From: an uncultured Actinomycetota bacterium
GTDB lineage: Bacteria; Actinomycetota; Actinomycetes; JAHEKZ01
Direction of reading: 5' to 3'
DNA length: 64,000 nt
Assembly: GCA_963712425.1 (NCBI GenBank)
Contig: CAVQHW010000004.1
Coordinates: forward strand, 216,670 to 280,669
The position numbers and the translations under genes were made by a program. How positions within the stretch are numbered: position 1 is the stretch's first letter; each line of letters opens with the position of its first letter. Below are positions 1 through 64,000 of the stretch, one piece after another. Under the pieces are notes generated by a model. It was not told the origin of the DNA and made no database searches. It saw only the letters and a list, made by a program, of their open reading frames with translations.

Positions 1-1
1 A

Positions 2-574
2 CCTCCCTTCGGTGCAACGCCCACGCGCGGGCGTGGGCGTCCCGCGCGCACCTTCTCGCTGACCGCCGAGGGTCGGGCGCATTTTCCAGCTGACTACGAC
101 GGCCTCGCCGCCGCTGCCCTTGAGTTCGTCGAGCAGCTCGGTGGCCCGGACGCAGTGGTGGCATTCGCCGAGTCACGGGCCGCTGCCCTCGAACAGCAAC
201 TACGTGAGTACCTCGGTGATGAGTGGCAAGGTGCTGGCGACGTCGACCAGGCGAAGGCCTTCGCGACCGCGTTGAGCGATCTTGGCTACGCCACCAGTGC
301 CGAACCTGCGCCTTCCGGCGTCCAGGTGTGCCAGCACCACTGCCCGGTTGCGGACATCGCCCAGCAGTACCCACAACTGTGCGAGGCGGAAACAGCAGCC
401 TTTGCTCGGCTGCTCGGCCACCACGTACAACGACTCGCCACGATCGCTCACGGCGACGGGGTCTGCACGACTGCCATCCCGCTCATCGTTGCCGAATCAT
501 CCGAATCATCTGAATCACATGTGGCATCGGCAACACCAGTTTCACCCCCACCAACGGAGAGGACCTCCGCATGA
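2..574 (+). CDS. sufR: SufR-like ArsR-family regulator of the suf operon. The 5' end is truncated by the window edge. C-terminal Cys residues are consistent with an Fe-S sensing regulator.
   Basis: The frame is open from base 2. The protein reads ...[31 protein letters not shown]...[21 protein letters not shown]. It lies immediately upstream of sufB with an overlapping stop/start (ATGA). Confidence 0.7.
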
Positions 575-2004
575 GTACCACCGTTCCCAGCCCGGTCGCC
601 GAGAACATCGAGAGCCTCGGAAGCATGGGTACCTACGAGTACGGCTGGCGTGATGCCGACGCTGCCGGTAGTGGGGCCCAGCGTGGGTTGTCAGAGGCAG
701 TGGTCCGCGACATCTCGTCGAAGAAGAGTGAGCCCGAGTGGATGTTGGAGATGAGGCTCAAGTCGCTTCGACTCTTCGGCAAGAAGCCCATGCCGACCTG
801 GGGCTCTGACCTCTCTGGCATCGACTTCGACAACATCAAGTACTTCGTGCGGTCAACTGAGAAGCAGGCGACGTCGTGGGAGGAACTTCCAGACGACATC
901 AAGAACACCTATGACCGACTAGGTATCCCTGAGGCCGAGAAGCAACGTCTGGTAGCTGGGGTTGCGGCCCAGTACGAGTCAGAGGTCGTCTACCACGCAA
1001 TTCGCGAAGACCTCGAAGAGCAGGGAGTGTTGTTCCTCGATACTGACACCGCGCTTCGCGAGCACCCCGAGATTTTCCGTGAGTACTTCGGCACCGTGAT
1101 TCCGCCCGGCGACAACAAGTTCGCCGCACTCAACACGTCGGTGTGGTCGGGTGGGTCGTTTATCTATGTGCCGAAGGGCGTGCACGTTGACATCCCGCTG
1201 CAGGCCTACTTCCGCATTAACACCGAGAACATGGGGCAGTTCGAACGCACCCTGATCATCGTTGACGAAGGTGCCTACGTGCACTACGTCGAGGGCTGCA
1301 CCGCCCCCATCTACTCCAGCGACTCGCTTCACTCTGCCGTCGTTGAGATCATCGTGAAGAAGAACGCTCGCTGCCGCTACACCACCATCCAGAACTGGTC
1401 CAACAACGTCTACAACCTGGTCACCAAGCGGGCTGTTGCCCACGAGGGCGCGACCATGGAGTGGGTCGACGGCAACATCGGGTCCAAGGTCACAATGAAG
1501 TACCCGGCCATCTGGTTGGTTGGCGAGCACGCTAAAGGCGAAACCCTCTCGGTGGCGTTCGCAGGTGAAGGCCAGCACCAAGACGCCGGGTCGAAGATGG
1601 TGCACGCGGCACCGAACACGTCATCGAGTGTTGTCTCGAAGTCTGTGGCGCGAGGCGGAGGGCGCACCTCATACCGCGGGCTCGTCCAGATCAAAGAAGG
1701 CAGCCACGGGTCGAAGTCGACAGTGAAGTGCGATGCCTTGCTCGTCGACGACATCAGTCGTTCCGATACCTACCCCTACGCCGACATCCGTGAAGATGAC
1801 GTGTCCATGGGTCATGAGGCCACGGTGACGAAGTTGTCAGAAGACCAGCTGTTCTACCTGATGAGTCGCGGCATGACCGAAGACGAGGCCATGGCCATGA
1901 TCGTGCGCGGCTTTGTCGAGCCCATTGCTCGTGAGCTGCCGATGGAGTACGCCCTTGAGCTCAACCGACTCATCGAGCTTCAGATGGAAGGGGCGGTGGG
2001 CTAG
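571..2004 (+). CDS. sufB: Fe-S cluster assembly protein SufB
   Basis: 477 aa with full-length similarity to SufB (Rv1461-like). The start overlaps the sufR stop. Confidence 0.92.
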
Positions 2005-2006
2005 CA

Positions 2007-3206
2007 GTGACCGCACCGACCGTGTCGGCCGCACCAGTGGTCGACCGCAGTGAACGTCTGCGCTCTGTGCAGGCGTCAGACTTTCCCGTCCCCACCGGGC
2101 GCGAAGAAGAGTGGCGGTTCACGCCGTTGGCACGACTTCGAGACCTGCTCCCCGAGCAGGTTGAGGGGGTGTCGGGTTCTGGGTCAGTGTCGTTCGACGT
2201 CATGGCACCCACCGGGGTCAAGGTCGAACGAGTCGAACTGCGGGTAGACCGGTCTGCCGAGCGCTCGAACGCCCAGCACCCGAACGATGGGCGGATCGGT
2301 GCCATCGGAACGCCGTCAGACCGGGTCGCCGCGCTGGCTATGTCTGCGGCTGAGGCGGCAACCGTCATCACGGTGCCGCGTGACACCCAGCTACCCGAGC
2401 CCATCATCGTGCGGATTGAAGGCAGCAGCATCGAGCCGGCTGACTTCGGCCATGTCCTTCTCGACATCGAGCCGCTGGCGTCTGCCGTGGTGATCCTCGA
2501 CTACGTCGGGTCAGCCACCTATGCCGACAACGTCGAGATCCGCGTCGCTGATCAGGGACACCTCACGGTGGTGTCCCTGTACGACTGGGCACTCGACGCA
2601 GTCCACCTGTCAGAGCACCATGTGCAAGTCGGACGCGATGCTCGGGTCATGCACGTCGTGGTCTCTCTCGGTGGCGATGTCGTCCGGGTGTTGCCCGAGG
2701 TGTCCTTCGCCGGCCCTGGCGGCGACGTCGAGCTCTTGGGCCTGTTCTTCACCGATCCCCACCAACACCACGAGCACCGCATATTTGTCGACCACTCCGA
2801 ACCACACTGCCGCAGCAACGTGAACTACAAGGGAGCCCTCATCGGTGAGGGAGCTCATTCGGTCTGGATCGGCGACGTCCTCATCCGGGCCAACGCCGTC
2901 GGAACCGAGACCTACGAAATCAACCGCAACCTGCTGTTGAGCGATGGTCCCAGGGCCGACTCGGTTCCAAACCTTGAGATCGAGACGGGGGATGTCGCTA
3001 GCGCAGGTCATGCCTCTGTCACCGGAAGACTCGATGACGACCAGTTGTTCTATCTGATGTCTCGTGGAGTTCCCGAGCTCGAGGCCCGCCGATTGGTCGT
3101 CAATGGCTTCTTCGCCGAGATGCGTGACCGCATCGGCGTCCCGTATGTCACAGAAAGACTGACGACCGCACTAGAGACCGAACTGGAAAGGGCCACTGCA
3201 TCGTGA
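2007..3206 (+). CDS. sufD: Fe-S cluster assembly protein SufD
   Basis: 399 aa. It has the SufD C-terminal beta-helix motifs ([11 protein letters not shown]) and follows sufB. Confidence 0.88.
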   Translation: MTAPTVSAAPVVDRSERLRSVQASDFPVPTGREEEWRFTPLARLRDLLPEQVEGVSGSGSVSFDVMAPTGVKVERVELRVDRSAERSNAQHPNDGRIGAIGTPSDRVAALAMSAAEAATVITVPRDTQLPEPIIVRIEGSSIEPADFGHVLLDIEPLASAVVILDYVGSATYADNVEIRVADQGHLTVVSLYDWALDAVHLSEHHVQVGRDARVMHVVVSLGGDVVRVLPEVSFAGPGGDVELLGLFFTDPHQHHEHRIFVDHSEPHCRSNVNYKGALIGEGAHSVWIGDVLIRANAVGTETYEINRNLLLSDGPRADSVPNLEIETGDVASAGHASVTGRLDDDQLFYLMSRGVPELEARRLVVNGFFAEMRDRIGVPYVTERLTTALETELERATAS

Positions 3207-3547
3207 CCGCCGAGAACGTTACTGACAACTCCGCTGAGCCTGGCACCTTCGCACGTGTGTGTTCCTTGGGCGACCTCAGCGACGGCCAGCCGCATAAGGC
3301 AGTCGTCGGTGAAACCGCTATCGCAGTGGTCCTCACCGAAGGTGAGGTCTACGCGATCAATGACACCTGCTCGCACGGTCAAGTCTCCCTCGCCGAGGGC
3401 GAGGTTGAAGGCTGCCTGTTGGAGTGCTGGCTCCACGGCTCGCAGTTCGACCTACGCACTGGCCAACCCGTTTCGCTTCCGGCGACCGATCCCGTTCCCG
3501 TCTACCCCGTCAAGGTCGAAGACGACACCGTCTTCGTCCGCGTTTGA
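3203..3547 (+). CDS. Rieske (2Fe-2S) ferredoxin-like protein embedded in the suf operon
   Basis: 114 aa with the CxH...CxxH Rieske motifs (CSHGQVSLAEGE...CWLHGSQFD). It overlaps the sufD stop. Confidence 0.85.
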   Translation: MTAENVTDNSAEPGTFARVCSLGDLSDGQPHKAVVGETAIAVVLTEGEVYAINDTCSHGQVSLAEGEVEGCLLECWLHGSQFDLRTGQPVSLPATDPVPVYPVKVEDDTVFVRV

Positions 3548-3561
3548 GGAGCAACAAACAG

Positions 3562-4332
3562 ATGAGTGTCCTCGAGGTACGAGACCTCCACGTGTCGGTC
3601 ACGACCGACGAAGGCGCGCGGGTCATCCTGCGCGGCGTCGACCTGACGATTGCCGGGGGCGAGACCCACGCACTGATGGGTCCCAACGGCTCTGGCAAGT
3701 CGACGTTGGCCTACGCGATCGCCGGCCATCCGCGTTACGAGGTGACATCGGGGAGCATCACCCTCGATGGTGAGGACGTTCTCGACATGTCAGTCGATGA
3801 ACGCGCCCGCGCCGGTCTCTTCTTGGCAATGCAGTATCCCGTCGAGGTTCCTGGGGTATCGGTCACCAACTTCCTCAGGACCGCAGCGACCGCCGTGCGC
3901 GGTGAGGCTCCGAAGGTGCGCCACTGGGTGAAAGAAGTTCGCGAAACGATGGACCAGCTGTCGATGGATCCGTCATTTGCCGAACGGAATGTCAACGAGG
4001 GTTTCTCTGGTGGTGAGAAGAAGCGATCAGAGCTGCTGCAACTCGAGTTGCTGCAGCCGAAGATTGCGATCCTTGACGAGATCGACTCAGGTCTTGACGT
4101 CGATGCGCTCAAGGTCGTCTCCGAGGGAATCAACCGCGTGAGTGCCAGCAGTGAGACGGGCGTCATGCTGATTACGCACTACACACGAATCCTCCGCTAC
4201 GTGAAGCCTGACCACGTTCACGTCTTCGCAGGTGGGCGCATCGTTGAGCATGGCGGCCCTGAACTGGCCGAGTCGCTTGAAGCCGAGGGATACGAGCGCT
4301 ACGCAGACAAGTCGTTGACCGCCGCGGGCTGA
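3562..4332 (+). CDS. sufC: Fe-S cluster assembly ATPase SufC
   Basis: Carries Walker A (GPNGSGKST), an ABC signature (FSGGEKKR) and Walker B (ILDEIDSG). A GGAG ribosome-binding site (RBS) sits 9 nt upstream of the ATG at 3562. Confidence 0.9.
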   Translation: MSVLEVRDLHVSVTTDEGARVILRGVDLTIAGGETHALMGPNGSGKSTLAYAIAGHPRYEVTSGSITLDGEDVLDMSVDERARAGLFLAMQYPVEVPGVSVTNFLRTAATAVRGEAPKVRHWVKEVRETMDQLSMDPSFAERNVNEGFSGGEKKRSELLQLELLQPKIAILDEIDSGLDVDALKVVSEGINRVSASSETGVMLITHYTRILRYVKPDHVHVFAGGRIVEHGGPELAESLEAEGYERYADKSLTAAG

Positions 4333-6133
<1,801 letters not shown>

Positions 6134-6137
<4 letters not shown>

Positions 6138-6487
6138 CCGAGGCCACTGAGACTTCAGATGAGACTTCTGAGCCGACACTCGACGACCTCACCGAAGCAA
6201 TGCGTGACGTTGTCGACCCAGAGCTGGGCATCAACGTTGTCGACCTGGGCCTGGTGTACGGCATCAGCGTTGAAGGATCCGACGGTGAGCGTGCAGCAAT
6301 CGTTGACATGACGTTGACATCGGCCGCGTGTCCGTTGACCGACGTGATCGAGGACCAGACAAATGTTGCGCTTGGCACGCTGGTCGACGCGGTACGGATC
6401 AACTGGGTCTGGATGCCCCCGTGGGGTCCAGACAAGATCACCGATGACGGCCGCGAGCAGTTGCGCGCACTGGGCTTTAACGTCTAA
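6134..6487 (+). CDS. sufT: SufT / DUF59 Fe-S assembly protein
   Basis: 117 aa. Matches the DUF59 pattern (VVDPELGINVVDLGLVYG...CPL) and is the terminal gene of the suf operon. Confidence 0.8.
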
Positions 6488-6576
6488 CCCGGCGTTCAAC
6501 ATCTGAAGCGGGCCGAAACGCCTGAACACCTGAAACTGATTCGTATCTGGCGCTCTGAGGTCGCCATACTTCGCCC

Positions 6577-8169
6577 ATGATCACTGCTGCCGACGTCGAG
6601 TTGCGGGCCGGGTCACGCCTGCTCGTCGAAGGCGCGACTTTTCGCGTTGCTTCCGGCGAGAAGGTCGGTCTGGTTGGACGCAACGGGGCTGGGAAGACGA
6701 CGTTGACGAGAGCCTTGGCTGGAGACTCGCAGCCGGCCTCGGGCACCATCACGCGCAGCGGCACCATCGGCTACCTGCCTCAGGATCCGCGCACCGGAGA
6801 CCTCGAGCAGTTGGCATCCGCACGCATCCTGAGCGTGCGCGGCCTCGACGTCATCACCGAGCAGCTCCGCGCCTCCGAGCTCGCCATGGCCGCGGCCAAC
6901 GACCGAGATCGGGCCATGAGCCGCTACGCGCGGCTCGAGGCGGAGTTCATGGCAGCCGGTGGGTACGCCGCCGAATCCGCAGCAGCGCGGATCGCTTCCA
7001 GCCTGGGACTCTCAGAGCGGGCGCTTGGCCAACCCCTCGGGACCTTGTCCGGTGGACAACGCCGCCGCGTCGAGTTGGCGCGCATTCTGTTCAGCGATGC
7101 CAGCACGCTGTTGCTCGATGAACCGACCAACCACCTCGACGCTGACTCGATCGTCTGGCTTCGTGACTTCTTGCGTTCGTACTCCGGCGGAGTTGTCGTC
7201 ATCTCCCACGACGTCGAACTGCTCGAGGACACCGTGAATCGGGTGTTCCACCTCGACGCAAACCGTGCCGAGATCGACGTCTACAACATGGGGTGGCGTG
7301 CCTACTTGGAGCAGCGCGAGACCGACGAGAGGCGGCGGCGGCGAGAGCGATCGAATGCTGAGAAGCAAGCCACCGCATTGCGCGATCAGGCCCTGCGGAT
7401 GCGCGCGAAGGCCACCAAGGCCAAGGCGGCTCAGAACATGATGCGCCGCGCCGATCGCCTGACAGACGTCCTGGAGGGTGAGCGACGAAGTGACAAGGTG
7501 GCTCGCATCCGCTTTCCGCGTCCTGCGGCCTGTGGCAAGACTCCGCTGACGGCTCAAGCCCTTTCGAAGTCATACGGATCCCTCGAGGTGTTCACCGACG
7601 TCGATCTCGCCATCGATCGCGGGTCCCGAGTCGTCGTGCTGGGTCTCAACGGGGCAGGCAAGACCACCCTGCTGAGGCTGCTCGCCGGCGTTGAGCCCTC
7701 AGATACCGGCAGCATCGAGCCAGGTCATGGGCTACGGCTGGGCTATTACGCCCAGGAGCACGAAACCCTCGACGCTACCCAGACGGTGCTCGAGAACATC
7801 TTGTCGTCGTCACCAGCGCTGTCTGAAAGTGAGGCCCGCAGCCTGCTGGGCAGCTTCCTGTTCAGCGGTGACACGGTCCATCAGCCAGCAGGCACGCTGT
7901 CTGGTGGCGAGAAGACTCGCCTCGCCCTGGCATGCCTGGTGGTCTCGAGTGCCAATGTGCTGTTGCTGGACGAACCCACGAACAACCTCGACCCCGCCAG
8001 TCGCGCTGAGATCCTCACAGCGCTTCGCGGGTATGAGGGGGCCATCGTGCTCGTGACCCACGATGAGGGCGCGGTCGACGCGTTGAGCCCGGAACGCCTG
8101 ATTCTGTTGCCAGATGGCGTAGAGGACTTCTGGTCTGCCGATTACGCGGATCTCGTGGCACTGGCGTAG
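6577..8169 (+). CDS. ABC-F family ATPase with two nucleotide-binding domains and no transmembrane domains
   Basis: 530 aa. Two Walker A motifs (GRNGAGKTT, GLNGAGKTT), two signature motifs (LSGGQRRR, LSGGEKTR) and an Arg/Lys-rich interdomain linker. Confidence 0.85.
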   Translation: MITAADVELRAGSRLLVEGATFRVASGEKVGLVGRNGAGKTTLTRALAGDSQPASGTITRSGTIGYLPQDPRTGDLEQLASARILSVRGLDVITEQLRASELAMAAANDRDRAMSRYARLEAEFMAAGGYAAESAAARIASSLGLSERALGQPLGTLSGGQRRRVELARILFSDASTLLLDEPTNHLDADSIVWLRDFLRSYSGGVVVISHDVELLEDTVNRVFHLDANRAEIDVYNMGWRAYLEQRETDERRRRRERSNAEKQATALRDQALRMRAKATKAKAAQNMMRRADRLTDVLEGERRSDKVARIRFPRPAACGKTPLTAQALSKSYGSLEVFTDVDLAIDRGSRVVVLGLNGAGKTTLLRLLAGVEPSDTGSIEPGHGLRLGYYAQEHETLDATQTVLENILSSSPALSESEARSLLGSFLFSGDTVHQPAGTLSGGEKTRLALACLVVSSANVLLLDEPTNNLDPASRAEILTALRGYEGAIVLVTHDEGAVDALSPERLILLPDGVEDFWSADYADLVALA

Positions 8170-8305
8170 GTTCACTACGTAGGTTCAAGGTAGCGAGACT
8201 CGGAGCGCCCACGTTTTAAGTGGCCGAGTAGTGGGGTATCACCCATGATGGAACGAAGACGACTGGTACCGATGCACACCGGTACTGGCGACCAAGGAGG
8301 CGGTT

Positions 8306-8533
8306 GTGACTGAGAGTCGATCCCTGTCCCCGCTGAACAAGGGGCGGAGAATCACCGGAGATGAGCGCGGAGCGTTGTCGGGTGAGTTGCGCCGCCAGTA
8401 TGAGGCGGGCCGCAGCATTCGCGACTTGGCGGCCGACACCGGGCGCTCGTACGGGTTCATCCACCGCGTCTTGATGGAGTCTGGCGCGAAGCTGCGGGGA
8501 CGAGGCGGGGCTAACCGCCGACCAGCACGATAG
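8306..8533 (+). CDS. Small helix-turn-helix domain protein, similar to actinobacterial Rv1473A-type regulators
   Basis: 75 aa with an HTH-like segment (RSIRDLAADTGRSYGFIHRVL). It sits between the ABC-F and the ABC exporter. Confidence 0.55.
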   Translation: MTESRSLSPLNKGRRITGDERGALSGELRRQYEAGRSIRDLAADTGRSYGFIHRVLMESGAKLRGRGGANRRPAR

Positions 8534-8640
8534 GCGTTCGCTCCACGCGTACTCCGGCTTGGAACATCTGGGAAGCCGTGAGCCCCCATTGTCGTTGCCG
8601 CATTTTAGGGTGAGGGCGACACACACGCTGGAGGCGCCGA

Positions 8641-10503
8641 GTGAGTATGCAGTCGTGGATGACGCTGCGCTCGTATTCTCGCGATAGCAGCGTTACCCGT
8701 CAGCACCTCGCGCCCGGCACGGTTCGTCGCATTGGTGGGTACGCACGGCCTTACAAGTGGGCGATCGTCTTCTTCCTGGTCCTCACCGTCATCGATGCAT
8801 TGTTGGTCGTGGCGACTCCTTTGCTCCTTGCCCGCCTCATCGATGATGGCGTGGAGCAAGGTGACCGCCAGGTCGTTGTCATCCTCGCCCTGATCGTGGC
8901 CGGGCTGGCGATCCTGGATGCCGGGCTGGCGCTCGTGCTGCGCTGGTACTCGGCGCGCATCGGTGAGGGCCTCATCTACGACCTTCGGCGCGAGGTGTTC
9001 GACCACGTTCAACGCATGCCCTTGGCGTTCTTTGTGCGCACGCAGACAGGCGCCCTGATCTCACGCCTCAACAACGACGTCATCGGTGCGCAACAGGCCT
9101 TCACCACGACGCTTTCCAGCGTGGTCGCCAATGTGATCAGTGTCATTGTGGTGACTATCGCGATGCTCGCGCTGTCGTGGCAGATCACGTTGGCATCGCT
9201 GGTCTTGCTGCCGGTGTTCCTTGTTCCTGCTCGCTATGTCGGGCGTCACCTCGCCCAAATGACACGCGACTCCATGCAGATGAATGCCGATATGAGCTCG
9301 ACGATGACCGAGCGCTTCAATGTGTCGGGTGCATTGCTCGTGAAGTTGTTCGGGCGACTTGACGTCGAGCGCGATCAGTTCAGCTCTCGTGCGGCCCAGG
9401 TGGCTGACATCGGGGTGCGCATTGCCATGGCCAACCGCGCCTTTTTTGTCGCTCTCACCCTCATCGCATCGCTTGCGACCGCCTTGGTGTACGGAGCCGG
9501 TGGTCTGATGGCTATTGAAGGGACGCTGACGACAGGCGTACTGGTCGCACTGGCGGCTCTGCTCACGCGGCTCTACGGCCCGCTGACGGCGCTGTCCAAC
9601 GTGCGCATCGACGTGATGACAGCGCTGGTCAGCTTTGAACGCGTTTTTGAGGTGCTCGACCTTCCTCCGATGATTGCCGACAGCCCAGACGCCCGAGATC
9701 TTCCAACGGGTCCCACCTCAGTGCGGTTCGAGCAGGTGGGCTTTGCCTACCCCACCGCAGACCAGGTCTCATTGGCATCGCTTGAGGTCGTCGCCCGGTC
9801 AGACAGCGCGCCTGGAGGGCCGGTTCTGCACGACATCACGTTCGAGGTGCTGCCTGGTCAGATGGTGGCGATCGTGGGGCCTTCGGGGGCAGGCAAGACC
9901 ACTCTCACCTCGCTGATCCCCAGGCTGTATGACGTCACAGACGGTCGAGTCCTGGTCGGCGGATACGACGTGCGTGATCTCACCTTGGCCTCGCTGCAAG
10001 ATGCCATTGGTGTCGTGACACAAGACGCCCACCTCTTTCACGACACGATCGAAGCCAATCTGCGCTACGCGGCACCCGATGCGAGCGAGTCTGAGCTGTG
10101 GAACGCCCTGCGGTCCGCTCGAATCAGTGAGCTCATAGCCTCGCTGCCTGATGGTCTTGGCACTGTCGTCGGTGATCGAGGTCATCGCCTCTCTGGTGGT
10201 GAGAAGCAGCGTCTTGCCATTGCCAGGTTGCTGCTGAAATCGCCGTCCGTGGTGATTCTTGATGAAGCGACTGCTCATCTCGACAGTGGATCCGAACGAT
10301 TCGTACAAGAGGCACTTGACTCTGCCCTGGTGGGGCGAACCTCACTGGTGATCGCCCACCGGCTGTCGACGGTTCGCGCTGCCGACCTGATTGTCGTCGT
10401 AGACGATGGGCGAATCGTCGAGCGCGGTGACCACCAGAGCCTGCTGGCAAGCGACGGACTCTACGCCGATCTCTACCGCACCCAGTTTGCTCCGCAGTTC
10501 TAG
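8641..10503 (+). CDS. ABC exporter with fused transmembrane and ATP-binding domains (type I exporter)
   Basis: 620 aa. N-terminal six-TM region, then Walker A (GPSGAGKTT), signature (LSGGEKQR) and Walker B (ILDEAT). The start is GTG 8641 or ATG 8647. Confidence 0.85.
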   Translation: MSMQSWMTLRSYSRDSSVTRQHLAPGTVRRIGGYARPYKWAIVFFLVLTVIDALLVVATPLLLARLIDDGVEQGDRQVVVILALIVAGLAILDAGLALVLRWYSARIGEGLIYDLRREVFDHVQRMPLAFFVRTQTGALISRLNNDVIGAQQAFTTTLSSVVANVISVIVVTIAMLALSWQITLASLVLLPVFLVPARYVGRHLAQMTRDSMQMNADMSSTMTERFNVSGALLVKLFGRLDVERDQFSSRAAQVADIGVRIAMANRAFFVALTLIASLATALVYGAGGLMAIEGTLTTGVLVALAALLTRLYGPLTALSNVRIDVMTALVSFERVFEVLDLPPMIADSPDARDLPTGPTSVRFEQVGFAYPTADQVSLASLEVVARSDSAPGGPVLHDITFEVLPGQMVAIVGPSGAGKTTLTSLIPRLYDVTDGRVLVGGYDVRDLTLASLQDAIGVVTQDAHLFHDTIEANLRYAAPDASESELWNALRSARISELIASLPDGLGTVVGDRGHRLSGGEKQRLAIARLLLKSPSVVILDEATAHLDSGSERFVQEALDSALVGRTSLVIAHRLSTVRAADLIVVVDDGRIVERGDHQSLLASDGLYADLYRTQFAPQF

Positions 10504-10524
10504 TCGCCCACCAGATCTGCTGGC

Positions 10525-11286
10525 CTAGATCGAACGCCGTGCGCCACCATCGATCGGAATGAGCGCACCGGTGAGATAAGAGGCTGCGGCAGACAGCGCG
10601 AAGGCCGCGACCGTTCCGAACTCGATCGGGTCACCGTATCGACCGGCCGGGATCGCGGCCTCGCGCCGACGACGAGCCGAGTCACCACGTCCGGCGCGGG
10701 CGTCGAGCTCGCGAGTGCGGTCGGTGTTGATCCACCCAGGCATCAAACCGTTGACGCGGATCGCTCGAGGTGCCAGCTCATCGGCCAGATCTTTGACAAC
10801 CCCAGCCAACCCCGGCCGGAGGCCGTTAGACACCGAGAGGCCCGGGATCGGCTCTCGCGCCGAACTGCTCAAGACAAATGCCAGGGCACCGCCGTCGTCC
10901 ATCGTGGACGCAAGAGCTCTGGCGGTTCGGATCGGCCCCAGGAACACCGACTCGAATGCTGCGCGCCACACATCGTCACTGGTTTCGAGGACGGTGCCCG
11001 CCGGCGGGCCACCGCACGACAACAACGCCCCGTCGATCCGTCCGAAGCGGGCCACCGCAGCGGCAATGAGTCGCTCCTCAGCGCCGGCATCCTTCAGGTC
11101 GGTGGGCACCCCGATGGCTCGGTCAGTTCCACCGAGCGACGCGACAGCTGACGTCAACGCCTCAGGGTCACGAGCGGAGAGCACCACGTGTGCCCCTTCA
11201 GCAACCAGCACTTCGGCGGTTGCTCGCCCGAGCCCCCGACTGCCACCCGTGACGACGAAGACGCGGCCTTGAAGACCGAGATCCAT
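10525..11286 (-). CDS. Short-chain dehydrogenase/reductase (SDR)
   Basis: Rossmann motif TGGSRGLGRA directly follows the ATG at 11286. A YxxxK-type region is present. The ORF-track N-terminal extension is Arg/Pro-rich and was rejected. Confidence 0.8.
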   Translation of the reverse strand: MDLGLQGRVFVVTGGSRGLGRATAEVLVAEGAHVVLSARDPEALTSAVASLGGTDRAIGVPTDLKDAGAEERLIAAAVARFGRIDGALLSCGGPPAGTVLETSDDVWRAAFESVFLGPIRTARALASTMDDGGALAFVLSSSAREPIPGLSVSNGLRPGLAGVVKDLADELAPRAIRVNGLMPGWINTDRTRELDARAGRGDSARRRREAAIPAGRYGDPIEFGTVAAFALSAAASYLTGALIPIDGGARRSI

Positions 11287-11321
11287 GGTGGTCCTTTCCG
11301 GCGGCGGCTGGTACGGCGAGC

Positions 11322-12134
11322 CTATCCAGGCCGTGTGGGCTCTTCGGCCTCCTGGACGCCGTGAGGTGCGGGTGTGTCGGCCTGCTGCTGATCGTGGCGG
11401 GCCTCGCGGCGCATCAGCAGCAGCAGGCCGATGAGCGCGATTGGAATGAAGAGCCACCATTGGTACGCGTAGAACAGGTGCGGCCCCATGCCGAGATCGG
11501 CCGCTTCAGGGCGCTCGAGGTCGGAGCCATCGTCTGGGGTCTGGTCGACCAGATCCCCATAGGCCACGTAGACCGGTCCTGGCAGCGGTGCCGGGTAGTC
11601 ACGTGGGTCGATGTCGTAGACCTGCCCAGTCGGCGCCGTCCGGTCCGTGGTGTCCTGTGGAGCTCGGACGCGCATCACGAGCTCCACAGGACCACTGGCG
11701 GGTACCAGGCCATCGAGGTCGCTCGGAGTATTGGGGTTCGTGGTCGATGGCGGTACGAAACCACGATTGACAATCACTGTGCCCCCGGTGTCGAGCTCGA
11801 GCGGAGTGAGCACGGCATAGCCCGCGCGTCCTGACGGGTTGCGCTGCAGCACCTGGGCATCGGTCAGGTACTGCCCAGCCGCCGTCGTGAGGCGATGCTC
11901 GGCCCCGGTCGGCAGGTTGGTCGGATCGGGCATGAGATCGGAGAGGGGCTGCTCGGGTGCCTGTTGGGCGGCTTCGACCGCGGCATTGCGGGCGGAACGA
12001 TCTTCATGTCGGTGCCATTGCCAGAGCCCGAGCCACCAGAAAAGCACGCACAGCCCGACGGTGATGGCGAGGAAGGCCAACCATCGCGGTTGCCGAACGA
12101 GCGAGAACACGCCACGAAGGTAGCCTGGAGTCAT
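11322..12134 (-). CDS. SURF1-family membrane protein (cytochrome oxidase assembly)
   Basis: N-terminal TM helix (LAFLAITVGLCVLFWWLGLWQ) and C-terminal TM helix, a typical SURF1 topology. The start is ambiguous: the ATG at 12134 overlaps the divergent moaA ATG. Confidence 0.6.
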   Translation of the reverse strand: MTPGYLRGVFSLVRQPRWLAFLAITVGLCVLFWWLGLWQWHRHEDRSARNAAVEAAQQAPEQPLSDLMPDPTNLPTGAEHRLTTAAGQYLTDAQVLQRNPSGRAGYAVLTPLELDTGGTVIVNRGFVPPSTTNPNTPSDLDGLVPASGPVELVMRVRAPQDTTDRTAPTGQVYDIDPRDYPAPLPGPVYVAYGDLVDQTPDDGSDLERPEAADLGMGPHLFYAYQWWLFIPIALIGLLLLMRREARHDQQQADTPAPHGVQEAEEPTRPG

Positions 12135-13128
12135 GTTGGTAGATGCATTCGGTCGTACCGCGACCGACCTGCGGGTATCGGTCACTGACCGGTGCAATCT
12201 GCGATGCACCTATTGCATGCCGCCAGAGGGTCTTGACTGGATTCCGGGCGATGACCTGTTGTCAGCCGAGGAGTTGATCCGGGTCGTTCGGCTGGCAGTG
12301 GCCGAGGGTGTGACCGAAGTGCGATTCACCGGCGGTGAACCACTGGTGCGGCCCGACCTCGAGACCATCATCGCTGGTGCTGCTTCGTTGTCACCTGCGC
12401 CGTCGATCTCGCTCACGACGAACGGCATTGGGCTCACGAAGCGGGCAGACGCCTTGCGAGCCGCAGGGCTCACGAGAATCAATGTCTCGCTCGACACCCT
12501 TGACCGTGAGCGTTTCACTACGCTGACCCGGCGAGACCGGCTAGCAGACGTGTTGGCTGGCATCGAGGCGGCCAAGGAGGCTGGCCTACATCCGGTCAAA
12601 ATCAACACCGTCCCGATGCGCGGCGTCAACGACGACGAGATCGTCTCGCTCGTGCGATGGGCCATCGACATTGGAGTCAACCTGCGATTCATCGAGCAGA
12701 TGCCGCTCGACGCGCAGCACGCCTGGTCGCGCCAAGAGATGGTCAAGGCAGACGAAATCCTGGCGAAACTCGCCACCGCATTCCGGCTCGAACCGATGTC
12801 CGAAAGCAGAGGCAGCGACCCAGCCGAACGCTGGACCGTGACAAGCCTCGATGACTCGGCGACCGGAGTGGTCGGCGTCATTGGCTCGGTGACTCGACCG
12901 TTCTGTGCGGCGTGTGATCGGGTGCGCCTGACCAGTGACGGACAGCTTCGCAACTGCCTGTTCTCGCAGACCGAGACCGACCTTCGTGGGCCGCTGCGCA
13001 ACGGTGCCTCTGACGACGAGGTCATCGAGTTCATGCGCGAATGCCTGGCGGCCAAGAAGGCTGGCCACGGCATCGACGAGCCGACGTTCTTGCCGCCGTT
13101 GCGCCCGATGTCGGCCATCGGGGGTTGA
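12133..13128 (+). CDS. moaA: GTP 3',8-cyclase MoaA (radical SAM)
   Basis: Radical SAM motif CNLRCTYC near the N-terminus and a C-terminal second cluster region (FCAACDRVRLTSDGQLRNCLF). GGAG sits 5 nt upstream of the ATG. Confidence 0.9.
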   Translation: MLVDAFGRTATDLRVSVTDRCNLRCTYCMPPEGLDWIPGDDLLSAEELIRVVRLAVAEGVTEVRFTGGEPLVRPDLETIIAGAASLSPAPSISLTTNGIGLTKRADALRAAGLTRINVSLDTLDRERFTTLTRRDRLADVLAGIEAAKEAGLHPVKINTVPMRGVNDDEIVSLVRWAIDIGVNLRFIEQMPLDAQHAWSRQEMVKADEILAKLATAFRLEPMSESRGSDPAERWTVTSLDDSATGVVGVIGSVTRPFCAACDRVRLTSDGQLRNCLFSQTETDLRGPLRNGASDDEVIEFMRECLAAKKAGHGIDEPTFLPPLRPMSAIGG

Positions 13129-13132
13129 CGTC

Positions 13133-13456
13133 GTGGCTGGCTGGCGGCGCACGAAGAGCTCGGACGCCTATCGGATCACGACGGCTCGCAAGAGCATCGC
13201 CGATGACCAGGCGACTCGCGTTCGGGGCTATGTGATCTCGATGTCGATCCGCATCGTGTGTTTCCTGCTTGCTGCGGTGACGTCAGGCTGGGTGCGTTGG
13301 ACCCTGGTCGCCGGGGCGCTAGTGATCCCGTACATCGCTGTGGTCTACGCCAACGGTGGTCGCGAGCCGACAGGAGATCCTCCTGACACCTTGCGGCCGG
13401 TGCCAGGGCGTGAGCTTCCTCGCGCCTCTTCGGATCAACCTCCAGCCGCTGCCTGA
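13133..13456 (+). CDS. DUF3099-like small membrane protein
   Basis: A GTG start 5 nt after the moaA stop. The protein is about 107 aa with two TM helices (IRIVCFLLAAVTSGW...LVAGALVIPYIAVVYA). Confidence 0.55.
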   Translation: MAGWRRTKSSDAYRITTARKSIADDQATRVRGYVISMSIRIVCFLLAAVTSGWVRWTLVAGALVIPYIAVVYANGGREPTGDPPDTLRPVPGRELPRASSDQPPAAA

Positions 13457-13518
13457 CCAAAGGCTGTGAGCAAGTGGCAGGATCGGGTCATCTCACCTCA
13501 CCAACCTGTGGAGTTGTC

Positions 13519-13731
13519 GTGGCCAACCGCACCTATCGATTGACGGAGATCGTCGGGACGTCAACCGAAAGCATGGAAGACGCCGTTCGAAACGGCATCA
13601 GTCGCGCCTCAGAGACTTTGCGTCACCTCGATTGGTTCGAGGTCACTGAGGTGCGCGGGCGGATCGACGGCAGCAACGTCGGTCATTGGCAGGTCGGGCT
13701 CAAGGTGGGGTTTCGCCTCGAGGACGCCTGA
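13519..13731 (+). CDS. Dodecin (flavin-binding) family protein
   Basis: About 70 aa with a full-length match to dodecins (NRTYRLTEIVGTS...LDWFEVTEVRG...HWQVGLKVGFRLE). A likely GTG start at 13519 with an upstream GGAG; the ORF track starts at 13474. Confidence 0.8.
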   Translation: MANRTYRLTEIVGTSTESMEDAVRNGISRASETLRHLDWFEVTEVRGRIDGSNVGHWQVGLKVGFRLEDA

Positions 13732-13776
13732 TCGACAGCCCGCGTGACAGCGGGGGCGACTACCGCAGCCACTGCC

Positions 13777-15144
13777 TCAGGATGCCTGGCTGACTGTCGA
13801 CATGTTGAAATCGCGGACTCGGAGCGTTGGCATCGAGACTCGCGTGAAGAAGTCGTTCCACTCGCGGGGCAGCGCGGTGTCAGTAGTTGAGGCACCAGTC
13901 ACCCGTGAGAGCAGGTCGACCGGGCTTTCGTTGAAGCGGAAGTTGTTGACGGCGCCGACCACCTCACCGCCCTCGACGAGGTAGACGCCGTCGCGAGTCA
14001 ATCCAGTGAGCAGCAGGGTCTGGGGATCGACCTCGCGGATGTACCAGAGCGTCGTCAAGAGCAGCCCGCGCTCAGTGCTAGCGATGAGCGAGTCGAGCGA
14101 CTCAGTAGCGCCAGCAACTTCGAGGGCCAGGTTGTCGATCATGGGTGTGACGTCGCCCTTGGTCAGCGCAGCGGAGTGCCGAGTTTGTCCGAGGGCCGTC
14201 AGGCGGCCGTTGTCGATCCAGTTCGTGCGCTTCAGCGGCAGACCGTTGTCGAAGACTGACTCCGTCGATCCGGACGCGTGGGCGATGACGAAGGGCGCGC
14301 ACTCGATGCCGGGGTAGTGGGGGTCACTGATCAGACTCAGCGGTGACTCGGTGAGCTGCTCGCCGATCCGCGTACGCCCACCCGGCGACGAGAAGACCGT
14401 ACGCCCGTCCGCCGCGTCACGAGCAGCAGCTGACCAGTACTGATAGATCAGCAGATCGGCGACGGCCGACGGGGGTAGCAGGACCTCGTATCGACCCGGC
14501 TCCAGGTCAAGGGTGCGATCGGCCCAGCCGAGCCTGGTGCTGACGTCATCGTGAAGCTCACCAACGTCGATGTCTGAGAAGTCACGTGTAGAGCGCCCCA
14601 CCCACGTTGAGCGGGTCCGTTCGTGCGACTTGCCTGTGACCTCGAGCCGACCCGTCGGTTGAACATGACGAAGCCTGGTACCGGCGGTGTTGCCCAAGTA
14701 AGTGGTGGTGACGTCGTGCTCGGCGAATCCAAAGAGCTCGTGTCCGGCCGAGCGAGCCTGACCGAACCAGTCACCCAGCGCCGGCGCGAAGTCGCTGAAC
14801 ACCTCAGGGGACGTCTCAGCCGCCGGTTCAGAGAAGTCGTTGCCGAGGCTTCCGCCGACGAGGTCTGCTGCATCGGGTGCGGCTTCAGCCGTTCGTGCAG
14901 CGGCCTGAGCGCGCTCGACAATGCCAAGAACATCGTGTTGGTCCGCGACGCTTGCGCTAGCGACACCCACGGATCGCCCGCTCATCGCGATGACGGTGAG
15001 GTCTCTGCTCCGCATCACGCCGTTGGTGGTCAGCGTGTTTGCGGCCCATCGCAGGTTGGTCTGCGAGTGCTCTTGGCAGATGACGGTCAAGGCGTCGACC
15101 GAGCAGTGGCTGAGCGCGAGCTCGACGATCTCGTCCGGCCTCAT
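13777..15144 (-). CDS. pmbA: PmbA/TldE-family protein (peptidase U62, partner of TldD)
   Basis: 455 aa in the TldD/PmbA fold family but lacking HExxxH. It overlaps the tldD stop by 4 nt. Confidence 0.8.
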   Translation of the reverse strand: MRPDEIVELALSHCSVDALTVICQEHSQTNLRWAANTLTTNGVMRSRDLTVIAMSGRSVGVASASVADQHDVLGIVERAQAAARTAEAAPDAADLVGGSLGNDFSEPAAETSPEVFSDFAPALGDWFGQARSAGHELFGFAEHDVTTTYLGNTAGTRLRHVQPTGRLEVTGKSHERTRSTWVGRSTRDFSDIDVGELHDDVSTRLGWADRTLDLEPGRYEVLLPPSAVADLLIYQYWSAAARDAADGRTVFSSPGGRTRIGEQLTESPLSLISDPHYPGIECAPFVIAHASGSTESVFDNGLPLKRTNWIDNGRLTALGQTRHSAALTKGDVTPMIDNLALEVAGATESLDSLIASTERGLLLTTLWYIREVDPQTLLLTGLTRDGVYLVEGGEVVGAVNNFRFNESPVDLLSRVTGASTTDTALPREWNDFFTRVSMPTLRVRDFNMSTVSQAS

Positions 15145-16673
15145 CGGGCGCCCTCCGCTGCAGTGTTGAGGATGTTGACGTTGGTGAAGGTGGCCGATGG
15201 TGCTCCGTGGCTCACAGGAGCGACTTGCCCCGGTTGGGCCTTGCCGCAGTTGAAGGCGCCTCCCAAGACGTAAGTCTGTGGCCCCCCAACCGACGACATC
15301 GAGCGCCAGAAGTCGGTGGTGGTGGCCTGATACGCGACGTCCTTCAGCTGGCCGCTGAGTCGTCCGGACTTGATGCGGAAGAAGCGCTGGCCCGTGAACT
15401 GAAAGTTGTAGCGCTGCATGTCGATCGACCAGCTCTTGTCGCCAACGATGTAGATGCCATCGTCGAGCGCTGCAATCTGCTCTTCGGTCGAGGGACCATC
15501 ACTCTTCGGTTGCAGACTGACGTTGGCCATGCGCTGGATCGGTACATGCCCAGGGGAGTCGGCGAAGGCGCACCCGTTGGAACGGTCGTAGCCGACTCTT
15601 GAGGCGATCCGTCGGTCGAGCTGGTAGCCGACCAGCGTTCCGTCGCGAATGATGTCGAACTCTTGCGCGGCGACGCCCTCGTCGTCCCAGCCGACGCTCG
15701 ATAGCCCGTGCTTCACGGTGCGGTCGCCTGTGACATGCATCAGGTCAGATCCGTACTGCAGCGATCCGAGCTTGTCTGGCGTCGCGAACGACATTCCCGC
15801 GTAGTTCGCCTCATATCCGAGGGCACGATCGAGCTCGGTGGCGTGGCCGATCGACTCGTGAATCGTGAGCCACAGGTTGCTGGGGTCGATCACCAGGTCG
15901 TACTGGCCTGGATCGACGCTGGGAGCCTGCAACTTCTCGTTGAGCCATCCTGGCAACGCGGCCAGCTCGGACGACCAGTCGTATCCCGGGCCTGTCAGGT
16001 ACTCCCAGCCCTGGCCAACCGGCGGAGCGATGGTTGACATCGTCTCGAAAGCCCCAGTGGCTGGGTCGATGGTGACCGCTTCGAACTCGGGGTGCAATCG
16101 AACCCGCTGCTGCGTGGTGACGGTGCCGTCGAGGTCGGCGTAGAACTTGTTCTCTTTCACTGCGTAGAGCGAGGTATCGACGTGGTCAATGCCCTTGGCG
16201 TCGAGCAACTGTCGACTCCAACCCTGCAGTAGCGCGACCTTCGCATCGTTCGGAACCGTCCAAGGATCGGTCGTGTAGTCGGAGATCCACGTACCTTGGT
16301 GGGTGGGTTCAGGTGAAAGGTCGACCGGCTCGGTGTTGACCGGTGCACTGATCTTGGCAAGATCCAACGCTCGACGTGCGGTACGAACGGCTGCCTCTGG
16401 CGTCCGCTCGACATCGGAGGCGAAGCCCCACGTGCCATTCACGACCACTCGCACAGAGAAGCCGATGTCTTCGGCGTCGTTCACGCCCTCGAGCTCGGCG
16501 TCGCGAAGCCGGATCATGGTCGTGAGGATGCGCTCCATGCGAAACGCCGCATAACTGGCCCCGCCCTCGCGGGCTGTCTGTAGGGCGGCGTCGGCCAACT
16601 GTTGCATCGGCAGCGCCAAGAACTGCTCGTCGATCGATCGATTGCTCACCAGGCCTCCTGACTCGAAATCCAC
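15141..16673 (-). CDS. tldD: TldD-family metalloprotease (peptidase U62)
   Basis: 510 aa containing HESIGHATELD (the HExxxH metal site) and the conserved C-terminal GGxxxxG region. Confidence 0.82.
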   Translation of the reverse strand: MDFESGGLVSNRSIDEQFLALPMQQLADAALQTAREGGASYAAFRMERILTTMIRLRDAELEGVNDAEDIGFSVRVVVNGTWGFASDVERTPEAAVRTARRALDLAKISAPVNTEPVDLSPEPTHQGTWISDYTTDPWTVPNDAKVALLQGWSRQLLDAKGIDHVDTSLYAVKENKFYADLDGTVTTQQRVRLHPEFEAVTIDPATGAFETMSTIAPPVGQGWEYLTGPGYDWSSELAALPGWLNEKLQAPSVDPGQYDLVIDPSNLWLTIHESIGHATELDRALGYEANYAGMSFATPDKLGSLQYGSDLMHVTGDRTVKHGLSSVGWDDEGVAAQEFDIIRDGTLVGYQLDRRIASRVGYDRSNGCAFADSPGHVPIQRMANVSLQPKSDGPSTEEQIAALDDGIYIVGDKSWSIDMQRYNFQFTGQRFFRIKSGRLSGQLKDVAYQATTTDFWRSMSSVGGPQTYVLGGAFNCGKAQPGQVAPVSHGAPSATFTNVNILNTAAEGAR

Positions 16674-16792
16674 AGCGCGCTGGTCCCACAGAGGCCGAGC
16701 GACCTCCCGAACTTACCTGGCCATCGAGAGATTTGCGCTAGGCCGGTAGCGTTTCGGCTCCGTGGCGTGATCGTTGGTGGAGGTGGGTCGCT

Positions 16793-17497
16793 GTGGCGCG
16801 GTCAGTACTGGTGACAGGTGGAAATCGTGGGATCGGCTTGAAAGTGGCTGAGGCCTTCCTTGCCTTGGGCGACCAGGTCGCGATCACCTACCGGTCGGGT
16901 GAGCCCCCAGCCGGGTTCTTCGCGGTCAAGGCCGACGTCACCGATCCAGACTCCCTCGACGCTGCCTTCGCCGCGGTCGAGGAGCATCAGGGTCCGGTCG
17001 AGGTCCTGGTAGCCAACGCAGGAATTACGCACGACACGTTGCTGCTGCGCATGTCCGATGACGATTTCGACTCAGTGGTGCAAACGAACCTGGTGGGTTC
17101 GTTCCGTGTGGCGAAGCGAGCGGCCAAAGGGATGCTTCGCCTGAAGCGCGGTCGCCTGATCTTCATGTCCTCGGTTGTTGCGTTGCTGGGATCGGCCGGG
17201 CAAACGAACTATGCGGCGGCAAAGGCAGGAATGGTCGGGTTCGCGCGATCGGCAGCGCGAGAACTGGGTTCGCGAGGGATCACGGCCAACGTGATCGCGC
17301 CAGGCTTCGTTGACACCGATATGACTGCTGCTCTGTCCGAGGAGCAGCGCGACCGCATCATGGCTCAGATCCCGCTGGGGCGTTACGCGAGCACCCAAGA
17401 GGTTGCCGATGTCGTGACCTTCATCGCCAGTGACGCCGCCGGCTACATCACGGGCGCGGTGATCCCCATCGATGGTGGGCTGGGCATGGGGCACTAA
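16793..17497 (+). CDS. fabG1: 3-oxoacyl-ACP reductase MabA/FabG1
   Basis: 234 aa. Near-collinear with M. tuberculosis MabA (RSVLVTGGNRGIGL..., VEEHQGPVEVLV, NYAAAKAG, PIDGGLGMGH). Confidence 0.9.
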   Translation: MARSVLVTGGNRGIGLKVAEAFLALGDQVAITYRSGEPPAGFFAVKADVTDPDSLDAAFAAVEEHQGPVEVLVANAGITHDTLLLRMSDDDFDSVVQTNLVGSFRVAKRAAKGMLRLKRGRLIFMSSVVALLGSAGQTNYAAAKAGMVGFARSAARELGSRGITANVIAPGFVDTDMTAALSEEQRDRIMAQIPLGRYASTQEVADVVTFIASDAAGYITGAVIPIDGGLGMGH

Positions 17498-17557
17498 CCC
17501 CGCACTGAGCGGGGCCCTACGATCGTGGCGACTCACACCTCGACCGCTGGAGTTGGC

Positions 17558-18322
17558 ATGGGACTGCTGGACGGAAAGCAAATCCTGGTCACGGGGGTGC
17601 TGACCGAGGCATCAATCGCCTTTCATGTGGCACGGCTGGCCCAAGAGCAGGGGGCGACTGTCGTCCTGAGCTCGCAAGCGAGGACCGTTCGGCTGGTCGA
17701 ACGGATCGCCAAGCGGCTGCCTGACGGGGCTCCGGTCATCGAGCTCGATGTCGTGTCTGATGACGATCTCGCCGCGTTGCCCGAGCGGGTCGGCGCGCAT
17801 GTTGACCGCTTAGATGGTGTCCTGCACTCGATCGGCTTCGCGCCCGAAAGCGCACTCGGGGGCAACTTCTTGAACACCGAGTGGCCAGACGTCGCGGTGG
17901 CCCTGCAGGTGTCAGCCTTCTCGTTGAAGTCGCTGACCGTGGCGTGTCGACCGTTGCTCAGCGCGCATGCGTCGGTGGTTGGCCTGACGTTTGACGCTTC
18001 GTTCGCGTGGCCCGCGTATGACTGGATGGGCGTCGCAAAAGCGGCGTTCGAGTCGACGTCTCGCTACCTCGCCCGTGACCTGGGCGCATCGGGCGTGCGC
18101 GTCAACTTGATTGCGGCCGGTCCCATCAAGACCATGGCCGCAAAGAGCATCCCCGGATTCGACCAGTTCGCGCAGTGGTCCGAACGGGCTCCGCTGGGGT
18201 GGAACGTCGAGGACCCGGTGCCAGCCGCCCAAGGGTGCATTGCTCTGCTGTCGGAATGGTTCCCTGCAACGACCGGAGAGATCGTTCACGTCGATGGCGG
18301 GGCGCACGCGATCGGCGGCTGA
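17558..18322 (+). CDS. inhA: NADH-dependent enoyl-ACP reductase InhA/FabI
   Basis: Collinear with M. tuberculosis InhA (GLLDGKQILVTGV..SIAFHVARLAQEQGA, HSIGF, GVRVNLIAAGPIKT). ATG 17558 has GGAG 8 nt upstream. An alternative upstream ATG lies at 17525. Confidence 0.9.
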   Translation: MGLLDGKQILVTGVLTEASIAFHVARLAQEQGATVVLSSQARTVRLVERIAKRLPDGAPVIELDVVSDDDLAALPERVGAHVDRLDGVLHSIGFAPESALGGNFLNTEWPDVAVALQVSAFSLKSLTVACRPLLSAHASVVGLTFDASFAWPAYDWMGVAKAAFESTSRYLARDLGASGVRVNLIAAGPIKTMAAKSIPGFDQFAQWSERAPLGWNVEDPVPAAQGCIALLSEWFPATTGEIVHVDGGAHAIGG

Positions 18323-18323
18323 C

Positions 18324-18800
18324 ATGCGGACTCTTGTACTGCTTCGTCACGGCAAGTCGTCGTACCCCGATGGGGTCGATGACCACGACCGACCTCTGAA
18401 CGGGCGTGGCGAGCGTGAGGCGCCAATCGCCGGGCGTCTGATCGCCGAGGCGCTGCCCACCGGTGCGGTCGTCGACGAGGCGCTCGTTTCGTCCGCGACA
18501 CGCGCTCAGCAGACGTGGGAGCTCGTGCGCGAGAGCGTGACGCCGCGAGCCACGCGAACGCTGCCAGAGCTCTACTTGGCGACTCGTTCGGAGTTGCTCG
18601 ACGTGGTGAACGCTTTGCCGGTCTCTGACGTAGTCATCATCGTCGGACACAACGAGGGGCTCGAAGAACTGGCGGCGTGGCTGACAGGTACGCCGGTCGT
18701 CCTGACAACGTCCACCTACGCCCGGATGTCGAGCGACCTTGACTGGGCGGATTGGACTGAGGGGTGCGCCGAGCTTGTAGAGGTGGCCGCGGGTCGATAA
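18324..18800 (+). CDS. SixA-like histidine phosphatase family protein
   Basis: Starts with the RHG catalytic motif (MRTLVLLRHGKS) and has a later GHNEG motif. The ATG lies 1 nt after the inhA TGA (TGACATG). Confidence 0.75.
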   Translation: MRTLVLLRHGKSSYPDGVDDHDRPLNGRGEREAPIAGRLIAEALPTGAVVDEALVSSATRAQQTWELVRESVTPRATRTLPELYLATRSELLDVVNALPVSDVVIIVGHNEGLEELAAWLTGTPVVLTTSTYARMSSDLDWADWTEGCAELVEVAAGR

Positions 18801-18803
18801 GGG

Positions 18804-20090
18804 CTAAGGCACGTCGTCTGCCGCAGCAATCTCTTGGCGGCTGATGCCGAGCAGGAACAAGATGCTGTCGAGGTACGGCACGTTGACCGCGGTATCGGCA
18901 GCCTGCTGCACGACGGGTTTGGCGTTGAACGCGACACCGAGGCCAGCGGCCTCAAGCATGTCGAGGTCGTTCGCCCCGTCACCGATGGCGACGGTCTGGG
19001 CGAGCGGAACCGAGGACGCCAAGGCGAACTCACGCAGCGCCTTCGCCTTGGCGGCGCGATCGACAATGGGCTCGACCACCTCGCCGGTGAGGCGGCCATC
19101 GGCCACCTCGAGTCGGTTGGCTATGGCGTAGTCAAGCCCGAGTTCACGCTTCAGGTGATTCGTCACAGCCTCGAAACCACCGCTCACGATGCCGCACTGG
19201 TAGCCGAGCCGGTGGAGGGTGCGGATGAGAGTTCTTGCCCCCGGGGTCAGGACGACATCACGAGCTACCTGCTCCAGTGCGCTCTCATTAAGCCCCGCCA
19301 GGAGTCTCACCCGCCTCCGAAGTGACTCCTCGAAATCGATCTCGCCCCGCATCGCGGCGGCGGTGATCTCGGCGACCTCCGGCTCGCACCCGGCGTGCGC
19401 TGCCAGCATCTCGATGACTTCGCCTTGGATCAGGGTGGAATCGACATCCATCACGACAAGGCGCTTCGCGCGCCGGTGCAGCCCGGCCGGTTGAACAGCC
19501 ACATCAATGCCAGCCGCGGCGGCCTCGATGGCCAGTCGACTTCTGAGGAGCTGGTGTTCGGCGCCCGACACATGCAGCTCGATGGCAGTGACCGGGTACG
19601 CGGCGAGCCGTTCAATGTTCTCGATGTTGCCGCCACACAGCGCGATGGTGCTCGCGGCGATCGCGAGCGCGCCTGGACGCAGGGGTGACCCGAGGATGGT
19701 GACGTGCGTCTCGGCGCCGCTGAGCACCCCTTCGGCCGCGGGTCGGCGCTCGTGCGTCAGTGACAACCCCATGCCCGTCACCACGCGCATGGCGGTCTGC
19801 TCGATCGCGCTCAACGTCCGCTCGAGGTCGTGCTCGCCGTCATGTGCCGAGGGGTCAGGGACCATGACCGAAGCGAGAATCAACTGACCGCTTGTGACGA
19901 CCTGCTCAACGTCGAGAACGATGACGGGCAACGTGGCCATAGTGCTGAAGAAGGTGCGGCTGACACCGGGACGGTCGGGCCCTGAGATTGTGAGAAGCAC
20001 GGCCGTGCCAGAGATCGTCACCTCGGTCGGTAGGGGTGCCTGGTCAGCCGCTGCGGGGGTCGAGACTGACGACGCGCTGACCTCACTCAT
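18804..20090 (-). CDS. serB: Phosphoserine phosphatase SerB with N-terminal ACT domains
   Basis: 428 aa with HAD motifs (VVMDVDSTLIQGE, GDGANDL). The N-terminal ACT-like duplication matches SerB2 architecture. Confidence 0.88.
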   Translation of the reverse strand: MSEVSASSVSTPAAADQAPLPTEVTISGTAVLLTISGPDRPGVSRTFFSTMATLPVIVLDVEQVVTSGQLILASVMVPDPSAHDGEHDLERTLSAIEQTAMRVVTGMGLSLTHERRPAAEGVLSGAETHVTILGSPLRPGALAIAASTIALCGGNIENIERLAAYPVTAIELHVSGAEHQLLRSRLAIEAAAAGIDVAVQPAGLHRRAKRLVVMDVDSTLIQGEVIEMLAAHAGCEPEVAEITAAAMRGEIDFEESLRRRVRLLAGLNESALEQVARDVVLTPGARTLIRTLHRLGYQCGIVSGGFEAVTNHLKRELGLDYAIANRLEVADGRLTGEVVEPIVDRAAKAKALREFALASSVPLAQTVAIGDGANDLDMLEAAGLGVAFNAKPVVQQAADTAVNVPYLDSILFLLGISRQEIAAADDVP

Positions 20091-20102
20091 GGCCCAGCCA
20101 CG

Positions 20103-20918
20103 CTACCGCCGTCGCTCCGAACCGTTGAGGGCGCCATTCCAAGCAGCTGCATGGGCCGATCTCGCAGCTACCGCCACCTGAGCGAACGTCGACGCTCGGG
20201 CCCCCATCTCGTGAGCGGTGCGACTGCCACCCGGATCGGTCATGACGAGGTCGAGCATCTCGAGCACCCGCAGGCTTCGGGCTGCCAGCCGGGTGGCGCG
20301 CTCGGTGGCCCCAGGCGGTAGCACCGGCATATCGCTCCACCCCTGTCTGATGTCGGCGGCGTCGTCACGCCATTGGGCAACGTCGAGACCGTCTAGGGCC
20401 TCGACGGCGTCGTGGAGCGCTTCGAGAAGGGCACGGTCAGCCTCGCTGACGGTGTCGAACGACACGAGACCGTGCCCATCGGCGTCCTGCTCGAGAAGTA
20501 GTAGGTGAGACCCGTGGTCATCTGGGCTGGAGTGCTCGAGTGAGGGCACCATCGCGCACGGGTGACCATCGACACTGACCAGGGCGGCTCCCTGCTCGAT
20601 GGCCGTGGAGCGCAGCGCGAGCGGTCCAGGAACCCCGGCAGCGTCAGCGGGCGCGGCGGGTACGTAGCGCCACCCGGTGATGCCCTGTTGCCGCCACCGG
20701 TGCATGGCGATGGCGAGGCCGTCGATCTCGTCCGCGCCTTCTTTTCTGACCCGCGGCGTGACGCGCAGCCCTTGCAGCACGTCCAGAGCTTGCTCGACAC
20801 CGACAACGCCGCGCATGGCCGCTGTTGTCCAGGCCGCGTTCGCCGCCGCTGCGGCTAGGAGCTTCGTGCGCACGTGTCCACCGTAGGGGCCAGGTTCGAA
20901 GCTTGCGGCGCTCGGCAC
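20103..20918 (-). CDS. Hypothetical protein, co-oriented with serB 13 nt upstream of it
   Basis: A 271-aa ORF with no recognisable motifs and high Ala/Asp content. Coding potential is inferred from its length and its tight spacing to serB. Confidence 0.4.
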   Translation of the reverse strand: MPSAASFEPGPYGGHVRTKLLAAAAANAAWTTAAMRGVVGVEQALDVLQGLRVTPRVRKEGADEIDGLAIAMHRWRQQGITGWRYVPAAPADAAGVPGPLALRSTAIEQGAALVSVDGHPCAMVPSLEHSSPDDHGSHLLLLEQDADGHGLVSFDTVSEADRALLEALHDAVEALDGLDVAQWRDDAADIRQGWSDMPVLPPGATERATRLAARSLRVLEMLDLVMTDPGGSRTAHEMGARASTFAQVAVAARSAHAAAWNGALNGSERRR

Positions 20919-20933
20919 CGTAGGTTGGGGTGC

Positions 20934-21726
20934 GTGCCCGTGCTCGAGTTGTCAGACGTCACCGTCGTCAGGGGTGGTGCTCGAATTCTTGACCGGGTGA
21001 GTTGGACGGTTGAGGACGACGAACGGTGGGTGATCCTTGGCCCCAACGGTGCTGGCAAGACCACGTTGCTGCAGATCGCCTCGTCACGCATGCATCCCAC
21101 GCAAGGGCGTGCGGAGATTCTTGAAGAGCGCCTCGGGGCGGTTGACGTCTTCGAGCTCAGGCCCCGTATTGGGTTGGTGAGCGCCGCATTCGCAGAGACG
21201 ATTCCCAGCGAGTGAGCGGGTGCTCGACCTAGTGATGTCAGCCGGCTACGGCGTCACCGGTCGCTGGCGGGAACGCTACGTGGCTATGGACGAACAACGG
21301 GCAGCTGGGCTGCTGGCTCGGCTGGGGGTGGCAGGGCTTTCGGATCGACTGTTCGGCACGCTGAGCGAAGGCGAGCGCAAGCGAGTGCAGATTGCGCGGG
21401 CACAGATGACCGACCCCGAACTGCTGATCCTTGACGAACCGGCTGCGGGCCTCGACCTGGGTTCGCGAGAGGACTTAGTCGGACGCCTGTCTCGCGTCGC
21501 TGAGGATCCGACCGGCCCAGTCGTGGTGCTCGTGACGCACCACGTCGAAGAGATTCCTCCTGGCTTCACTCATGCGCTGCTGATGCGTTCTGGACAGGTT
21601 GTCGCGGCCGGACCAGTCGCCGACGTCGTCACGACGCCATGGCTGACTGCGACGTTCGGCTTGCCACTGCTGGTGTCTGAGCATGAGGGCCGCTACTTCG
21701 CCCGTGCCCTGATGCCTCCGCGTTAG
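20934..21726 (+). pseudogene. ABC transporter ATP-binding protein interrupted by a +1 frameshift near 21205-21215 (Rv3041c-like)
   Basis: Walker A (GPNGAGKTT) and the Q-loop end at ...AETIPSE* (stop at 21213-21215). The signature LSEGERKRV, Walker B LILDEPAAGLD and the H-loop continue in the +1 frame from 21216 (SERVLDLVMSAGYG...). Confidence 0.75.
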
Positions 21727-21735
21727 CGCGCCGGC

Positions 21736-22949
21736 TCACACAACGAGCCCGGTGCCCCAGGGCAGCGGCAGCACGTTGACGTCCGACCCGACCTGCAACG
21801 GTTCACGGCCCGGGGGAACGACGACGACCACATCGGCAACCGCGAGCCCCGACAGCATCGCCGGACCGCGTCGCACTGCTGGGTGCACTCGTCCCTCGGC
21901 AATCTGGGCAGGTATGAGTCGGTGGGCGCTCGGGGAGGTCTCAACCGGTTCAGCAAGCGCACGTCGGATCGTGCGAGCGGTCGCGTGATCGCGCTCGTCG
22001 CTGCGTCCAGCTAAGGCAGCCAGAAGTGGTTCACCGAGGGTCAACAAGCCAGAGACTGCCGCTAGCGGGTTGCCCGGAAGGGCCACCAAGAATCGATCGT
22101 CGTCAAGCGCGGCCAGCTTCATTGGGTGCCCCGGCCGCACTGCGACACCGTCGACCAACCACGTGCCACCGAGCGACTCGACAGCGGCACGGACGTGATC
22201 GGCCGGACCACTCGAAGTGCCACCGGTCGTGATGATGACGTCGGACGCACGCTGTTGCGATCGCATCGACGGTGAGATCGAGTCGATCCACGACCCGCGT
22301 GATGACGGAGAGGTCGCCGTGGATCGAGCGAATCCACCCTGGAAGCTGCGGAGCGAGTGCATCTCGCACCTGGCCGTCCTGTGGTACTCCGCCGTCGATC
22401 AGCTCATCGCCGAGGATGAGCACGCTCACTGTCGGACATGGCACGACGCCCAGCCGGTCGTGACCGGCCGCTGCCGCTAGGCCGAGTGCTGGGGGAGTGA
22501 GCACCTGCCCAGCGCGAAGGATCACCTCGCCGGCTCGCACTTCTTCGCCCGCCTTGCGGACATCGGTACCTGGGGCGAGGGCGTCAGCATCGGGGGCTAA
22601 GTGCAGCCGTCTCGCCGTCGTGCACTCCGCGTTCGCTTCGCAGCACCGCCGCACCGGGCGGAACCATCGCCCCGGTGCTGATGGTCAGCGCTTCACCGGC
22701 GGCGAGCTGCTTCTGCGCCTCACCGGCCCTGATCTCGCCGACGACGCGCCAGGGTCCGTGCCGCTCACCGCCCAGCCGTCCATCGCGGAGGTGTCGAACG
22801 ACGGAAGATCGACCATCGACGTGACATCTGCGGCGAGCACGAGGTCGCGCGCTTCTGTCAGCGTCAGTGAGGTGTCAATCGCAACCCGGTCACGTGCGCG
22901 CCGCTCCCCGGCGTCGGAGGCCCGCTGACGTGCCTCAGGCCATGCCACG
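21736..22949 (-). pseudogene. moeA: Molybdopterin molybdotransferase MoeA disrupted by three frameshifts
   Basis: The N-terminal motif DLPSFDTSAMDGWAV is in one frame (ORF 22685..23008). TGAMVPPGAAVLRSE follows in a second frame. GTDVRKAGEEVRAGEVIL...LILGDEL returns to the first frame (ORF 22103..22654). ASDVIITTGGTS to the C-terminus is in a third frame (ORF 21736..22362). Confidence 0.75.
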
Positions 22950-23081
22950 TCATGAGTCACGTCATCGACGCTATCGGAGCAGGAGTCGTAGCCCGAGTGA
23001 AATCCCATTGCTTCCGTTCCACGCAGTAACGAATCGGAGGCATTACCCGTCGTTGGTCACCGGGACGGTTACGCTGAGCCC

Positions 23082-23556
23082 ATGCCGGAATGGGGATGGT
23101 GGGTTCTCGGAGCGCTCTTGTTGCTGGGCGTTGAAGCGCTCACGCTCGACCTCATCTTCGCCAGCCTCGCACTGGGAGCAGTTGTCGGTGCGATCGTCGC
23201 CGCGCTCGGGTGCACCAGTGCTGGCTCAGGTGCTGGCGGCCGTCGGCACCGCGTTGCTGTCACTGTTCCTGCTGCGGCCCATCGGTGTGCGGTTGCTGCG
23301 CACTGATGGCGGTCACACCAACGTCGATGCTCTGATCGGTGCTCACGCACTGGTCATGGAGCGCGTTGACACCCGTACCGGACGCGTGAAGGTCAGCGGC
23401 GAGATCTGGTCGGCGAGAGCACGGCGTCCGGGTATCGAGTTTCAGGCGGGCACCGATGTTGTGGTGACGTCGATCGACGGCGCTACTGCCGTCGTTGATG
23501 AGCAGCAAGGGGCCGCCGGTCTTGGCGCTCCGACGTCCGGCACAACAGGGGAGTAA
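23082..23556 (+). pseudogene. NfeD-like membrane protein (partner of SPFH) with a 1-nt frameshift near 23211
   Basis: The N-terminal TM segment MPEWGWWVLGALLLLGVEALTLDLIFASLALGAVVGAIVAALG is in frame 0. The continuation APVLAQVLAAVGTALL... and the C-terminal OB-fold region (RVKVSGEIWSAR) are in frame +1. Confidence 0.7.
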
Positions 23557-23559
23557 CAC

Positions 23560-24444
23560 GTGGAGGACTACACGGGCTGGATCGTCATCGCGATCGTCGC
23601 CCTTTTCGGGCTCATCGTTCTGGCACGGGCCATCCGGATCATTCCGCAGGCAAGCGCTGGCATCGTTGAGCGGCTGGGGCGATACCACCGCACGCTGAAT
23701 GCTGGGCTGAACGTCGTGGTGCCGTTCATCGACCGGGTACGTCCGCTGATCGATCTGCGCGAACAGGTTGTCTCGTTCCCGCCGCAGCCGGTGATCACGG
23801 CTGACAACTTGGTCGTCAGCATCGACTCCGTCATCTACTTCCAGCCGACCGACCCCAAGGCGGCGACCTATGAGATCGCCAACTACATCCAGGCGATCGA
23901 GCAGCTCACCGTCACGACGCTGCGTAACGTCGCAGGTGGCATGGACCTCGAGCGCACGCTGACGTCGCGTGAAGAGATCAACATGCAGTTGCGCGGCGTC
24001 CTCGACGAGGCGACTGGCAAGTGGGGTATCCGCGTCAACCGCGTCGAGATCAAGGCCATCGACCCGCCCGCAACAGTGCAGCAGGCGATGGAGATGCAGA
24101 TGCGTGCCGAGCGCGAGAAGCGCGCGACGATCCTCAACGCCGAGGGCATTCGCCAGTCGGCGATCCTTACCGCAGAGGGCAGCAAGCAGGCTGCGATCCT
24201 GACGGCAGAGGGCGACGCGCGCGCCGCGATCGTTCGGGCCGAGGGTGAAGCGACGGCGATCCAGACCGTGTTCGACGCCATTCACCGCGCCGACCCCGAT
24301 CCGAAACTGTTGGCCTACCAGTACTTGCAGGCGCTGCCTCAAATCGCTGCTGGCCCGTCGAACAAGATGTGGATCGTTCCCGCTGAGTTGTCGGCGGCCG
24401 TCAGCCAGCTCGGTGAGGCGTTCCGTAGCAAGCCTGCTGAGTAG
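23560..24444 (+). CDS. SPFH/band 7 (stomatin/prohibitin-like) protein
   Basis: 294 aa. N-terminal TM helix, then an SPFH domain (GIVERLGRYHRTLNAGLNVVVPFID...) and a C-terminal Ala/Glu coiled coil. It sits 4 nt after the nfeD stop. Confidence 0.85.
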   Translation: MEDYTGWIVIAIVALFGLIVLARAIRIIPQASAGIVERLGRYHRTLNAGLNVVVPFIDRVRPLIDLREQVVSFPPQPVITADNLVVSIDSVIYFQPTDPKAATYEIANYIQAIEQLTVTTLRNVAGGMDLERTLTSREEINMQLRGVLDEATGKWGIRVNRVEIKAIDPPATVQQAMEMQMRAEREKRATILNAEGIRQSAILTAEGSKQAAILTAEGDARAAIVRAEGEATAIQTVFDAIHRADPDPKLLAYQYLQALPQIAAGPSNKMWIVPAELSAAVSQLGEAFRSKPAE

Positions 24445-24462
24445 TTCGTCCCCATGAGGGGC

Positions 24463-25623
24463 TCAGGCCGCCGGGTTCTCGACCACAGGAACGGGTTCGT
24501 TGAAGCGTCGTGCAATGCCTCCGGCGACGCCGATGACCATTTGCACGTACCAGTCGGCGTGGTTGTAGTGCCATAGGGCGTTGTACAGGGCGCGCGGCCC
24601 CACGCCGGCTCCGTTCGCGCAGAGGTAGTTGGCGGCGCTGTAGATGGCGTCTGCCGGGTTCCAGATGTCGGCAACCCCATCGCCGTTGCCGTCGATGGCG
24701 TAGGCGGCGAACGTGCTCGGCAGGAACTGCATCGGGCCCATGGCGCCAGCGGAGGACGGGCCGGTGTTGCTGCCGTGGCCGCTCTCGACCTGGCCGATGG
24801 CCGCCAGTACTGGCCAGGCCAGTCCGGGGCAGGTCGTCGCTGCCGCTTGGTACAGGGCGAGGTACGACTTCGGGATTCCGCTGACGGTCACGTCAGACGA
24901 TGCCGAGTTCGCTGCGGCAGCCGCTGCGGCGCGTTCGGCCTCGATCCGTGCTTGAACCCGTTCGGCTTGGGCCAACTCGCGCGCTTCGGCGTCCAGCGTC
25001 GCGAGAATCTGTTCTTGCTCGGCCAGCAAGGCATCCAGTCGGTCATAGGCGGACTGCACGTCGGCAATCACCGTCATCGACTCTTGACTCGCGACGTCTT
25101 CGTGTGCCGCAAGCTGTTCACTACGGGCGGCTGCCGTCGACTGAACATCAGAGGCGTTAGACAGCATCGACACGACTTCGGTCGACAGCTTCCAACGGGC
25201 GGCAAACTCGCTCGGGCTGCCTGACGTCAGCACCCCCTCGAGCATCGCTAGCGACCCACCTGACTGCTCAAGCAGCCTCACTGCCTCGGCCTGTTCACGC
25301 TCGGCGATGAGAGCGGCATGAGCCGCCGCCTGGGCGTTGGCATCAGCAGTGACTTCCGACGTGACCGCCCCAGCAACATCGTCTAGAGCTTGCTGATAGT
25401 CGCGACGCGCGACCTGAACCTGCTCTTGCAGCTCCGCCACCCGTTCTGCTGCGACATCTGCCCGAGCCCGCACTTCGTCGGCGGTTTCGGCCCCTGCCGC
25501 GCTGGGGATGACCGCGACGAGGCAGACAGATAGCAGCACCGACAGCGCTGACGCCACAGGCGCAAGGCGCACTCGTGTGCGAGCAGCAGCGGCTGCCCCG
25601 CACTGCCCTTGCGTCGGGGTCAT
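24463..25623 (-). CDS. Secreted lytic transglycosylase with an N-terminal coiled coil
   Basis: Signal/TM segment (LSVLLSVCLVAVIPSAAGA), about 200 aa of Ala/Glu/Gln-rich coiled coil, and a C-terminal SLT-like domain (GQVESGHGSN...GAMGPMQFLPSTFAAYA...AANYL). Confidence 0.75.
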   Translation of the reverse strand: MTPTQGQCGAAAAARTRVRLAPVASALSVLLSVCLVAVIPSAAGAETADEVRARADVAAERVAELQEQVQVARRDYQQALDDVAGAVTSEVTADANAQAAAHAALIAEREQAEAVRLLEQSGGSLAMLEGVLTSGSPSEFAARWKLSTEVVSMLSNASDVQSTAAARSEQLAAHEDVASQESMTVIADVQSAYDRLDALLAEQEQILATLDAEARELAQAERVQARIEAERAAAAAAANSASSDVTVSGIPKSYLALYQAAATTCPGLAWPVLAAIGQVESGHGSNTGPSSAGAMGPMQFLPSTFAAYAIDGNGDGVADIWNPADAIYSAANYLCANGAGVGPRALYNALWHYNHADWYVQMVIGVAGGIARRFNEPVPVVENPAA

Positions 25624-25682
25624 ACCGTCACCATCGGCCGGGGCCAGATGTGTCTTGATCGTCCAGGTGGCAGGGTGATGCC

Positions 25683-26438
25683 GTGATCGATGGGTGGGAG
25701 TGGCTGGCCGTCTTTGCGGCAGCCGTCGCGGCAGGCGGCATCAACGCCCTGGTCGGTTCAGGCACCTTGGTGACCTTCTCGACCCTCGTGACCCTCGGCG
25801 TCCCGCCCCTGACCGCCAATGTGTCGAACACGGTGGGCCTCGTGGCCGGCTCAGTTGCCAGCAGCTGGGGGTACCGCAAGGAGCTGGCTGAGCAGCCGGA
25901 GCGGATTCGCCGGTATGTGCCGGCCTCGCTGCTCGGTGGGCTGACGGGGGCGGTCTTGCTGCTTGTCTTGCCCGCCAGCGCCTTCGAAACCATCGTGCCT
26001 GTGCTGGTGGCGTTGGGCGTCGTGCTGGTGGCGATCCAGCCATGGATAGCCGCCAAGCTGTCGGTGCCTCACAACACCCATGTCGTTGGCGGCGTGGTGG
26101 CCTTCGTCTTGGTCTACCTCGTGGGGATCTATGGCGGGTACTTCGGAGCTGCCCAAGGTGTCCTGCTGATCGCCATTCTCGGCGCCCTTGTCGACGCGAA
26201 CTTGCAGCGGGTGAATGCACTCAAGAATCTCTTGGCGGCCGTCGTCAACGCTGTCGCTGCGGTGTTATTCATCTTCGTGGCCGACGTCGATTGGGGCATT
26301 GCGCTCGTCATGACAGTCGGAGCCGCGCTAGGAGGCTTTCTCGGGGCTCACTACGGACGCAGGCTGCCTGCGTTGGCCCTGCGTCTGGTGATCGTCTGCG
26401 TCGGCGTCGTGGCCGTCGTGGTGTTGGTGCGGGCATGA
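25683..26438 (+). CDS. TauE/SafE (DUF81) sulfite/anion exporter family membrane protein
   Basis: 251 aa and polytopic, with the duplicated GxGGG-type motifs of TauE/SafE (GINALVGSGTLVTF...). Confidence 0.75.
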   Translation: MIDGWEWLAVFAAAVAAGGINALVGSGTLVTFSTLVTLGVPPLTANVSNTVGLVAGSVASSWGYRKELAEQPERIRRYVPASLLGGLTGAVLLLVLPASAFETIVPVLVALGVVLVAIQPWIAAKLSVPHNTHVVGGVVAFVLVYLVGIYGGYFGAAQGVLLIAILGALVDANLQRVNALKNLLAAVVNAVAAVLFIFVADVDWGIALVMTVGAALGGFLGAHYGRRLPALALRLVIVCVGVVAVVVLVRA

Positions 26439-27238
26439 GCGTTGAACAGGTGGTCGACGCAGATGACCCGCGCGCTGCGGATTACCGCAACCTGACCGAC
26501 ATCGGTCTGCGCAAGCGGTGGGAACCCGAACACGGCCTCTTCATGGCTGAGAGCCACCAGGTGATCGAGCGAGCACTCGCTGCCGGGTATCCGGTCCGCT
26601 CGGTGCTGACGACCGAGAGGTGGCTGGAGGCGGTCGAGCGGCTGACGTTGCCTGCGGGGACGCCGGTGTTCGTGGGGGACGAGGCGACCATCAACGCGAT
26701 CACGGGATACCGCGTCCATCGTGGTGCGCTGGCCGCGATGTCACGGTTGCCGCTGCCAAGTGTCGACGAAGTGGTGGTTGGTGCGCGGCGTCTCGTCATC
26801 CTCGAGGGGATTGTCGACCATACGAACGTTGGCGCAATCTTCCGGAGTGCGGCGGGGTTGGGCTTCGATGCCGTACTGGTTGACCCCACGTGCGCCGACC
26901 CGCTCTACCGGCGATCCGTGCGGGTGTCGATGGGGGCGGTGTTCTCCGTTCCCTGGACCCGGGTGAATCCGTGGCCGGATGGCCTCGCGCGTCTCAAAGC
27001 GGCGGGCTGGACCATTGCGGCGCTGACACCTGGCCCGGATTCGATCAGCGTTGACGAGCTTCGCGCTGACAGTCACGCCAGACTGGCACTGATTCTGGGC
27101 ACAGAAGGGGCGGGCATTTCCGCAGAGGCGCAAGCACTCACCGACCAACGCGTCCGGATTCCGATGGCGGCAGGAGTGGACTCGTTGAACGTGGCCGCGG
27201 CGGCCGCCGTGGCCTTCTACGCGACGCACTGGCAGTAG
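26435..27238 (+). CDS. SpoU/TrmH family RNA 2'-O-methyltransferase
   Basis: SPOUT motifs (LILEGIVDHTNVGAIFRSAAGLG..., LALILGTEGAGIS, IPMAAGVDSLNVAAAAAV). The ATG overlaps the TauE stop (ATGA). Confidence 0.82.
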   Translation: MSVEQVVDADDPRAADYRNLTDIGLRKRWEPEHGLFMAESHQVIERALAAGYPVRSVLTTERWLEAVERLTLPAGTPVFVGDEATINAITGYRVHRGALAAMSRLPLPSVDEVVVGARRLVILEGIVDHTNVGAIFRSAAGLGFDAVLVDPTCADPLYRRSVRVSMGAVFSVPWTRVNPWPDGLARLKAAGWTIAALTPGPDSISVDELRADSHARLALILGTEGAGISAEAQALTDQRVRIPMAAGVDSLNVAAAAAVAFYATHWQ

Positions 27239-27262
27239 CGAGGCCTGTGATCGGCGATTCAC

Positions 27263-28862
27263 TCAGGAGTCATGGCCGTCGATAAGGGTGGTGACGACCT
27301 CGATCGACGCAATCTCTTCGTCTGGAGTCAGGCGGAGGTCGGACGCCAGCCAGGTGAGGTCTGCCGCCTTGCCCGGTTCGAGCGATCCGATCTGGGTCTC
27401 CATGCCGATGGCGTAGGCCGCATCGATGGTGTGCGCGAAGAGCGCCTCCTCAAGAGTGAGGCGATGGTGCGCTCCCAGCACAACGCCTCCGAGGGTCCGC
27501 CTCGAGAGTGCATTGCGCGATGGTTGTCAGTGGCTGGTAGCTCGCGACATCTGAGTCGCTGCTCAGCACTACGCGAACGCCACGCTCCAACATCGATCGA
27601 TTCGGCTGCAACTCATGCGCATGGTCACCCAGGGACTGTAGATACTCGTCGCCGAAGTCATGGAGGTACGACGGCTGCAGCACAGCGGTGACGTTCAGCG
27701 CCGCCATGCGTTCAATGCCACGTTCCAGGGGCAGACCGGCGTGCTCAATCCTTGGTCGCGCATCGGATCGGGGGAACGCTCTCGCGGCGGCTTCGTAACC
27801 GTCCAGGACAGCGGCGATGGCTGCGTCGCCCTGTGCATGCACTGCGACGCGCCAGCCAGCTGCCCACGCGCACTCGATCAGAGTGCTGAGCTCGGCCGGT
27901 TCGTGAAAGTACGAGGTGGTTTGGCCTTTGGCGTCGACCTCGGGGCTGAACGCCGCGGTGCCACCGGTGAGGCTGCCGTCGGCGTAGATCTTGAGGTGAC
28001 CAATCGACAACCAGTCGTCTCCGAATGGTCCAACGAGTCCGAGTGCGTTGAAGTCATCGAGCTGATGCGACAACGGCATGCACACCGTACGGACGCCGAG
28101 CACGCCTTGTTCTCGGGCTGCTCGATAGCCGCGCAGTTCCCGTGAGGTGACCTGCGCGTCCGCCACGCAGGTGAGGCCGGCAGCTCGGTAGGCCTTCGAG
28201 GCTCGCGCTACCGACGCGATGAGACTCTCTGTCGTGCTCTTGCTGTGGAAGTTGGGGCCATGACTCCCGATGTCCACCTCTGCGGGCACGACCGCTCCAC
28301 ACGCCGCGTCCAGGCACAAGCCAGTGAGCCGACCATCGTGGTCACGGACGAAGCGACCCCCGTCGGGGTCAGGCGTCGCATCGTCTACACCCGCCTGTCG
28401 AAAGACGAGAGAGTTGACGAGGACGTTGTGCCCGGACGTGTGAAAGAACTGAAGGGGATGGTCGCCCGCTGCAGCATCGAGCTCGGCCAGAGTAGGCAAC
28501 GCGTACTTGCCGTTATCAAAGCCAAAGCCTGCGATCGTCTGTCCAGGTGCAAGCTCGGCAGCCGCGTCCGCCACAACTCGTAACAGCGCATCGGGGGAGT
28601 CCACGCCGGGAAAGCGAAGGTCGAGTGATGCAAGCGACTCACCGGTCGACAGAAAGTGGTTGTGAGCATCGATGAGACCGGGCAGCAACATGCCGCCAGC
28701 GATGTCCTCTTCGAGAGCCGTCGGCCACGCGTCGCGCAGCTCTGCGAGCGGCCCAACGCCGACAACGGTGGCACCGCGAATCGCGACACTCTCGGCCCAG
28801 GGAGCCTGGCGCACCCCCGTGAAGACGGTTCCGCCGCCAAAGATCCGCACTCGGTCATCCAT
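27263..28862 (-). pseudogene. Amidohydrolase-3 family metal-dependent hydrolase with a frameshift near 27500-27515
   Basis: A 470-aa ORF holds the amidohydrolase core (HxH near the N-terminus: IDAHNHF). The conserved C-terminal 72 aa (LTLEEALFAHTIDAAYAIGMETQIGSLEPGKAADL) is in another frame. Confidence 0.72.
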
Positions 28863-28905
28863 GCCCAGATCATGCCTGACGCCATCCGGATGACAAGATG
28901 GCGGA

Positions 28906-29292
28906 ATGACTGGGGCGCTCGAACGCGACGAGAGCGGGATACCGCGTGCGCGACTCTTGCCAGATCGACACGGGCTTGTGGTGCGGCTACAGGCAGAGCC
29001 GGGTGGGCGTCCGGCACTGCTCGACGCGTTGCACCGCTACATCGACCGGCTCGCCGACGAGCCCGCCACCGAGTTCTTTTGCATCTCGCTCGATCCCGAC
29101 GAGCCCGAGGTCGTGTGGTTGCACGAGTGGTTTCAGGGCGAGGACGGCATCGCGGCGCACCGGGCGGCACCTGGTTTCACCGAACTGATGGCCGAACTGA
29201 ACGTGGTGTTGAGCAGCGCGCCTGGCGTCATGCGGTTTGTGCCGTTGCGCATGCACCTTGCCGAGGGCATCTGGCAGGACGAAGCGCTGTAG
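28906..29292 (+). CDS. Antibiotic-biosynthesis-monooxygenase (ABM) domain protein
   Basis: 128 aa with an ABM-like ferredoxin-fold pattern (ALLDALHRYIDRLADEPATEFF...PEVVWLHEWFQGEDGIAAHRAAPGF). Confidence 0.55.
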   Translation: MTGALERDESGIPRARLLPDRHGLVVRLQAEPGGRPALLDALHRYIDRLADEPATEFFCISLDPDEPEVVWLHEWFQGEDGIAAHRAAPGFTELMAELNVVLSSAPGVMRFVPLRMHLAEGIWQDEAL

Positions 29293-29312
29293 CTCAGTCG
29301 GCGGGCGTTGCG

Positions 29313-30114
29313 TCAGCGTCCGAAGGGTCGTACGACGGTGCCCTTGATCGGCGTCGACCTACCCCACATCGACGCGATCCGTACTTGCGGACGCACCGCC
29401 TCGAGTACCCGGCCGTTGCCCAGGTAGATGCCCATGTGACTGATCGAGCCCGATGGGCCAAAGAAGATCAGGTCGCCGCGCTTGCGTTCGGTGAGCGGGC
29501 GCTTGGGCAGCCCGGAGTCGAAGATGCGCGACGCCGTGGGGTAGTCCTGACGCTGGTGCTTGAAGGTCGTGACGCCAGGTAGCACGCGTCCGCCGGCATA
29601 CATCGCCTGGAGCGTGAGCCCCGAGCAGTCATAGCCGATCGGACCAGCAGCTCCCCAGATGTACGTGGTGCCGAGCTGTTGCCGTGGCCCAGCGAATCAT
29701 GGCGTCTTTGCGTTTGGCGGGGGAACGGGGCGCAGAGACCTTCGGCTGCACCGTGAACCGGTCCATGCAGAACGAGCGCTGCATTCCCAGCTCTTGCCAC
29801 GTGGCTCGATTGACGCGTCCGGTCACATTCAGATCCTTGCGACGCTGGAATCCACGCACCGCCTGGTAGGTGTCTTCCTGATAGCGGTCGAGCTCATGTG
29901 TCGTTCCGAGCCGTCGCTGTACGAGCGCTACCTTCGCGCCGGCCCATTCGCGTCCGAGCACGATGCACCCCTTGGCAACCGGCACCTGCGTCGACAGGTA
30001 GGGGTTGTTGTCGCCGGATCCAGCGGATGTCGGGGTAGCGCTCACGAGGGTCGCGGCGAGCGCCACGGTGAGCACGGCGGCGGCCGAGGCGGTTCTAGTG
30101 GACGAGCGAGTCAT
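29313..30114 (-). pseudogene. Secreted NlpC/P60 peptidoglycan endopeptidase with an N-terminal PG-binding domain and a frameshift near 29650-29665
   Basis: ATG 30114 is followed by a signal peptide and a PG_binding_1-like segment (VQRRLG...YQAVRGFQRRKDLNVTG) ending ...RWATATARHHV...*. The catalytic part (QQLGTTYIWGAAGPIGYDCSGL...ISHMGIYLGNG) is in the +1 frame. Confidence 0.75.
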
Positions 30115-30144
30115 GCACACATCATCGGCCACCGGGGTGGGGAA

Positions 30145-31701
30145 GTGGAGCAGCGTGGCACCCTGGCGGCTGTGACAAGCACAACGACGAGCAGCCGAGC
30201 GTGGCCATCCTGGTTCGACCGTGATCGTGCCGCCAAGATCGTTGACCCCCACTTTGACCGGGTGTTTGAGCGGCAGGCAGCCCCCGGGATCGCCTACGGC
30301 GTGGTGCTCAACGGGCGCCTGGTCCACAGTCGAGGGCTGGGCGCGAGCATGGTTGGTGAGGGCGAGGATGCGGCCGTCCCAAACCCCCACACCGCTTTCC
30401 GCATCGCCTCGATGACGAAGAGCTTTTCGGCGGCAACGGTCTTGTCGTTGCGTGACGAGGGTGCGCTCCATCTCGAGACGCCAGCCGCCGACCTGGTTCC
30501 AGAGGTCGGGTCGAGCGGTCACCCCTGGGCCCGGCAAGTCACGGTGCGGCACCTGCTGACGATGGGCGCCGGGTACCTCACCGACGACCCGTGGGGCGAC
30601 CGGCAACAGGATCTGCCGATCGACACCTTCCGGAATTTGCTTGCCGGTGGCGTCCGACCCGCGCTGCCTCCAGGTGATCGGTTCGAGTACTCGAACCTGG
30701 GGTACGCGCTGCTCGGGCTGGTGATCTCGGCGGTGTCGGGGCAGAGCTACGTGGACGCTGTGACGAAGCGCGTTCTCGAGCCGGTCGGGCTGCACGAGAC
30801 GGGGTTCACTACCGAGGTTGCTGCTGCGTCCCTCGCCAAGGGCTACGTGCGGCGCCTCGACGGCTGGGTCGAGGAACCCATCGCAGCGCCTGGTGCCTTC
30901 TCGCCGATGGGCGGTCTGATCAGCACGGTGTCCGACCTTGCGCGATGGGTCGGGTTCCTTGAGTCTCAGGGCACTCGCTCAGAGGGGGTAGTGCCCTTGA
31001 GCGAGCTCAGCGTGCGCGAGATGCAACGCACGCAGCGTCTCGTGACAGCGAGCGTCGCGCGCGACGCCGCCGAGGCCCCTGACGTCATCGGATACGGCTG
31101 CGGGTTGTTCGAAGAGTTCCGGCCATGGGGTCGCAGTGTCAGCCACTCAGGCGGATACCCCGGGTTCGGATCGCACATGCGGTGGCATCCGGCGTCCGGC
31201 CTCGGCCTCGTCGCGCTGGCCAACGGCACCTACGCACCGATGTCGACGGTCTCGCTAGCGGCGATGGCTGACCTGGTGCGAGAGCTGGGTGCTCCCATCA
31301 CCCCAGACGGCATCGCACTGCCGGGGCTGGACGCCGCGGTCAAGGCGGTTCAGGCGTGGTTGGCAGCGGCGGACCCCGATGGTGCTGAGGCAGTGCGGTT
31401 GCGCAGTCTGTGGGCAGACAACGTCGAGCGAGACCTGCCGTGGGCCGAGCGACTGGCGGCGTTGGCCGCCCTTCGCGCCGAGTGCGGGCCCCTGTCACCG
31501 GTGGCGGGGTCTGAGAAGCGTCACTCACCTGGCTCGCTCACATGGGACATGACCGGTCAGGACGCGGCTGGGGCCGCAGAAGCCCGGGTTCGGGTCACCG
31601 TGATGGTGGCCCCTCACGACCCGGATCTCGTGCAATCGGTCACCCTGCGCAGGCTCAAGACCGACGAGCCTCCAGCCGCTCTGACAGCGGACGTCCACTG
31701 A
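30145..31701 (+). CDS. Beta-lactamase-family serine hydrolase (class C-like esterase or penicillin-binding-protein homolog)
   Basis: SxxK motif (SMTKSF), YSN-like motif (YSNLGY) and a C-terminal extra domain. A likely GTG start at 30145 is preceded by GGGGTGGGGAA. The ORF-track N-terminal 160 aa is antisense to nlpC and was rejected. Confidence 0.78.
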   Translation: MEQRGTLAAVTSTTTSSRAWPSWFDRDRAAKIVDPHFDRVFERQAAPGIAYGVVLNGRLVHSRGLGASMVGEGEDAAVPNPHTAFRIASMTKSFSAATVLSLRDEGALHLETPAADLVPEVGSSGHPWARQVTVRHLLTMGAGYLTDDPWGDRQQDLPIDTFRNLLAGGVRPALPPGDRFEYSNLGYALLGLVISAVSGQSYVDAVTKRVLEPVGLHETGFTTEVAAASLAKGYVRRLDGWVEEPIAAPGAFSPMGGLISTVSDLARWVGFLESQGTRSEGVVPLSELSVREMQRTQRLVTASVARDAAEAPDVIGYGCGLFEEFRPWGRSVSHSGGYPGFGSHMRWHPASGLGLVALANGTYAPMSTVSLAAMADLVRELGAPITPDGIALPGLDAAVKAVQAWLAAADPDGAEAVRLRSLWADNVERDLPWAERLAALAALRAECGPLSPVAGSEKRHSPGSLTWDMTGQDAAGAAEARVRVTVMVAPHDPDLVQSVTLRRLKTDEPPAALTADVH

Positions 31702-31907
31702 CCTCCGACCCGCCTTCAGGGTCGCGTGGTAGCGTCAGCGGCGGTTGCAGGACTTTTCCGTCGTCCCGTTTCGCCTGATCTCCACTCGTGGAGAGCTGCC
31801 GAAGCGCCCGCGGAAAGACTCGCGGGCATTCTCGGGCACTCCCCGTGGTGCCGCAGCCCCAGCCACACAACAGGTGCGGTTGGAAGCTTCAAGAGTTGGA
31901 GAGTTTC
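31702..31907 (+). promoter_or_regulatory. Long 5' leader/promoter region of cspA (about 200 nt non-coding)
   Basis: No credible ORF in this region. GGAG sits 8 nt upstream of the cspA ATG. Major cold-shock protein genes typically carry long structured 5' UTRs. Confidence 0.35.
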
Positions 31908-32111
31908 ATGGCAGTAGGCAGCGTTAAGTGGTTCAACGCTGAAAAGGGTTACGGATTCATTGAGCAAGACGGCGGCGGCGCCGACGTCTTTGTTCACTTC
32001 TCGGCCATCACGATGGACGGGTACCGCACCCTTGAAGAGAACCAGCGCGTCGAGTTCGAAATCACTCAGGGCCCGAAGGGTCCGCAGGCCGAGAACGTTC
32101 GGCTTGCCTGA
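31908..32111 (+). CDS. cspA: Cold-shock protein CspA family
   Basis: 67 aa with RNP1/RNP2 motifs ([18 protein letters not shown]). Confidence 0.92.
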
Positions 32112-32158
32112 TCTGAAGGTCTGGTGACATCGGGTTCGCCCGGTTCACAGAGGCTTCG

Positions 32159-32206
32159 CGAAGGACCCGGTAGCTCACCTCAGTGGTGGGTCTGCCGGGT
32201 CCTTCG
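32159..32206. terminator. Bidirectional intrinsic-terminator-like hairpin between convergent cspA and the S51/CysRS-C gene
   Basis: A 12-bp perfect stem (CGAAGGACCCGG ... CCGGGTCCTTCG) with a 24-nt loop that itself can pair (CACC/GGTG). No T-tract, as is usual in high-GC actinobacteria. Confidence 0.55.
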
Positions 32207-32209
32207 TCG

Positions 32210-33487
32210 TTAGTCAGAGTTTGCGGCGCCAGGGCTGGGTGCGAGTGACCAACTGACGCCCTCGGGGGTGTCTTGCACCTCGACGCCACCAGCGCCGAGC
32301 ACGTCACGAATGAGGTCACTGGTGGCGTAGTCCTTCTGATCACGTGCGGACGCGCGTGCCTCGAGCAGCGGCTCGACAAGTGGCGCGACGATCGTCGCTG
32401 GATCGGTGGTGCCAATCCGCGCCAGTTCACCGAGTCGGACGACCATGGCGCGCAGCTGCCTTCGCGCACGGTCGATCGCGTCGCTTTGCAGGGTGTCAGC
32501 CGACCACGCCTGAATGGCGTCGTCGATTGCCAGCACGGCGGCGACCGCGGCGTCCACGTCGCGTGCTTCAAGTGCGCTATCGAAGGCATCGCGATGCGCA
32601 GCGACGTCACGTTCGAGAGATGGGGCAGATGCCTCCGGTGATGCCTTCGGTTCTGCTGGTGCTGCTGACCGAGGCGTGGCCTCAGCCGGCGCGGGCCTGT
32701 TGGCGCTGAAGACCGCTTTGAAGTCGGCCACCGTCATGACCGTTCCGGAAGGGATCACCTCGGCGCTGCCTTGTCGACGCACTGTCACGCCGCCGGTGCC
32801 AGAGACCTCGACCCGTTCGGCACCCAGGTCGATCATCAGCGCGGTGTGCTCGTCGACCCCCAGAACGGCGGCGCCGTCGTCGAGTTGCTGCTCCATCGCC
32901 GCGAGTCGATCGAGGCCGAGGTAGCAGAACCGGGTGTCGTAGGTTCCCCCCTCGGCGTTGTCGAAGTGGGGGACAACCGCCAGCGTGAGGTCAAGAAACT
33001 CCGCCAGGAGGTCAAGCCCCTGAACCCATGCAGGCTCGGCGCCGACCTTGTAGATCTCGTAGACCGGAAGTGCCCATCTCCCTGCCGTGACGGCGGCGGC
33101 GCTCCCCAGCGTGACCGTGCCGCCGCGTCGCACCACATCCGAGATTGCTCCCGCCATAGGCGTTCCTTGCCATTGACCCAACGCATACGTGGGGCTACCT
33201 GGCCCAGCGAAGAGCCAGGACGCCTGACTCACCTCAGCTAGCGCCTGATCGTGACCCGTGTCGTCACGCGAGCGCCAACGGGCCGCGCGGACGGTGTGCC
33301 CGACGGAGTCGGCGAAGTAGCGAAGGGTGCGGTGGGTGAGGTCATCAGCGTTGACCTGGAAGCCGTAGGGAGTATCGAGCATCACGGCTGGGCCTGAGCC
33401 TGAGCTGGCGAGCACCGCACGGTGGGTCTTGACCATTGCAGGCGCGGTTTCGCCTGACCCCATCAATACGATTCGGCCGTCAGTCAC
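32210..33487 (-). CDS. Fusion protein: N-terminal peptidase-S51/cyanophycinase-like domain, Pro/Ala-rich linker, and a C-terminal cysteinyl-tRNA-synthetase-type anticodon-binding (DALR-2-like) helical domain
   Basis: The N-terminus (IVLMGSGETAP...GSAAAVTAGRW) resembles class-I glutamine-amidotransferase-like S51 hydrolases. The C-terminus (RDVDAAVAAVLAIDDAIQAW ... RASARDQKDYATSDLIRDVLGAGGVEVQDTPEGVSW) matches the CysRS C-terminal R-x-ARK-KDW-AADxxRDxLxxxGI-LEDxPxGTxW pattern. Confidence 0.6.
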   Translation of the reverse strand: MTDGRIVLMGSGETAPAMVKTHRAVLASSGSGPAVMLDTPYGFQVNADDLTHRTLRYFADSVGHTVRAARWRSRDDTGHDQALAEVSQASWLFAGPGSPTYALGQWQGTPMAGAISDVVRRGGTVTLGSAAAVTAGRWALPVYEIYKVGAEPAWVQGLDLLAEFLDLTLAVVPHFDNAEGGTYDTRFCYLGLDRLAAMEQQLDDGAAVLGVDEHTALMIDLGAERVEVSGTGGVTVRRQGSAEVIPSGTVMTVADFKAVFSANRPAPAEATPRSAAPAEPKASPEASAPSLERDVAAHRDAFDSALEARDVDAAVAAVLAIDDAIQAWSADTLQSDAIDRARRQLRAMVVRLGELARIGTTDPATIVAPLVEPLLEARASARDQKDYATSDLIRDVLGAGGVEVQDTPEGVSWSLAPSPGAANSD

Positions 33488-33505
33488 TGCGCGTCCTTGG
33501 CTTGC

Positions 33506-34363
33506 TCACTGTGCCGATCCTTGCACGCGATCGATCAAGGCGAACACCTGCTCTGCGACAACGTCTGGCTGCTGCAGGTGAATGTCGTGATGGGCTTCCG
33601 GGTACCAACGTGCAGTGGCGTCTGGCAGCTGCTCGAGCGCCTGGTCGACATCCTCGGACGTCGCCTTACCGGCCACGATCAGGCTCACCGGTACGTTGAC
33701 GCGGCCGTAGTTCGTTGCCGGATCGTCTTCCCACAGCGAGTGCACGATGCTCCGATGGTGCTCGAACGAGAGCCGATTGCGGACGCGGCCGTCAACGACC
33801 TCGAGATTGCCCATGATCGCGTCCACCGAATGTGCTGGCCATCCTCGAACAAAGCCCTGAATACGTGCTAGCGCCTGCTCGGGGGTGGCATCGCCGAAGC
33901 TCGGTGGCTTGAGTGCTGCCCAGCACTCGTCGAAATCGGCGAACCGTGGCTGCAGGTGGATCCAGCCACCGTCGACGCACATGACACCGCCCCAGAGCGC
34001 GCTCTGCGCGGCACTGTGAATGGCGACGTTGGCACCCCACGACTGGCCGACGACTAGCGGGCCGGACGCCTGCCACCCCAAAGCAGCGGCGAGCGCAGTC
34101 ACATCATGGGCTGCCTGCGCGGTCGTGTAGCCCGTCGAAGGGGCCTCGGAGCGGCCGTGTCCGCGCAGATCGACTGCCGCAACAGCGTGGCCTCGGGCGG
34201 CCAACGTCTCGGCGACCTGGCGCCACAGCAGCGCGTTGGAGGCGAGCCCGTGCATCAGGAGCACCGGGCGTCTGTTGCCTTCGTGAGATCTCACGGCAAG
34301 TGAGGTTCCGTCGGGGAGCGCCACCATGGTCGGGGGCCACCACGTGTCGTCCGGCCAGGTCAT
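33506..34363 (-). CDS. Alpha/beta-hydrolase fold protein
   Basis: 285 aa with an HGxxS(N) oxyanion region (LLMHGLASNALLW), a nucleophile elbow (VGQSWGANV) and a C-terminal His. Confidence 0.75.
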   Translation of the reverse strand: MTWPDDTWWPPTMVALPDGTSLAVRSHEGNRRPVLLMHGLASNALLWRQVAETLAARGHAVAAVDLRGHGRSEAPSTGYTTAQAAHDVTALAAALGWQASGPLVVGQSWGANVAIHSAAQSALWGGVMCVDGGWIHLQPRFADFDECWAALKPPSFGDATPEQALARIQGFVRGWPAHSVDAIMGNLEVVDGRVRNRLSFEHHRSIVHSLWEDDPATNYGRVNVPVSLIVAGKATSEDVDQALEQLPDATARWYPEAHHDIHLQQPDVVAEQVFALIDRVQGSAQ

Positions 34364-34535
34364 GGGGTGGCCTTGTGCCGTACGGCGTCGATGAGGGATG
34401 CCGTACGTAGCGAGAGCGTCGATGACGGGACGTAGGCGCTTTCATCGCCATCGATCGCCTTCGAAACGTGCTCCAGCATCAGTTGGTACGCGTCGCAGGG
34501 GGCGAACTTCTCGCTCCACCGCTCGCCACCGTCGG

Positions 34536-35325
34536 TCAGAGGTCCAAGCTGGACTCGGCATGCCAGTTGGTGAATGCGCTGCCGACCCATGTCACCGACA
34601 GATCGTCTGCCGCCACTCGCAGGGCCTGATGCTCAGGGCTGATGAACGACGCCTCGACGGACGCCGTGGCGATCTCGGTCTTCAGCGTGGCTGTCGTGCT
34701 GAGGTCGGCGCCTCGATCATTGAGGACAACATCGGCATCCGTCACCGAGCAGTCGTCACCACCCCAGTCGACAACTGGTGCGAGCACATAGGGGCCGAGG
34801 TCGAGCAATGCTCCACCACCCTTGGAGGCATCCAGCCGGTAGTTGGCATCTGGGACGCCATTGAAGGTGAATCGCGCGTCGATGTCGTGCACGCGCCCGT
34901 GAGCCCCGTTGCCCAGGAGGGCGTCGGCCCGCCGATGGCGTGGATGCCAACGCACCCAGGTGGCTTCGACTAGCAGCTTGCCGTGGGCCTCTGCCGCAGC
35001 GAACGCGCGCTGGCAGTCCTCCGCGCTCATCGCGAGTGGCTTCTCGCACAACACGTGCTTGCCGGACTCCAAACTCGCGAGAATCCAGGGCACGTGGAGG
35101 TCGTTGGACAGTGCGATGTACACCGCGTCGACCGTCGGATCGTTCACGAGGTCTCGATAGGTGTCGTGTACGCGTTCTGGTTCGAGAGCCTGCCGCCCGT
35201 TCGGGGTCACGTGCCGCGGCGGCGTGAAGCGTGACGCCGGACGCGGCGTGCGCGGCGGGGGCCAATGCCTTCGTCGCAATGAAACCAGCGCCGAGGAATC
35301 CCCAACGAACAGCGTGGTGTGTCAC
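34536..35325 (-). pseudogene. Gfo/Idh/MocA-family NAD(P)-dependent oxidoreductase with a frameshift near 35185-35200
   Basis: The N-terminal Rossmann segment MTHHAVRWGFLGAGFIATKALAPAAHAASGVTLHAAAARDPERAA is in one frame. The continuation LEPERVHDTYRDLVNDPTVDAVYIALSNDLHVPWILASLESGKHVLCEKPLA... is in another. Its start abuts the stop of the upstream 554-aa gene. Confidence 0.7.
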
Positions 35326-36986
35326 TGTTCCCCGTCGACACGAACGGGTTCGCCACGGGAGTGCGCAGAAGCACGCGCCGCGTCCATCACCGCGACCACT
35401 CGACGTGACTGTTCGACTGTGACGCTCATCGGCCAGTCGTACAGCAACTCGTCAACAAGCTCGCGGTGGAACCCGAACTGCGGAATCTGCGGAGGAACGA
35501 GTTGGGTCTCTGCTCCAGACGCGTCGATCAGCAGCACGTCAGGGGGCGCGTCCGTCACCAGCAGGCGGTCCTCGGCGAGCGTGCCGATCTCGGTGCGAGA
35601 AATAACCGCCTCGTGTCGCCACCGACTGGTGAGCGCACCCTCGGTTCCCAGCAAGTACCAGCGGGGTTTGAGTGCGGCAGCGAGGTCGGAGTGAACGAAG
35701 CTTGCCTCCGCTCCGTCGTCGAATCGGATGGTCATCGAGGTGTGGTCGGCATTTGTCACATCAAGCCACCGTCGCTTGTGCTCTATCGCGGTGACATGCC
35801 TGATCGGCCCGGGGTGCAGGGCCAACACCTGGTCAAGAATGTGGGAGCCCCAGTCGTACACGGCGCCGCCGGAGACGTCAGCGTCGGAGTGCCAGTAGTT
35901 GCAGGGGTGACCGTAGCCGCCGATGAATGTTTCGAGGTGGAAGAGATCCCCGACTTTGCCCGCGTCGAGGGCGCCGCGAATCGAGAGAAAATCGGGGTCA
36001 TACCGACGGTTCTGATAGACGACTGCATGGCGTCCGGTGTCGGTTGCGGCGGCGAGGACTCGATCGGCGTCGTCCACCGAGATCGCTAGGGGTTTCTCAA
36101 TGACGACGTCTTTGCCGGCGTGCAAAGCTCGCTCTGCCCAGTCGGCGTGACTGTCGGGTGGGGTCGACACGACGATGAGGTCGACGTCTGACTCGAGCAG
36201 CTCTGATGGCTCGGTCGTAGCCCGGACTCCCGGCGCGTGTTCCGTTGCGGCTTGGACGCGCGCCTGGTTTCTGTCGCAGACCATCGTCAACTCAAGGCCC
36301 GGTAGTGCATGTACGGCCTTGGCATGCTCGGCCCCGATGGCACCGAAGCCCAAAAGGCCGACCCGCCGGCTTGGCGTGGCCGCAGGTCCGTCGATGCCCA
36401 ATGCACGTCGCATCGCGAGATGGAGCAGGCGGGCGTAGGACGCCGTAGCAATCGCATCGCCGAGTTCGGGCATCGCGGTGAAGGTGCCGACTGACGTCTC
36501 GGGGTTCCACGTCAGAACGGGATGGTGGCTAAGCCCCAGTGGTGCTGACAACCACACTTCGACGCTGTCTCGAAGCTTGTCGATGGTGAGCACTGACGTG
36601 GTGAGTTCTACGGAGGGTTCCACGGGGCACACTCGACGAATCCACGGCTCTTGGCCCTGAGGCTGAAGCCGGGAAGGGTGAGGCCCGACCCATGACCGAG
36701 CAACAACTCCGCTCGCCTCGCGGAGGGTAGGGAGATCGGACGTCAGGGACCGCCCCATCAGGATTGTCGGATTGCCGCGACTGGCCCCAGCGGCAACTGC
36801 GTCCTGGCGAGCGTCGCTCAAGCCCAGGGGTGACCACACCAAGCAAACGCCTTCTGGCGTCTCGTCTTGGCGGGACAGCGTGGTACGCCACCCTGCCCGG
36901 GTAAGGAGCCGATCGAGGTCAGCCTGTACTGCTGATTCACGCGGGCTGAGATCGCCCAGAACCCACGCCAACTGCTGCCTACCCAC
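35322..36986 (-). CDS. Two-domain protein: an uncharacterised N-terminal domain of about 210 aa fused to a Gfo/Idh/MocA oxidoreductase
   Basis: 554 aa. Residues from about 215 show a Rossmann motif (RVGLLGFGAIGAEHAKA), EKPLA and the C-terminal Gfo/Idh/MocA alpha/beta domain. The N-terminal domain has no motif I recognise. Confidence 0.65.
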   Translation of the reverse strand: MGRQQLAWVLGDLSPRESAVQADLDRLLTRAGWRTTLSRQDETPEGVCLVWSPLGLSDARQDAVAAGASRGNPTILMGRSLTSDLPTLREASGVVARSWVGPHPSRLQPQGQEPWIRRVCPVEPSVELTTSVLTIDKLRDSVEVWLSAPLGLSHHPVLTWNPETSVGTFTAMPELGDAIATASYARLLHLAMRRALGIDGPAATPSRRVGLLGFGAIGAEHAKAVHALPGLELTMVCDRNQARVQAATEHAPGVRATTEPSELLESDVDLIVVSTPPDSHADWAERALHAGKDVVIEKPLAISVDDADRVLAAATDTGRHAVVYQNRRYDPDFLSIRGALDAGKVGDLFHLETFIGGYGHPCNYWHSDADVSGGAVYDWGSHILDQVLALHPGPIRHVTAIEHKRRWLDVTNADHTSMTIRFDDGAEASFVHSDLAAALKPRWYLLGTEGALTSRWRHEAVISRTEIGTLAEDRLLVTDAPPDVLLIDASGAETQLVPPQIPQFGFHRELVDELLYDWPMSVTVEQSRRVVAVMDAARASAHSRGEPVRVDGEQ

Positions 36987-37042
36987 TCACCCTCCCAACA
37001 CGGGACGCCTGGTGCGTCACTGGATGTGGCGAATGGAACGAC

Positions 37043-37104
37043 CCTAGGCCCCCCGAGCCGATCTCGCAGCCGCCGCGGCGGCTACTCACACAGTGCGGGG
37101 CCTA
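37043..37104. terminator. Nested GC-rich palindrome downstream of purU
   Basis: CTAGGCCCC (37043-37051) pairs with GGGGCCTAG (37096-37104, overlapping the purU stop). A perfect 14-bp palindrome GCCGCCGCGGCGGC sits inside it at 37068-37081. Confidence 0.45.
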
Positions 37105-37965
37105 GCGGAAGACGACCGTGCGGTGGCCGTTGAGCAGGATGCGGCTCTCGGCATGCCAGAGGACCGCACGGGCCAGGGCCTGGCACTCTACGTCGCGACC
37201 CACTGTCACGAGCTTCTCCGGCGACAAGGTGTGATCGACCCGCGCAACCTCTTGCTCGATGATGGGGCCCTCGTCGAGGTCGGTTGTCACGTAGTGCGCG
37301 GTCGCACCGATGAGTTTCACGCCGCGCTCGTGTGCCTGGTGGTACGGCTTACCGCCTTTGAAGCTGGGTAGGAAAGAGTGATGGATGTTGATCGCCTTGC
37401 CATTCAGCGCCCGACACAGGTCTTCGGATAGCACCTGCATATAGCGCGCCAGCACCACGAGGTCGACCGACTCTTTGTCGACGAGGTCGAGCAGCTGCTG
37501 CTCAGCTTCTGGCTTGGTCTCGGCGGTGACGGGTATGTAGTGGAACGGGAAACCGTAGTCGTCGACCAGGCTCTCGTAGTCACGGTGATTGGAGACCACG
37601 CCGGCAACATCGATCGGCAAGGCGCCAATGCGGTGCCGGAAGAGCAGGTCGTTGAGGCAGTGACCGAACCTTGAGACCATCAGCAGAACCCGAGGCCGTT
37701 CTTCGGCGCCACGAAGAATGAAGTCCATGTCGAACGTCGTTGACATCCGCTCGAAGTCCCGTTGCAGGGTGTCGAGTTCGTCGCCGTCCGAGCAGAAGAA
37801 TCGGACCCGCATGAAGAAGATGCCGGTGTCCTGGTCGCCGTACTGTTGGCTCGAGATGACGGTGCAGTTGTGCTGCACGAGGAAGCTCGAAACGGCGTAG
37901 ACGACACCCGGCCTGTCAGGGCATGAGAGCGTCAGGATGAACTGGGGGTGTCCGGAGGGCGCCAT
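37102..37965 (-). CDS. purU: Formyltetrahydrofolate deformylase PurU
   Basis: N-terminal ACT domain (FILTLSCPDRPGVVYAVS) and a formyl-transferase core (HHSFLPSFKGGKPYHQA...DEGPII). ATG 37965. The ORF-track N-terminal extension was rejected. Confidence 0.88.
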   Translation of the reverse strand: MAPSGHPQFILTLSCPDRPGVVYAVSSFLVQHNCTVISSQQYGDQDTGIFFMRVRFFCSDGDELDTLQRDFERMSTTFDMDFILRGAEERPRVLLMVSRFGHCLNDLLFRHRIGALPIDVAGVVSNHRDYESLVDDYGFPFHYIPVTAETKPEAEQQLLDLVDKESVDLVVLARYMQVLSEDLCRALNGKAINIHHSFLPSFKGGKPYHQAHERGVKLIGATAHYVTTDLDEGPIIEQEVARVDHTLSPEKLVTVGRDVECQALARAVLWHAESRILLNGHRTVVFR

Positions 37966-38057
37966 GGTGATCCTGGGGGAGAGGAATGCGGAACAAGAGT
38001 AGGGTATCAACTGATAGCCTAGGTCGACGAGCCGTTCCACGACGTGAGGGGGCCGTG

Positions 38058-38690
38058 ATGGCGAGTGTCGTTGAGGACGCTGAGCGGCGAGTACTAGACC
38101 TGCGGGGCACCCCACGTCCGCAATGGGGCACCAAAGACCGCATTCTGTTGGCCGCGTCCCAGTTGTTCGCGGTACACGGATTTCGCGGCGCGTCGACCCG
38201 CGCCATTGCCGATCAAGTGGGCGTGCGCCAGCCATCGTTGTTCAAACACTTTGGGTCCAAGCGCGACATGCTCGGTGAGCTAGCCATCTTCGACATGCAT
38301 GTTCCGGCGCAGCATGCACAGCGCGCCGCCGCAGGCGAGGGGCCAGCGACAGACCGACTCGCCGCCTACTTGGCATGGGACTTTGAGTGGTACCGCACCA
38401 TGCCGTTCGACCTACGAGGCATGACCGATGACCTGGTGCGCAGTGAGGGACTGACCGAGGCGCAACGGGCACTCGGGCGCTGGACGCGGTCTATCAAGTC
38501 GATCCTCAAGCAAGGGGTCGAGTCAGGCGAGTTCGCCCCAGGGTCTGTGCGCTTTGTGCCGCCTGTCATCGAGACGTTGAGTTGGCACATGGTGCAGTCG
38601 TCGTCAGCCACGGGCAAGACGGTCGACGATGGCGTCCGCTTCGTGCTCGCTGCAGTGCTCGCTCCGACAGTGGACGACTCCACCACCTAA
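38058..38690 (+). CDS. TetR-family transcriptional regulator
   Basis: TetR HTH (ILLAASQLFAVHGFRGASTRAIADQVGVRQPSLFKHFGSK). Divergent from purU. Start is probably ATG 38058; the ORF track starts at 37986. Confidence 0.78.
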   Translation: MASVVEDAERRVLDLRGTPRPQWGTKDRILLAASQLFAVHGFRGASTRAIADQVGVRQPSLFKHFGSKRDMLGELAIFDMHVPAQHAQRAAAGEGPATDRLAAYLAWDFEWYRTMPFDLRGMTDDLVRSEGLTEAQRALGRWTRSIKSILKQGVESGEFAPGSVRFVPPVIETLSWHMVQSSSATGKTVDDGVRFVLAAVLAPTVDDSTT

Positions 38691-38712
38691 GAACCGTGGC
38701 CGGTCATCGCCC

Positions 38713-39198
38713 TCACGTTCTCAGTGGCTTGACCCAACGACGCCAGTCGTCCTGGCAGGCGTAGCCAGCGCCGATCCACGCTGCCTCACCGAGATCGTTG
38801 CCCGCTAACACCATCGCGTCCAGCCTGCGCGCTCCCAGCGAGGTGAGCCGTTGCGCAGCGACGTCAAGCAAGTGCCCTCCGACTCCGCGACGGCGGTAAT
38901 CGGGGTGAACAGCGAGTCGGTAGAGGTGAGCCCGCCAGCCATCCCAGCCGGCAATGATCGAACCCACGATGTCGTGCCCAACTAAGGCCAACAGGCAGGC
39001 GTTCGGGTCACGCACAAGCAATGTTTCGACTGCGAGCGCTGTGTCCGCAGGTCGTCCGTCGTTCTCGGCGGCGATAGTCCATAAGCCGAGAAGCGCGGGA
39101 ATATCCGCGTGGACAGCGGGGCGAACGGTGACGGACTGGTCATGCTTCGAGACCTGACTCATCTCAACAGTCTGCCCGGCGATCAGTCGCCAGAGCAT
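38713..39198 (-). CDS. GNAT-family N-acetyltransferase
   Basis: Acetyl-CoA binding motif (RRRGVGGHLLDVAAQRL) within a ~160-aa ORF. The start could be the internal Met at 39162. Confidence 0.72.
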   Translation of the reverse strand: MLWRLIAGQTVEMSQVSKHDQSVTVRPAVHADIPALLGLWTIAAENDGRPADTALAVETLLVRDPNACLLALVGHDIVGSIIAGWDGWRAHLYRLAVHPDYRRRGVGGHLLDVAAQRLTSLGARRLDAMVLAGNDLGEAAWIGAGYACQDDWRRWVKPLRT

Positions 39199-39212
39199 CA
39201 GATTTCACACGG

Positions 39213-39297
39213 TGTCCGAGGGGGGACTTGAACCCCCAAGCCCTTTCGGGCACTAGCACCTCAAGCTAGCGCGTCTACCAGATTCCGCCACTCGGAC
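39213..39297 (-). tRNA. tRNA-Leu (anticodon GAG), class II with a long variable arm; CCA not encoded
   Basis: Reverse complement is GTCCGAGTGGCGGAATCTGGTAGACGCGCTAGCTTGAGGTGCTAGTGCCCGAAAGGGCTTGGGGGTTCAAGTCCCCCCTCGGACA. It has a 7-bp acceptor stem, anticodon loop CTTGAGGTG (anticodon GAG) and T-loop GGTTCAAGTCC. Confidence 0.85.
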
Positions 39298-39397
39298 GAG
39301 GCGAGGCGTCACTCTACCAACGCCGCAGACGTCGGCCGAATCGACGGGAGGCTCGTGGCGCCTACCCGATGGGCTCGCCGCGAGGCACCATGGGGGA

Positions 39398-40726
39398 GTG
39401 AGCAAACCTGACCAAACCTCAGACCCGGCTCGAGAAGTCGTAGACCTCTGCCGAGCGTTGATTCGTATCGACACGAGCAACTACGGCGACGACCCGAGAT
39501 CGCAGGAAGCGGTAGCCGCTGAGTACGTTGCCGGGCTACTGAGCGAGGTCGGTCTCGAGGTCGAGTCGATCGAGACGGCCTACGGACGCACCAGCGTCTT
39601 TGCTCGCGTTGAAGGAGAAGACCCCAACGCGCCGGCGATGTTGCTGCACGGGCACCTCGATGTCGTACCAGCGGACGCGGCCGACTGGACGCACCCGCCT
39701 TTCGCCGCCGAGATCCATGAGGACGACGGCGTGCCCATGGTGTGGGGTCGAGGCGCCATCGACATGAAGGACATGGACGCGATGATCCTGTCGGTGATCC
39801 GCGACCGGATCCGCACCGGCCGCCGCACCCGACGTCCGCTCGTGCTGGCATTTCTGGCTGACGAGGAGGCGGGCGGTCGGTTCGGCTCCCATTGGCTCGT
39901 CGAGCATCGACCGGATCTGTTTGAAGGCGTCGACGTGGCCATCGGCGAGGTAGGTGGGTTCAGTTTCACGGTGGACGAGCGGCAGCGGTTGTACCTCATT
40001 GAGGCAGCCGAGAAGGGCATCTCATGGATGCAGCTCGAGGCTGAGGGTCGAGCTGGGCACGGGTCGATGGTCAATCATGAGAACGCTGTGACGCGGTTGA
40101 CCGAAACCGTCGCGCGGATTGGCTCCCATGTGTTCCCCGTCACCATGACGCCAACGGTTGAACGGCTGCTGGCCGAGCTCAAGAGCGCAATGGGTCTCCC
40201 GGAGGAAACGTCTCCAGAGGACGTCGTCGCCCAGCTTGGACCGATCGCACCGATGATCGGGGCAACGTTGCGGCACAGCGCGGCGCCCACCATGTTGGAC
40301 GCTGGCTACAAGACGAACGTGATCCCCGGAACGGCGTCCGCGGTTGTCGACGGACGATTCCTCCCGGGGCGCCGTGAGGAGTTCCTCGAGATCATCGATG
40401 GCCTCCTCGGCCCGCATATCCGCCGCACGACCCTGGTCGACGACATTGCCCTCGAGGCACCGTTCGAAGGCCCCGTCGTCGACGCGATGGTCAAGTCACT
40501 GCTCGAGCATGACCCGGGTGCCCGCGCCGTGCCCTACACGTTGAGCGGTGGCACTGACGCAAAGGCGTTCGCCGCACTCGGTATCCCCGGTTACGGGTTT
40601 GCCCCGCTGCGCCTGCCGCCAACGCTCGCGTTCGCCGACCTGTTTCATGGAGTAGACGAGCGAGTACCAGTTGACGCACTGGAGTTCGGCGCGCGGGTGC
40701 TCGACCGTTTCCTTGACTTGGTCTAA
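39398..40726 (+). CDS. M20-family metallopeptidase (dipeptidase/ArgE/DapE-like)
   Basis: 442 aa with metal-binding motifs (LHGHLDVVPA, GRGAIDMKD, EEAGG) and a dimerisation domain. Confidence 0.82.
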   Translation: MSKPDQTSDPAREVVDLCRALIRIDTSNYGDDPRSQEAVAAEYVAGLLSEVGLEVESIETAYGRTSVFARVEGEDPNAPAMLLHGHLDVVPADAADWTHPPFAAEIHEDDGVPMVWGRGAIDMKDMDAMILSVIRDRIRTGRRTRRPLVLAFLADEEAGGRFGSHWLVEHRPDLFEGVDVAIGEVGGFSFTVDERQRLYLIEAAEKGISWMQLEAEGRAGHGSMVNHENAVTRLTETVARIGSHVFPVTMTPTVERLLAELKSAMGLPEETSPEDVVAQLGPIAPMIGATLRHSAAPTMLDAGYKTNVIPGTASAVVDGRFLPGRREEFLEIIDGLLGPHIRRTTLVDDIALEAPFEGPVVDAMVKSLLEHDPGARAVPYTLSGGTDAKAFAALGIPGYGFAPLRLPPTLAFADLFHGVDERVPVDALEFGARVLDRFLDLV

Positions 40727-40740
40727 CTGGTCTGGCCGAA

Positions 40741-40953
40741 CTACGACTCCCGTCGGGCACGAGCAATGCGCTGCCTGCGGCGCCTGAGCCACACTCGGTA
40801 GCGCCCATCGACATAGCGGACTACCCGCCAGAGCTCCCATCGCCCGTACTCGGCGTGCTCGGTCAGTTCGTGTCGGAGCTGGGAGCGAGTAACCGTCCGA
40901 GGAAAGTCGATGCGCCAGGTCTCATACTCGACGGGAAGTCGGCCAGTGGTCAT
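40741..40953 (-). CDS. Small conserved basic protein (DUF5703-like, hypothetical)
   Basis: 70 aa. Trp/Arg-rich (WRIDFPRTVTRSQLRHELTEHAEYGRWELWRVVRYVDGRYRVW). Tightly packed between the M20 peptidase and AKR genes. Confidence 0.45.
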   Translation of the reverse strand: MTTGRLPVEYETWRIDFPRTVTRSQLRHELTEHAEYGRWELWRVVRYVDGRYRVWLRRRRQRIARARRES

Positions 40954-40965
40954 CGCACGTCCCCG

Positions 40966-41979
40966 CTACTGACCCTGGTTGCCGTCGTCCGGAAGCGCTG
41001 GGCGCTGATTCCACCCATGCTCGGGGTAGCTGCGTGAGGGTGCCGACACCTCATCGAGCGCTACGACGATCTCGTCTGGCAGCTCGAGTGACTCGGTGGC
41101 TAGCGAGCCCAACAGCTGAGCGGCCGTCCGGGCCCCCACGATGGCAGAGGTGACCCCTGGCCGATCCCTGACCCAAGCGAGTGCAACTTCAAGCGGCGCG
41201 ACACCGAGACCACCCGCAGCTGTCACCACCGCATCGACGATCTTGCGCGAACGATCGTCGAGGAACGGCTTCACAAAATCGGCGAAGTGCTCAGAGGCCG
41301 CACGGGAGTCGGACGGCGTGCCGGTGCGGTACTTGCCCGTGAGCGCGCCTCGGCCGAGCGGGGACCACGCCAGCAGACCAGCCTGCGCCTCGTCGAGTGC
41401 CGGAAGGACTTCACGTTCAATGCCGCGTTGCAGCAGCGAGTACTCCATCTGACTCGCGACAAGTGGTGCACGCCCCGGAAATGCCGACTGCCACGCGCAG
41501 GCCCACGCGGTCTGCCATCCGGAGTAGTTCGAGACACCTACGTACCTGGCTCTGCCAGAGCGAACGGCCTCGTCGGCCGCAGAGAGCGTCTCATCGATGG
41601 GGGTGTTGGAATCCCAGGCGTGGAACTGCCACAGGTCGACGTAGTCGGTGCCCAGCCGCTGCAGGGAACTGTCGAGGGCCGAGAGCAGATAGCCGCGAGA
41701 CCCGTCGAATCGACGCTGCGTGCCAGGTCGGCTCGCAGCCTTGGTGGCGATAACAACGTCTGGCCTCGACACAACGTCGCCGACTAACGTTCCGAGGATT
41801 CGCTCAGCCGCCCCGTCGACGTATACGTCGGCAGTGTCGATGAGCGTTCCACCGGCTTCGCAGAACGCCGACAACTGATCACGCGCCTCATGCTCGTCGG
41901 TGTCACGCCCCCACGTCATCGTGCCAAGACCCAGGCGCGAGACCGTGAGCCCAGCCGATCCGAGGTGACGTTGCTCCAT
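40966..41979 (-). CDS. Aldo/keto reductase
   Basis: Starts MEQRHLGSAGLTVSRLGLGTMTWG (the canonical AKR N-terminus). A YVDLWQFH-type catalytic region is present. Confidence 0.82.
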   Translation of the reverse strand: MEQRHLGSAGLTVSRLGLGTMTWGRDTDEHEARDQLSAFCEAGGTLIDTADVYVDGAAERILGTLVGDVVSRPDVVIATKAASRPGTQRRFDGSRGYLLSALDSSLQRLGTDYVDLWQFHAWDSNTPIDETLSAADEAVRSGRARYVGVSNYSGWQTAWACAWQSAFPGRAPLVASQMEYSLLQRGIEREVLPALDEAQAGLLAWSPLGRGALTGKYRTGTPSDSRAASEHFADFVKPFLDDRSRKIVDAVVTAAGGLGVAPLEVALAWVRDRPGVTSAIVGARTAAQLLGSLATESLELPDEIVVALDEVSAPSRSYPEHGWNQRPALPDDGNQGQ

Positions 41980-42046
41980 GCCGGGTGAGCGTAGCGAGCC
42001 TTGCTCGATAGAGTCCGACGCCATGCGGAGCGGTCAGTGAGCTGGA

Positions 42047-42867
42047 TCGAGGCGATCCTCCTCGGGATCCTGCAGGGCCTGACCGAGTTCTTGCCGATCT
42101 CGAGTAGCGCGCACCTGGCGATCTTCCCCCAGTTGTTCGGAAGCACCGACCCTGGCGCATCCTTTACGGCGGTCACTCAGATCGGTACGGAACTGGCGGT
42201 GATCTGGTACTTCCGTCGAGATCTGTGGCGGATCGGATCGACGTGGACGACCTCGCTGTGGCGACCGGAGCGCCGGGGGCTCCTGGACGCACGTATGGGT
42301 TGGTACATCATCATCGGCACCATTCCCATCGCGGTCGCTGGGCTGCTGCTCGAAGACACCATCCAGACCAGCTTTCGCAATCTCTGGGTAATCGGGGTGA
42401 ACCTGATCCTGTTTGGTCTGGTGTTGGGGGTCCTGGATCGCATCGCGGCCCATGTGCGCCCCATCGAGCGACTCACCTTGAAGGACGCGGTCCTGTACGG
42501 CTTGGCGCAGATGCTGGCCTTGGTGCCTGGCGTTTCACGGTCAGGTGCCACGATCAGCATGGGGCTCGCCCTGAAGTACACCCGCGAAGCGGCCACGCGT
42601 TACGCGTTCTTGCTGGCCATTCCGGCAGTCGTTGCCTCAGCCATCTTCCAGATCCCCGACGTGAACGCTTCAGCCGAACCGGGCATGGCCAAGACGGTGG
42701 TCGCGACGGTCGTCGCCTTCGTCGTTGGCTACGCGGTGGTGGCGTGGCTGCTCCGCTACCTCCGGACCCACTCCTACTTGCCGTTCGTCATTTATCGCGT
42801 GGCGTTGGGGGTGCTGGTTCTCGCTCTGTTGTGGGCTGGGGTGCTTGAACCTGACGTCGCGGCGTGA
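42047..42867 (+). CDS. uppP: Undecaprenyl-diphosphate phosphatase UppP/BacA
   Basis: A likely GTG start at 42047 (VSWIEAILLGILQGLTEFLPISSSAHL) and a second motif (PGVSRSGATI). The ORF track begins at 42001. Confidence 0.85.
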
Positions 42868-42885
42868 CCCGCTTAGGGTGGACGC

Positions 42886-43611
42886 GTGACGACAGTGCTA
42901 CTGATCCGGCATGGCCGGACGACGGCCAATGCTGATGGCACGCTGGCGGGGTGGACGCCAGGCGTCCATCTCGATGACCTCGGCAACGAGCAAGCCGCCG
43001 CTCTCGCCACGCGTCTCGCCGGGGTCCCACTAACAGCGGTGCTGTCGAGCCCGCTCGATCGCTGCCAGCAGACTGCTCGCGCGATCGCCGAACAGCGAGA
43101 GCTCGCAGTGCAACTAGATGAAGACCTTGGCGAAGTGCGCTACGGAGATTGGACCGGACAACCCCTGAAGACGCTCAGTCGAGATCCGCTCTGGAAGGTC
43201 GTGCAGCAGCATCCGAGCGCCGTGACGTTTCCTGGCAAAGGCGGAGAAGGCCTCGCGGCAATGCAGGCAAGGGCGGTGGCCTCCGTGCGCCGCTGGAATG
43301 CAGAGCTTGGGTCAGACGCTGTAGTCGCCGTGGTCTCTCATGGCGATGTCATCAAGGCGTTGCTGGCTGACGCGCTCGGCATGCATCTCGACCTCTTTCA
43401 GCGAATCACCGTCGACCCTGCTTCACTGAGCGTTGTCCGTTACGCCGGCACGCGGCCGTTCGTCGAACGCATCAACGATGGCGGTGGAGATGTGACCGCC
43501 CTCATCCGCAAGAAGCGAAGGCGCAAGTCGGCTAAGTCCGACGACGCGGTTGTCGGCGGAGGGGCCGGACCTGCAGCACGACCCTCGCGCAGCAGACGGA
43601 GAAGCTCATGA
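42886..43611 (+). CDS. Histidine-phosphatase superfamily protein (Rv2135c-like)
   Basis: RHG motif (LLIRHGRTTAN) and a downstream SHGDVI motif. Confidence 0.75.
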   Translation: MTTVLLIRHGRTTANADGTLAGWTPGVHLDDLGNEQAAALATRLAGVPLTAVLSSPLDRCQQTARAIAEQRELAVQLDEDLGEVRYGDWTGQPLKTLSRDPLWKVVQQHPSAVTFPGKGGEGLAAMQARAVASVRRWNAELGSDAVVAVVSHGDVIKALLADALGMHLDLFQRITVDPASLSVVRYAGTRPFVERINDGGGDVTALIRKKRRRKSAKSDDAVVGGGAGPAARPSRSRRRSS

Positions 43612-44144
43612 CCATTCATTCCTTTACTGACCCTGAGCGGTTCGTGGCCGGAACCGTCGGTCCTCCTGGGCAGCGCGTCTTCTTTCTTCAAGCCCACGAT
43701 GGCAAGCGCACGACGAGCGCTGCGGTTGAGAAGGAACAGGTCCGCATCCTCGCGGAGCGCCTAGACGGCATGCTTGACCTGTTGCTTCGGCGAGGCGTCA
43801 CCGACCCACCGATCCCTGTGGTGCCTGACCCCTCCGACAAAGACACCGAACCCCTGTCTGCGCCAGTCGAAGAAGACTTCCGGGTCTCTGTTCTCCGCAT
43901 TGCATGGGACGCAGACGCTGAGCGAGTGCTGATCGAGGCGGCATCTGAGCCGGCCGACGATGACGAAGAGGAGTTGAGCGGCGACATCTTGTCGGTGCGC
44001 ATTACCGGACGCGCCGCCCGGGCATTCGTCGCGCGGGCCGAGTCGGTCGTCGCTGCCGGCCGCCCACCGTGCCCCTTCTGCACATTGCCTCTCGATCCTG
44101 AGGGCCACATCTGCCCACGCTCCAATGGGTATCGCCGGCGATGA
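43608..44144 (+). CDS. DUF3090-family protein (Rv2134c-like) with a C-terminal Cys cluster
   Basis: 178 aa ending CPFCTLPLDPEGHICPRSNGY. It overlaps the neighbouring stops and starts. Confidence 0.6.
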   Translation: MTIHSFTDPERFVAGTVGPPGQRVFFLQAHDGKRTTSAAVEKEQVRILAERLDGMLDLLLRRGVTDPPIPVVPDPSDKDTEPLSAPVEEDFRVSVLRIAWDADAERVLIEAASEPADDDEEELSGDILSVRITGRAARAFVARAESVVAAGRPPCPFCTLPLDPEGHICPRSNGYRRR

Positions 44145-44857
44145 CCCTCGAGTCGATCGACCTCGACTCCGGAGAGCTGGAGGTCGTGGGCCAACTGGTC
44201 GACGCGTCGAATGCGAGTTTGCTGTGTCGGTTGCGCAGCGGTCGGGACGGCACGATGCGTCAGGTGATCTACAAGCCGCGAATCGGGGAGCGTCCGCTGT
44301 GGGACTTTCCGGAAGGCACGCTGAGTCAGCGTGAGGTTGCTGCGCGAGTCGTGGCAGAGTCGCTGGGTTGGCGCATCGTTCCCCCCACGGTGTGGCGCGA
44401 CGGGCCGTTCGGTCCAGGCATGGTTCAGGAGTGGATCGACGTCGACCTGAGTGTTGATCCAGTGCAGCTCGTGCAGAGTGATGACGAGTTGCTCCGTCGC
44501 ATCGCGGTCTTCGATGCGCTGATCAACAATGGCGACCGCAAGGGTGGCCACCTGCTGCCAGATGCCAACGGTGCGATCTGGGGGATTGACCACGGCGTGA
44601 CGTTTGCGGTGTCCGGCAAACTACGCACGGTGCTGTGGCAGTGGCGCGGCGAGGTCATTCCGGACGTGCTGTTGAGCGACGTCGAGCAGTGGCTCGGGGA
44701 GTGGGACGCAGGAGCTCAGTGGCTAGGGCAACTCATGGCACTTCTCTCAGCCGAAGAGATGGCAGCGCTGCGTGCGCGCGCCGATGAGCTGCTGCTCACG
44801 CGCACACACCCCGAACCTTCGCCTGACTGGCCGCCGATCCCATGGCCACCCTTCTGA
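44141..44857 (+). CDS. SCO1664-family protein (Rv2133c-like; PI3/4-kinase-like fold)
   Basis: 238 aa with the DRKGGH...DHG kinase-like catalytic motifs. Confidence 0.6.
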
Positions 44858-44891
44858 CCATCCCCACACGGCCCAGATAGGCTCTCGCGTC

Positions 44892-46127
44892 GTGGAGTCC
44901 TGGTCGCAACCGCCGGTGCCGTCGCTGCCTGGCGATGGCCGGAAAGTGTCGCTGTTCGACACGACCTCTGGGCGCACAACCCCTTCAGAGCCTGAGGGCA
45001 CAGCCTCGCTGTATGTCTGCGGGATAACCCCCTACGACGCGACGCACCTCGGACACGCCGCCACATACATCGCGTTCGACCTGCTTCAGAGAATGTGGCT
45101 CGACAACGGTCACGACGTGCACTACGTACAAAACGTCACCGACATTGATGATCCGCTTCTCGAACGGGCCGTTGCCACGGGGCAGGATTGGCAAGAGTTG
45201 GCTCGCGCCGAGACCTCGCTGTTCTGTGAAGACATGGCGGCGCTCGGCGTCCTACCACCGCGTGAGTACATCGGTGCCGTTGAGTCCATCCCGCTGATCG
45301 TTGAGCGGATCGACGAGCTCCTCGCTTCAGGGTCGGCCTATCGAGTGGACGACGACATCTACTTCGCCACTTCGAGCGATCCGGACTTCGGATCTGTCGG
45401 CTCCTACGATCGGCCCCGGATGCTTGAGCTCTTCGCCGAACGCGGTGGCGATCCTGACCGTGCTGGCAAGAAGGACCCGCTCGACCCGCTGTTGTGGCAG
45501 GCAGAGCGTCCTGGCGAGCCAGCGTGGGATACCCATTTAGGTCACGGTCGCCCGGGCTGGCACATTGAGTGCACCGCCATCGCCTTGCACTACCTCGGCG
45601 AGCGGTTCGACGTTCAGGGCGGCGGCAGTGATCTGATTTTCCCGCACCACGAGATGGGTGCGTCACAAGCGCACCTGCTCACTGGCAAGCGACCATTTGC
45701 CACGCACTTCGTTCACACCGGAATGGTCGGTCTCGATGGCGAGAAGATGTCGAAGTCGAAGGGCAACCTGGTCTTCGTCTCCCGCCTGCGTGATGACGGT
45801 CATGATCCGATGGCGATTCGCTTGGCTCTTCTTGCACACCACTATCGCGACGACTGGGACTGGACGGACGCCGACCTCGCGTCCGGCGAGGATCGCTTGC
45901 TGCGCTGGACAATCGCTGCCACCTCCGAGCGTGGGCCTGCTTCAGCGCCCGTGATCACTGAGGTTCGGGAGGCTCTGGCAGATGATTTGAATGCTCCCCG
46001 TGCCCTCGCGGCGATCGATGCTTGGGCCGACGCGGTGGCCGCTGGTACCGGCGACGACTCTGATGCACCGCGAGCGATCGCTGATCTGAGCGAGAGCTTG
46101 TTGGGCGTCACGCTTCGAAGCGAGTAA
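44892..46127 (+). CDS. mshC: L-cysteine:1D-myo-inositol 2-amino-2-deoxy-alpha-D-glucopyranoside ligase MshC (mycothiol biosynthesis)
   Basis: Collinear with M. tuberculosis MshC ([43 protein letters not shown]). It lacks the CysRS C-terminal extension. A likely GTG start at 44892; the ORF track starts at 44772. Confidence 0.9.
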
Positions 46128-46135
46128 CCCGCCGG

Positions 46136-46978
46136 TCAGTCGTCGCTGCGTCGACGCAGGTACCGCTCGAACTCGCGCGCAATGGCATCACCGCTCGCCT
46201 CAGGTAGATCTGCGGTGTCTCGGGCTTCCTCGAGGGACCGCACATACTCGGCCACCTCGTCATCATCGTGTGCGAGTTCGTTCACGCCACGCTCCCAGGC
46301 GAGGGCCTCCTCTTCGAGGTCACCCGGCGGAAGAGTGAGGTCGAGCGCATCCTCCAACGCCCGCAAGAGCGCCAACGTCGCTTTGGGGCACGGTGACTGC
46401 GAGACGTAGTGGGGCACCGCCGCCCAGTACGAGAGGGTCTCGATCCCGGCACGAGTGAAGCCTTCGGTTAGCGCGCCAACGATGCCAGTCGGCCCCTCAT
46501 AGCGGGTGAGCTCGACCCCCATGCGCTCCGCGATGGCGGGATCGGATGCCACCGAGGTGACCGGCACCGGCCGGGTGTGGGGCGTGTCGGCGAGCAGGCT
46601 GCCGATGGTGACGACTCGGTCGACATCGAGCTCGAAGGCCAACCCGATGATCTCGCTGATGAAGCTCCGCCAGCGCATGCTCGGTTCGATGCCGCGGACC
46701 ACAACAAGGTCAGGCCCGTCGGGGATTGTTGTCGCTGTGGCAGAGGTGGATGGCCACGTGATCTCTCGAACGCCACGCTCACCGACAGAGATGATGGGTC
46801 GGTTGACCTGAAAGTCGTAGTAGTCCTCGGGGTCGACCTCCGCGAACCGCTGCCCGGGAAAGCGTTCGAGAAGGTGGTCGATCACACCGGTCGCGGCCTC
46901 AGCGGCGTCGTTCCAGCCCTCGAAGGCGGCCACGAGCACGGGTTGGTGCATCGCCGGCACCCCGTCGAACTCGATCAT
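46136..46978 (-). CDS. PAC2 (proteasome assembly chaperone 2)-family protein (Rv2125-like)
   Basis: 280 aa matching the PAC2-family N-terminus (PVLVAAFEGWNDAAEAATGVIDHL). Confidence 0.7.
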   Translation of the reverse strand: MIEFDGVPAMHQPVLVAAFEGWNDAAEAATGVIDHLLERFPGQRFAEVDPEDYYDFQVNRPIISVGERGVREITWPSTSATATTIPDGPDLVVVRGIEPSMRWRSFISEIIGLAFELDVDRVVTIGSLLADTPHTRPVPVTSVASDPAIAERMGVELTRYEGPTGIVGALTEGFTRAGIETLSYWAAVPHYVSQSPCPKATLALLRALEDALDLTLPPGDLEEEALAWERGVNELAHDDDEVAEYVRSLEEARDTADLPEASGDAIAREFERYLRRRSDD

Positions 46979-47082
46979 TGACCCCTCCTTTGGACTCCGC
47001 CAGCGTACGCCCGGCGCTGCTGAGGGTCAGACCGCCGCACCGACCGTACTCCGGTCGGGCTTGGTGGGTAGGTTTCGCTGCC

Positions 47083-47760
47083 ATGACCGTGCCTCGTGAG
47101 TCGGCCCGAGGACTGTGCGGGGTGTTCTTTGACATGGATGGCCTACTGGTCGACAGCGAGCCGCAGTGGTTCGCTGCGGAGGCTCGCACCGTGGCCCAGC
47201 TCGGCGGACAGTGGGGCCCTGATGAGGCAGCAGATCTACTCGGAAGCAATCTAGAAGTGGCGGCCAACTACATGATTGCCCACACCGGAACGACATTAAC
47301 GACACCAGCGGTGATGCAGATGCTGCTCGACAATGCGACGACCGAGCTCGCGCGCGGAGTTCAGTTTCGTCCGGGCGCCTTAGCCCTGGTTGGTGCCCTC
47401 GCCGACGTGGGGATCCCTGTCGCGCTCGTCACGTCGTCGGTCAGGACCCACGTGGAGGTCGTACTGGAGCACTTGAAAACAGACCCCTTCCAGTTTCACG
47501 TGACCGCCGATGACGTCACTCACCTGAAACCGCACCCAGAGCCGTACCTGACGGCCCTCGACCGACTAGGGCTACGCGCTCGCAGCGTCGTCGTGCTCGA
47601 AGACAGCCCGACAGGAGTGGCAGCAGCTGAGGCCGCTGGGTGCCACGTCGTGGCGGTGCCCAGCGAGGTCGCCATTGCCGCGGCGCCAGGGCGCACGGTG
47701 ATCGAGAGCTTGACCACCGTTGACGTGCCGCTGCTGGAGAGACTCGTCACTCGGTCGTAA
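47083..47760 (+). CDS. HAD-superfamily hydrolase (beta-phosphoglucomutase-like subfamily IA)
   Basis: HAD motif I (VFFDMDGLLVDSE), motif II (VTSS) and motif IV (EDSPTGVAAAEAAG). ATG 47083. Confidence 0.8.
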   Translation: MTVPRESARGLCGVFFDMDGLLVDSEPQWFAAEARTVAQLGGQWGPDEAADLLGSNLEVAANYMIAHTGTTLTTPAVMQMLLDNATTELARGVQFRPGALALVGALADVGIPVALVTSSVRTHVEVVLEHLKTDPFQFHVTADDVTHLKPHPEPYLTALDRLGLRARSVVVLEDSPTGVAAAEAAGCHVVAVPSEVAIAAAPGRTVIESLTTVDVPLLERLVTRS

Positions 47761-50293
47761 TGGCCCGCAATACGTCGAGTCTCGCCGCCCGGCGGGCGGG
47801 CCAGAGCGCAGCCAATGCGCCAACCACCATCGCGACGATCAGGTAGACGACCATCTGGCCCCACGGGATGGCCAACTCGGTCACGCCGAACGCTTCCATC
47901 GCCTTTTGCAGCGCGACGCCGAAGGCGAGGCCCAGAACGATCCCGACCAAAGCTCCGAAGACGGCGAGTACGACGGACTCCAGCACGATCATGCGTCGTA
48001 CCTGGCGCCGTGACGTGCCGACCGCACGCAGCATGCCGATCTCTCGAGTCCGTTCCAGGACGGACAGGTACAGCGTATTCACGATCCCCAGGATGGCGAT
48101 GAAGATGGCGAGCCCGAGCATGGCGACGATGACACCGAGCAGCGCAGAGACGTTCTTCTGGAACTCCTCTTTCAGCTCCTGCTGCGACTGGACCCGCACG
48201 GTCGGGTACTGGGCGACGATGTCGTCGATACCCGCCCGCACCGCGGTGAGATCGGCGTCCGGATCGGCCTTGACGTAGACGAACGCGTCACCGACCTCAA
48301 TGCCTGCTGACTCGAGGGCCTCCTGGGTCACGGTGTAGCCGCTGAAGAATCCCTCTGGCTCGTAGAGCCCGACAACCTCGACCTTGAGCGATCCCGTGGG
48401 GAAGAGGAACGTCACCTCATCACCGACCGAGACGCCATTCATCTCTGCCGATGTCGTGTCGACGACAACTGTGCCTTCGGACAAGTCACCGAATGAACCC
48501 TCGGTGAAGGTCAGATTGAGAACATCGCTGATCGTGTCAGGGTCTGCCGTTGTCAGAAACGCCAACTGTGGCCCTCCAACTCCAGTATCGATCTCGGTCT
48601 GAAGCAGGGCCTGACGACTGACTGCCTCTACCCCGTCAACGTCTTCGATCTGATTGGCGATCGTCGCCGGGAAGGGGCGTTGCGTCGAGTTGGAAACGAT
48701 GAACTCCGCGCCGATCACGTCATCCACCATTGCGTTGACCGATTGCGACAGTGAAGCAGCGATCACGGTGAAGCCGCTGACAAGTGCCAGGCCGATCATC
48801 AGGGCGGAAGCGGTTGCGGCAGAGCGTCGCGGCTGCCGCGAGGCGTTGTCCATCGCAAGCCGACCAACCGTGCCGAAGAGCCGGGGGAGCGGCGCTCCGA
48901 CGGTCCGTGAGATTGGCTTTGCCAGCAGCGGGATGAAGACGATGGCGCCGATCAAGAAGCCCAGGACACCCAGCCCCACGAGGCCAAATCCACTGCCGTT
49001 CTCAGCGGTCGCCCCGAACCACAGCGCTGTCCCACCGAGCGCAAGCAGGACGGCTCCGATGATTCCGCGTCGTCGCAATGACGAGGTTGGCAAGGTGGCG
49101 TCGTCGCGGAGCGCAGCGACGGGGGGAATCTTCGAGGCGCGTCGGGCGGGGAACCACGCCGATGCGACGGTGATGATGACTCCGAGCGCGATGCCAGCAA
49201 TGAAAGTTCCCGGTTCGAGCACCAGCGGGGTGTTGCCCATCTCAATTCCGATTGCGCCAAAGCCAGCGCTGAGCAGCTTCGTGACGACGATGCCGAATAG
49301 GCAACCGATCGCGGAAGCCACCAACCCAACGATCAAGGATTCGAGCAGCACCGAACGGACGATCTGCCCGCGGGTGGCGCCCACGGCTCGCAGAAGTGCC
49401 AGTTCCTTGGTGCGCTGTGACACCAACATCGAGAAGGTGTTGACGATGAGGAAAGCACCGACAAACGCGGACACCAGCGAGAAGGCGAGCAGAATGTTGT
49501 TGAAGACGCCTAGGTCATCCGTGATCTGCTGCGTCGCCTCGTCAGCCGCCTCATCCCCGGTCTGTACCGTCACGCCCTGCCCCACCACCGCAGAGACGTC
49601 ATCGGCCAGATCTACCTGCGAGACGCCATCGTCTGCAGCTACGTCGATCGAGGTATAGGCATCACGGCCCTTGATCAGCAGTTCCTGCGCCGTTGGTGTG
49701 TCGAAGGCCGCAATCGTCGCGCCTGCCAAGTTGCCGCTGGTGCCGAACCGAAAAATGCCTACCAGTTCGGAGGTGGTCACCCCGTCAGGAGTGACCAACT
49801 GCACCTGGTCGCCAACCGAGAACTCGCCCGTTTCAGCGGACTTGGAGTCGATGGCGACCTCTTTGCGGCCGCTGGGACCCGAACCCTCGGTGATCCGGTA
49901 GGGCGTCAGCCGCTCGTCATCGCTCCAGTTGCTGCCGAACTGAGGAGCCCCGGACTGGCCGATCGGTTCGCCGTCGCTACCGATGATCGCGACGCCGTCG
50001 GCAAAGACCGTACCCCCGGCGGCGGCGACGCCTTGCACGCCTTGAATCTCGGACAGCAGGTCCGCCGGCAGAGTCGAAACTTCACCCGCGAGGCCCGTGC
50101 CCTCCGTCTCTGTTTCCGCCGTGACTACGACGTCGCTGGTCGTCTGACCAAAGAGGTCGGTGAATGTCTTGTTGAGGGTGGCACCAAAGATCAGGGTTCC
50201 CACCACGAACCCGACGCTCAAGATGATCGCGAGCATGGACAGGATCATGCGCAGCTTGTGAGAGATCAAACTGCGCCAGGCGGCGCGGAGCAT
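47747..50293 (-). CDS. ABC transporter permease with two FtsX-like domains (MacB/YknZ-type)
   Basis: 848 aa with two 4-TM FtsX modules, each preceded by a large extracytoplasmic domain. It directly follows the ATPase gene. Confidence 0.82.
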   Translation of the reverse strand: MLRAAWRSLISHKLRMILSMLAIILSVGFVVGTLIFGATLNKTFTDLFGQTTSDVVVTAETETEGTGLAGEVSTLPADLLSEIQGVQGVAAAGGTVFADGVAIIGSDGEPIGQSGAPQFGSNWSDDERLTPYRITEGSGPSGRKEVAIDSKSAETGEFSVGDQVQLVTPDGVTTSELVGIFRFGTSGNLAGATIAAFDTPTAQELLIKGRDAYTSIDVAADDGVSQVDLADDVSAVVGQGVTVQTGDEAADEATQQITDDLGVFNNILLAFSLVSAFVGAFLIVNTFSMLVSQRTKELALLRAVGATRGQIVRSVLLESLIVGLVASAIGCLFGIVVTKLLSAGFGAIGIEMGNTPLVLEPGTFIAGIALGVIITVASAWFPARRASKIPPVAALRDDATLPTSSLRRRGIIGAVLLALGGTALWFGATAENGSGFGLVGLGVLGFLIGAIVFIPLLAKPISRTVGAPLPRLFGTVGRLAMDNASRQPRRSAATASALMIGLALVSGFTVIAASLSQSVNAMVDDVIGAEFIVSNSTQRPFPATIANQIEDVDGVEAVSRQALLQTEIDTGVGGPQLAFLTTADPDTISDVLNLTFTEGSFGDLSEGTVVVDTTSAEMNGVSVGDEVTFLFPTGSLKVEVVGLYEPEGFFSGYTVTQEALESAGIEVGDAFVYVKADPDADLTAVRAGIDDIVAQYPTVRVQSQQELKEEFQKNVSALLGVIVAMLGLAIFIAILGIVNTLYLSVLERTREIGMLRAVGTSRRQVRRMIVLESVVLAVFGALVGIVLGLAFGVALQKAMEAFGVTELAIPWGQMVVYLIVAMVVGALAALWPARRAARLDVLRAITTE

Positions 50294-50296
50294 CGA

Positions 50297-51064
50297 CTAC
50301 GACCTCCGACCCTTCGCATCAAAGCCCTTCATGCGCTCCAGCACCCGGTCAGCCGTGGGTTCGAGCATCTCGTCGACGATCTTGCCGTCGGCCAAGAAGA
50401 TGACGCGGTGTGCGTGCGAGGCTGCCGTCGGATCGTGGGTCACCATCACGATGGTCTGCCCGTGCTGATCGGCGCTGTCGCGCAGGAACGACAGGATCTC
50501 GGCGCCTGCTCGAGAGTCGAGGTTTCCGGTGGGTTCGTCGGCGAACACGATCTCGGGTCGACTCACCAGCGCCCGCGCCGCAGCCACTCGCTGCTGCTGG
50601 CCACCCGAGAGCTGGCTCGGCCGGTTCTTGAGCCGATCGCGCAGGCCAACGGTGTCGATGATCAGGTCGAGCCACTCAGGTTCGGCCTTCTTGCCTGCGA
50701 TGTCGAGCGGCAGGGTGACGTTCTCGCGGGCGGTCAGAGTGGGGACGAGGTTGAACGCCTGAAAGATGAAGCCAACCCGGTCACGACGAAGCTTGGTGAG
50801 CGCAGTGTCGTTCAACGTCGTGAGTTCGGTGTCGCCGATGTAGGTGGTGCCAGAGGTCGCGTTGTCGAGGCCCGCGCACACGTGCATCAATGTCGACTTG
50901 CCAGAACCACTGGGGCCCATGATGGCGGTGAACTTGCCTTGCTCGAAGCTCACGCTCACACCATCGAGCGCTCGGACTTCGGCATCCCCTTCGCCGTAGA
51001 TCTTCGTGAGCCCTTCGGCGCGGGCGGCTGGTGACGTCGCTGTTGATGTTGTCGGAACTGACAT
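50297..51064 (-). CDS. ABC transporter ATP-binding protein (MacB-type ATPase partner)
   Basis: Walker A (GPSGSGKST), signature ([15 protein letters not shown]) and Walker B ([11 protein letters not shown]). ATG 51064. Confidence 0.88.
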
Positions 51065-51120
51065 GAAGCAATCCTCCTGAAGGTCGTGCAACACCCTAGA
51101 GGGGAGCGGTGTGCGGATGC

Positions 51121-52035
51121 TCAGGCATTTCCCTGAGTCGACCCTGATTCGTCAGCCGCCAACTCAGGGGATGCCGAGGGGGCCGGCGGAGTTGGCTCTG
51201 GGAGGTCAGGCGGCGTGCCACCCCACGCTGGGCACAGGTCTCGGTGTGAACACCAATCACACAGGCGGCTGGGGCTCGGTCGCCAGTCACCGCTCGCCAT
51301 CGCGCGGCTGATGGCTGCGGCAAGGGCACCAAGCTTTCGCTCCATCGCCACGAGGTCGCGCTCGTCAGGTTCGTAGCGAATGATCTGACCGTCGGTGAGG
51401 TACATCAGTTGCAGCAGAGCGGGGACTGTCCCATGCAGTCGCCACAAGGCCAGTGCGTAGAAGCGCATCTGGAACATCGCCTTCTGCTCGAAGTCGACGC
51501 GTGGAGACTTACCGGTCTTGTAGTCGACGACGCGCATGGCGCCATTGGGTGCCACGTCGAGGCGGTCGACGATGCCGCGAAGGACGAGGCCGTCTGCCAA
51601 GGTGACCGAGATCTCTAGTTCTCGATCGGCAGGCTCGAGGCGGGAAGGGTTCTCGAGCGAGAAGTAGGTGGCCAACAGCTGGTCGCACCCGTGGAGCCAC
51701 TCAGCTGCCAACGTGCCGTCGTCGTCGGCAAACACCTCAGCCAGTTGCTCGTCCTCTGTCAGCAGCGCTGCCCACGCCTCGGGCACGAGGGCGGTGGCTG
51801 CCTCGAGAGTGCGTGTGCCAGGAGGCAGATCGAACAACTGCTCAAGCACCGAGTGCACCAGGGTGCCTCGGGTGGCCGCAGGGCTCGGCTGCTCAGGGAG
51901 CCGGTCGATCACGCGGAACCGGTACAGCAACGGACACGTCATGAAGTCGCCAGCACGGGAGGGGCTCAGCGACACCAGCGGCACCGTGGATACCTCAGGC
52001 GGAGCGGGCGCCTCGGACGCTTCGGACAGTGACAT
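51121..52035 (-). CDS. PD-(D/E)XK (RecB/Cas4-like) nuclease-family protein with a C-terminal Cys cluster (Rv2119-like)
   Basis: 304 aa with the MTCPLLYRFRVIDRL N-terminal motif, a D...DYKTGK core and CDWCSHRDLC at the C-terminus. Confidence 0.7.
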   Translation of the reverse strand: MSLSEASEAPAPPEVSTVPLVSLSPSRAGDFMTCPLLYRFRVIDRLPEQPSPAATRGTLVHSVLEQLFDLPPGTRTLEAATALVPEAWAALLTEDEQLAEVFADDDGTLAAEWLHGCDQLLATYFSLENPSRLEPADRELEISVTLADGLVLRGIVDRLDVAPNGAMRVVDYKTGKSPRVDFEQKAMFQMRFYALALWRLHGTVPALLQLMYLTDGQIIRYEPDERDLVAMERKLGALAAAISRAMASGDWRPSPSRLCDWCSHRDLCPAWGGTPPDLPEPTPPAPSASPELAADESGSTQGNA

Positions 52036-52084
52036 AGCGGCAGCGTAGGCGTCCCCTCCGACAATGCCCCCGTAGAGTCATAGT

Positions 52085-53263
52085 GTGAGCCAGCCTGACG
52101 GCCCCAGTGGTCCCCAACCGGGGTCGAGGCCTCCCGCGACCGAGGCGCGTCCGTCGTCTGGGGTGTCGCTCGGTACCCCCTTCGGCGTCCCGCTGTGGCT
52201 CTCGTCGTCGTGGTTCATCGGTGCGGCAATCATCACGTGGTTGTTTGCGCCCGTTGCCGAGCGCTGGTTGCTCCTCGAAGCGCCTTGGTCGTGGGTCGTC
52301 GCGGCCTCGTTTGCTGTGCTGCTCGGTTTGTCAGTGGTTGCCCACGAGATGGCCCATGCCATCGCGGCCCAGCGCTTCGGTCTGAAGGTCAGGTCGATGA
52401 CCATCCACCTCCTTGGCGGAGTCACGCAGATGGATGCTGAGACCCGGCGTCCTTGGGTCGACTTCGTCATAGCCGGCGTCGGACCCCTCACCTCACTCGC
52501 TATCGCTGGGCTGTCGTGGGTGGCGCACCTCGCGGCCCCCGACGACACCGTCTTCGCGTTCGTGACGTGGCAACTCACCGCCGCAAACCTGATTGTTGGA
52601 ATCTTCAACTTGGTCCCGGCATTGCCACTCGACGGCGGGCGACTGCTGCGAGACGTCATCTGGGCAGCTTCAGGGCGAGAGAGCACCGGAACTCTGGTGG
52701 CCGGGTGGACGGGACGCGCCTTTGCCGTGCTGGTTGCCCTCAGCGCCGTGCTGCCGCTGCTGCTTGGCAGCACTGATGTGGTGTGGCTGGCGTGGGGTCT
52801 GTTGCTGGCTGGGTTCATCTGGTTCGAGGCAAGTCGCTCGCTGAAGGGCGCCAAGGCATCGTCAGCAATTTCCCGACTGGCGGTGTCATCCCTGATGCGA
52901 CCTGGGATCTACTACCCGCACGACACTCCGCTATCGATGGCGCTCACATCGACAACTGCGACAAATGAAACAACTGCTGGGCGCACCGCGATTCTGGTCA
53001 CCGACAGTGCGGGCAGGGTGATCGGCGTGGTCAACTCGGACGCCGCGTCAGCGGTACCGGTCGAACGACGCCCATGGGTCCCGATTTCCTCAGTCGCCTA
53101 CACGGTCGGGCCCGAGCAGCGAATTGATTACTGGTCGGGAGGCATGGATCTCATCGACGCCCTGAACGCATCGCCGTCGCCGGTACATCTTGTCTCTGAC
53201 GCCCAGGGCACCGTCTACGGTGTCCTCGTCACGGCCGACGTCGAGGCGTCGCTGGCCGGCTGA
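52085..53263 (+). CDS. Site-2 protease (M50) family membrane metalloprotease with a C-terminal CBS pair
   Basis: HEMAHAIAAQ (HExxH) in a TM segment, a LDGG motif (NLVPALPLDGGRLL) and two CBS-like repeats at the C-terminus. Confidence 0.78.
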   Translation: MSQPDGPSGPQPGSRPPATEARPSSGVSLGTPFGVPLWLSSSWFIGAAIITWLFAPVAERWLLLEAPWSWVVAASFAVLLGLSVVAHEMAHAIAAQRFGLKVRSMTIHLLGGVTQMDAETRRPWVDFVIAGVGPLTSLAIAGLSWVAHLAAPDDTVFAFVTWQLTAANLIVGIFNLVPALPLDGGRLLRDVIWAASGRESTGTLVAGWTGRAFAVLVALSAVLPLLLGSTDVVWLAWGLLLAGFIWFEASRSLKGAKASSAISRLAVSSLMRPGIYYPHDTPLSMALTSTTATNETTAGRTAILVTDSAGRVIGVVNSDAASAVPVERRPWVPISSVAYTVGPEQRIDYWSGGMDLIDALNASPSPVHLVSDAQGTVYGVLVTADVEASLAG

Positions 53264-53313
53264 ACACTCGAGCCCATCAGTGCTCCGCGCCAACGCCATT
53301 CCTAGAGGAGTAG

Positions 53314-54273
<960 letters not shown>

Positions 54274-54316
54274 GGTCGAAGGCGTCCTTACTGGACGCGC
54301 TGGACGGAGGTGCGCC

Positions 54317-55969
54317 ATGCCGCACGACGGACCCGAGGCTCGCATGAGTGCGCCCGATATCAGCGACCTGCGTCGCGAACTCGCCGCCCTTCAAGAGCGC
54401 AACACCCGACTGACTGCCACGCTGCACGAGGCGCGCAATCAGATCGTCGCGATGAAGGAAGAGATCGATCGACTGGCGCAGCCGCCTGCTGGCTACGGGC
54501 TGTTCCTCGAGGCCTTCGATGACGACACCGTCGATGTCTTCACCAGTGGTCGCAAGCTCCGCGTTGCTGTCAGCCCGGACGTAGAACGTGATGACTTGCA
54601 GCGCGGCCGCGAGGTCATGCTGAACGAAGCGATGAACGTCGTACGCGTCATGGGCTTTGAGCAGGTCGGCGAAGTCGTGATGTTCAAAGAACTGCTTGCC
54701 GACGGCAAACGCGCGCTCGTCATTGGGCACACTGACGACGAGCGGATCGTGCGTCTTGCCGAAACGTTGGTCGACGTCCAGATCCGCGCGGGCGACTCGC
54801 TGATGCTCGAACCGCGGTCGGGATACGTCTTCGAGAAGATCCCGAAGGCCGAAGTCGAGGAACTAGTCCTCGAAGAGGTTCCCGATATCGACTACGCCAA
54901 CATCGGGGGTCTCGCCGGTCAGATCGAACTGATTCGTGACGCCGTCGAGCTTCCGTACGTCCATCAAGACCTGTTCCGCGAGCACGACCTGCGCCCACCC
55001 AAAGGAATCCTCTTGTATGGACCTCCTGGGTGTGGCAAGACCCTGATTGCCAAGGCGGTCGCCAATTCGCTGGCCAAGAAGGTGGCCGAGGTCACCGGAC
55101 GCCCCGAAGGCAAGTCGTTCTTCTTGAACATCAAGGGCCCAGAACTGCTCAACAAGTACGTCGGAGAGACCGAGCGTCACATTCGGTTGGTCTTCCAGCG
55201 TGCTCGTGAGAAGGCCGGCGAGGGAGTGCCGGTCATCGTGTTCTTCGATGAGATGGACTCCTTGTTCCGCACCCGAGGGTCGGGAGTGAGTTCAGACGTC
55301 GAAAACACGATCGTGCCTCAGCTGCTCAGTGAGATCGATGGTGTCGAGGGGCTCGAGAACGTCATCGTCATTGGTGCTTCGAACCGTGAGGACATGATTG
55401 ATCCGGCCATCCTGCGTCCGGGCCGCCTTGACGTGAAGATCAAGATCGAGCGACCGGACGCCGAAGCTGCGCGCGACATCTTCACCAAGTACTTGTACCC
55501 CGAGTTGCCGCTTCATGCCGACGATGTGGCCGAGCACGGTGGCGACAGGGCAGCAACGGCAGCGGCGATGATCCAGCGAGCCGTCGAGCGCATGTACACC
55601 GAGACCGAGGACAACCGGTTCCTTGAGGTGACGTATGCAAATGGCGACAAAGAAGTTCTCTACTTCAAGGACTTCAACTCTGGCGCCATGATCGAGAACA
55701 TCGTCGCGCGTGCCAAGAAGTACGCGATCAAGGACTTTCTCGAGCTCGGTTCGAAGGGCATTCGCGTTCAGCACCTGCTGACGGCCTGTGTCGACGAGTT
55801 CAAAGAGAACGAAGACCTTCCGAACACCACCAACCCAGACGACTGGGCTCGTATCAGCGGCAAGAAGGGTGAGCGCATCGTCTTCATCCGCACCCTGGTG
55901 CAGGGCAAGCAAGGTACTGAGGCTGGGCGTTCTATTGAATCGGTCGCCAACACTGGGCAGTACCTGTAG
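54317..55969 (+). CDS. arc: Proteasome-associated AAA ATPase ARC/Mpa
   Basis: Near-collinear with Mpa (coiled coil, OB domains, Walker A GPPGCGKT, Walker [12 protein letters not shown]-terminal GQYL). Alternative starts at 54215 and 54344. Confidence 0.9.
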
Positions 55970-55998
55970 CTGAGGCCGCTGGAGCCTAGGCTGTCAAC

Positions 55999-57558
55999 GT
56001 GCCAAGTGAGCGCGCCAAGGGCGCTGATGATGCGCTGGGTCTAACGCCCGGCAGCGTTGTCAGGGTGATGGGGATCGAAACCGAGTACGGCATCGCCGTG
56101 CCGGGGGATCCGCACGTCAACCCCGTGTTGATCAGCTCTCAGGTGGTCAACGGCTATGCCACGGGCGAGCCCGGCCTGTCTCATGCCCGCTGGGACTACG
56201 AGGAAGAGAATCCGCTTCGCGACGCACGCGGCTTCACGATGGCTCGAGACGTCGCCGACGCCAGCCAACTCACTGACGACGACGTTGGCCTTGCGAACGT
56301 CATCTTGACCAACGGCGCGCGGCTGTACGTTGACCATGCTCACCCCGAGTACTCGAGCCCCGAAGTCACCTCACCACGCGATGTGCTGACGTGGGACAAG
56401 GCCGGTGAGCACGTGATGGCAACCGCTGCCGAACGCGCCGCGTCAATCCCCGGTGCCGCCCGCATCAACTTGTACAAGAACAACACCGACAACAAGGGCG
56501 CGTCCTATGGGACGCACGAGAACTACTTGATGAGGCGTAGTACGCCGTTCCCTGAGATCGTGCGTCACCTCACCCCGTTCTTCGTCTCCCGGCAAGTCAT
56601 CTGTGGCCAAGGTCGCGTCGGGCTCGGGCAACAAGGTCACGACGCCGGCTTCCAGGTCAGTCAAAGAGCGGACTTCTTCGAGGTTGAGGTGGGGCTTGAG
56701 ACGACGCTAAAGCGGCCCATCATCAACACTCGCGACGAACCTCACGCTGACGCCGACAAGTACCGCAGGCTGCACGTGATCATCGGTGACGCCAATCTCG
56801 CCGAGGTTGCCGGATTCCTGAAAGTTGGGACGACTTCTCTGGTCCTTGCGATGATCGAAGACGGATTTCTCGGAGATGACCTGTCAGTTCAGCGGCCGGT
56901 TCATGAACTTCACGAGGTGTCGCACGACCCAGACCTACGTCATCTGATCTCGCTTCGCGACGGGCGCACGATTACCGCAATTGAGCTGCAGCGTGAGTAC
57001 TGCGATCAGGCGCACAAGTACGTCGAGGACCGCATGGGAAGCGCGGTCGACGCGGATACCTCCGAAGTTCTTCAGCGGTGGTCACAGGTGCTCGACGACC
57101 TCTCCGACGATCCGAGCACGCTCGCCGGGCAGCTTGACTGGGTAGCTAAGCGCCAAATCCTCGAGGGCTACCGCTCGCGTGATGGCCTGGATTGGTCAGA
57201 TGCTCGGTTGCAGCTTGTCGACTTGCAGTACTCCGATGTGCGTCCGGACAAGGGTCTCTATTACCGCCTGTTGGCAACCGGTCGCATGGAGCGAGTGGTG
57301 TCAGAGCAGCAGATCCTCGATGCCGTGCACACGCCACCGGTCGATACCCGCGCGTGGTTCCGCGGTGAATGTGTGCGCCGCTACGGGTCGCATGTGGCGG
57401 CCGCCTCGTGGGACTCGGTCATCTTCGACGTGCCAGGACGCGTCTCGCTGCAGCGGGTCCCGATGCTGGAGCCACTCCGTGGAACGCAGTACCACGTCGG
57501 TGACCTCCTCGACCGCTGTGAGAGCGCCGCAGAACTGGTCGACGCCCTGACCTCCTGA
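55999..57558 (+). CDS. dop: Depupylase/deamidase Dop
   Basis: Collinear with M. tuberculosis Dop ([10 protein letters not shown]..., [37 protein letters not shown], the Dop-specific insertion and a C-terminal ELV). The true start may be ATG 56068. Confidence 0.88.
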
Positions 57559-57640
57559 GATTTCCGAGTACCCAGGAACCGAGAACTCTGAGAACCCTGA
57601 GTCGGTCTTGGTGGGTTCAGTACGCGCCCTAACCGGTCGA

Positions 57641-57656
57641 TCCGACTAGGGTCGGA
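57641..57656 (+). promoter_or_regulatory. Short hairpin (TCCGAC-TAGG-GTCGGA) in the dop-pup intergenic region, 20 nt upstream of the pup ribosome-binding site
   Basis: A 6-bp inverted repeat with a 4-nt loop. It is followed by GGGAAAGGTGGG (RBS) and the pup ATG at 57677. Confidence 0.3.
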
Positions 57657-57676
57657 CGCGAGGGAAAGGTGGGCTC

Positions 57677-57883
57677 ATGAGCGCACAGGAATCCGATGGG
57701 CAGAAGCACGCAGAGAAGCGGCCAGAAGAGGTCGAGGATGCGCCCGTCGAGCAAAGCGATGTGGCTGAACGCCACGAGGCGCTGAGCGAAGATGTCGATG
57801 CCATTCTCGATGAGATCGACGAGGTGCTCGAAGAGAACGCAGAAGAGTTCGTGAGGGCTTTCGTTCAGAAGGGCGGGGAGTAG
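57677..57883 (+). CDS. pup: Prokaryotic ubiquitin-like protein Pup ending -GGE
   Basis: 68 aa, acidic and disordered, with a C-terminal helix region ([31 protein letters not shown]). Confidence 0.9.
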
Positions 57884-57887
57884 CAGC

Positions 57888-58745
57888 GTGACGCCAACGC
57901 ACCACTCATCGTTGCCAGGCGGAGCATTGCCTGCGGCGTTCCTGAGGACCGGCAGCGCCTCGTTCGCTGACTTTCTTGCCGACCACGCACCTGCATTGAT
58001 CCCTGGGGCAACGCCATCGCATGCGATGCGGACCACTGAACTCGAAGCACCACATGGCACCACGATCGTGTCGCTCACCTATGACGGTGGGGTCGTCATG
58101 GCGGGTGACCGTCGCGCCACGATGGGCAACATCATCGCGCAACGCGATATCGAGAAGGTCTATCCAGCAGACGAATACAGCGCTGTAGGCATCGCCGGCA
58201 CTGCTGGCTTGGCGATCGAGTTGGTGCGCCTCCTTCAGGTCGAGCTCGAGCACTACGAGAAGATCGAAGGCACGACGCTGTCGTTGACAGGCAAGGCGAA
58301 CAGACTTGCCACCATGATCCGAGGCAACCTCGGTATGGCGATGCAGGGTCTGGCAGTTGTGCCACTGTTCGCAGGGTTCGACCACGAAATCTCACAGGGT
58401 CGCATTTTCAGCTACGACGTCACCGGCGGTCGGTACGAAGAACACTCCTTCCACGCCGTTGGCTCTGGCGGCTTCTTCGCGCGGGGGTCGTTGAAGAAGC
58501 TCTATCGCGATCGCATGTCAGAACCGGACGCAGTAATGGCGGCAGCACAGGGGCTCTACGACGCCGCAGACGATGACTCGGCCACCGGCGGGCCTGATCT
58601 GATGCGCGGGATCTTTCCCGTGGTGTCGGTCGTGTCGGCCGACGGCTACCGACGCCTCCCAGACGATGAGGTTGGCGAGGTGGTTCAGCGCCTGGTAGCT
58701 GCCAGGGCCGAACGCCCCGATGGCCCGGCGGCCCCGCTGACGTAG
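57888..58745 (+). CDS. prcB: Proteasome beta subunit PrcB
   Basis: A propeptide is followed by the active-site Thr (HGTTIVSL). GTG start 4 nt after the pup stop. Confidence 0.88.
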
Positions 58746-58793
58746 TACTCGAGGTGAGTTCCCCGTCACCGCCCAGACCCGAGAGGAAACCCC

Positions 58794-59507
58794 GTGTCGG
58801 TCCCGTTCTACGTCTCGCCCGAGCAGATCATCAAGGACAAGGCGGACTACGCACGCAAAGGCATCGCGCGTGGTCGGTCGGTAGCTGTCCTGCAGTATCG
58901 AGACGGCATCGTGTTCGTTGCTGAGAACCCGTCTCGCGCCCTGCACAAAGTCAGCGAGATCTACGACCGGATCGCCTTCGCCGCAGTCGGCAAGTACAAC
59001 GAGTTCGAGAATCTGCGAGTGGCGGGAATTCGGCTTGCCGACCTGCGGGGCTATTCATTCGACCGTCGCGACGTGACGGTGCGAAACCTTGCCAATGCGT
59101 ACGCGCAGACGTTGGGCACCATTTTCACCGAGACGTCCAAGCCCTATGAGGTCGAGATCGTCGTGGCCGAGGTCGGCGAGGTTGCCGACGACGACCAGAT
59201 GTACCGGCTCACCTTCGACGGCTCGGTCGCCGATGAGCACGGCTACGTGGTCATGGGAGGTTCGGCCGACACGATCAGCGCAGCACTCGAAGACCGCTAC
59301 ACCGAAGGGCTCGACCTCGCTGCCGCCATCGCTGTTGCAATTGACGGGTTGTCAAACGATGGAGCAGCGGCCGGCGAAGAGTCTCGACAGCTGACGCCGG
59401 CGGCTCTCGAGGTGGCGGTACTTGACCGCACCCGCACACAGACCCGCAAGTTCAGGCGCCTTTCGGGTGACCGCTTGACTGAGCTCTTGGCGAGTAGTGG
59501 TGCGTAG
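58794..59507 (+). CDS. prcA: Proteasome alpha subunit PrcA
   Basis: 237 aa with proteasome alpha-type motifs ([22 protein letters not shown]). Confidence 0.88.
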
Positions 59508-59509
59508 CA

Positions 59510-60871
59510 ATGGACCGACGCATCTTCGGCATCGAGACTGAGTACGGGGTTACCTGTACCTTCCGAGGCCAGCGTCGGCTTTCTCCCGATGAAGTAGCTC
59601 GATACCTGTTCCGCCGCGTGGTGTCGTGGGGACGCAGTAGCAATGTGTTCCTGCGAAACGGTGCCCGGCTCTATCTCGATGTTGGCTCACACCCCGAGTA
59701 CGCGACCCCCGAGTGCGATTCGCTCATCGAACTCATTTCGCATGACCGTGCTGGCGAACGAATTCTCGAGGGCCTTCTTATCGACGCCGAACGGCGACTC
59801 CACGAAGAGGGCATCGCTGGCGACGTCTACTTGTTCAAGAACAACACCGACTCTGCTGGCAACTCGTACGGCTGCCATGAGAACTACTTGGTCTCTCGAC
59901 AGGGTGACTTCGGCAAGGTTGCCGACGTCTTGATTCCTTTCCTAGTCACCCGGCAGCTCATCACCGGGGCTGGCAAGGTGTTGCAGACACCGCGCGGTTC
60001 GGTCTTCTGTTTGAGCCAACGCGCGGAGCACATCTGGGAAGGCGTCTCGTCGGCAACGACACGGTCAAGGCCCATCATCAACACCCGCGACGAGCCACAT
60101 GCAGATGCCGAGAAGTACCGAAGGCTTCACGTCATTGTCGGCGACTCCAACCTCGCCCAACCCACGACCTTGCTCAAGGTGGGCGCTACCGATCTCGTTC
60201 TGCGCATGATCGAGAATGGCGTGGTACTTCGTGACCTCTCCCTCGAGAACCCCATTCGCGCCATCCGCGAGATCAGTCACGATCCCACCGGACGCCGCCT
60301 GGTGCGACTCGTCAACGGGCGAGAATTGTCAGCGCTGCAGATTCAGTCGGAGTACTACGAGAAGGCCAGGGCCTTTGCCGAGCGTCGTGGGCTCGATGAC
60401 CCCGTGACAACGCGCGTTCTCGACCTGTGGCAACGGGTGCTCACGGCCGTCGAGACAGGTGATCTCGCGTCCGTCGGTCGTGAGATCGACTGGGTGGCGA
60501 AGTATCAGATGATCGAGCGGTACCGCGCCAAGCACGATGTGTCCCTCGGGTCAGCGAGAGTGGCTCAACTCGACCTGGCGTATCACGACATTCGCCGCGA
60601 CCGCGGGCTGTTCTACCTGATGGAGCGCAGGGGGCTCATGGACCAGGTCGTCTCAGAGCTCAGCACCTTTGAGGCCAAGGGCCGACCGCCACAAACCACC
60701 CGCGCCCGGCTGCGTGGGGCTTTCATCCGCCGTGCGCAAGAGAAGCGCCGAGACTTCACCGTCGACTGGGTGCACTTGAAGCTCAACGACCAGGCACAGC
60801 GCACCGTTCTCTGCAAAGACCCTTTCAAGGCCTTCGATGACCGAGTCGACCGCCTGATCGAGAGCATGTAG
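59510..60871 (+). CDS. pafA: Pup-protein ligase PafA
   Basis: Collinear with PafA ([13 protein letters not shown]..., [19 protein letters not shown]) and lacking the Dop insertion. The ATG lies 3 nt after the prcA stop. Confidence 0.9.
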
Positions 60872-61002
60872 CGAGCCGAGCGGGTTATAGCCTGTCGCGC
60901 TGGGTCTCTCATTGGGTCTCACGGCGGGGCGGAACCGCAGGGGCGTCAGGGACGTCTACCCTTAGGAGTCCTGCCATCGCATCCGGCAGGGCTTCCCTGT
61001 CA

Positions 61003-62037
61003 ATGACTGGTCATTCGAGGAGTTCTGTGTCTGCCCGCATCCGCCGCGCCAGTGCCATTACTGCGGTATCGCTCGCTCTCATCATCGGACTCGCCTCGTG
61101 TGGCGACGACCCCGAGTCGACGAGTGCGTCAACCGAACCCTCGGTGTCACCCTCTGACAGCGCGTCGCCCTCACCGTCAGAGTCTTCGGCAAAGCCAGCC
61201 GCCGACGGCGAGCTCCCGACGGTCAAGGGCGGTTTCGGCGAAGCGCCGACCATCACCGTGCCAGATTCTGAGCCACCGTCCGAGCTGGTTGTCGAAACCC
61301 TCAGCGAGGGTGACGGGGCAACGGTGAACTCCGGCGACGTGATCGTCGTCAACTATCTCGGAGTGCGGTGGGAGAACGGCGAGACGTTCGACTCATCGTT
61401 CGACCGTGGCCCGGCCGGGTTCAGCATCGGTACCGGGGCAGTCATTCCGGGCTGGGACACCGGGCTGGTCGACACGACAGTTGGCAGCCGAGTGATGTTG
61501 GTCGTGCCTCCAGATCAGGGCTATGGGGACAGCCCTCCCGGGGAACCAATTCAGGCAGGCGACACCCTCGTCTTCGTCGTCGACATTCTCGGTGTTCACT
61601 CACCTGACGAGGCGGCTAAGGGTGAGCCTGCGCCGACCGAGGACGACAGCCTTCCGTACGTGTCGATCTCACCCAGGGCTCCCGAAATGGTGATGCCCCC
61701 TGGTGACCCGACCAATCGATTGATCGCGATTCCAGTAGTCGTCGGAGACGGACCTACGGTCAAGAAGGGCGACACGATCGTCGTGCAGTACAAGGGCGTG
61801 GTGTGGCGGACGGGCAAAGAGTTCGACTCGTCATGGAGCCGTGACGCGCCCTACACCGTGGCGATCGGTACTGGCGCTGTGATCCCAGGCTGGGACAAGG
61901 GTCTCGTCGGACAGACGGTCGGTAGCCGAGTCATGTTGGTCATTCCGCCAAAGGACGGCTACGGATCGGCCGGGCAAGGGCCCATCAAGGGCACTGACAC
62001 GATGGTCTTCGCCGTTGACATTCTGGGTGCCTACTAG
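61003..62037 (+). CDS. Lipoprotein with two tandem FKBP-type peptidyl-prolyl cis-trans isomerase domains
   Basis: Lipobox LIIGLASCG, a Ser/Pro-rich linker, then two FKBP domains (VVNYLGVRWENGETFDSSFDRG...; VVQYKGVVWRTGKEFDSSWSRD...). Confidence 0.82.
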   Translation: MTGHSRSSVSARIRRASAITAVSLALIIGLASCGDDPESTSASTEPSVSPSDSASPSPSESSAKPAADGELPTVKGGFGEAPTITVPDSEPPSELVVETLSEGDGATVNSGDVIVVNYLGVRWENGETFDSSFDRGPAGFSIGTGAVIPGWDTGLVDTTVGSRVMLVVPPDQGYGDSPPGEPIQAGDTLVFVVDILGVHSPDEAAKGEPAPTEDDSLPYVSISPRAPEMVMPPGDPTNRLIAIPVVVGDGPTVKKGDTIVVQYKGVVWRTGKEFDSSWSRDAPYTVAIGTGAVIPGWDKGLVGQTVGSRVMLVIPPKDGYGSAGQGPIKGTDTMVFAVDILGAY

Positions 62038-62106
62038 TCGACGCAGGTAGACCCCAATACCCGCTGTTGCTGGCTAACGCCAGACATCCATGGCTAAGGA
62101 GCCTTC

Positions 62107-62469
62107 ATGACTGACAAGCCCGAGATCGACTTTCCAGGCGGCCCGGCCCCCGACGAGCTCGTGATTAGCGACATCACGGTGGGCGAAGGCAACGAGGCCA
62201 CCCCAGGTGCCACGGTCACCGTCCACTACGTCGGCGTCGAGTACGACTCCGGGGAAGAGTTCGACTCGTCGTGGAACCGCGGTGAGCCGATCGCTTTTCC
62301 GCTGGGGAATCTGATCAAGGGCTGGCAAGAGGGCATTCCTGGAATGAAGGTCGGTGGACGCCGTCAGCTGGTGTGCCCGCCAGCACTGGCCTATGGGCCT
62401 GAGGGCGGTGGCCACCGCCTGTCGGGGCAGACCCTGATCTTCATGATCGATCTGCTCGACGTTGGCTGA
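62107..62469 (+). CDS. FKBP-type peptidyl-prolyl cis-trans isomerase (single domain, cytoplasmic)
   Basis: 120 aa FKBP domain (VTVHYVGVEYDSGEEFDSSWNRGEPIAFPLGNLIKGWQEGIPGMKVGGRRQLVCPP). Confidence 0.85.
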   Translation: MTDKPEIDFPGGPAPDELVISDITVGEGNEATPGATVTVHYVGVEYDSGEEFDSSWNRGEPIAFPLGNLIKGWQEGIPGMKVGGRRQLVCPPALAYGPEGGGHRLSGQTLIFMIDLLDVG

Positions 62470-62488
62470 TCGACCTTCTGCTTGAGCC

Positions 62489-63640
62489 CTACGAACTTTC
62501 GAGTAACGCCGCGGCGTGCCGCCCGGCGGCGGCCGCGCTTTGAAAGGCGGCGGTGTCGTCGTCGAGCCCGCGCCCCATCGTCGACAGGGCGACTGGAGTG
62601 GTCTCGAGTGCCTGCCTCAGGCCCTCGGTCGAGATGGTGACCAATCGGTGGGGCGGGCTGAGGGCTGACGCCTGTTGGCGTACGAGTGCTCCCAGCTCGC
62701 CGTCGAGCTCAGGGACGGGGATGTCGGCAGCGTGAGCGGCGACGCGCCCGTATGCGGTGAGCGAATGGTGCGAGACGCCGTAGTGACGTTGGCGTTGGTC
62801 AGCTTCAGACAGTCGCAGACTCGCCACCGGGCGACCCCTCAGCACGGCAGCGGCATTGATCGCCTCGCCTGCGGCGACCCCGCTGAAGCCCCATCGCGTC
62901 CCGGTACCGAGATTGCCCGGTCCCTGGGCAACGACAGTGATGTCCGCACCAAGCACGAGCTTTGCGGCGAGCAGCCCGTTGTGGATGGTCACGGCCTCGA
63001 GGTCGCCTCCGAAGGTCTGCCCCACGGTCACAGAGCCAACGAGCCACCCGGCATCGCGCAGACCACGTACCGTCCGAGAGAACGCCAGGGGGAGTGCGCC
63101 ACCGTCGGTCGCCACGTAGGCGACGGTGGCGCTGGGCGCGGTGGCACGCACCCCGGCGATGATCGCCGGCAGCGAAGAGTGAAGGTCGGCCACAACGACC
63201 GGCATCGCGCCAAGGTCGTCGGCGTCCTTGAGAATCTCGTGGTGCGGTGAGTCCTGTTCGTCTACGCCGAGCACGGTCATCTGCAGTGGCGTGTACCTGG
63301 CTTTCACAAGATGCCCCGGACCCTGTGGATCGGGTGGCAACCGCTGTGGAATGCCGGCCACCAAGGCGTAGCCACCCGTACCGAGTTCGAGGTCGAGTGC
63401 TGTCACGTTGAGCAAGACCTCGTCGCCCACGGCGGGTTCGCCCACCACATCTGTGTAGGCCAGCGCTCGCACTTCGCTCGCCAGCTCGGAACCCTGGCCG
63501 TCTCGCAGGGCCACCCGCAGCTCGACGGCAGTGCTCCAACGTCGTCCGACCTCGACGACCTGCCCACTGCGCCACCGGATCACGGCGATCACTGTACGCA
63601 GCAGGTAGCGTCGGTCTCTCACGAACCTTTCCCTGCCCAC
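62489..63640 (-). CDS. DUF3866-family protein
   Basis: A 383-aa conserved actinobacterial family often found beside the pafABC region. Divergent from pafB with an 18-nt gap. Confidence 0.55.
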   Translation of the reverse strand: MGRERFVRDRRYLLRTVIAVIRWRSGQVVEVGRRWSTAVELRVALRDGQGSELASEVRALAYTDVVGEPAVGDEVLLNVTALDLELGTGGYALVAGIPQRLPPDPQGPGHLVKARYTPLQMTVLGVDEQDSPHHEILKDADDLGAMPVVVADLHSSLPAIIAGVRATAPSATVAYVATDGGALPLAFSRTVRGLRDAGWLVGSVTVGQTFGGDLEAVTIHNGLLAAKLVLGADITVVAQGPGNLGTGTRWGFSGVAAGEAINAAAVLRGRPVASLRLSEADQRQRHYGVSHHSLTAYGRVAAHAADIPVPELDGELGALVRQQASALSPPHRLVTISTEGLRQALETTPVALSTMGRGLDDDTAAFQSAAAAGRHAAALLESS

Positions 63641-63657
63641 CTTCGATCGAGAGGCTC

Positions 63658-64000
63658 ATGGCCAACCCACGTACCGAGCGCCTGCTCAACCTGGTGATCT
63701 GCCTCTTGGCGGCCACGAGGTTTGTCAGCAAAGAGCAGATCCGCACCGCGGTCCCGCAGTACGGCGACTGCGCGACGACCGAGGCCTTTGAGCGAATGTT
63801 TGAGCGCGACAAAGACGATCTGCGCGAGATGGGAATCCCCCTGGAGACGGGGTCAAACGACAGCTTCTTCGAGGATGAGCTCGGTTACCGCATCCCCAAA
63901 GACTCCTATGCGTTGCCCGAGATCTCATTCGACTCAGAAGAGCTCGCTGTCCTGGGGCTAGCCGCGCGCACGTGGCAGCACGCGACCCTGTCTGGGCCAG
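63658..64000 (+). CDS. pafB: PafB-like WYL-domain transcriptional regulator; 3' end truncated by the window edge
   Basis: N-terminal HTH (MANPRTERLLNLVICLLAATRFVSKEQIRTAVPQYGD...FERMFERDKDDLREMGIPLE). The frame is open to the end of the window. Confidence 0.75.
   Translation, partial: MANPRTERLLNLVICLLAATRFVSKEQIRTAVPQYGDCATTEAFERMFERDKDDLREMGIPLETGSNDSFFEDELGYRIPKDSYALPEISFDSEELAVLGLAARTWQHATLSGP

Follow-up and report, generated by a model that had tools for sequence, protein, structure and literature searches.

Nine small indels clustered in a 14-kb patch break six genes of an uncultured actinomycete and are very probably assembly errors

The window analysed here is a 64,000-bp stretch of DNA from a soil actinomycete that is uncultured and possesses a Pup-proteasome and MshC. 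Six genes of the window, all lying between 20.9 and 35.3 kb, are out of frame: those for an ABC-transporter ATPase, MoeA, NfeD, a YtcJ-like amidohydrolase, an NlpC/P60 cell-wall hydrolase and a Gfo/Idh/MocA oxidoreductase. We located the breaks by frameshift-aware protein-to-DNA alignment against intact orthologues and by base-level alignment to near relatives. These alignments revealed nine breaks (21203, 22250, 22610, 22758, 23214, 27513, 29685, 34540-1 and 35191), all of 1–2 nt; seven are +1, one is +2 and one is −1. The nine events lie within 13,989 of the 64,000 bp, a clustering with P of about 4e-5 in a range test that assumes uniform placement. Both strands are hit, and intact genes are interleaved with the six broken ones inside the patch of about 14 kb.

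The relatives used for comparison fall into two groups. The contigs L022, L025, L028 and L111 belong to the same species and come from other metagenomes, with 94–96% nucleotide identity to the window, and L109 and L115 show 83–87%. L022 and L111 are from JGI sample 3300061641 and are 95.6–95.9% identical. The nearest references are about 4% diverged and represent other strains, not the same clone. A single-query scan of genome contigs with the ABM protein gave no match, and a scan of genome contigs with the ABM alignment found only relatives of at most 88% identity, which indicates that the collection scanned contains no GTDB representative of the species.

The gene encoding the ABC-transporter ATPase (20874..21726, plus strand) carries an extra T at 21203 (gaT[T]ccc), which moves it from frame 3 to frame 1; here the window has one base more than L022, L109 and L115. 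It is followed by moeA (21736..23008, minus strand), which encodes molybdopterin molybdenumtransferase and has an extra C at 22250, an extra T at 22610 and a missing A at 22758. The moeA sites were found by protein alignment and at the base level against L022, and they are the same in L115; the comparison with L109 also gives the same sites except for 22610, which falls there in a diverged stretch with multiple gaps. In nfeD (23082..23556, plus strand), alignments including L022, L109 and L115 place one extra base at about 23205–23214. The partner of nfeD is an SPFH/Band-7 gene at 23560–24444, and an identical Band-7 protein is encoded by L022.

The YtcJ-like amidohydrolase gene (27263..28862, minus strand) is cut into two fragments by an additional T at 27513 (gcaT[T]gcg), seen in comparison with L022 and L025. 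It further contains a compensated pair that is specific to the window, namely an extra G at 28043 and a missing T at 28046. This gene is an insertion relative to the congeners, and the region is structurally variable. The gene for the cell-wall hydrolase with PG_binding_1 and NlpC/P60 domains (29313..30132, minus strand) has one extra base at 29685, seen against L028 (94% identity), and passes from frame -2 to frame -3. The Gfo/Idh/MocA oxidoreductase gene (34360..35325, minus strand), which JGI relatives annotate as 'xylose dehydrogenase', runs through frames -2, -3 and -2; compared with L111 (95.6% identity), the window carries 2 nt extra at 34540-1 (cAG[AG]g) and 1 nt extra at 35191. Relative to L022 and L025, there are also two intergenic differences, a 1-nt deletion at 27240 and a 1-nt insertion at 29303 (ggc[G]ggc); each could be either a natural variant or an additional error.

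The original prediction had counted eight frameshifts in six genes. The six genes stand, but the number of breaks is nine, as the Gfo/Idh/MocA gene contains a second one at 34540-1. Among the predicted positions in moeA, 22250 was right, whereas the alignments replace 22660 and 22700 by 22610 and 22758. The remaining positions moved from 29655 to 29685 in nlpC/P60, from 27505 to 27513 in the amidohydrolase gene and from 23211 to 23214 in nfeD.

Undoing the nine indels in silico, a repair proposed together with that prediction, restores open reading frames of orthologue size in all six genes. The repaired ABC ATPase has 283 aa, two fewer than the same-species copy (285 aa). Repaired MoeA (423 aa) and NfeD (157 aa) are each equal in length to the same-species copy, and the amidohydrolase (532 aa) equals both P0006 and the L022 copy. 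The NlpC/P60 protein reads unbroken from MTRSS to RPFGR over about 268 aa, and its close relatives in L023 and L024 have 270–276 aa. The repaired Gfo/Idh/MocA protein has about 320 aa (303–320 aa in relatives) and matches P0018 over the full length with 92% identity; one scan of metagenome contigs with the repaired Gfo1 protein found only relatives of at most 51% identity. No in-frame stops or nonsense codons were found in the six repaired frames, and no larger lesions in the six genes. Repaired MoeA shares 98.3% protein identity with the intact copy of the same species; there are 8 nonsynonymous and 28 synonymous differences, and dN/dS is 0.10. Measured against L022, four of the broken genes have a dN/dS of 0.097, and the value for intact genes is 0.094. 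This agreement gives no hint that selection on the broken genes has been relaxed.

Between them, the four same-species contigs lack all nine indels, and the six genes are intact there. L115 agrees with this absence at the five leftmost sites, and L109 at four of these and at 27513. Distant relatives also have intact genes; against L109 and L115 the window is the odd one out at the shared sites, and the orthologues in L004, L005, L007, L009, L022, L110, L111 and L115 are single-frame ORFs. The source contig alone carries the truncated 470-aa amidohydrolase (P0005) and 208-aa MoeA pieces, and the 74-aa NfeD and 96-aa NlpC pieces were found on no other contig on record. Alignment to close relatives, which had also been proposed earlier, thus shows that the indels are private to this assembly.

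The flanks of the patch were assessed by greedy ORF tiling and Pfam profile coverage; a sliding codon-usage frame tracer was dropped, as it was too noisy at this GC. Nearly all flank ORFs with a Pfam match (1–20 kb and 37–64 kb) cover the profile end to end. Three flank ORFs had no significant Pfam match, and the sole poorly covered match, a SixA-like ORF at 18.3–18.8 kb, was full length when inspected. The flank also contains moaA, which is intact. At the base level, the window differs from L112 (97.6% identity, 48953–61394) by one 9-nt in-frame indel and otherwise by intergenic indels only, and no frame-breaking indels were found against L022 (18903–20900) or L115 (83.5% identity, 15880–20900). 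In these three comparisons, the differences are multiples of three in coding sequence and of any length between genes, with 0 frame breaks in 14.4 kb, and they look like natural variation. Both the Pfam coverage and the base-level controls bear out the earlier claim that about 50 kb of flanks are free of frameshifts. We also followed the mismatch rate to the same-species contigs along the sequence, and it showed no jump where the patch begins on the left. With no divergence step at this border, a strain switch or a chimeric assembly path stays hypothetical.

A similar patch exists in the sister contig L109 (ENA ERZ25039510, with a Flye-style name). In L109, clean sequence borders a patch of about 7 kb in which indels whose length is not a multiple of three reach 27 per kb; insertions outnumber deletions (53 versus 25), and 41 of the 53 insertions lie outside homopolymers. 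This patch matches the dense, insertion-biased and non-homopolymer signature of the window, elsewhere in the sequence. Classical Nanopore consensus errors are homopolymer-linked, deletion-biased and genome-wide. Unlike these textbook errors, the indels of the window, from a source platform that we infer, lie in one 14-kb patch and are mostly non-homopolymer insertions. The 'MFD' contigs among the relatives are Nanopore-only Flye assemblies with one round of Medaka polishing (PMC12313526), and the relatives present in both NCBI and ENA are, where traceable to a named record, such MFD Nanopore-only Flye/Medaka contigs. To judge from its length of 425,684 bp and its presence in NCBI and ENA, the source contig presumably comes from a long-read platform. 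Consensus indels of long reads are a known source of frameshifted gene calls under about 40x coverage (PMC9262707). The window resembles the Nanopore and PacBio assemblies and MAGs whose frameshifted gene calls the IDEEL test measures and tools such as proovframe correct (PMC9262707), in that single-base indels are the sole lesions and the fragments sum to a full-length orthologue. Furthermore, accurate same-species assemblies have the genes intact, and related Nanopore-only Flye/Medaka contigs behave alike.

We consider it very probable that the nine breaks are localised consensus or polishing (assembly) indel errors, and neither pseudogenes nor phase variation. This reading is favoured because the lesions are indels only, the frames can be repaired, dN/dS is equal in broken and intact genes, same-species copies are intact, the truncations are private to this assembly and L109 provides a parallel. 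The original prediction offered two options, and the one supported by the indel-only lesions, their repair and the intact same-species copies is its first, poor base-calling or assembly over a localised stretch.

True pseudogenes gather deletions and nonsense mutations, their dN/dS is relaxed, and independent isolates share them. It is unlikely that the nine indels are very recent, strain-specific frameshifts that made six fresh pseudogenes in a dispensable part of the chromosome. The indels are present in the deposited sequence, and a strain-private lesion would be compatible with the sequence, as the references are other strains. The structural variability of the region, with its inserted amidohydrolase gene, and sites unlike classical homopolymer errors also speak for real frameshifts. 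However, the nine indels come with neither a nonsense mutation nor a larger deletion, and nonsynonymous change is not in excess; three indels in moeA would need neutral time, yet the protein retains its high identity to the same-species copy. The events are packed in 14 of 64 kb with intact genes between them, and moaA, outside the patch, is intact. None of the truncated products turned up on another recorded contig, and L109 has its similar patch at a different place. The window is like the reductive pseudogene clusters of the Mycobacterium leprae type in that neighbouring actinobacterial genes are broken on both strands with intact genes between, but it is unlike them in having no nonsense mutations, deletions, relaxed dN/dS or shared lesions.

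Less probable still is a real and very recent burst of insertion mutagenesis over about 14 kb in one lineage, for example by error-prone repair synthesis. If this were true, moeA, nfeD, the cell-wall hydrolase gene and the three other genes would have been lost simultaneously, before any other decay. The events are indeed spatially clustered, of one mutation class and biased to insertions, but no excess of base substitutions was found in the patch compared with its surroundings. A like and denser pattern elsewhere in the related long-read contig L109 argues for the method and not for biology as its origin. We know of no bacterial process that gives only +1 insertions over 14 kb.

Phase-variable loci switch by slipped-strand mispairing in simple-sequence repeats. 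At the nine sites there are no repeat or homopolymer tracts: the run length is 1–2 at the +1 sites, and the sole repeat is the duplicated AG at 34540. As a candidate motif, TGCA occurs close to three of the nine, and the inserted bases are T/A-rich, in a small sample (n = 9). It is scarcely credible that the genes are phase-variable contingency loci, or use programmed ribosomal frameshifts, and are expressed despite the breaks: the sole support is that several genes change frame with sound sequence before and after each break, but repeat tracts are missing, the orthologues in close and distant relatives are single-frame with no conserved frameshift signal, the genes are housekeeping or metabolic and thus atypical for contingency loci, and moeA would require three separate shifts. 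The window shares with slipped-strand contingency loci a disruption by frame-changing indels of 1–2 nt, but its genes are not surface or restriction-modification genes, and its lesions are absent from relatives. The second option of the original prediction, recent decay or phase-variable loci, lacks support, given the small indels as sole lesions, the lack of stops, the equal dN/dS, the intact relatives, the truncations private to this assembly and the lack of repeats.

Returning to assembly error as the preferred reading, the apparently error-free flanks of about 50 kb mean that it requires a special local cause, presumably low sequencing depth or a mixture of strains. The assembly path that was chosen was probably ill supported by reads in this patch, perhaps through a coverage dip or through co-occurring strains that interfered in the structurally variable region. 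A single polishing round with such poor support would have left stray bases, mostly inserted ones.

Taken at face value, the window would be annotated with six pseudogenes, and the evidence says that such calls would be wrong. The organism would then be taken to lack, for example, the final reaction of molybdenum-cofactor synthesis, a peptidoglycan hydrolase and the NfeD protein that partners its SPFH protein. The original prediction had described moeA, the cell-wall hydrolase gene and the SPFH partner as null alleles; given the evidence for an artefact, this is probably false. Long-read metagenome contigs can hold dense local indel patches beside clean tens of kilobases, and genome-wide quality scores can hide such patches because they lie amid clean sequence. 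Artefact and decay can be told apart without reads by indel-only lesions, full-length repair, equal dN/dS and intact same-species copies. In summary, there is no new biology in the six broken genes, and, judging from sequence comparison, the organism itself most probably has intact genes for the ABC ATPase, MoeA, NfeD, the amidohydrolase, the NlpC/P60 hydrolase and the Gfo/Idh/MocA oxidoreductase.

Six genes in the window switch reading frame with strong similarity kept on either side of each break, as revealed by stop-to-stop ORFs, tblastn with intact orthologues and frameshift-aware protein-to-DNA alignment. This agrees with the original prediction, although its count of eight breaks missed a second one in the short Gfo/Idh/MocA oxidoreductase gene, and nine were found. 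Exact positions were obtained by base-level alignment to near relatives. The ABC ATPase gene has an extra T at 21203; moeA has an extra C at 22250, an extra T at 22610 and a missing A at 22758; nfeD has one extra base at 23214; the amidohydrolase gene has an extra T at 27513; nlpC/P60 has one extra base at 29685; and the short Gfo gene (34360..35325, minus strand) has two extra bases at 34540-1 and one at 35191. Some of the predicted coordinates were off by 30-60 nt. Eight breaks are insertions and one is a deletion, with run lengths of 1-2. The nine events lie within 13,989 of 64,000 bp (P ~4e-5 under uniform placement), which upholds the proposed confinement to 20.9-35.3 kb. Where the inserted base can be placed clearly (21203, 22250, 22610 and 27513), it is T, C, T and T, respectively, on the plus strand, in a window of ~65% G+C. 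Three of the nine breaks (22610, 23214 and 27513) have a TGCA at most a few bases away. This could point to base-calling errors that depend on context, perhaps through methylation, for which nine sites are too small a sample.

The window is from an actinomycete and bears the Suf operon and the genes for MoaA, SerB, MshC and Mpa-Dop-Pup-PrcBA-PafA. The gene order at 20.9-35.3 kb is Rv1486c-like, ABC ATPase, MoeA, NfeD, Band-7/SPFH, SLT, TauE, SpoU, YtcJ-like amidohydrolase, ABM monooxygenase, NlpC/P60, class-C beta-lactamase-like hydrolase, CspA, a 425-aa CysS_C-like protein, alpha/beta hydrolase, the short Gfo/Idh/MocA protein and a 554-aa Gfo/Idh/MocA protein. Except for the amidohydrolase, this order is common to ten related loci found through an identical 67-aa CspA. 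The amidohydrolase gene (27263-28862, minus strand) is inserted between the SpoU and ABM monooxygenase genes relative to congeneric contigs L001-L010 and L110, and the close relatives L022, L025 and L023 have the same insertion. This spot is a strain- or species-variable point within the putative error patch. Because of the high G+C, ORF length alone is misleading in the window; spurious long ORFs (29632-30978, minus; 29659-31701, plus) overlap the real divergent genes for NlpC/P60 (minus) and the beta-lactamase-like hydrolase (plus, about 30145-31701).

The key evidence came from exact look-up of the 128-aa ABM protein of the window, which led to contigs from other metagenomes that also bear the amidohydrolase insertion. 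Same-species contig L022 (12.7 kb, from JGI sample 3300061641) matches the window at 95.9% identity over 18903-29542, and its genes for ABC ATPase (285 aa), MoeA (423 aa), NfeD (157 aa) and amidohydrolase (532 aa) are intact. Between the two there are 428 substitutions and ten gaps of one base each: six frame breaks, two intergenic gaps and a compensated pair. This pair, inside the amidohydrolase gene at 28043-28046 (an extra G, with a T missing three bases on), is window-specific against both L022 and L025, and may represent two further consensus errors that cancel in frame. The window's indels are also missing from L025 and L028 (~94% identity), in which the amidohydrolase and NlpC/P60 are intact, and from L111 (JGI sample 3300061641, 95.6% identity), in which the Gfo gene is intact. 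The more distant L109 and L115 (83-87% identity) side with these contigs against the window at its break sites, with site 22610 ambiguous in L109. When the nine indels were undone in silico, as had been proposed, all six genes regained ORFs (283, 423, 157, 532, ~268 and ~320 aa) of the sizes found in the closest relatives.

The nine lesions are indels without exception, and the ~2,000 corrected codons contain no in-frame stop. Comparison of the window with L022 gives a dN/dS of 0.097 in broken genes and 0.094 in intact ones. Even moeA, with three separate indels, shows 8 nonsynonymous and 28 synonymous differences from L022 (98.3% protein identity). On these sequence comparisons, together with the intact same-species copies, the breaks are very probably a feature of the deposited sequence and not of the organism; poor base-calling or assembly was one of the two explanations first offered. 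The pattern behaves like long-read consensus indel artefacts in every sequence-level test; that the source contig itself stems from long reads is an inference. Set against these data, it is improbable that the lesions are genuine mutations of very recent date, and slightly more improbable that a localised mutagenic burst produced them. The other explanation first offered, genuine decay or phase-variable loci, is not borne out. Neutral build-up of indels is unlikely because many nonsynonymous substitutions should accompany it. The 74-aa NfeD and 96-aa NlpC pieces occur on no other contig on record, and those of MoeA (208 aa) and the amidohydrolase (470 aa) are confined to one contig, the 425,684-bp source present in NCBI and ENA; unlike true pseudogenes, the broken genes show neither neutral damage nor a shared lesion. 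Phase variation and programmed frameshifting are excluded, since no repeats or homopolymers were found at the break sites, as contingency loci would have, and orthologues of the broken genes are single-frame everywhere, so that conservation of a frameshift is lacking.

As predicted, the interspersed genes are intact: those for Band-7, SLT, TauE, SpoU, ABM, the beta-lactamase-like hydrolase, CspA, the 425-aa protein, alpha/beta hydrolase and the 554-aa Gfo protein align to orthologues in a single frame by tblastn. The flanks are likewise clean. Nearly all flank ORFs with a Pfam match span the profile end to end, and three further flank ORFs have no significant match. No frame-breaking indel was found at 15.9-20.9 kb by alignment to L022 and L115. 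Against same-species contig L112 (97.6% identity over 48953-61394), the sole indels are one of 9 nt, which keeps the frame, and intergenic ones. These lie at 52962-52973, 57575-57581 and 60878-60976, the 9-nt one in an M50 peptidase gene and those of 1, 7 and 11 nt solely intergenic; this is the expected natural indel pattern, unlike the frame-breaking indels of the patch. The two short contigs L113 and L114, which come from different archives (ENA ERZ27251452; JGI 3300018481), have the same 1-nt deletion in the proteasome beta-subunit gene prcB (window 58155; L113:1541; L114:1525) relative to the window and L112; either the frameshift is real and common to both, or one data set was assembled twice.

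Among the related contigs that, like the source, are in both NCBI and ENA, those traceable to a named record are "MFD" MAG contigs, assembled with Flye from Nanopore reads alone and given one round of Medaka polishing (PMC12313526). Long-read consensus indels are documented to produce frameshifts in gene calls, with ~40-fold coverage required before a sequence is near-finished (PMC9262707). Many genes are fragmented in several of these relatives (L001-L003, L008 and L010). The most telling case is L109 (ENA ERZ25039510 contig_21869). It is clean across the part that is broken in the window, the moeA region included, and bears a ~7-kb patch of its own over the counterpart of window 11-17 kb, a part that is intact in the window; in this patch non-3n indels reach 27 per kb. 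Gene calls are shredded over L109:12100-20400 (homologous to window 10.5-18.8 kb), with MoaA, TldD/PmbA, FabG and SURF1 fragmented. Single-base events in the L109 patch comprise 53 insertions and 25 deletions, with 41 of the 53 insertions outside homopolymers, the same signature as in the window. Thus, indels that are patchy, insertion-biased and non-homopolymer seem to belong to this kind of contig and not to the biology of one organism. A coverage dip or strain interference would be a plausible local cause, given that the patch lies around a site of structural variation, the amidohydrolase gene absent from congeners. Substitution rates against same-species contigs showed no step at the left border that would mark a strain switch.

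In the clean left flank, moaA (12226-13125, plus; radical SAM and Mob_synth_C domains) is intact, which is consistent with a working molybdenum-cofactor pathway and speaks against true loss of moeA. The value of these results is a quality-control warning on the deposited sequence. They also correct the reading of moeA, nfeD and the NlpC/P60 hydrolase gene as null alleles, which is probably false.

Follow-up and report, generated by a model that had tools for sequence, protein, structure and literature searches.

The fusion gene and its neighbours

The window (the whole stretch of 64,000 nucleotides that was analysed, from an uncultured Actinomycetota bacterium) carries on its minus strand a gene for a 425-aa protein in which a peptidase-S51-like hydrolase domain is joined to a region derived from cysteinyl-tRNA synthetase (CysRS). 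The features of the locus are collected in Table 1. The open reading frame called in the first-pass annotation holds: it begins with GTG at 33487, an AAGGA ribosome-binding site precedes it, and the consensus N-terminus of the family, MSRIVxMGSGETAP, supports this start. Full-length homologues run to 400-450 aa; the longer family members have extended N-termini or longer linkers only, and no extra domains were found in them. The three-part layout proposed earlier is also that of the AlphaFold2 model (mean pLDDT 86), in which the sole long disordered stretch is residues 269-286 (pLDDT <50). The linker is shorter than the 40 aa first given, at ~26 aa by pLDDT and homologue statistics; across homologues it measures 23-55 aa.

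Table 1. Features of the fusion gene and its surroundings (window coordinates)
Feature	Position	Strand	Basis
Fusion gene, S51-like / CysRS-anticodon-module protein, 425 aa	32210..33487, stop codon included	-	ORF list and translation
AAGGA ribosome-binding site	33494..33498	-	6 nt before GTG; read from sequence
N-terminal domain, residues 1-262, peptidase-S51 / class-I glutamine-amidotransferase-like	32702..33487	-	AlphaFold2, Foldseek, phmmer and profile searches
Ser129 codon (GSAAAV), predicted nucleophile	33101..33103	-	aligns with Ser of 6nqc SAGA motif; codon checked
His174 codon (VPHFDN), predicted general base	32966..32968	-	aligns with His of 6nqc IPHF; codon checked
Glu213 codon (VDEHTAL), predicted third triad residue	32849..32851	-	aligns with Glu of 6nqc IDEVTAL; codon checked
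Linker, residues 263-288, disordered, Ala/Pro/Gly/Ser-rich	32624..32701	-	pLDDT; length and composition statistics
Helical region, residues 289-370, collinear with CysRS helical (DALR-2) region	32378..32623	-	four long predicted helices
CysS_C module, residues 371-414, CysRS anticodon-binding alpha/beta domain	32246..32377	-	PF23493, profile, hhalign; codons checked
Alpha/beta hydrolase, 285 aa, upstream partner	33506..34363	-	Pfam Abhydrolase_1, Abhydrolase_6, Hydrolase_4
Gfo/Idh/MocA oxidoreductase, two frameshifts	34363..35325	-	Pfam on fragments; tblastn
554-aa protein, ~200-aa N-terminal extension + Gfo/Idh/MocA; first gene of apparent operon	35322..36986	-	Pfam
mshC	44772..46127		TIGR03447, 646 bits

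The fusion gene starts 18 bp past the stop codon of the alpha/beta-hydrolase gene, and the two oxidoreductase genes lie upstream of that. Hydrolase and oxidoreductases share one strand with the fusion gene, as in the operon described earlier; the shorter Gfo/Idh/MocA gene is broken by two frameshifts (tblastn with the intact orthologue from locus L003 runs through frames -2, -3 and -2). The alpha/beta hydrolase is the conserved partner in Actinomycetota: in 52 of 83 loci its gene directly precedes the family gene, in the same orientation. Its matches in PDB and NCBIfam are generic and none is informative. The oxidoreductases are orthologous to genes of a Desulfobacterota locus, L088: the 554-aa protein, whose N-terminal extension has no Pfam match, to a 550-aa fusion of a weak ThuA match with Gfo that comes after the family gene there (37% identity), and the shorter one to a 336-aa gene (36% identity). 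In both phyla, the window included, the family is linked to such a pair: a Gfo fusion of ~550 aa with a Gfo protein of ~330 aa.

The mshC gene of the window matches the cysS model only up to position 372 of 466; it therefore lacks the anticodon module, as had been claimed of this CysRS paralogue. Its proximity to the fusion gene, to which the first-pass annotation had drawn attention, did not survive comparison: neither mshC nor cysS lies beside the family gene in any of 163 related loci, so that the separation of the two genes by 11 kb in the window does not reflect a conserved link. In three related actinobacterial loci mshA is found 4-5 kb from the family gene; a tRNA-Cys gene adjoins it in none of 48 loci.

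An S51-like hydrolase domain

The N-terminal domain is modelled mostly at pLDDT >90. Its best Foldseek match is 6nqc, an uncharacterised acI-B1 peptidase (E 1.4e-14, TM 0.81 on target), which phmmer and profile searches also retrieve; pseudo-CphB, PepE and cyanophycinase come next (E 1e-9 to 1e-12), and further matches include 7uqv, 6a4r (E 1e-10), 3en0 (E 3e-10) and 1fy2 (E 2e-9). The S51/cyanophycinase-like fold that had been read from the letters is thus borne out by the model. Ser129, the serine of GSAAAV already singled out as candidate nucleophile, His174 and Glu213 occupy places equivalent to the Ser, His and Glu motifs of PepE, CphB and 6nqc, and would form a Ser-His-Glu triad of the S51 kind. 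All three are invariant in 46 and 33 aligned homologues covering both branches of the family, and Ser129 is invariant in three alignments (A1, A3 and A4).

The domain nevertheless stands apart from known S51 proteins. The window protein has no match to Pfam PF03575 at gathering score; some relatives reach 17-18 bits against a cutoff of 23.9, and part of the non-actinobacterial branch has precomputed matches. The family has two invariant inserts of its own, PVYEIYKVG and EGGTxDTRFC, and carries a 160-aa C-terminal extension that is present in none of the solved S51 proteins.

A C-terminal region derived from CysRS

The C-terminal region falls into two parts of unequal standing. Residues 371-413 match Pfam CysS_C (PF23493) at 25.5 bits against a cutoff of 23, and all 25 family members scanned match the same domain (best E 6.6e-9); a family profile retrieves only CysRS chains from PDB (E 2.6e-9 to 3e-6), and hhalign pairs the module with residues 416-459 of E. 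coli CysRS at E 2e-8 to 1.6e-11. On these matches the last ~45 structured residues can be taken as a genuine CysRS anticodon-binding domain. The helical region before them is collinear with CysRS, as TIGR00435 aligns fusion residues 295-414 to model positions 343-464; by itself the likeness is insignificant (hhalign E 0.16), and Pfam DALR_2 (PF09190) matches none of the family members scanned. The earlier assignment of the last 130 aa to CysRS accordingly stands for the tail and not for the DALR-2 part. Foldseek with the C-terminal model places CysRS (1u0b) first, with poor global superposition (TM 0.39).

In the 1U0B structure, E. coli CysRS contacts the GCA anticodon through R427, W432, D436 and R439 (PMC13449415). 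These positions map to R382, Y387, D391 and R394 of the window protein, and are kept as R/K, aromatic (F/Y/W), D and R, invariant or nearly so, in both branches; conserved C-terminal residues could also be retained for structural reasons. Compared with CysRS as a whole, then, the fusion protein shares significant homology with the C-terminal domain (E. coli 414-459) and its four anticodon-contact residues, whereas the class-I Rossmann catalytic domain (tRNA-synt_1e) is not present, the DALR-2 likeness is not significant, and the module is attached to a hydrolase instead.

Distribution and prior annotation

Each of two homology searches returned more than 7,000 full-length relatives, distributed over Actinomycetota, Desulfobacterota and Chloroflexota; the family comprises 471 clusters at 50% identity (E <= 1e-30), and at least 592 GTDB species genomes carry it. 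Both domains are conserved as one unit across phyla, and the architecture is never lost. Family members already carry PF23493, with or without PF03575, in public annotation, under such names as ‘cyanophycinase-like exopeptidase’, ‘peptidase E’ and ‘CysS/YqeB C-terminal domain-containing protein’. With thousands of proteins on record and both domains annotated, the description of the fusion as previously unrecognised was too strong. The accompanying remark, that no characterised member was known to its author, agrees with a literature search, which found neither a study of the family nor a characterised member; a 2022 review of aaRS paralogues gives, for CysRS, only CysRS* and MshC. What is new is the gene context; the domain architecture was public. 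The last of the database names is a generic label, also placed on CysS fragments, and E. coli YqeB, considered as a relative because of it, has no such domain.

The first two names suggest one way to understand the family, as ordinary S51 exopeptidases acting on Asp-X or cyanophycin-type dipeptides, in which the CysRS-derived region is a structural or oligomerisation relic without an RNA role. In keeping with this, the family gene often has a small additional S51 gene as its neighbour, and the hydrolase and C-terminal domains are both net acidic (medians -8 and -8.5). The account is nonetheless quite improbable: polar anticodon-contact residues are invariant over phylum-level divergence, the N-terminal domain scores below the Pfam S51 cutoff because of its divergence and has inserts of its own, and no loss of the architecture is seen.

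Mycothiol-like operons outside Actinomycetota

In the non-actinobacterial branch, the family gene heads a same-strand operon in which it is followed by genes for a GNAT protein, an MshA-like GT4 glycosyltransferase (TIGR03449 at 311-347 bits; next family at most 126 bits), a PIG-L deacetylase (best matches BshB1, Mca and MshB), Ino1 (TIGR03450, 414 bits) and a phosphatase. Among the 37 loci with at least 3 kb of sequence beyond the family gene, 22 have GT4 downstream (16 of 17 within the closer sub-branch), and 22 have GNAT directly downstream. The cluster is missing from about 40% of this branch and, apart from the mshA near the family gene in three of them, from all 83 actinobacterial loci. 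The nine-gene operon of locus L141 has a candidate for each mycothiol step but Cys ligation, no ATP-dependent ligase was found in it, and mshC/cysS homologues number zero in the 80 non-actinobacterial loci. Judged by gene content, the operon looks like a mycothiol route without MshC, in which the fusion gene sits at the ‘missing’ Cys-adding step of otherwise MshA/MshB/Ino1-like operons.

The GNAT protein might itself fill that step. In this scenario the fusion protein would be an adaptor, holding Cys-tRNA-Cys by its anticodon for a GNAT/FemAB-like transferase while the S51 domain merely proofreads. The frequent position of the GNAT gene directly downstream is in accord with such a partnership, as is a weak match of its product to FemAB_like (24 bits; cutoff 27), Fem-type enzymes being known to take aminoacyl-tRNA as donor. 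The strong Pfam match of the GNAT is to Acetyltransf_6, however, which also fits an MshD-like N-acyltransferase, and no match in PDB or NCBIfam is informative; GNAT is missing in the actinobacterial loci and in clusters L088 and L121, both of which keep the fusion gene and GT4 (L088 also PIG-L); and the invariance of the triad speaks for catalysis by the S51 domain itself. Of the explanations weighed here this is the least probable.

Proposed cysteinyl transfer and competing accounts

A different perspective starts from MshC, which in mycothiol synthesis performs the corresponding step with ATP. Both proteins derive a part from CysRS, MshC keeping the catalytic core without the anticodon module and the fusion protein the reverse. 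The fusion protein has no ATP-binding motif; any ligation would thus have to use pre-activated Cys-tRNA. The reading preferred here, at a probability of roughly 0.38, is that the protein docks on tRNA-Cys and takes Cys off Cys-tRNA-Cys, probably placing it on an amine of GlcN-inositol type. That is, the C-terminal module would dock on the GCA anticodon; the flexible linker would give the catalytic domain enough reach for the tRNA 3' end, ~75 Å off; Ser129 would attack the cysteinyl ester to give a Cys-O-Ser enzyme intermediate, in the manner of S51 peptidases, which attack the bond that follows a free-amine N-terminal residue; the cysteinyl group would then pass to the free amine of the acceptor, whose nature is suggested by gene context; and in the absence of an acceptor hydrolysis would be the default. 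Since the window genome encodes a bona fide MshC, the protein does not replace MshC there; it may serve a parallel or salvage route, or a related acceptor, partnered by the alpha/beta hydrolase co-transcribed with it and by the pair of sugar-type oxidoreductases.

The proposed chemistry has precedents. FemXAB, L/F-transferase and TglB-type PEARLs move an aminoacyl group from tRNA to the amine of a non-ribosomal acceptor. SbzA, which is IleRS-like, is a further example (PMC9437257). Transferases of this kind have GNAT, LanB-like or aaRS folds; none is known to have an S51 Ser-His-Glu triad or a detached anticodon-binding domain, and the fusion protein, S51-like by Foldseek, does not have the GNAT-type fold. 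Counting against transfer are the weak FemAB_like signal of the GNAT, which could itself be a tRNA-dependent transferase, the net-acidic domains, and the lack of a mycothiol-like cluster in Actinomycetota and in about 40% of the other branch. The broader proposition, that the family constitutes a new class of serine-triad cysteinyl transferases reading the tRNA-Cys anticodon through a domain taken over from CysRS and performing the Cys ligation of a mycothiol-like thiol pathway where MshC is missing (Desulfobacterota and other non-actinobacteria), is more doubtful than the preferred reading of the protein itself.

The first-pass annotation had suggested an enzyme directed to tRNA-Cys, with editing or deacylation among the candidates. 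The domain calls and the conserved anticodon contacts uphold the general idea; the mycothiol-like gene context favours amino-acid transfer over editing. A free-standing Cys-tRNA-Cys deacylase or editing factor, in which the S51 domain hydrolyses a wrong or damaged aminoacyl group or simply discharges the tRNA, is rather improbable: the tight same-strand linkage to MshA-like, PIG-L, Ino1, GNAT and sugar-oxidoreductase genes would be left unexplained; the fusion protein has no known editing fold, with no match to YbaK/INS, AlaX or DTD domains in Pfam, NCBIfam or PDB; and CysRS reportedly requires no editing (Newberry 2002, cited in PMC9736012). This account rests on structural evidence identical to that for transfer, and it sits well with a family that is broadly conserved and housekeeping-like, with no fixed operon in many lineages; new trans-acting deacylase families, such as CtdA, are still emerging (PMC12449066). 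YbaK, AlaX, DTD and CtdA are single-purpose hydrolases of the aminoacyl ester on a specific tRNA, as the fusion protein would be on this account, but their folds are unrelated to it, the searches matched it to none of them, and none is known to read the anticodon through a synthetase-derived domain. A variant would have the enzyme repair oxidised Cys-tRNA, sulfinate resembling the aspartate that S51 enzymes prefer.

Linkage to a mycothiol-like cluster would be accounted for equally well if the tRNA were a signal and not a substrate. In this version the protein is a tRNA-Cys-controlled amidase acting on a thiol of Cys-GlcN-inositol type or on another aminoacyl-amide: the S51 domain would cut the N-terminal Cys from Cys-GlcN-Ins, as PepE cuts Asp-X, and the C-terminal module would sense uncharged tRNA-Cys, so that stored cysteine is freed in cysteine starvation. 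S51 enzymes, PepE and cyanophycinase among the structural neighbours, are exopeptidases that free an N-terminal residue with a free amine; coexistence with MshC in the window genome and the catabolic-looking hydrolase and oxidoreductase partners in Actinomycetota fit as well. Still, the non-actinobacterial operon would be left without a cysteine-adding enzyme, unless the GNAT does this, and to assume allosteric control of a hydrolase by tRNA is more elaborate than to assume that the tRNA is used as substrate; the amidase is unlikely, if the least so of the alternatives to transfer.

Implications

If transfer of cysteine from Cys-tRNA-Cys is correct, it would give a function to an uncharacterised family whose members number well over ten thousand, and the fusion would be the first known case of an anticodon reader of synthetase origin steering a non-synthetase catalytic domain to Cys-tRNA. 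Both halves of ancestral CysRS, the core in MshC and the anticodon module here, would then have been independently recruited to cysteinylate GlcN-inositol. The operons pose the question of how cysteine is added where neither MshC nor BshC is encoded; a tRNA-dependent route would imply a mycothiol-like low-molecular-weight thiol in sulfate-reducing and related bacteria, in which, to our knowledge, such thiols are not known. For Actinomycetota, the same reading would mean that tRNA-Cys and thiol metabolism are connected in a second way, in addition to MshC.

Domain organization of the fusion protein

An AlphaFold2 model of the fusion protein, built on an alignment of 46 homologs (mean pLDDT 86), predicts that residues 1-262 form an alpha/beta domain, which is followed by a disordered segment (269-286; pLDDT <50) and then by four or five long helices (291-399), with a beta hairpin (402-415) at the very end. 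The domain architecture is fixed across the family; the interdomain linker is flexible and varies from 23 to 55 aa, and extra length in longer members lies only there.

The end of the C-terminal part is, as the first-pass annotation proposed, the tail of cysteinyl-tRNA synthetase (CysRS). The cysteinyl-tRNA ligase anticodon-binding domain of Pfam (CysS_C, PF23493) covers residues 371-413 of the window protein with a score above the gathering threshold and is found in 25 of 25 members of the family; in the PDB, a profile built from the final 139 residues retrieves cysteinyl-tRNA synthetases and nothing else (E 2.6e-9 to 3e-6); hhalign equates residues 371-414 with E. coli CysRS 416-459 at 95-97% probability. 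Similarity of the C-terminal region is otherwise limited to a collinear alignment with CysRS 332-461, with resemblance at the motif level (FDxALxxRDVDxAV in the family, FxxAMxDDFNTPEA in CysRS). A 2026 engineering study chose R427, W432, D436 and R439 of E. coli CysRS as anticodon contacts in 1U0B (PMC13449415); these align with R382, Y387, D391 and R394 of the window protein. Across the family, the four positions hold R (some K), an aromatic residue (F/Y in Actinomycetota, W elsewhere), an invariant D and an invariant R. That exactly these polar residues persist in domains about 25-40% identical speaks for, rather than demonstrates, continued recognition of the GCA anticodon; the acidic net charge of both domains (medians -8 and -8.5) counts against it.

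The predicted fold places the N-terminal domain firmly in peptidase family S51. Its top Foldseek match in the PDB is 6nqc, a peptidase of an acI-B1 actinobacterium (E 1.4e-14; TM 0.81 on target); others are pseudo-CphB (7uqv), PepE (6a4r, 1fy2) and cyanophycinase (3en0, 7uqw). The same 6nqc is the sole match at the sequence level (E 0.001 with the single protein, 3.4e-7 with the family profile); Pfam Peptidase_S51 has no match in the window protein and scores slightly under the cutoff in some relatives. The predicted triad, S129 of GSAAAV, H174 of VPHFDN and E213 of VDEHTAL, aligns with S, H and E of the 6nqc motifs and shows no substitution in any family alignment made, in keeping with the original proposal of a cyanophycinase-like class-I amidotransferase fold with its nucleophile in GSAAAV. 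Family-specific motifs are equally invariant: GSGE, LDTPxGFQxN, GPGSPxY, PVYEIYKVG and EGGTxDTRFC.

Family size and novelty

The window protein as query retrieved >7,900 matches, the best 120 of which are all about 410-450 aa; a HMMER search of all cluster representatives yielded 471 clusters at E <= 1e-30, almost all full length; and the fusion is encoded in at least 592 GTDB species genomes, among them Actinomycetes, Acidimicrobiia, Nanopelagicales, Micromonosporaceae, Pseudonocardiaceae, Kineosporia and a few Chloroflexota. A second branch, found via a distant member (34% identity), comprises >7,000 proteins from Desulfobacteraceae, Syntrophobacteria and other 'Deltaproteobacteria'. Source databases call these proteins 'cyanophycinase-like exopeptidase', 'peptidase E', 'Type 1 glutamine amidotransferase-like domain-containing protein' or 'CysS/YqeB C-terminal domain-containing protein'. 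The first-pass annotation, largely right about the protein, had called the fusion previously unrecognized; with thousands of relatives and both domains already tagged by automatic annotation, that is overstated for the architecture but holds for the function: a literature search found no functional study of the family, and a review of synthetase paralogs gives for CysRS only CysRS* and MshC (PMC9437257). The NCBI name 'CysS/YqeB C-terminal domain-containing protein' covers family members (P0308, P0418) and CysS fragments alike; Pfam and hhalign found no such domain in E. coli YqeB.

Neighbors in the Actinomycetota

The four minus-strand genes of the window (G+C 64%) abut or overlap: 4 bp are shared by the 554-aa oxidoreductase gene and the Gfo/Idh/MocA gene, the latter ends where the alpha/beta-hydrolase gene starts, and 18 bp separate the hydrolase stop from the fusion-gene start. 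No terminator-like site was found between them. The Gfo/Idh/MocA gene of the suggested operon is broken by two frameshifts, which mark it as a pseudogene or else reflect an error of assembly.

Coordinates of features in the window and in two related loci
Locus	Feature	Position	Strand	Remarks
Window	Fusion gene	32210..33487	-	425 aa; GTG start, AAGGA ahead of start
Window	Gfo/Idh/MocA gene	34363..35325	-	Two frameshifts vs intact 320-aa ortholog of close relative L003 (tblastn frames -2, -3, -2): 1-bp insertion near 35194-35204, second near 34539
Window	554-aa oxidoreductase	35322..36986	-	N-terminal ~200 aa: no Pfam match
Window	PurU-like gene	37102..38235	-	ACT + Formyl_trans_N
Window	tRNA-Leu(GAG)	39211..39297	-	Adjoins PurU-like gene
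Window	mshC and genes upstream	42886..46127	+	MSMEG_4193-family phosphomutase, TIGR03847 protein, SCO1664-family protein
Window	mshC	44772..46127	+	TIGR03447, 646 bits
L001 (actinobacterial)	AlaX-like tRNA_SAD protein	12888..13628		1.6 kb downstream of family gene
L001	mshA, bona fide	15067..16386		TIGR03449, 642 bits; 3.8 kb downstream of family gene
L141 (non-actinobacterial metagenome contig)	Nine-gene operon, compact	9179..18689	+	Small S51, fusion gene, Gfo fusion, Gfo, GNAT, MshA-like GT4, PIG-L, Ino1, HAD phosphatase

In 52 of 83 related loci, the hydrolase is the gene directly upstream of the family gene and has the same orientation, with the two often overlapping by 4 bp; the oxidoreductase pair occurs in about 16 of the 83 (Acidimicrobiia included); a cold-shock gene is common to close relatives only. 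The nearby mshC does, as first described, lack the C-terminal CysRS module; in none of 163 related loci is mshC near the family gene. In L012 and L044, mshA again lies 4-5 kb downstream. Six Acidimicrobiia loci (L022, L026, L066, L068, L072, L077) have a same-strand cluster of tRNA-Glu(UUC), tRNA-Asp(GUC) and tRNA-Phe(GAA) about 60-170 bp after the family gene; tRNA-Cys adjoins it in none of 48 loci scanned. The ORF listed for the PurU-like gene carries some 90 additional residues, so that its true start is probably further downstream.

Mycothiol-like clusters outside the Actinomycetota

The main new result is the gene context in the non-actinobacterial branch. Three Desulfobacterota contigs share one layout: small S51 gene, fusion gene, an optional oxidoreductase pair (a ~550-aa weak ThuA + Gfo fusion and a ~336-aa Gfo protein), GNAT, GT4 glycosyltransferase, PIG-L deacetylase, His_Phos_1 phosphatase and inositol-phosphate synthase. 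By far the best NCBIfam match of the GT4 protein is MshA (311-347 bits, full length; next family <=126 bits); the deacetylase best matches BshB1, BshB2, Mca and MshB; the synthase matches mycothiol-type Ino1; the GNAT matches Acetyltransf_6 and, weakly, FemAB_like. Every score is under the equivalog cutoff, so these are called MshA-like and so forth, not proven orthologs. In 80 further metagenomic loci, the same strand and order recur for GNAT (27), GT4 (25), the Gfo fusion (23), PIG-L (17) and small S51 (14); of the 37 loci that extend at least 3 kb downstream, 22 have GT4, as do 16 of 17 in the closer sub-branch. The two oxidoreductases of L088, a locus of this branch, are orthologous to the pair in the window and actinobacterial loci (36-41% identity), and the family's linkage to both genes therefore crosses phyla. 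The L088 ortholog of the 554-aa protein has a weak match to ThuA, another class-I amidotransferase-like fold.

The L141 operon holds candidates for every mycothiol step (Ino1, MshA-like, phosphatase, deacetylase, N-acyltransferase-like GNAT) except cysteine ligation. It contains no ATP-dependent ligase, and none of the 80 metagenomic loci has an mshC or cysS homolog; the fusion protein is the sole cluster protein with a cysteine-related element. The His_Phos_1 gene of the Desulfobacterota cluster L087 is distantly related to the MSMEG_4193-family phosphomutase upstream of mshC in the window, which puts the phosphatase family forward as a candidate for the unassigned GlcNAc-Ins-P phosphatase step.

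A possible role with tRNA-Cys

The fusion protein is related to S51 peptidases by fold and ends in a CysRS domain. It lacks the domains that define the MshC, Fem, PEARL and trans-editing families and belongs to none of them. Its proposed mode of action is like that of aminoacyl-tRNA-dependent transferases, and SbzA, an IleRS homolog that transfers tRNA-bound Ile to a metabolite, is a precedent (PMC9437257). The C-terminal module would bind the GCA anticodon; the linker would span roughly 75 Å to the acceptor end; Ser129 would attack the cysteinyl ester, whose aminoacyl group has a free amine just as the N-terminal residue of an S51 substrate does; and the acyl-enzyme would then pass its cysteine to the amine of a GlcN-inositol-type acceptor (transfer) or lose it to water (deacylation). 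A second precedent is DALRD3, in which an ArgRS-type anticodon-binding domain targets a methyltransferase to tRNA-Arg.

Transfer is favored over deacylation, both by the missing step and by clusters L088 and L121, in which the fusion gene is retained without GNAT. Against transfer by the fusion protein, GNAT could itself be the true tRNA-dependent transferase, the window genome also has MshC, actinobacterial loci have a hydrolase partner instead of biosynthetic neighbors, and about 40% of non-actinobacterial loci show no cluster. Second in rank is a tRNA-Cys-controlled amidase that would free Cys from a Cys-GlcN-inositol thiol; it would suit the actinobacterial context no less well than cysteinyl transfer. 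The linkage of the fusion family to genes of the GlcN-inositol pathway is conserved, and the analysis of context sharpens the hypothesis into a testable form.

Follow-up and report, generated by a model that had tools for sequence, protein, structure and literature searches.

The four minus-strand genes between positions 36986 and 32210 of the window (the whole 64,000-nt stretch of DNA analysed here, from an uncultured Actinomycetota bacterium) end in a protein in which an S51-type hydrolase domain is joined to a region derived from CysRS. The locus raises the question of whether the four genes form a single pathway, which an earlier note had suggested might be an aminoacyl-tRNA-dependent tailoring or detoxification route, and of what a hydrolase carrying such a module might do. 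The features are listed below.

37044..37105, no strand assigned: nested palindrome (outer arms 37044-37052 and 37097-37105, inner palindrome 37068-37083) where 115 nt separate the purU stop from the start of gene 1
35322..36986, minus strand: gene 1, 554 aa; ThuA-like domain (aa 1-205, 36986-36372) followed in the same chain by a Gfo/Idh/MocA oxidoreductase (aa 208-548)
34360..35325, minus strand: gene 2, 966 nt; second Gfo/Idh/MocA oxidoreductase, disrupted; shares GTGA with gene 1 and ATGA with gene 3
33506..34363, minus strand: gene 3, 285-aa α/β-fold serine hydrolase (Pfam Abhydrolase_6, Abhydrolase_1, Hydrolase_4)
32714..33487, minus strand: gene 4, S51 domain (aa 1-258), PepE/cyanophycinase-like serine hydrolase with candidate triad Ser129, His174, Glu213
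32618..32713, minus strand: gene 4, linker (aa 259-290), Ala/Pro-rich, 27-60 aa in relatives and length-variable in alignments
32210..32617, minus strand: gene 4, tail (aa 291-425 and stop codon), CysRS-derived helical bundle and C-terminal anticodon-binding α/β unit
32159..32206, no strand assigned: hairpin where gene 4 and cspA converge, between their stops, with 15-nt arms that are 93% complementary

Layout of the gene string and its neighbourhood

The co-oriented four-gene string proved to be real. Gene 1 was found at 36986-35322 with the Gfo/Idh/MocA domain attributed to it; it starts with GTG, and GGGAGG lies 5 nt upstream. Its N-terminus has a ThuA / class I glutamine-amidotransferase-like fold, and no Pfam family was matched at E values up to 10 when this region was compared with curated sequence models. 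The end of gene 2, previously placed at 34536, had to be moved. Its orthologues, which are intact in relatives (320-337 aa), matched the window by tblastn in three segments lying in frames -2, -3 and -2, with the Pfam matches falling on the middle frame, and DNA alignment with the intact L084 and L001 copies placed two insertions, +1 near 35194 and +2 at 34537-34536. The gene thus ends at 34360, so that the "170-nt spacer" between genes 2 and 3 does not exist and corresponds to the 3′ end of gene 2 itself. The insertions are those of the assembled sequence, and a real mutation and an assembly error are both possible. Gene 3 is an α/β-hydrolase at 34363-33506, as had been proposed, and its Ser nucleophile is intact; G106-Q-S108-W-G110, H38-G39 and H259/D260/H262 are kept in 27/27 orthologues.

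Genes 1 and 2 share the 4-nt overlap (GTGA) reported before, genes 2 and 3 overlap by another 4 nt, and genes 3 and 4 are separated by 18 nt, not by 19, so that internal promoters or terminators have no room on the shared strand. A promoter (σ70-type) and terminator scan returned no promoters and three terminator-like sites, against 3.1 expected from shuffled sequence. Not every reading frame of the string is intact, because of the two insertions in gene 2. Both flanking structures described in the earlier note were recovered. The 104-nt spacer between gene 4 and cspA folds with -47 and -62 kcal/mol on the two strands (z -5.8 and -7.7), and the hairpin within it (32159-32206), at which the terminator scan found no U-tract, is likely a bidirectional terminator. 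The upstream palindrome (37044-37105) overlaps the purU stop codon, and its folding is not unusual for the local G+C content (z -1.3).

Gene neighbourhoods were then compared across 83 related loci. In 49 of 76 of them the gene immediately upstream of the fusion gene, in the same orientation, encodes the α/β-hydrolase, whereas of 71 fusion loci only 16 have a Gfo gene within 5 kb and 55 lack it. Furthermore, the Gfo pair occurs without the fusion in three of the six contexts looked up by a gene 1 homologue (L087, L089 and L091). The four-gene order does recur in relatives at 46-89% identity: with the 4-nt overlaps in L084, L085 and L086, the last of which has different flanks, and also in Acidimicrobiia (L022, L026, L039 and L058), while in L017 and L018 the Gfo pair is found downstream of the fusion. 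The order is shared by several lineages, but the Gfo genes are mostly missing and can stand alone. The locus is very probably a co-oriented, translationally coupled gene string made of two separable two-gene modules. Module A (genes 1 and 2) would be a sugar or cyclitol oxidoreductase pair, a ThuA-like/Gfo-Idh-MocA fusion and a second Gfo/Idh/MocA enzyme whose gene is broken here; module B consists of the α/β-fold serine hydrolase followed by an Actinomycetota-wide S51-type Ser-His-Glu hydrolase domain with a flexible linker and the CysRS anticodon-binding region. The locus is thus a conserved hydrolase and fusion core with a facultative sugar-oxidoreductase pair. As judged from the neighbourhoods, gene 3 is the conserved partner of the fusion, and the four-gene "operon" as such is ordinary.

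These distributions bear directly on the single-pathway proposal, in which the aminoacyl group of Cys-tRNA-Cys would pass through an acyl-Ser129 intermediate to a sugar or cyclitol that the ThuA-like/Gfo enzymes produce, as a tailoring or detoxification step. The co-orientation, the recurring order and the anticodon residues kept in the tail (see below) stand in its favor, and S51 enzymes do use a covalent acyl-enzyme (PDB 7uqw shows cyanophycinase in covalent linkage with its substrate). However, the difference between the Gfo and α/β-hydrolase frequencies speaks against one obligate pathway, gene 2 is disrupted in the present genome, and tailoring needs a transferase: no S51 transferase is known and every characterised S51 enzyme found is a hydrolase, so the tailoring idea gains no support. 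We consider this proposal, which the data support only in part, improbable.

The S51 domain and the CysRS-derived tail of gene 4

Gene 4 (33487-32210, 425 aa) indeed combines an S51 domain with the CysRS C-terminal domain. Foldseek ranked PDB 6nqc first for the S51 domain (E 1.2e-13, TM 0.82), followed by pseudo-CphB, PepE and cyanophycinase; these matches, which span E 1e-13 to 1e-9 and include 7uqv, 6a4r, 3en0 and 1fy2, all had a probability of 1.00. The family profile also retrieved 6nqc from the PDB (4e-7), and the sequence search gave weak matches to cyanophycinase and 6nqc. In the alignment with 6nqc, residues S129, H174 and E213 fall on its Ser, His and Glu motifs, and among 109 diverse representatives of the fusion family (identity at or below 50%) they are kept in 109, 109 and 106, respectively. 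In PepE the catalytic triad is Ser120, His157 and Glu192 (PMC9239234). No match to Pfam Peptidase_S51 was obtained even at E 10, and the score with the NCBIfam cyanophycinase model TIGR02069 was 23 bits (cut-off 126.6). The nucleophile elbow is L-G-S-A-A, not the usual G-x-S-x-G, and the family has invariant motifs of its own (GSGETAP, FAGPGSP, PVYEIYK and DTR).

At least 592 species representatives carry the fusion, whose family comprises >7,900 protein clusters, and the members of this S51 subfamily are nearly all 360-460 aa long, i.e., the length of the fusion, with the motif in at least 89 of 108. In JGI the family goes under the name "cyanophycinase-like exopeptidase". It is present in the cultivable genera Micromonospora, Actinoplanes, Phytohabitans, Kineosporia and Salinilacustrithrix, and a literature search on the S51/CysRS-C fusion family found no paper; the fusion is a widespread, unstudied actinobacterial enzyme.

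In the predicted model, pLDDT falls below 50 for residues 269-285, i.e., the linker is disordered, and with a pTM of 0.66 the relative placement of the two domains is uncertain. The tail scored 25.5 bits with CysS_C (PF23493; cut-off 23) over residues 371-413, the fusion-family profile matched CysRS structures 6ujd (4.7e-8) and 1li5 (5.8e-8) and aligned residues 299-414 to residues 339-459 of E. coli CysRS, and Foldseek matched the tail to 1u0b_B over 130 columns with 25% identity. Residues R378, R382, Y387, D391 and R394 correspond to the anticodon-contacting R423, R427, W432, D436 and R439 of the E. coli enzyme. Arg423, Arg427, Asp436 and Trp432 contact G34 in CysRS (PMC12684709), and Arg427, Trp432, Asp436 and Arg439 are the E. 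coli anticodon-site residues picked for mutagenesis (PMC13449415). These positions are kept in 102-105 of the 109 representatives, with F, W or Y at the Trp432 position; when D406 and W413, also kept, are counted with them, the range is 100-105 of 109. The class I Rossmann catalytic domain of CysRS was not found in gene 4: the NCBIfam cysS models match residues 295-414 only, with 21-28 bits against cut-offs of 340-780. The protein therefore cannot charge tRNA. Since the tail keeps the anticodon-reading residues, a tRNA connection is a reasonable idea on sequence grounds.

The tail could instead have lost tRNA binding and serve as a structural, oligomerisation or protein-docking domain of an ordinary cyanophycinase/PepE-like peptidase, with the gene order reflecting a core-genome neighbourhood. 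The JGI name would fit such a protein. The fusion is acidic throughout, with net charges of about -9 (S51 domain) and about -4 (each of the two C-terminal parts), a composition atypical of generic RNA binders; its gene is flanked by housekeeping genes that vary by lineage (icd, mdh, ctaB, lpd-like and hbhA-like); and neither a tRNA-Cys gene nor cysS was found near the fusion gene across 87 loci. However, a structural tail is not expected to hold the five anticodon positions plus D406 and W413 at the frequencies given above, and the S51 domain, far below the family cut-offs, is no orthologue of known peptidases. This alternative appears rather unlikely. In about 14 loci, mostly of Acidimicrobiia, a tRNA-Glu/Asp/Phe cluster begins 30-120 nt after the fusion gene, which we count as suggestive of a tRNA-directed role.

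Proposed function of the fusion

The reading that we favor, tentatively and at somewhat less than an even chance, is that the fusion is a hydrolase of acylated tRNA-Cys that finds its target by the anticodon. The C-terminal module would dock on the GCA anticodon of tRNA-Cys through the CysRS-type Arg/Arg/aromatic/Asp/Arg set, and the tethered S51 hydrolase, which is assumed to reach the acceptor end, would cut the acyl group off the 3′ end of the docked tRNA. The fusion might in this way act as an aminoacyl-tRNA (or acyl-aminoacyl-tRNA) hydrolase in quality control or salvage, with the α/β-hydrolase acting on the released product or a related ester and the oxidoreductase pair being a facultative neighbour that provides no obligate step. 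Counted against this reading are the acidic domains, the lack of a nearby tRNA-Cys or cysS gene, the uncertain domain placement and the L-G-S-A-A elbow. Known S51 enzymes cut amide bonds beside aspartate, not tRNA esters.

The same conserved anticodon residues, together with the flexible, length-variable linker, could also serve a sensor, in which uncharged tRNA-Cys would switch the peptidase on or off and thereby free amino acids from a peptide or conjugate under cysteine scarcity. A parallel is GCN2, whose HisRS-like domain senses uncharged tRNA. In favor of a sensor, cleavage of peptide bonds is the norm for S51 enzymes (PMC9239234); however, nothing points to a regulatory interface between the domains, and the neighbours suggest no candidate substrate pool. 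Sequence data alone cannot separate a sensor from an acyl-tRNA hydrolase, and we regard the sensor as unlikely.

The S51 fold is able to take an aminoacyl-nucleotide substrate, as illustrated by MccG, which cuts the bond joining the aminoacyl group to the nucleotide (PMC9239234) and thus offers a precedent for the favored reading. This enzyme, first found in an actinobacterium, cuts processed microcin C, and its standalone homologues give basal resistance (PMC9239234), so that the fusion might be an immunity enzyme of the same kind, destroying aminoacyl-nucleotide antibiotics aimed at CysRS. However, the adenylate-binding catalytic domain of CysRS is absent and the anticodon-binding domain would be without a role, the third triad residue is Asp in the MccG clade and Glu in the fusion family, and no mcc-like genes are found nearby. 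An immunity function is very improbable.

In its broader form, our preferred proposal is that the fusion and the α/β-hydrolase represent a new class of anticodon-addressed tRNA enzyme in Actinomycetota that strips a wrong or damaged acyl group from tRNA-Cys, candidates being a mischarged amino acid, selenocysteine, a persulfide or N-blocked cysteine; in this form it is possible but doubtful. The policing of tRNA-Cys in cells is only partly understood. To our knowledge CysRS itself lacks an editing domain, and we know of no previous link between the S51 fold and tRNA. If true, the proposal would add a translational quality-control route for an editing-less synthetase and the first tRNA-directed enzyme on this fold, and since cultivable genera carry the fusion, it is directly testable by binding and deacylation assays. 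Should it fail, the fusion would still show cleanly how the anticodon-binding module of an aaRS can be put to use in another kind of protein.

Comparison with known systems

ThuA/ThuB is a trehalose-utilisation pair that forms 3-keto-disaccharides in rhizobia and Agrobacterium. Here, the ThuA-like and Gfo/Idh/MocA parts are fused in one chain with a second Gfo/Idh/MocA gene next to it; unlike ThuA/ThuB, this pair has no Pfam ThuA match and no transporter genes nearby.

With the S51 peptidases (peptidase E, cyanophycinase CphB/CphE, MccG and 6nqc, an uncharacterised acI-B1 actinobacterial peptidase) gene 4 shares the fold and a Ser-His-acid triad at matching alignment positions. It differs in lacking a Pfam S51 match, in its low cyanophycinase score, in the unusual elbow and in its own invariant motifs, and among the enzymes compared it alone carries the CysRS-derived tail of about 135 aa. 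With the CysRS C-terminal region (PF23493; 1u0b, 1li5) that tail shares a homologous helical bundle, the terminal α/β unit and equivalents of the anticodon contacts, whereas the Rossmann catalytic domain is absent, the Trp432 position varies among F, W and Y, and the terminal unit is net acidic.

The closest functional parallel would be the free-standing trans-editing deacylases of aminoacyl-tRNAs (YbaK, ProXp-ala, AlaX and D-Tyr-tRNA deacylase), of which YbaK acts on Cys-tRNA-Pro. The job proposed for the fusion is the same, namely hydrolysis in trans of an acylated tRNA, but those enzymes use the YbaK/INS, AlaX or DTD folds, generally without an anticodon-binding domain, whereas gene 4 would combine an S51 fold with a putative anticodon reader.

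Layout of the gene string and the frameshifts in gene 2

The window has actinobacterial DNA with a G+C content of ~65%, and four co-oriented genes lie on its minus strand between purU (stop at 37102) and the convergent cspA (stop at 32111):

36986-35322, minus strand: gene 1, 554 aa, with a GTG start preceded by GGGAGG and Gfo/Idh/MocA domains from residue 208
35325-34360, minus strand: gene 2, a second Gfo/Idh/MocA gene, with 4-nt overlaps with gene 1 (GTGA) and gene 3 (ATGA)
34363-33506, minus strand: gene 3, 285 aa, an α/β-fold hydrolase
33487-32210, minus strand: gene 4, 425 aa, an S51/CysRS-C fusion (the fusion)

All four genes described in the earlier note are real, and its coordinates for genes 1, 3 and 4 were borne out, but the extent of gene 2 had to be corrected by orthologue and DNA alignments, and the spacer between genes 3 and 4, which contains an AAGGA ribosome-binding site, measures 18 nt. 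Intact gene 2 orthologues (320-337 aa) fall into three pieces when aligned to the window (frames -2, -3 and -2), and DNA alignment with two intact copies located two insertions, one of +1 near 35194 and one of +2 at 34537-34536. Together with the 4-nt overlaps, these pieces show that the 170-nt gap previously reported is the 3′ end of gene 2 itself. The strong hairpin proposed downstream (32159-32206) was confirmed (folding z -5.8 and -7.7), and the nested palindrome upstream (37044-37105), which overlaps the purU stop codon, is present but energetically not unusual (z -1.3). A promoter scan with a σ70 consensus, which is ill-suited to Actinomycetota, yielded no promoters, and the promoter and terminator scan as a whole gave nothing above chance. 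The operon as such is ordinary.

Since the middle segment of gene 2 has 87% protein identity to its nearest orthologue and nine neighbouring genes are intact, the data point to a pseudogene of very recent origin or else to an error in the assembly. Indel errors are plausible in assemblies of this type, because the sister assembly L001 (fusion 87% identical, the closest long relative) is itself frameshifted, both in gene 1 and at the fusion gene's end. There, gene 1 is split into 83 + 423 aa (L001:4503-6168), the C-terminus of the fusion runs into another frame (L001:8001-9341), and an amidohydrolase further along is broken into three pieces. The exact products of the broken gene 2 ORFs were absent from the protein collection, two independent contigs with a 100%-identical fusion gene end before reaching gene 2, and metagenome contigs scanned with two patterns, one spanning the +2 site and one beside it, gave no match. 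Scans of the window for frameshifts by GC3 and by GC3-minus-GC2 periodicity missed both known sites in gene 2; third-position G+C is only ~0.73-0.76 here. The periodicity scan flagged a same-strand frame switch at ~22176 (+), where the upstream frame lacks a nearby stop codon; the switch may be another frameshift, the scan being too insensitive to trust.

Two flanking ORFs are probably listed with starts too far upstream. The purU ORF (37102-38235, minus strand) has 377 aa in the mechanical ORF list, although matches to its family models begin only at residue 97 and its relatives have 287-292 aa. Translation probably begins at the ATG at 37965, so that only ~20 nt separate it from the TetR-family ORF at 37986, which is divergent. 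Likewise, the serine β-lactamase/AmpH-like ORF (29659-31701, plus strand) is listed with 680 aa, its domain begins at about residue 200, and its relatives have ~500 aa, so that its true start probably lies well downstream of 29659.

Recurrence of the gene order in related loci

Gene 1 is a ThuA-like/ThuB-like fusion. Its N-terminal domain had no Pfam match, and with no invariant cysteine it does not qualify as an active glutamine amidotransferase. Genes 1 and 2 are a sugar or cyclitol oxidoreductase pair, YvaA/YhhX-type oxidoreductases, DgpA and inositol dehydrogenases being the nearest solved relatives.

The comparison took in 83 related loci in other genomes or contigs (L-numbers); they belong to Actinomycetes, Acidimicrobiia and a small number of MAGs with a Chloroflexota label. 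In 49 of the 76 loci with enough sequence, the gene directly upstream of the fusion, in the same orientation, encodes the α/β-hydrolase, whose orthologues retain G-Q-S-W-G and the C-terminal His; a Gfo/Idh/MocA gene was found within 5 kb of the fusion in 16/71. All four genes recur in the same order, often joined at every junction by 4-nt overlaps, in the clade of the window (L001, L002, L004-L007, L034, L084, L085), in a different flanking context (L086) and in Acidimicrobiia (L022, L026, L039, L058). In L017 and L018 the Gfo pair is instead downstream of the fusion, and in L087, L089 and L091 it occurs without an adjoining hydrolase or fusion. These are two separable modules, and their association is recurrent and non-obligate. 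Among cultivable organisms, Salinilacustrithrix flava carries the four-gene form, and Phytohabitans suffuscus and a Micromonospora carry the two-gene form. Co-occurrence of the cluster with purU, cspA, the β-lactamase-family gene, TetR and the M20 peptidase is confined to the clade to which the window belongs.

In L003, the hydrolase+fusion pair has immediately before it a gene for an lpd-like flavoprotein disulfide reductase (Pyr_redox_2, ~455 aa; L003:5763-7130), and in L087 a gene of the same type stands immediately before the Gfo pair (L087:4558-5934). Because it precedes either half in different genomes, it hints at an ancestral longer array, lpd-Gfo1-Gfo2-hydrolase-fusion, of which either half was later lost. 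A link to mycothiol was rejected: the mshA-like glycosyltransferase 4 kb downstream in L003 did not recur at other loci, and it reflects a conserved actinobacterial gene order there (hbhA-like and XRE-type regulator genes).

The earlier note had proposed a four-gene unit with a link to tRNA, an interpretation that is supported in part. The order does recur, and the tRNA link is plausible, but it is the two-gene hydrolase pair that is conserved as a unit, and the window's copy of gene 2 is broken. The note's aminoacyl-tRNA-dependent tailoring pathway, employing all four genes, is distinctly improbable.

Domains and conservation of the fusion protein

Against the Pfam model of the CysRS C-terminal anticodon-binding domain, gene 4 scores 25.5 bits (threshold 23), and it weakly matches cyanophycinase and PDB 6nqc ("cyanophycinase-like exopeptidase"). 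An AF2 model (pLDDT 88.5, pTM 0.66) divides the protein as follows:

aa 1-258: S51 domain
aa 259-290: disordered linker
aa 291-383: four-helix bundle
aa 387-415: helix plus β-hairpin

In Foldseek searches the N-terminal domain grouped with 6nqc, pseudo-CphB, PepE and cyanophycinase (E 1e-13 to 1e-9), and the C-terminal part aligned with the CysRS-tRNA complex 1u0b over 130 columns with 25% identity. A profile of 90 family members matched CysRS chains at ~5e-8, with residues 299-414 corresponding to E. coli 339-459. In E. coli CysRS, Arg427, Trp432, Asp436 and Arg439 are anticodon-binding positions picked for mutagenesis (PMC13449415); Arg427 and Asp436 hold G34, Trp432 stacks, and the contacts of Arg423 are water-mediated (PMC12684709). 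The anticodon-contact positions of this enzyme align to R378, R382, Y387, D391 and R394 of the fusion. Among 109 representatives of clusters at 50% identity, R378, R382, an aromatic residue at 387, D391 and R394 were kept in 102-105, and of the candidate catalytic triad S129 and H174 were kept in 109/109 and E213 in 106/109. Therefore, selection acts on the anticodon-reading surface as well as on the active site.

The fusion is a large, uncharacterised family of unusual architecture. It comprises >7,900 clusters at 90% identity and 1,143 at 50% identity (E up to 1e-3), mostly of 360-460 aa, and is carried by at least 592 GTDB species representatives. Database names are "hypothetical" or "cyanophycinase-like exopeptidase", and literature searches on the fusion, "cyanophycinase-like", PDB 6nqc and S51 plus tRNA found no paper on the family.

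tRNA genes near the fusion and its possible activity

In Acidimicrobiia loci (L022, L026, L039, L058, L062, L066, L068, L072, L075, L077, L082), and also in L030 and L047, a cluster of tRNA-Glu(TTC), tRNA-Asp(GTC) and tRNA-Phe(GAA) genes lies ~30-120 nt past the fusion stop on the same strand (e.g., L022:11341-11616), with tRNA-Glu alone before the contig end at some loci. This is lineage-level synteny, and the fusion gene could be co-transcribed with these tRNA genes. In the window, an Rfam search of 28-42 kb had tRNA-Leu as its sole match; this tRNA-Leu(GAG) gene (39211-39297, minus strand) lies between a GNAT-like ORF and the M20 peptidase gene, and is at the same place in L001, L002, L004-L006, L034, L084 and L085. 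In L003 (a 3.5-Mb genome), genes for a D-Tyr-tRNA deacylase and an AlaX-like (tRNA_SAD) protein are within 8 kb of the hydrolase+fusion pair (L003:1-27, L003:10888-11628), a proximity that, at a single locus, may be coincidence.

The fusion proteins tether an intact serine-hydrolase site to what looks like an intact tRNA-Cys anticodon reader, and a second, conserved hydrolase is encoded upstream. On the leading reading, a tentative one, the fusion would bind tRNA-Cys and would hydrolyse a group carried by this tRNA, in the simplest case an acyl group at A76. With 27-60 residues across the family, the linker is in principle long enough to reach from the anticodon to the acceptor end, the domain arrangement not being fixed by the model. 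Against a tRNA hydrolase, all fusion domains are acidic; furthermore, a tRNA-Cys gene was found neither in the window nor in 87 loci, and no cysS was found near the fusion. Among the rival readings, a peptidase with a repurposed structural tail is rather unlikely, and a peptidase regulated by tRNA sensing more unlikely still.

A precedent for an S51 enzyme acting beside a nucleotide is MccG from Nocardia vaccinii, which acts on processed microcin C and cleaves its aspartyl-nucleotide bond (PMC9239234). That the fusion is itself an antibiotic-immunity enzyme of the MccG kind is very improbable.
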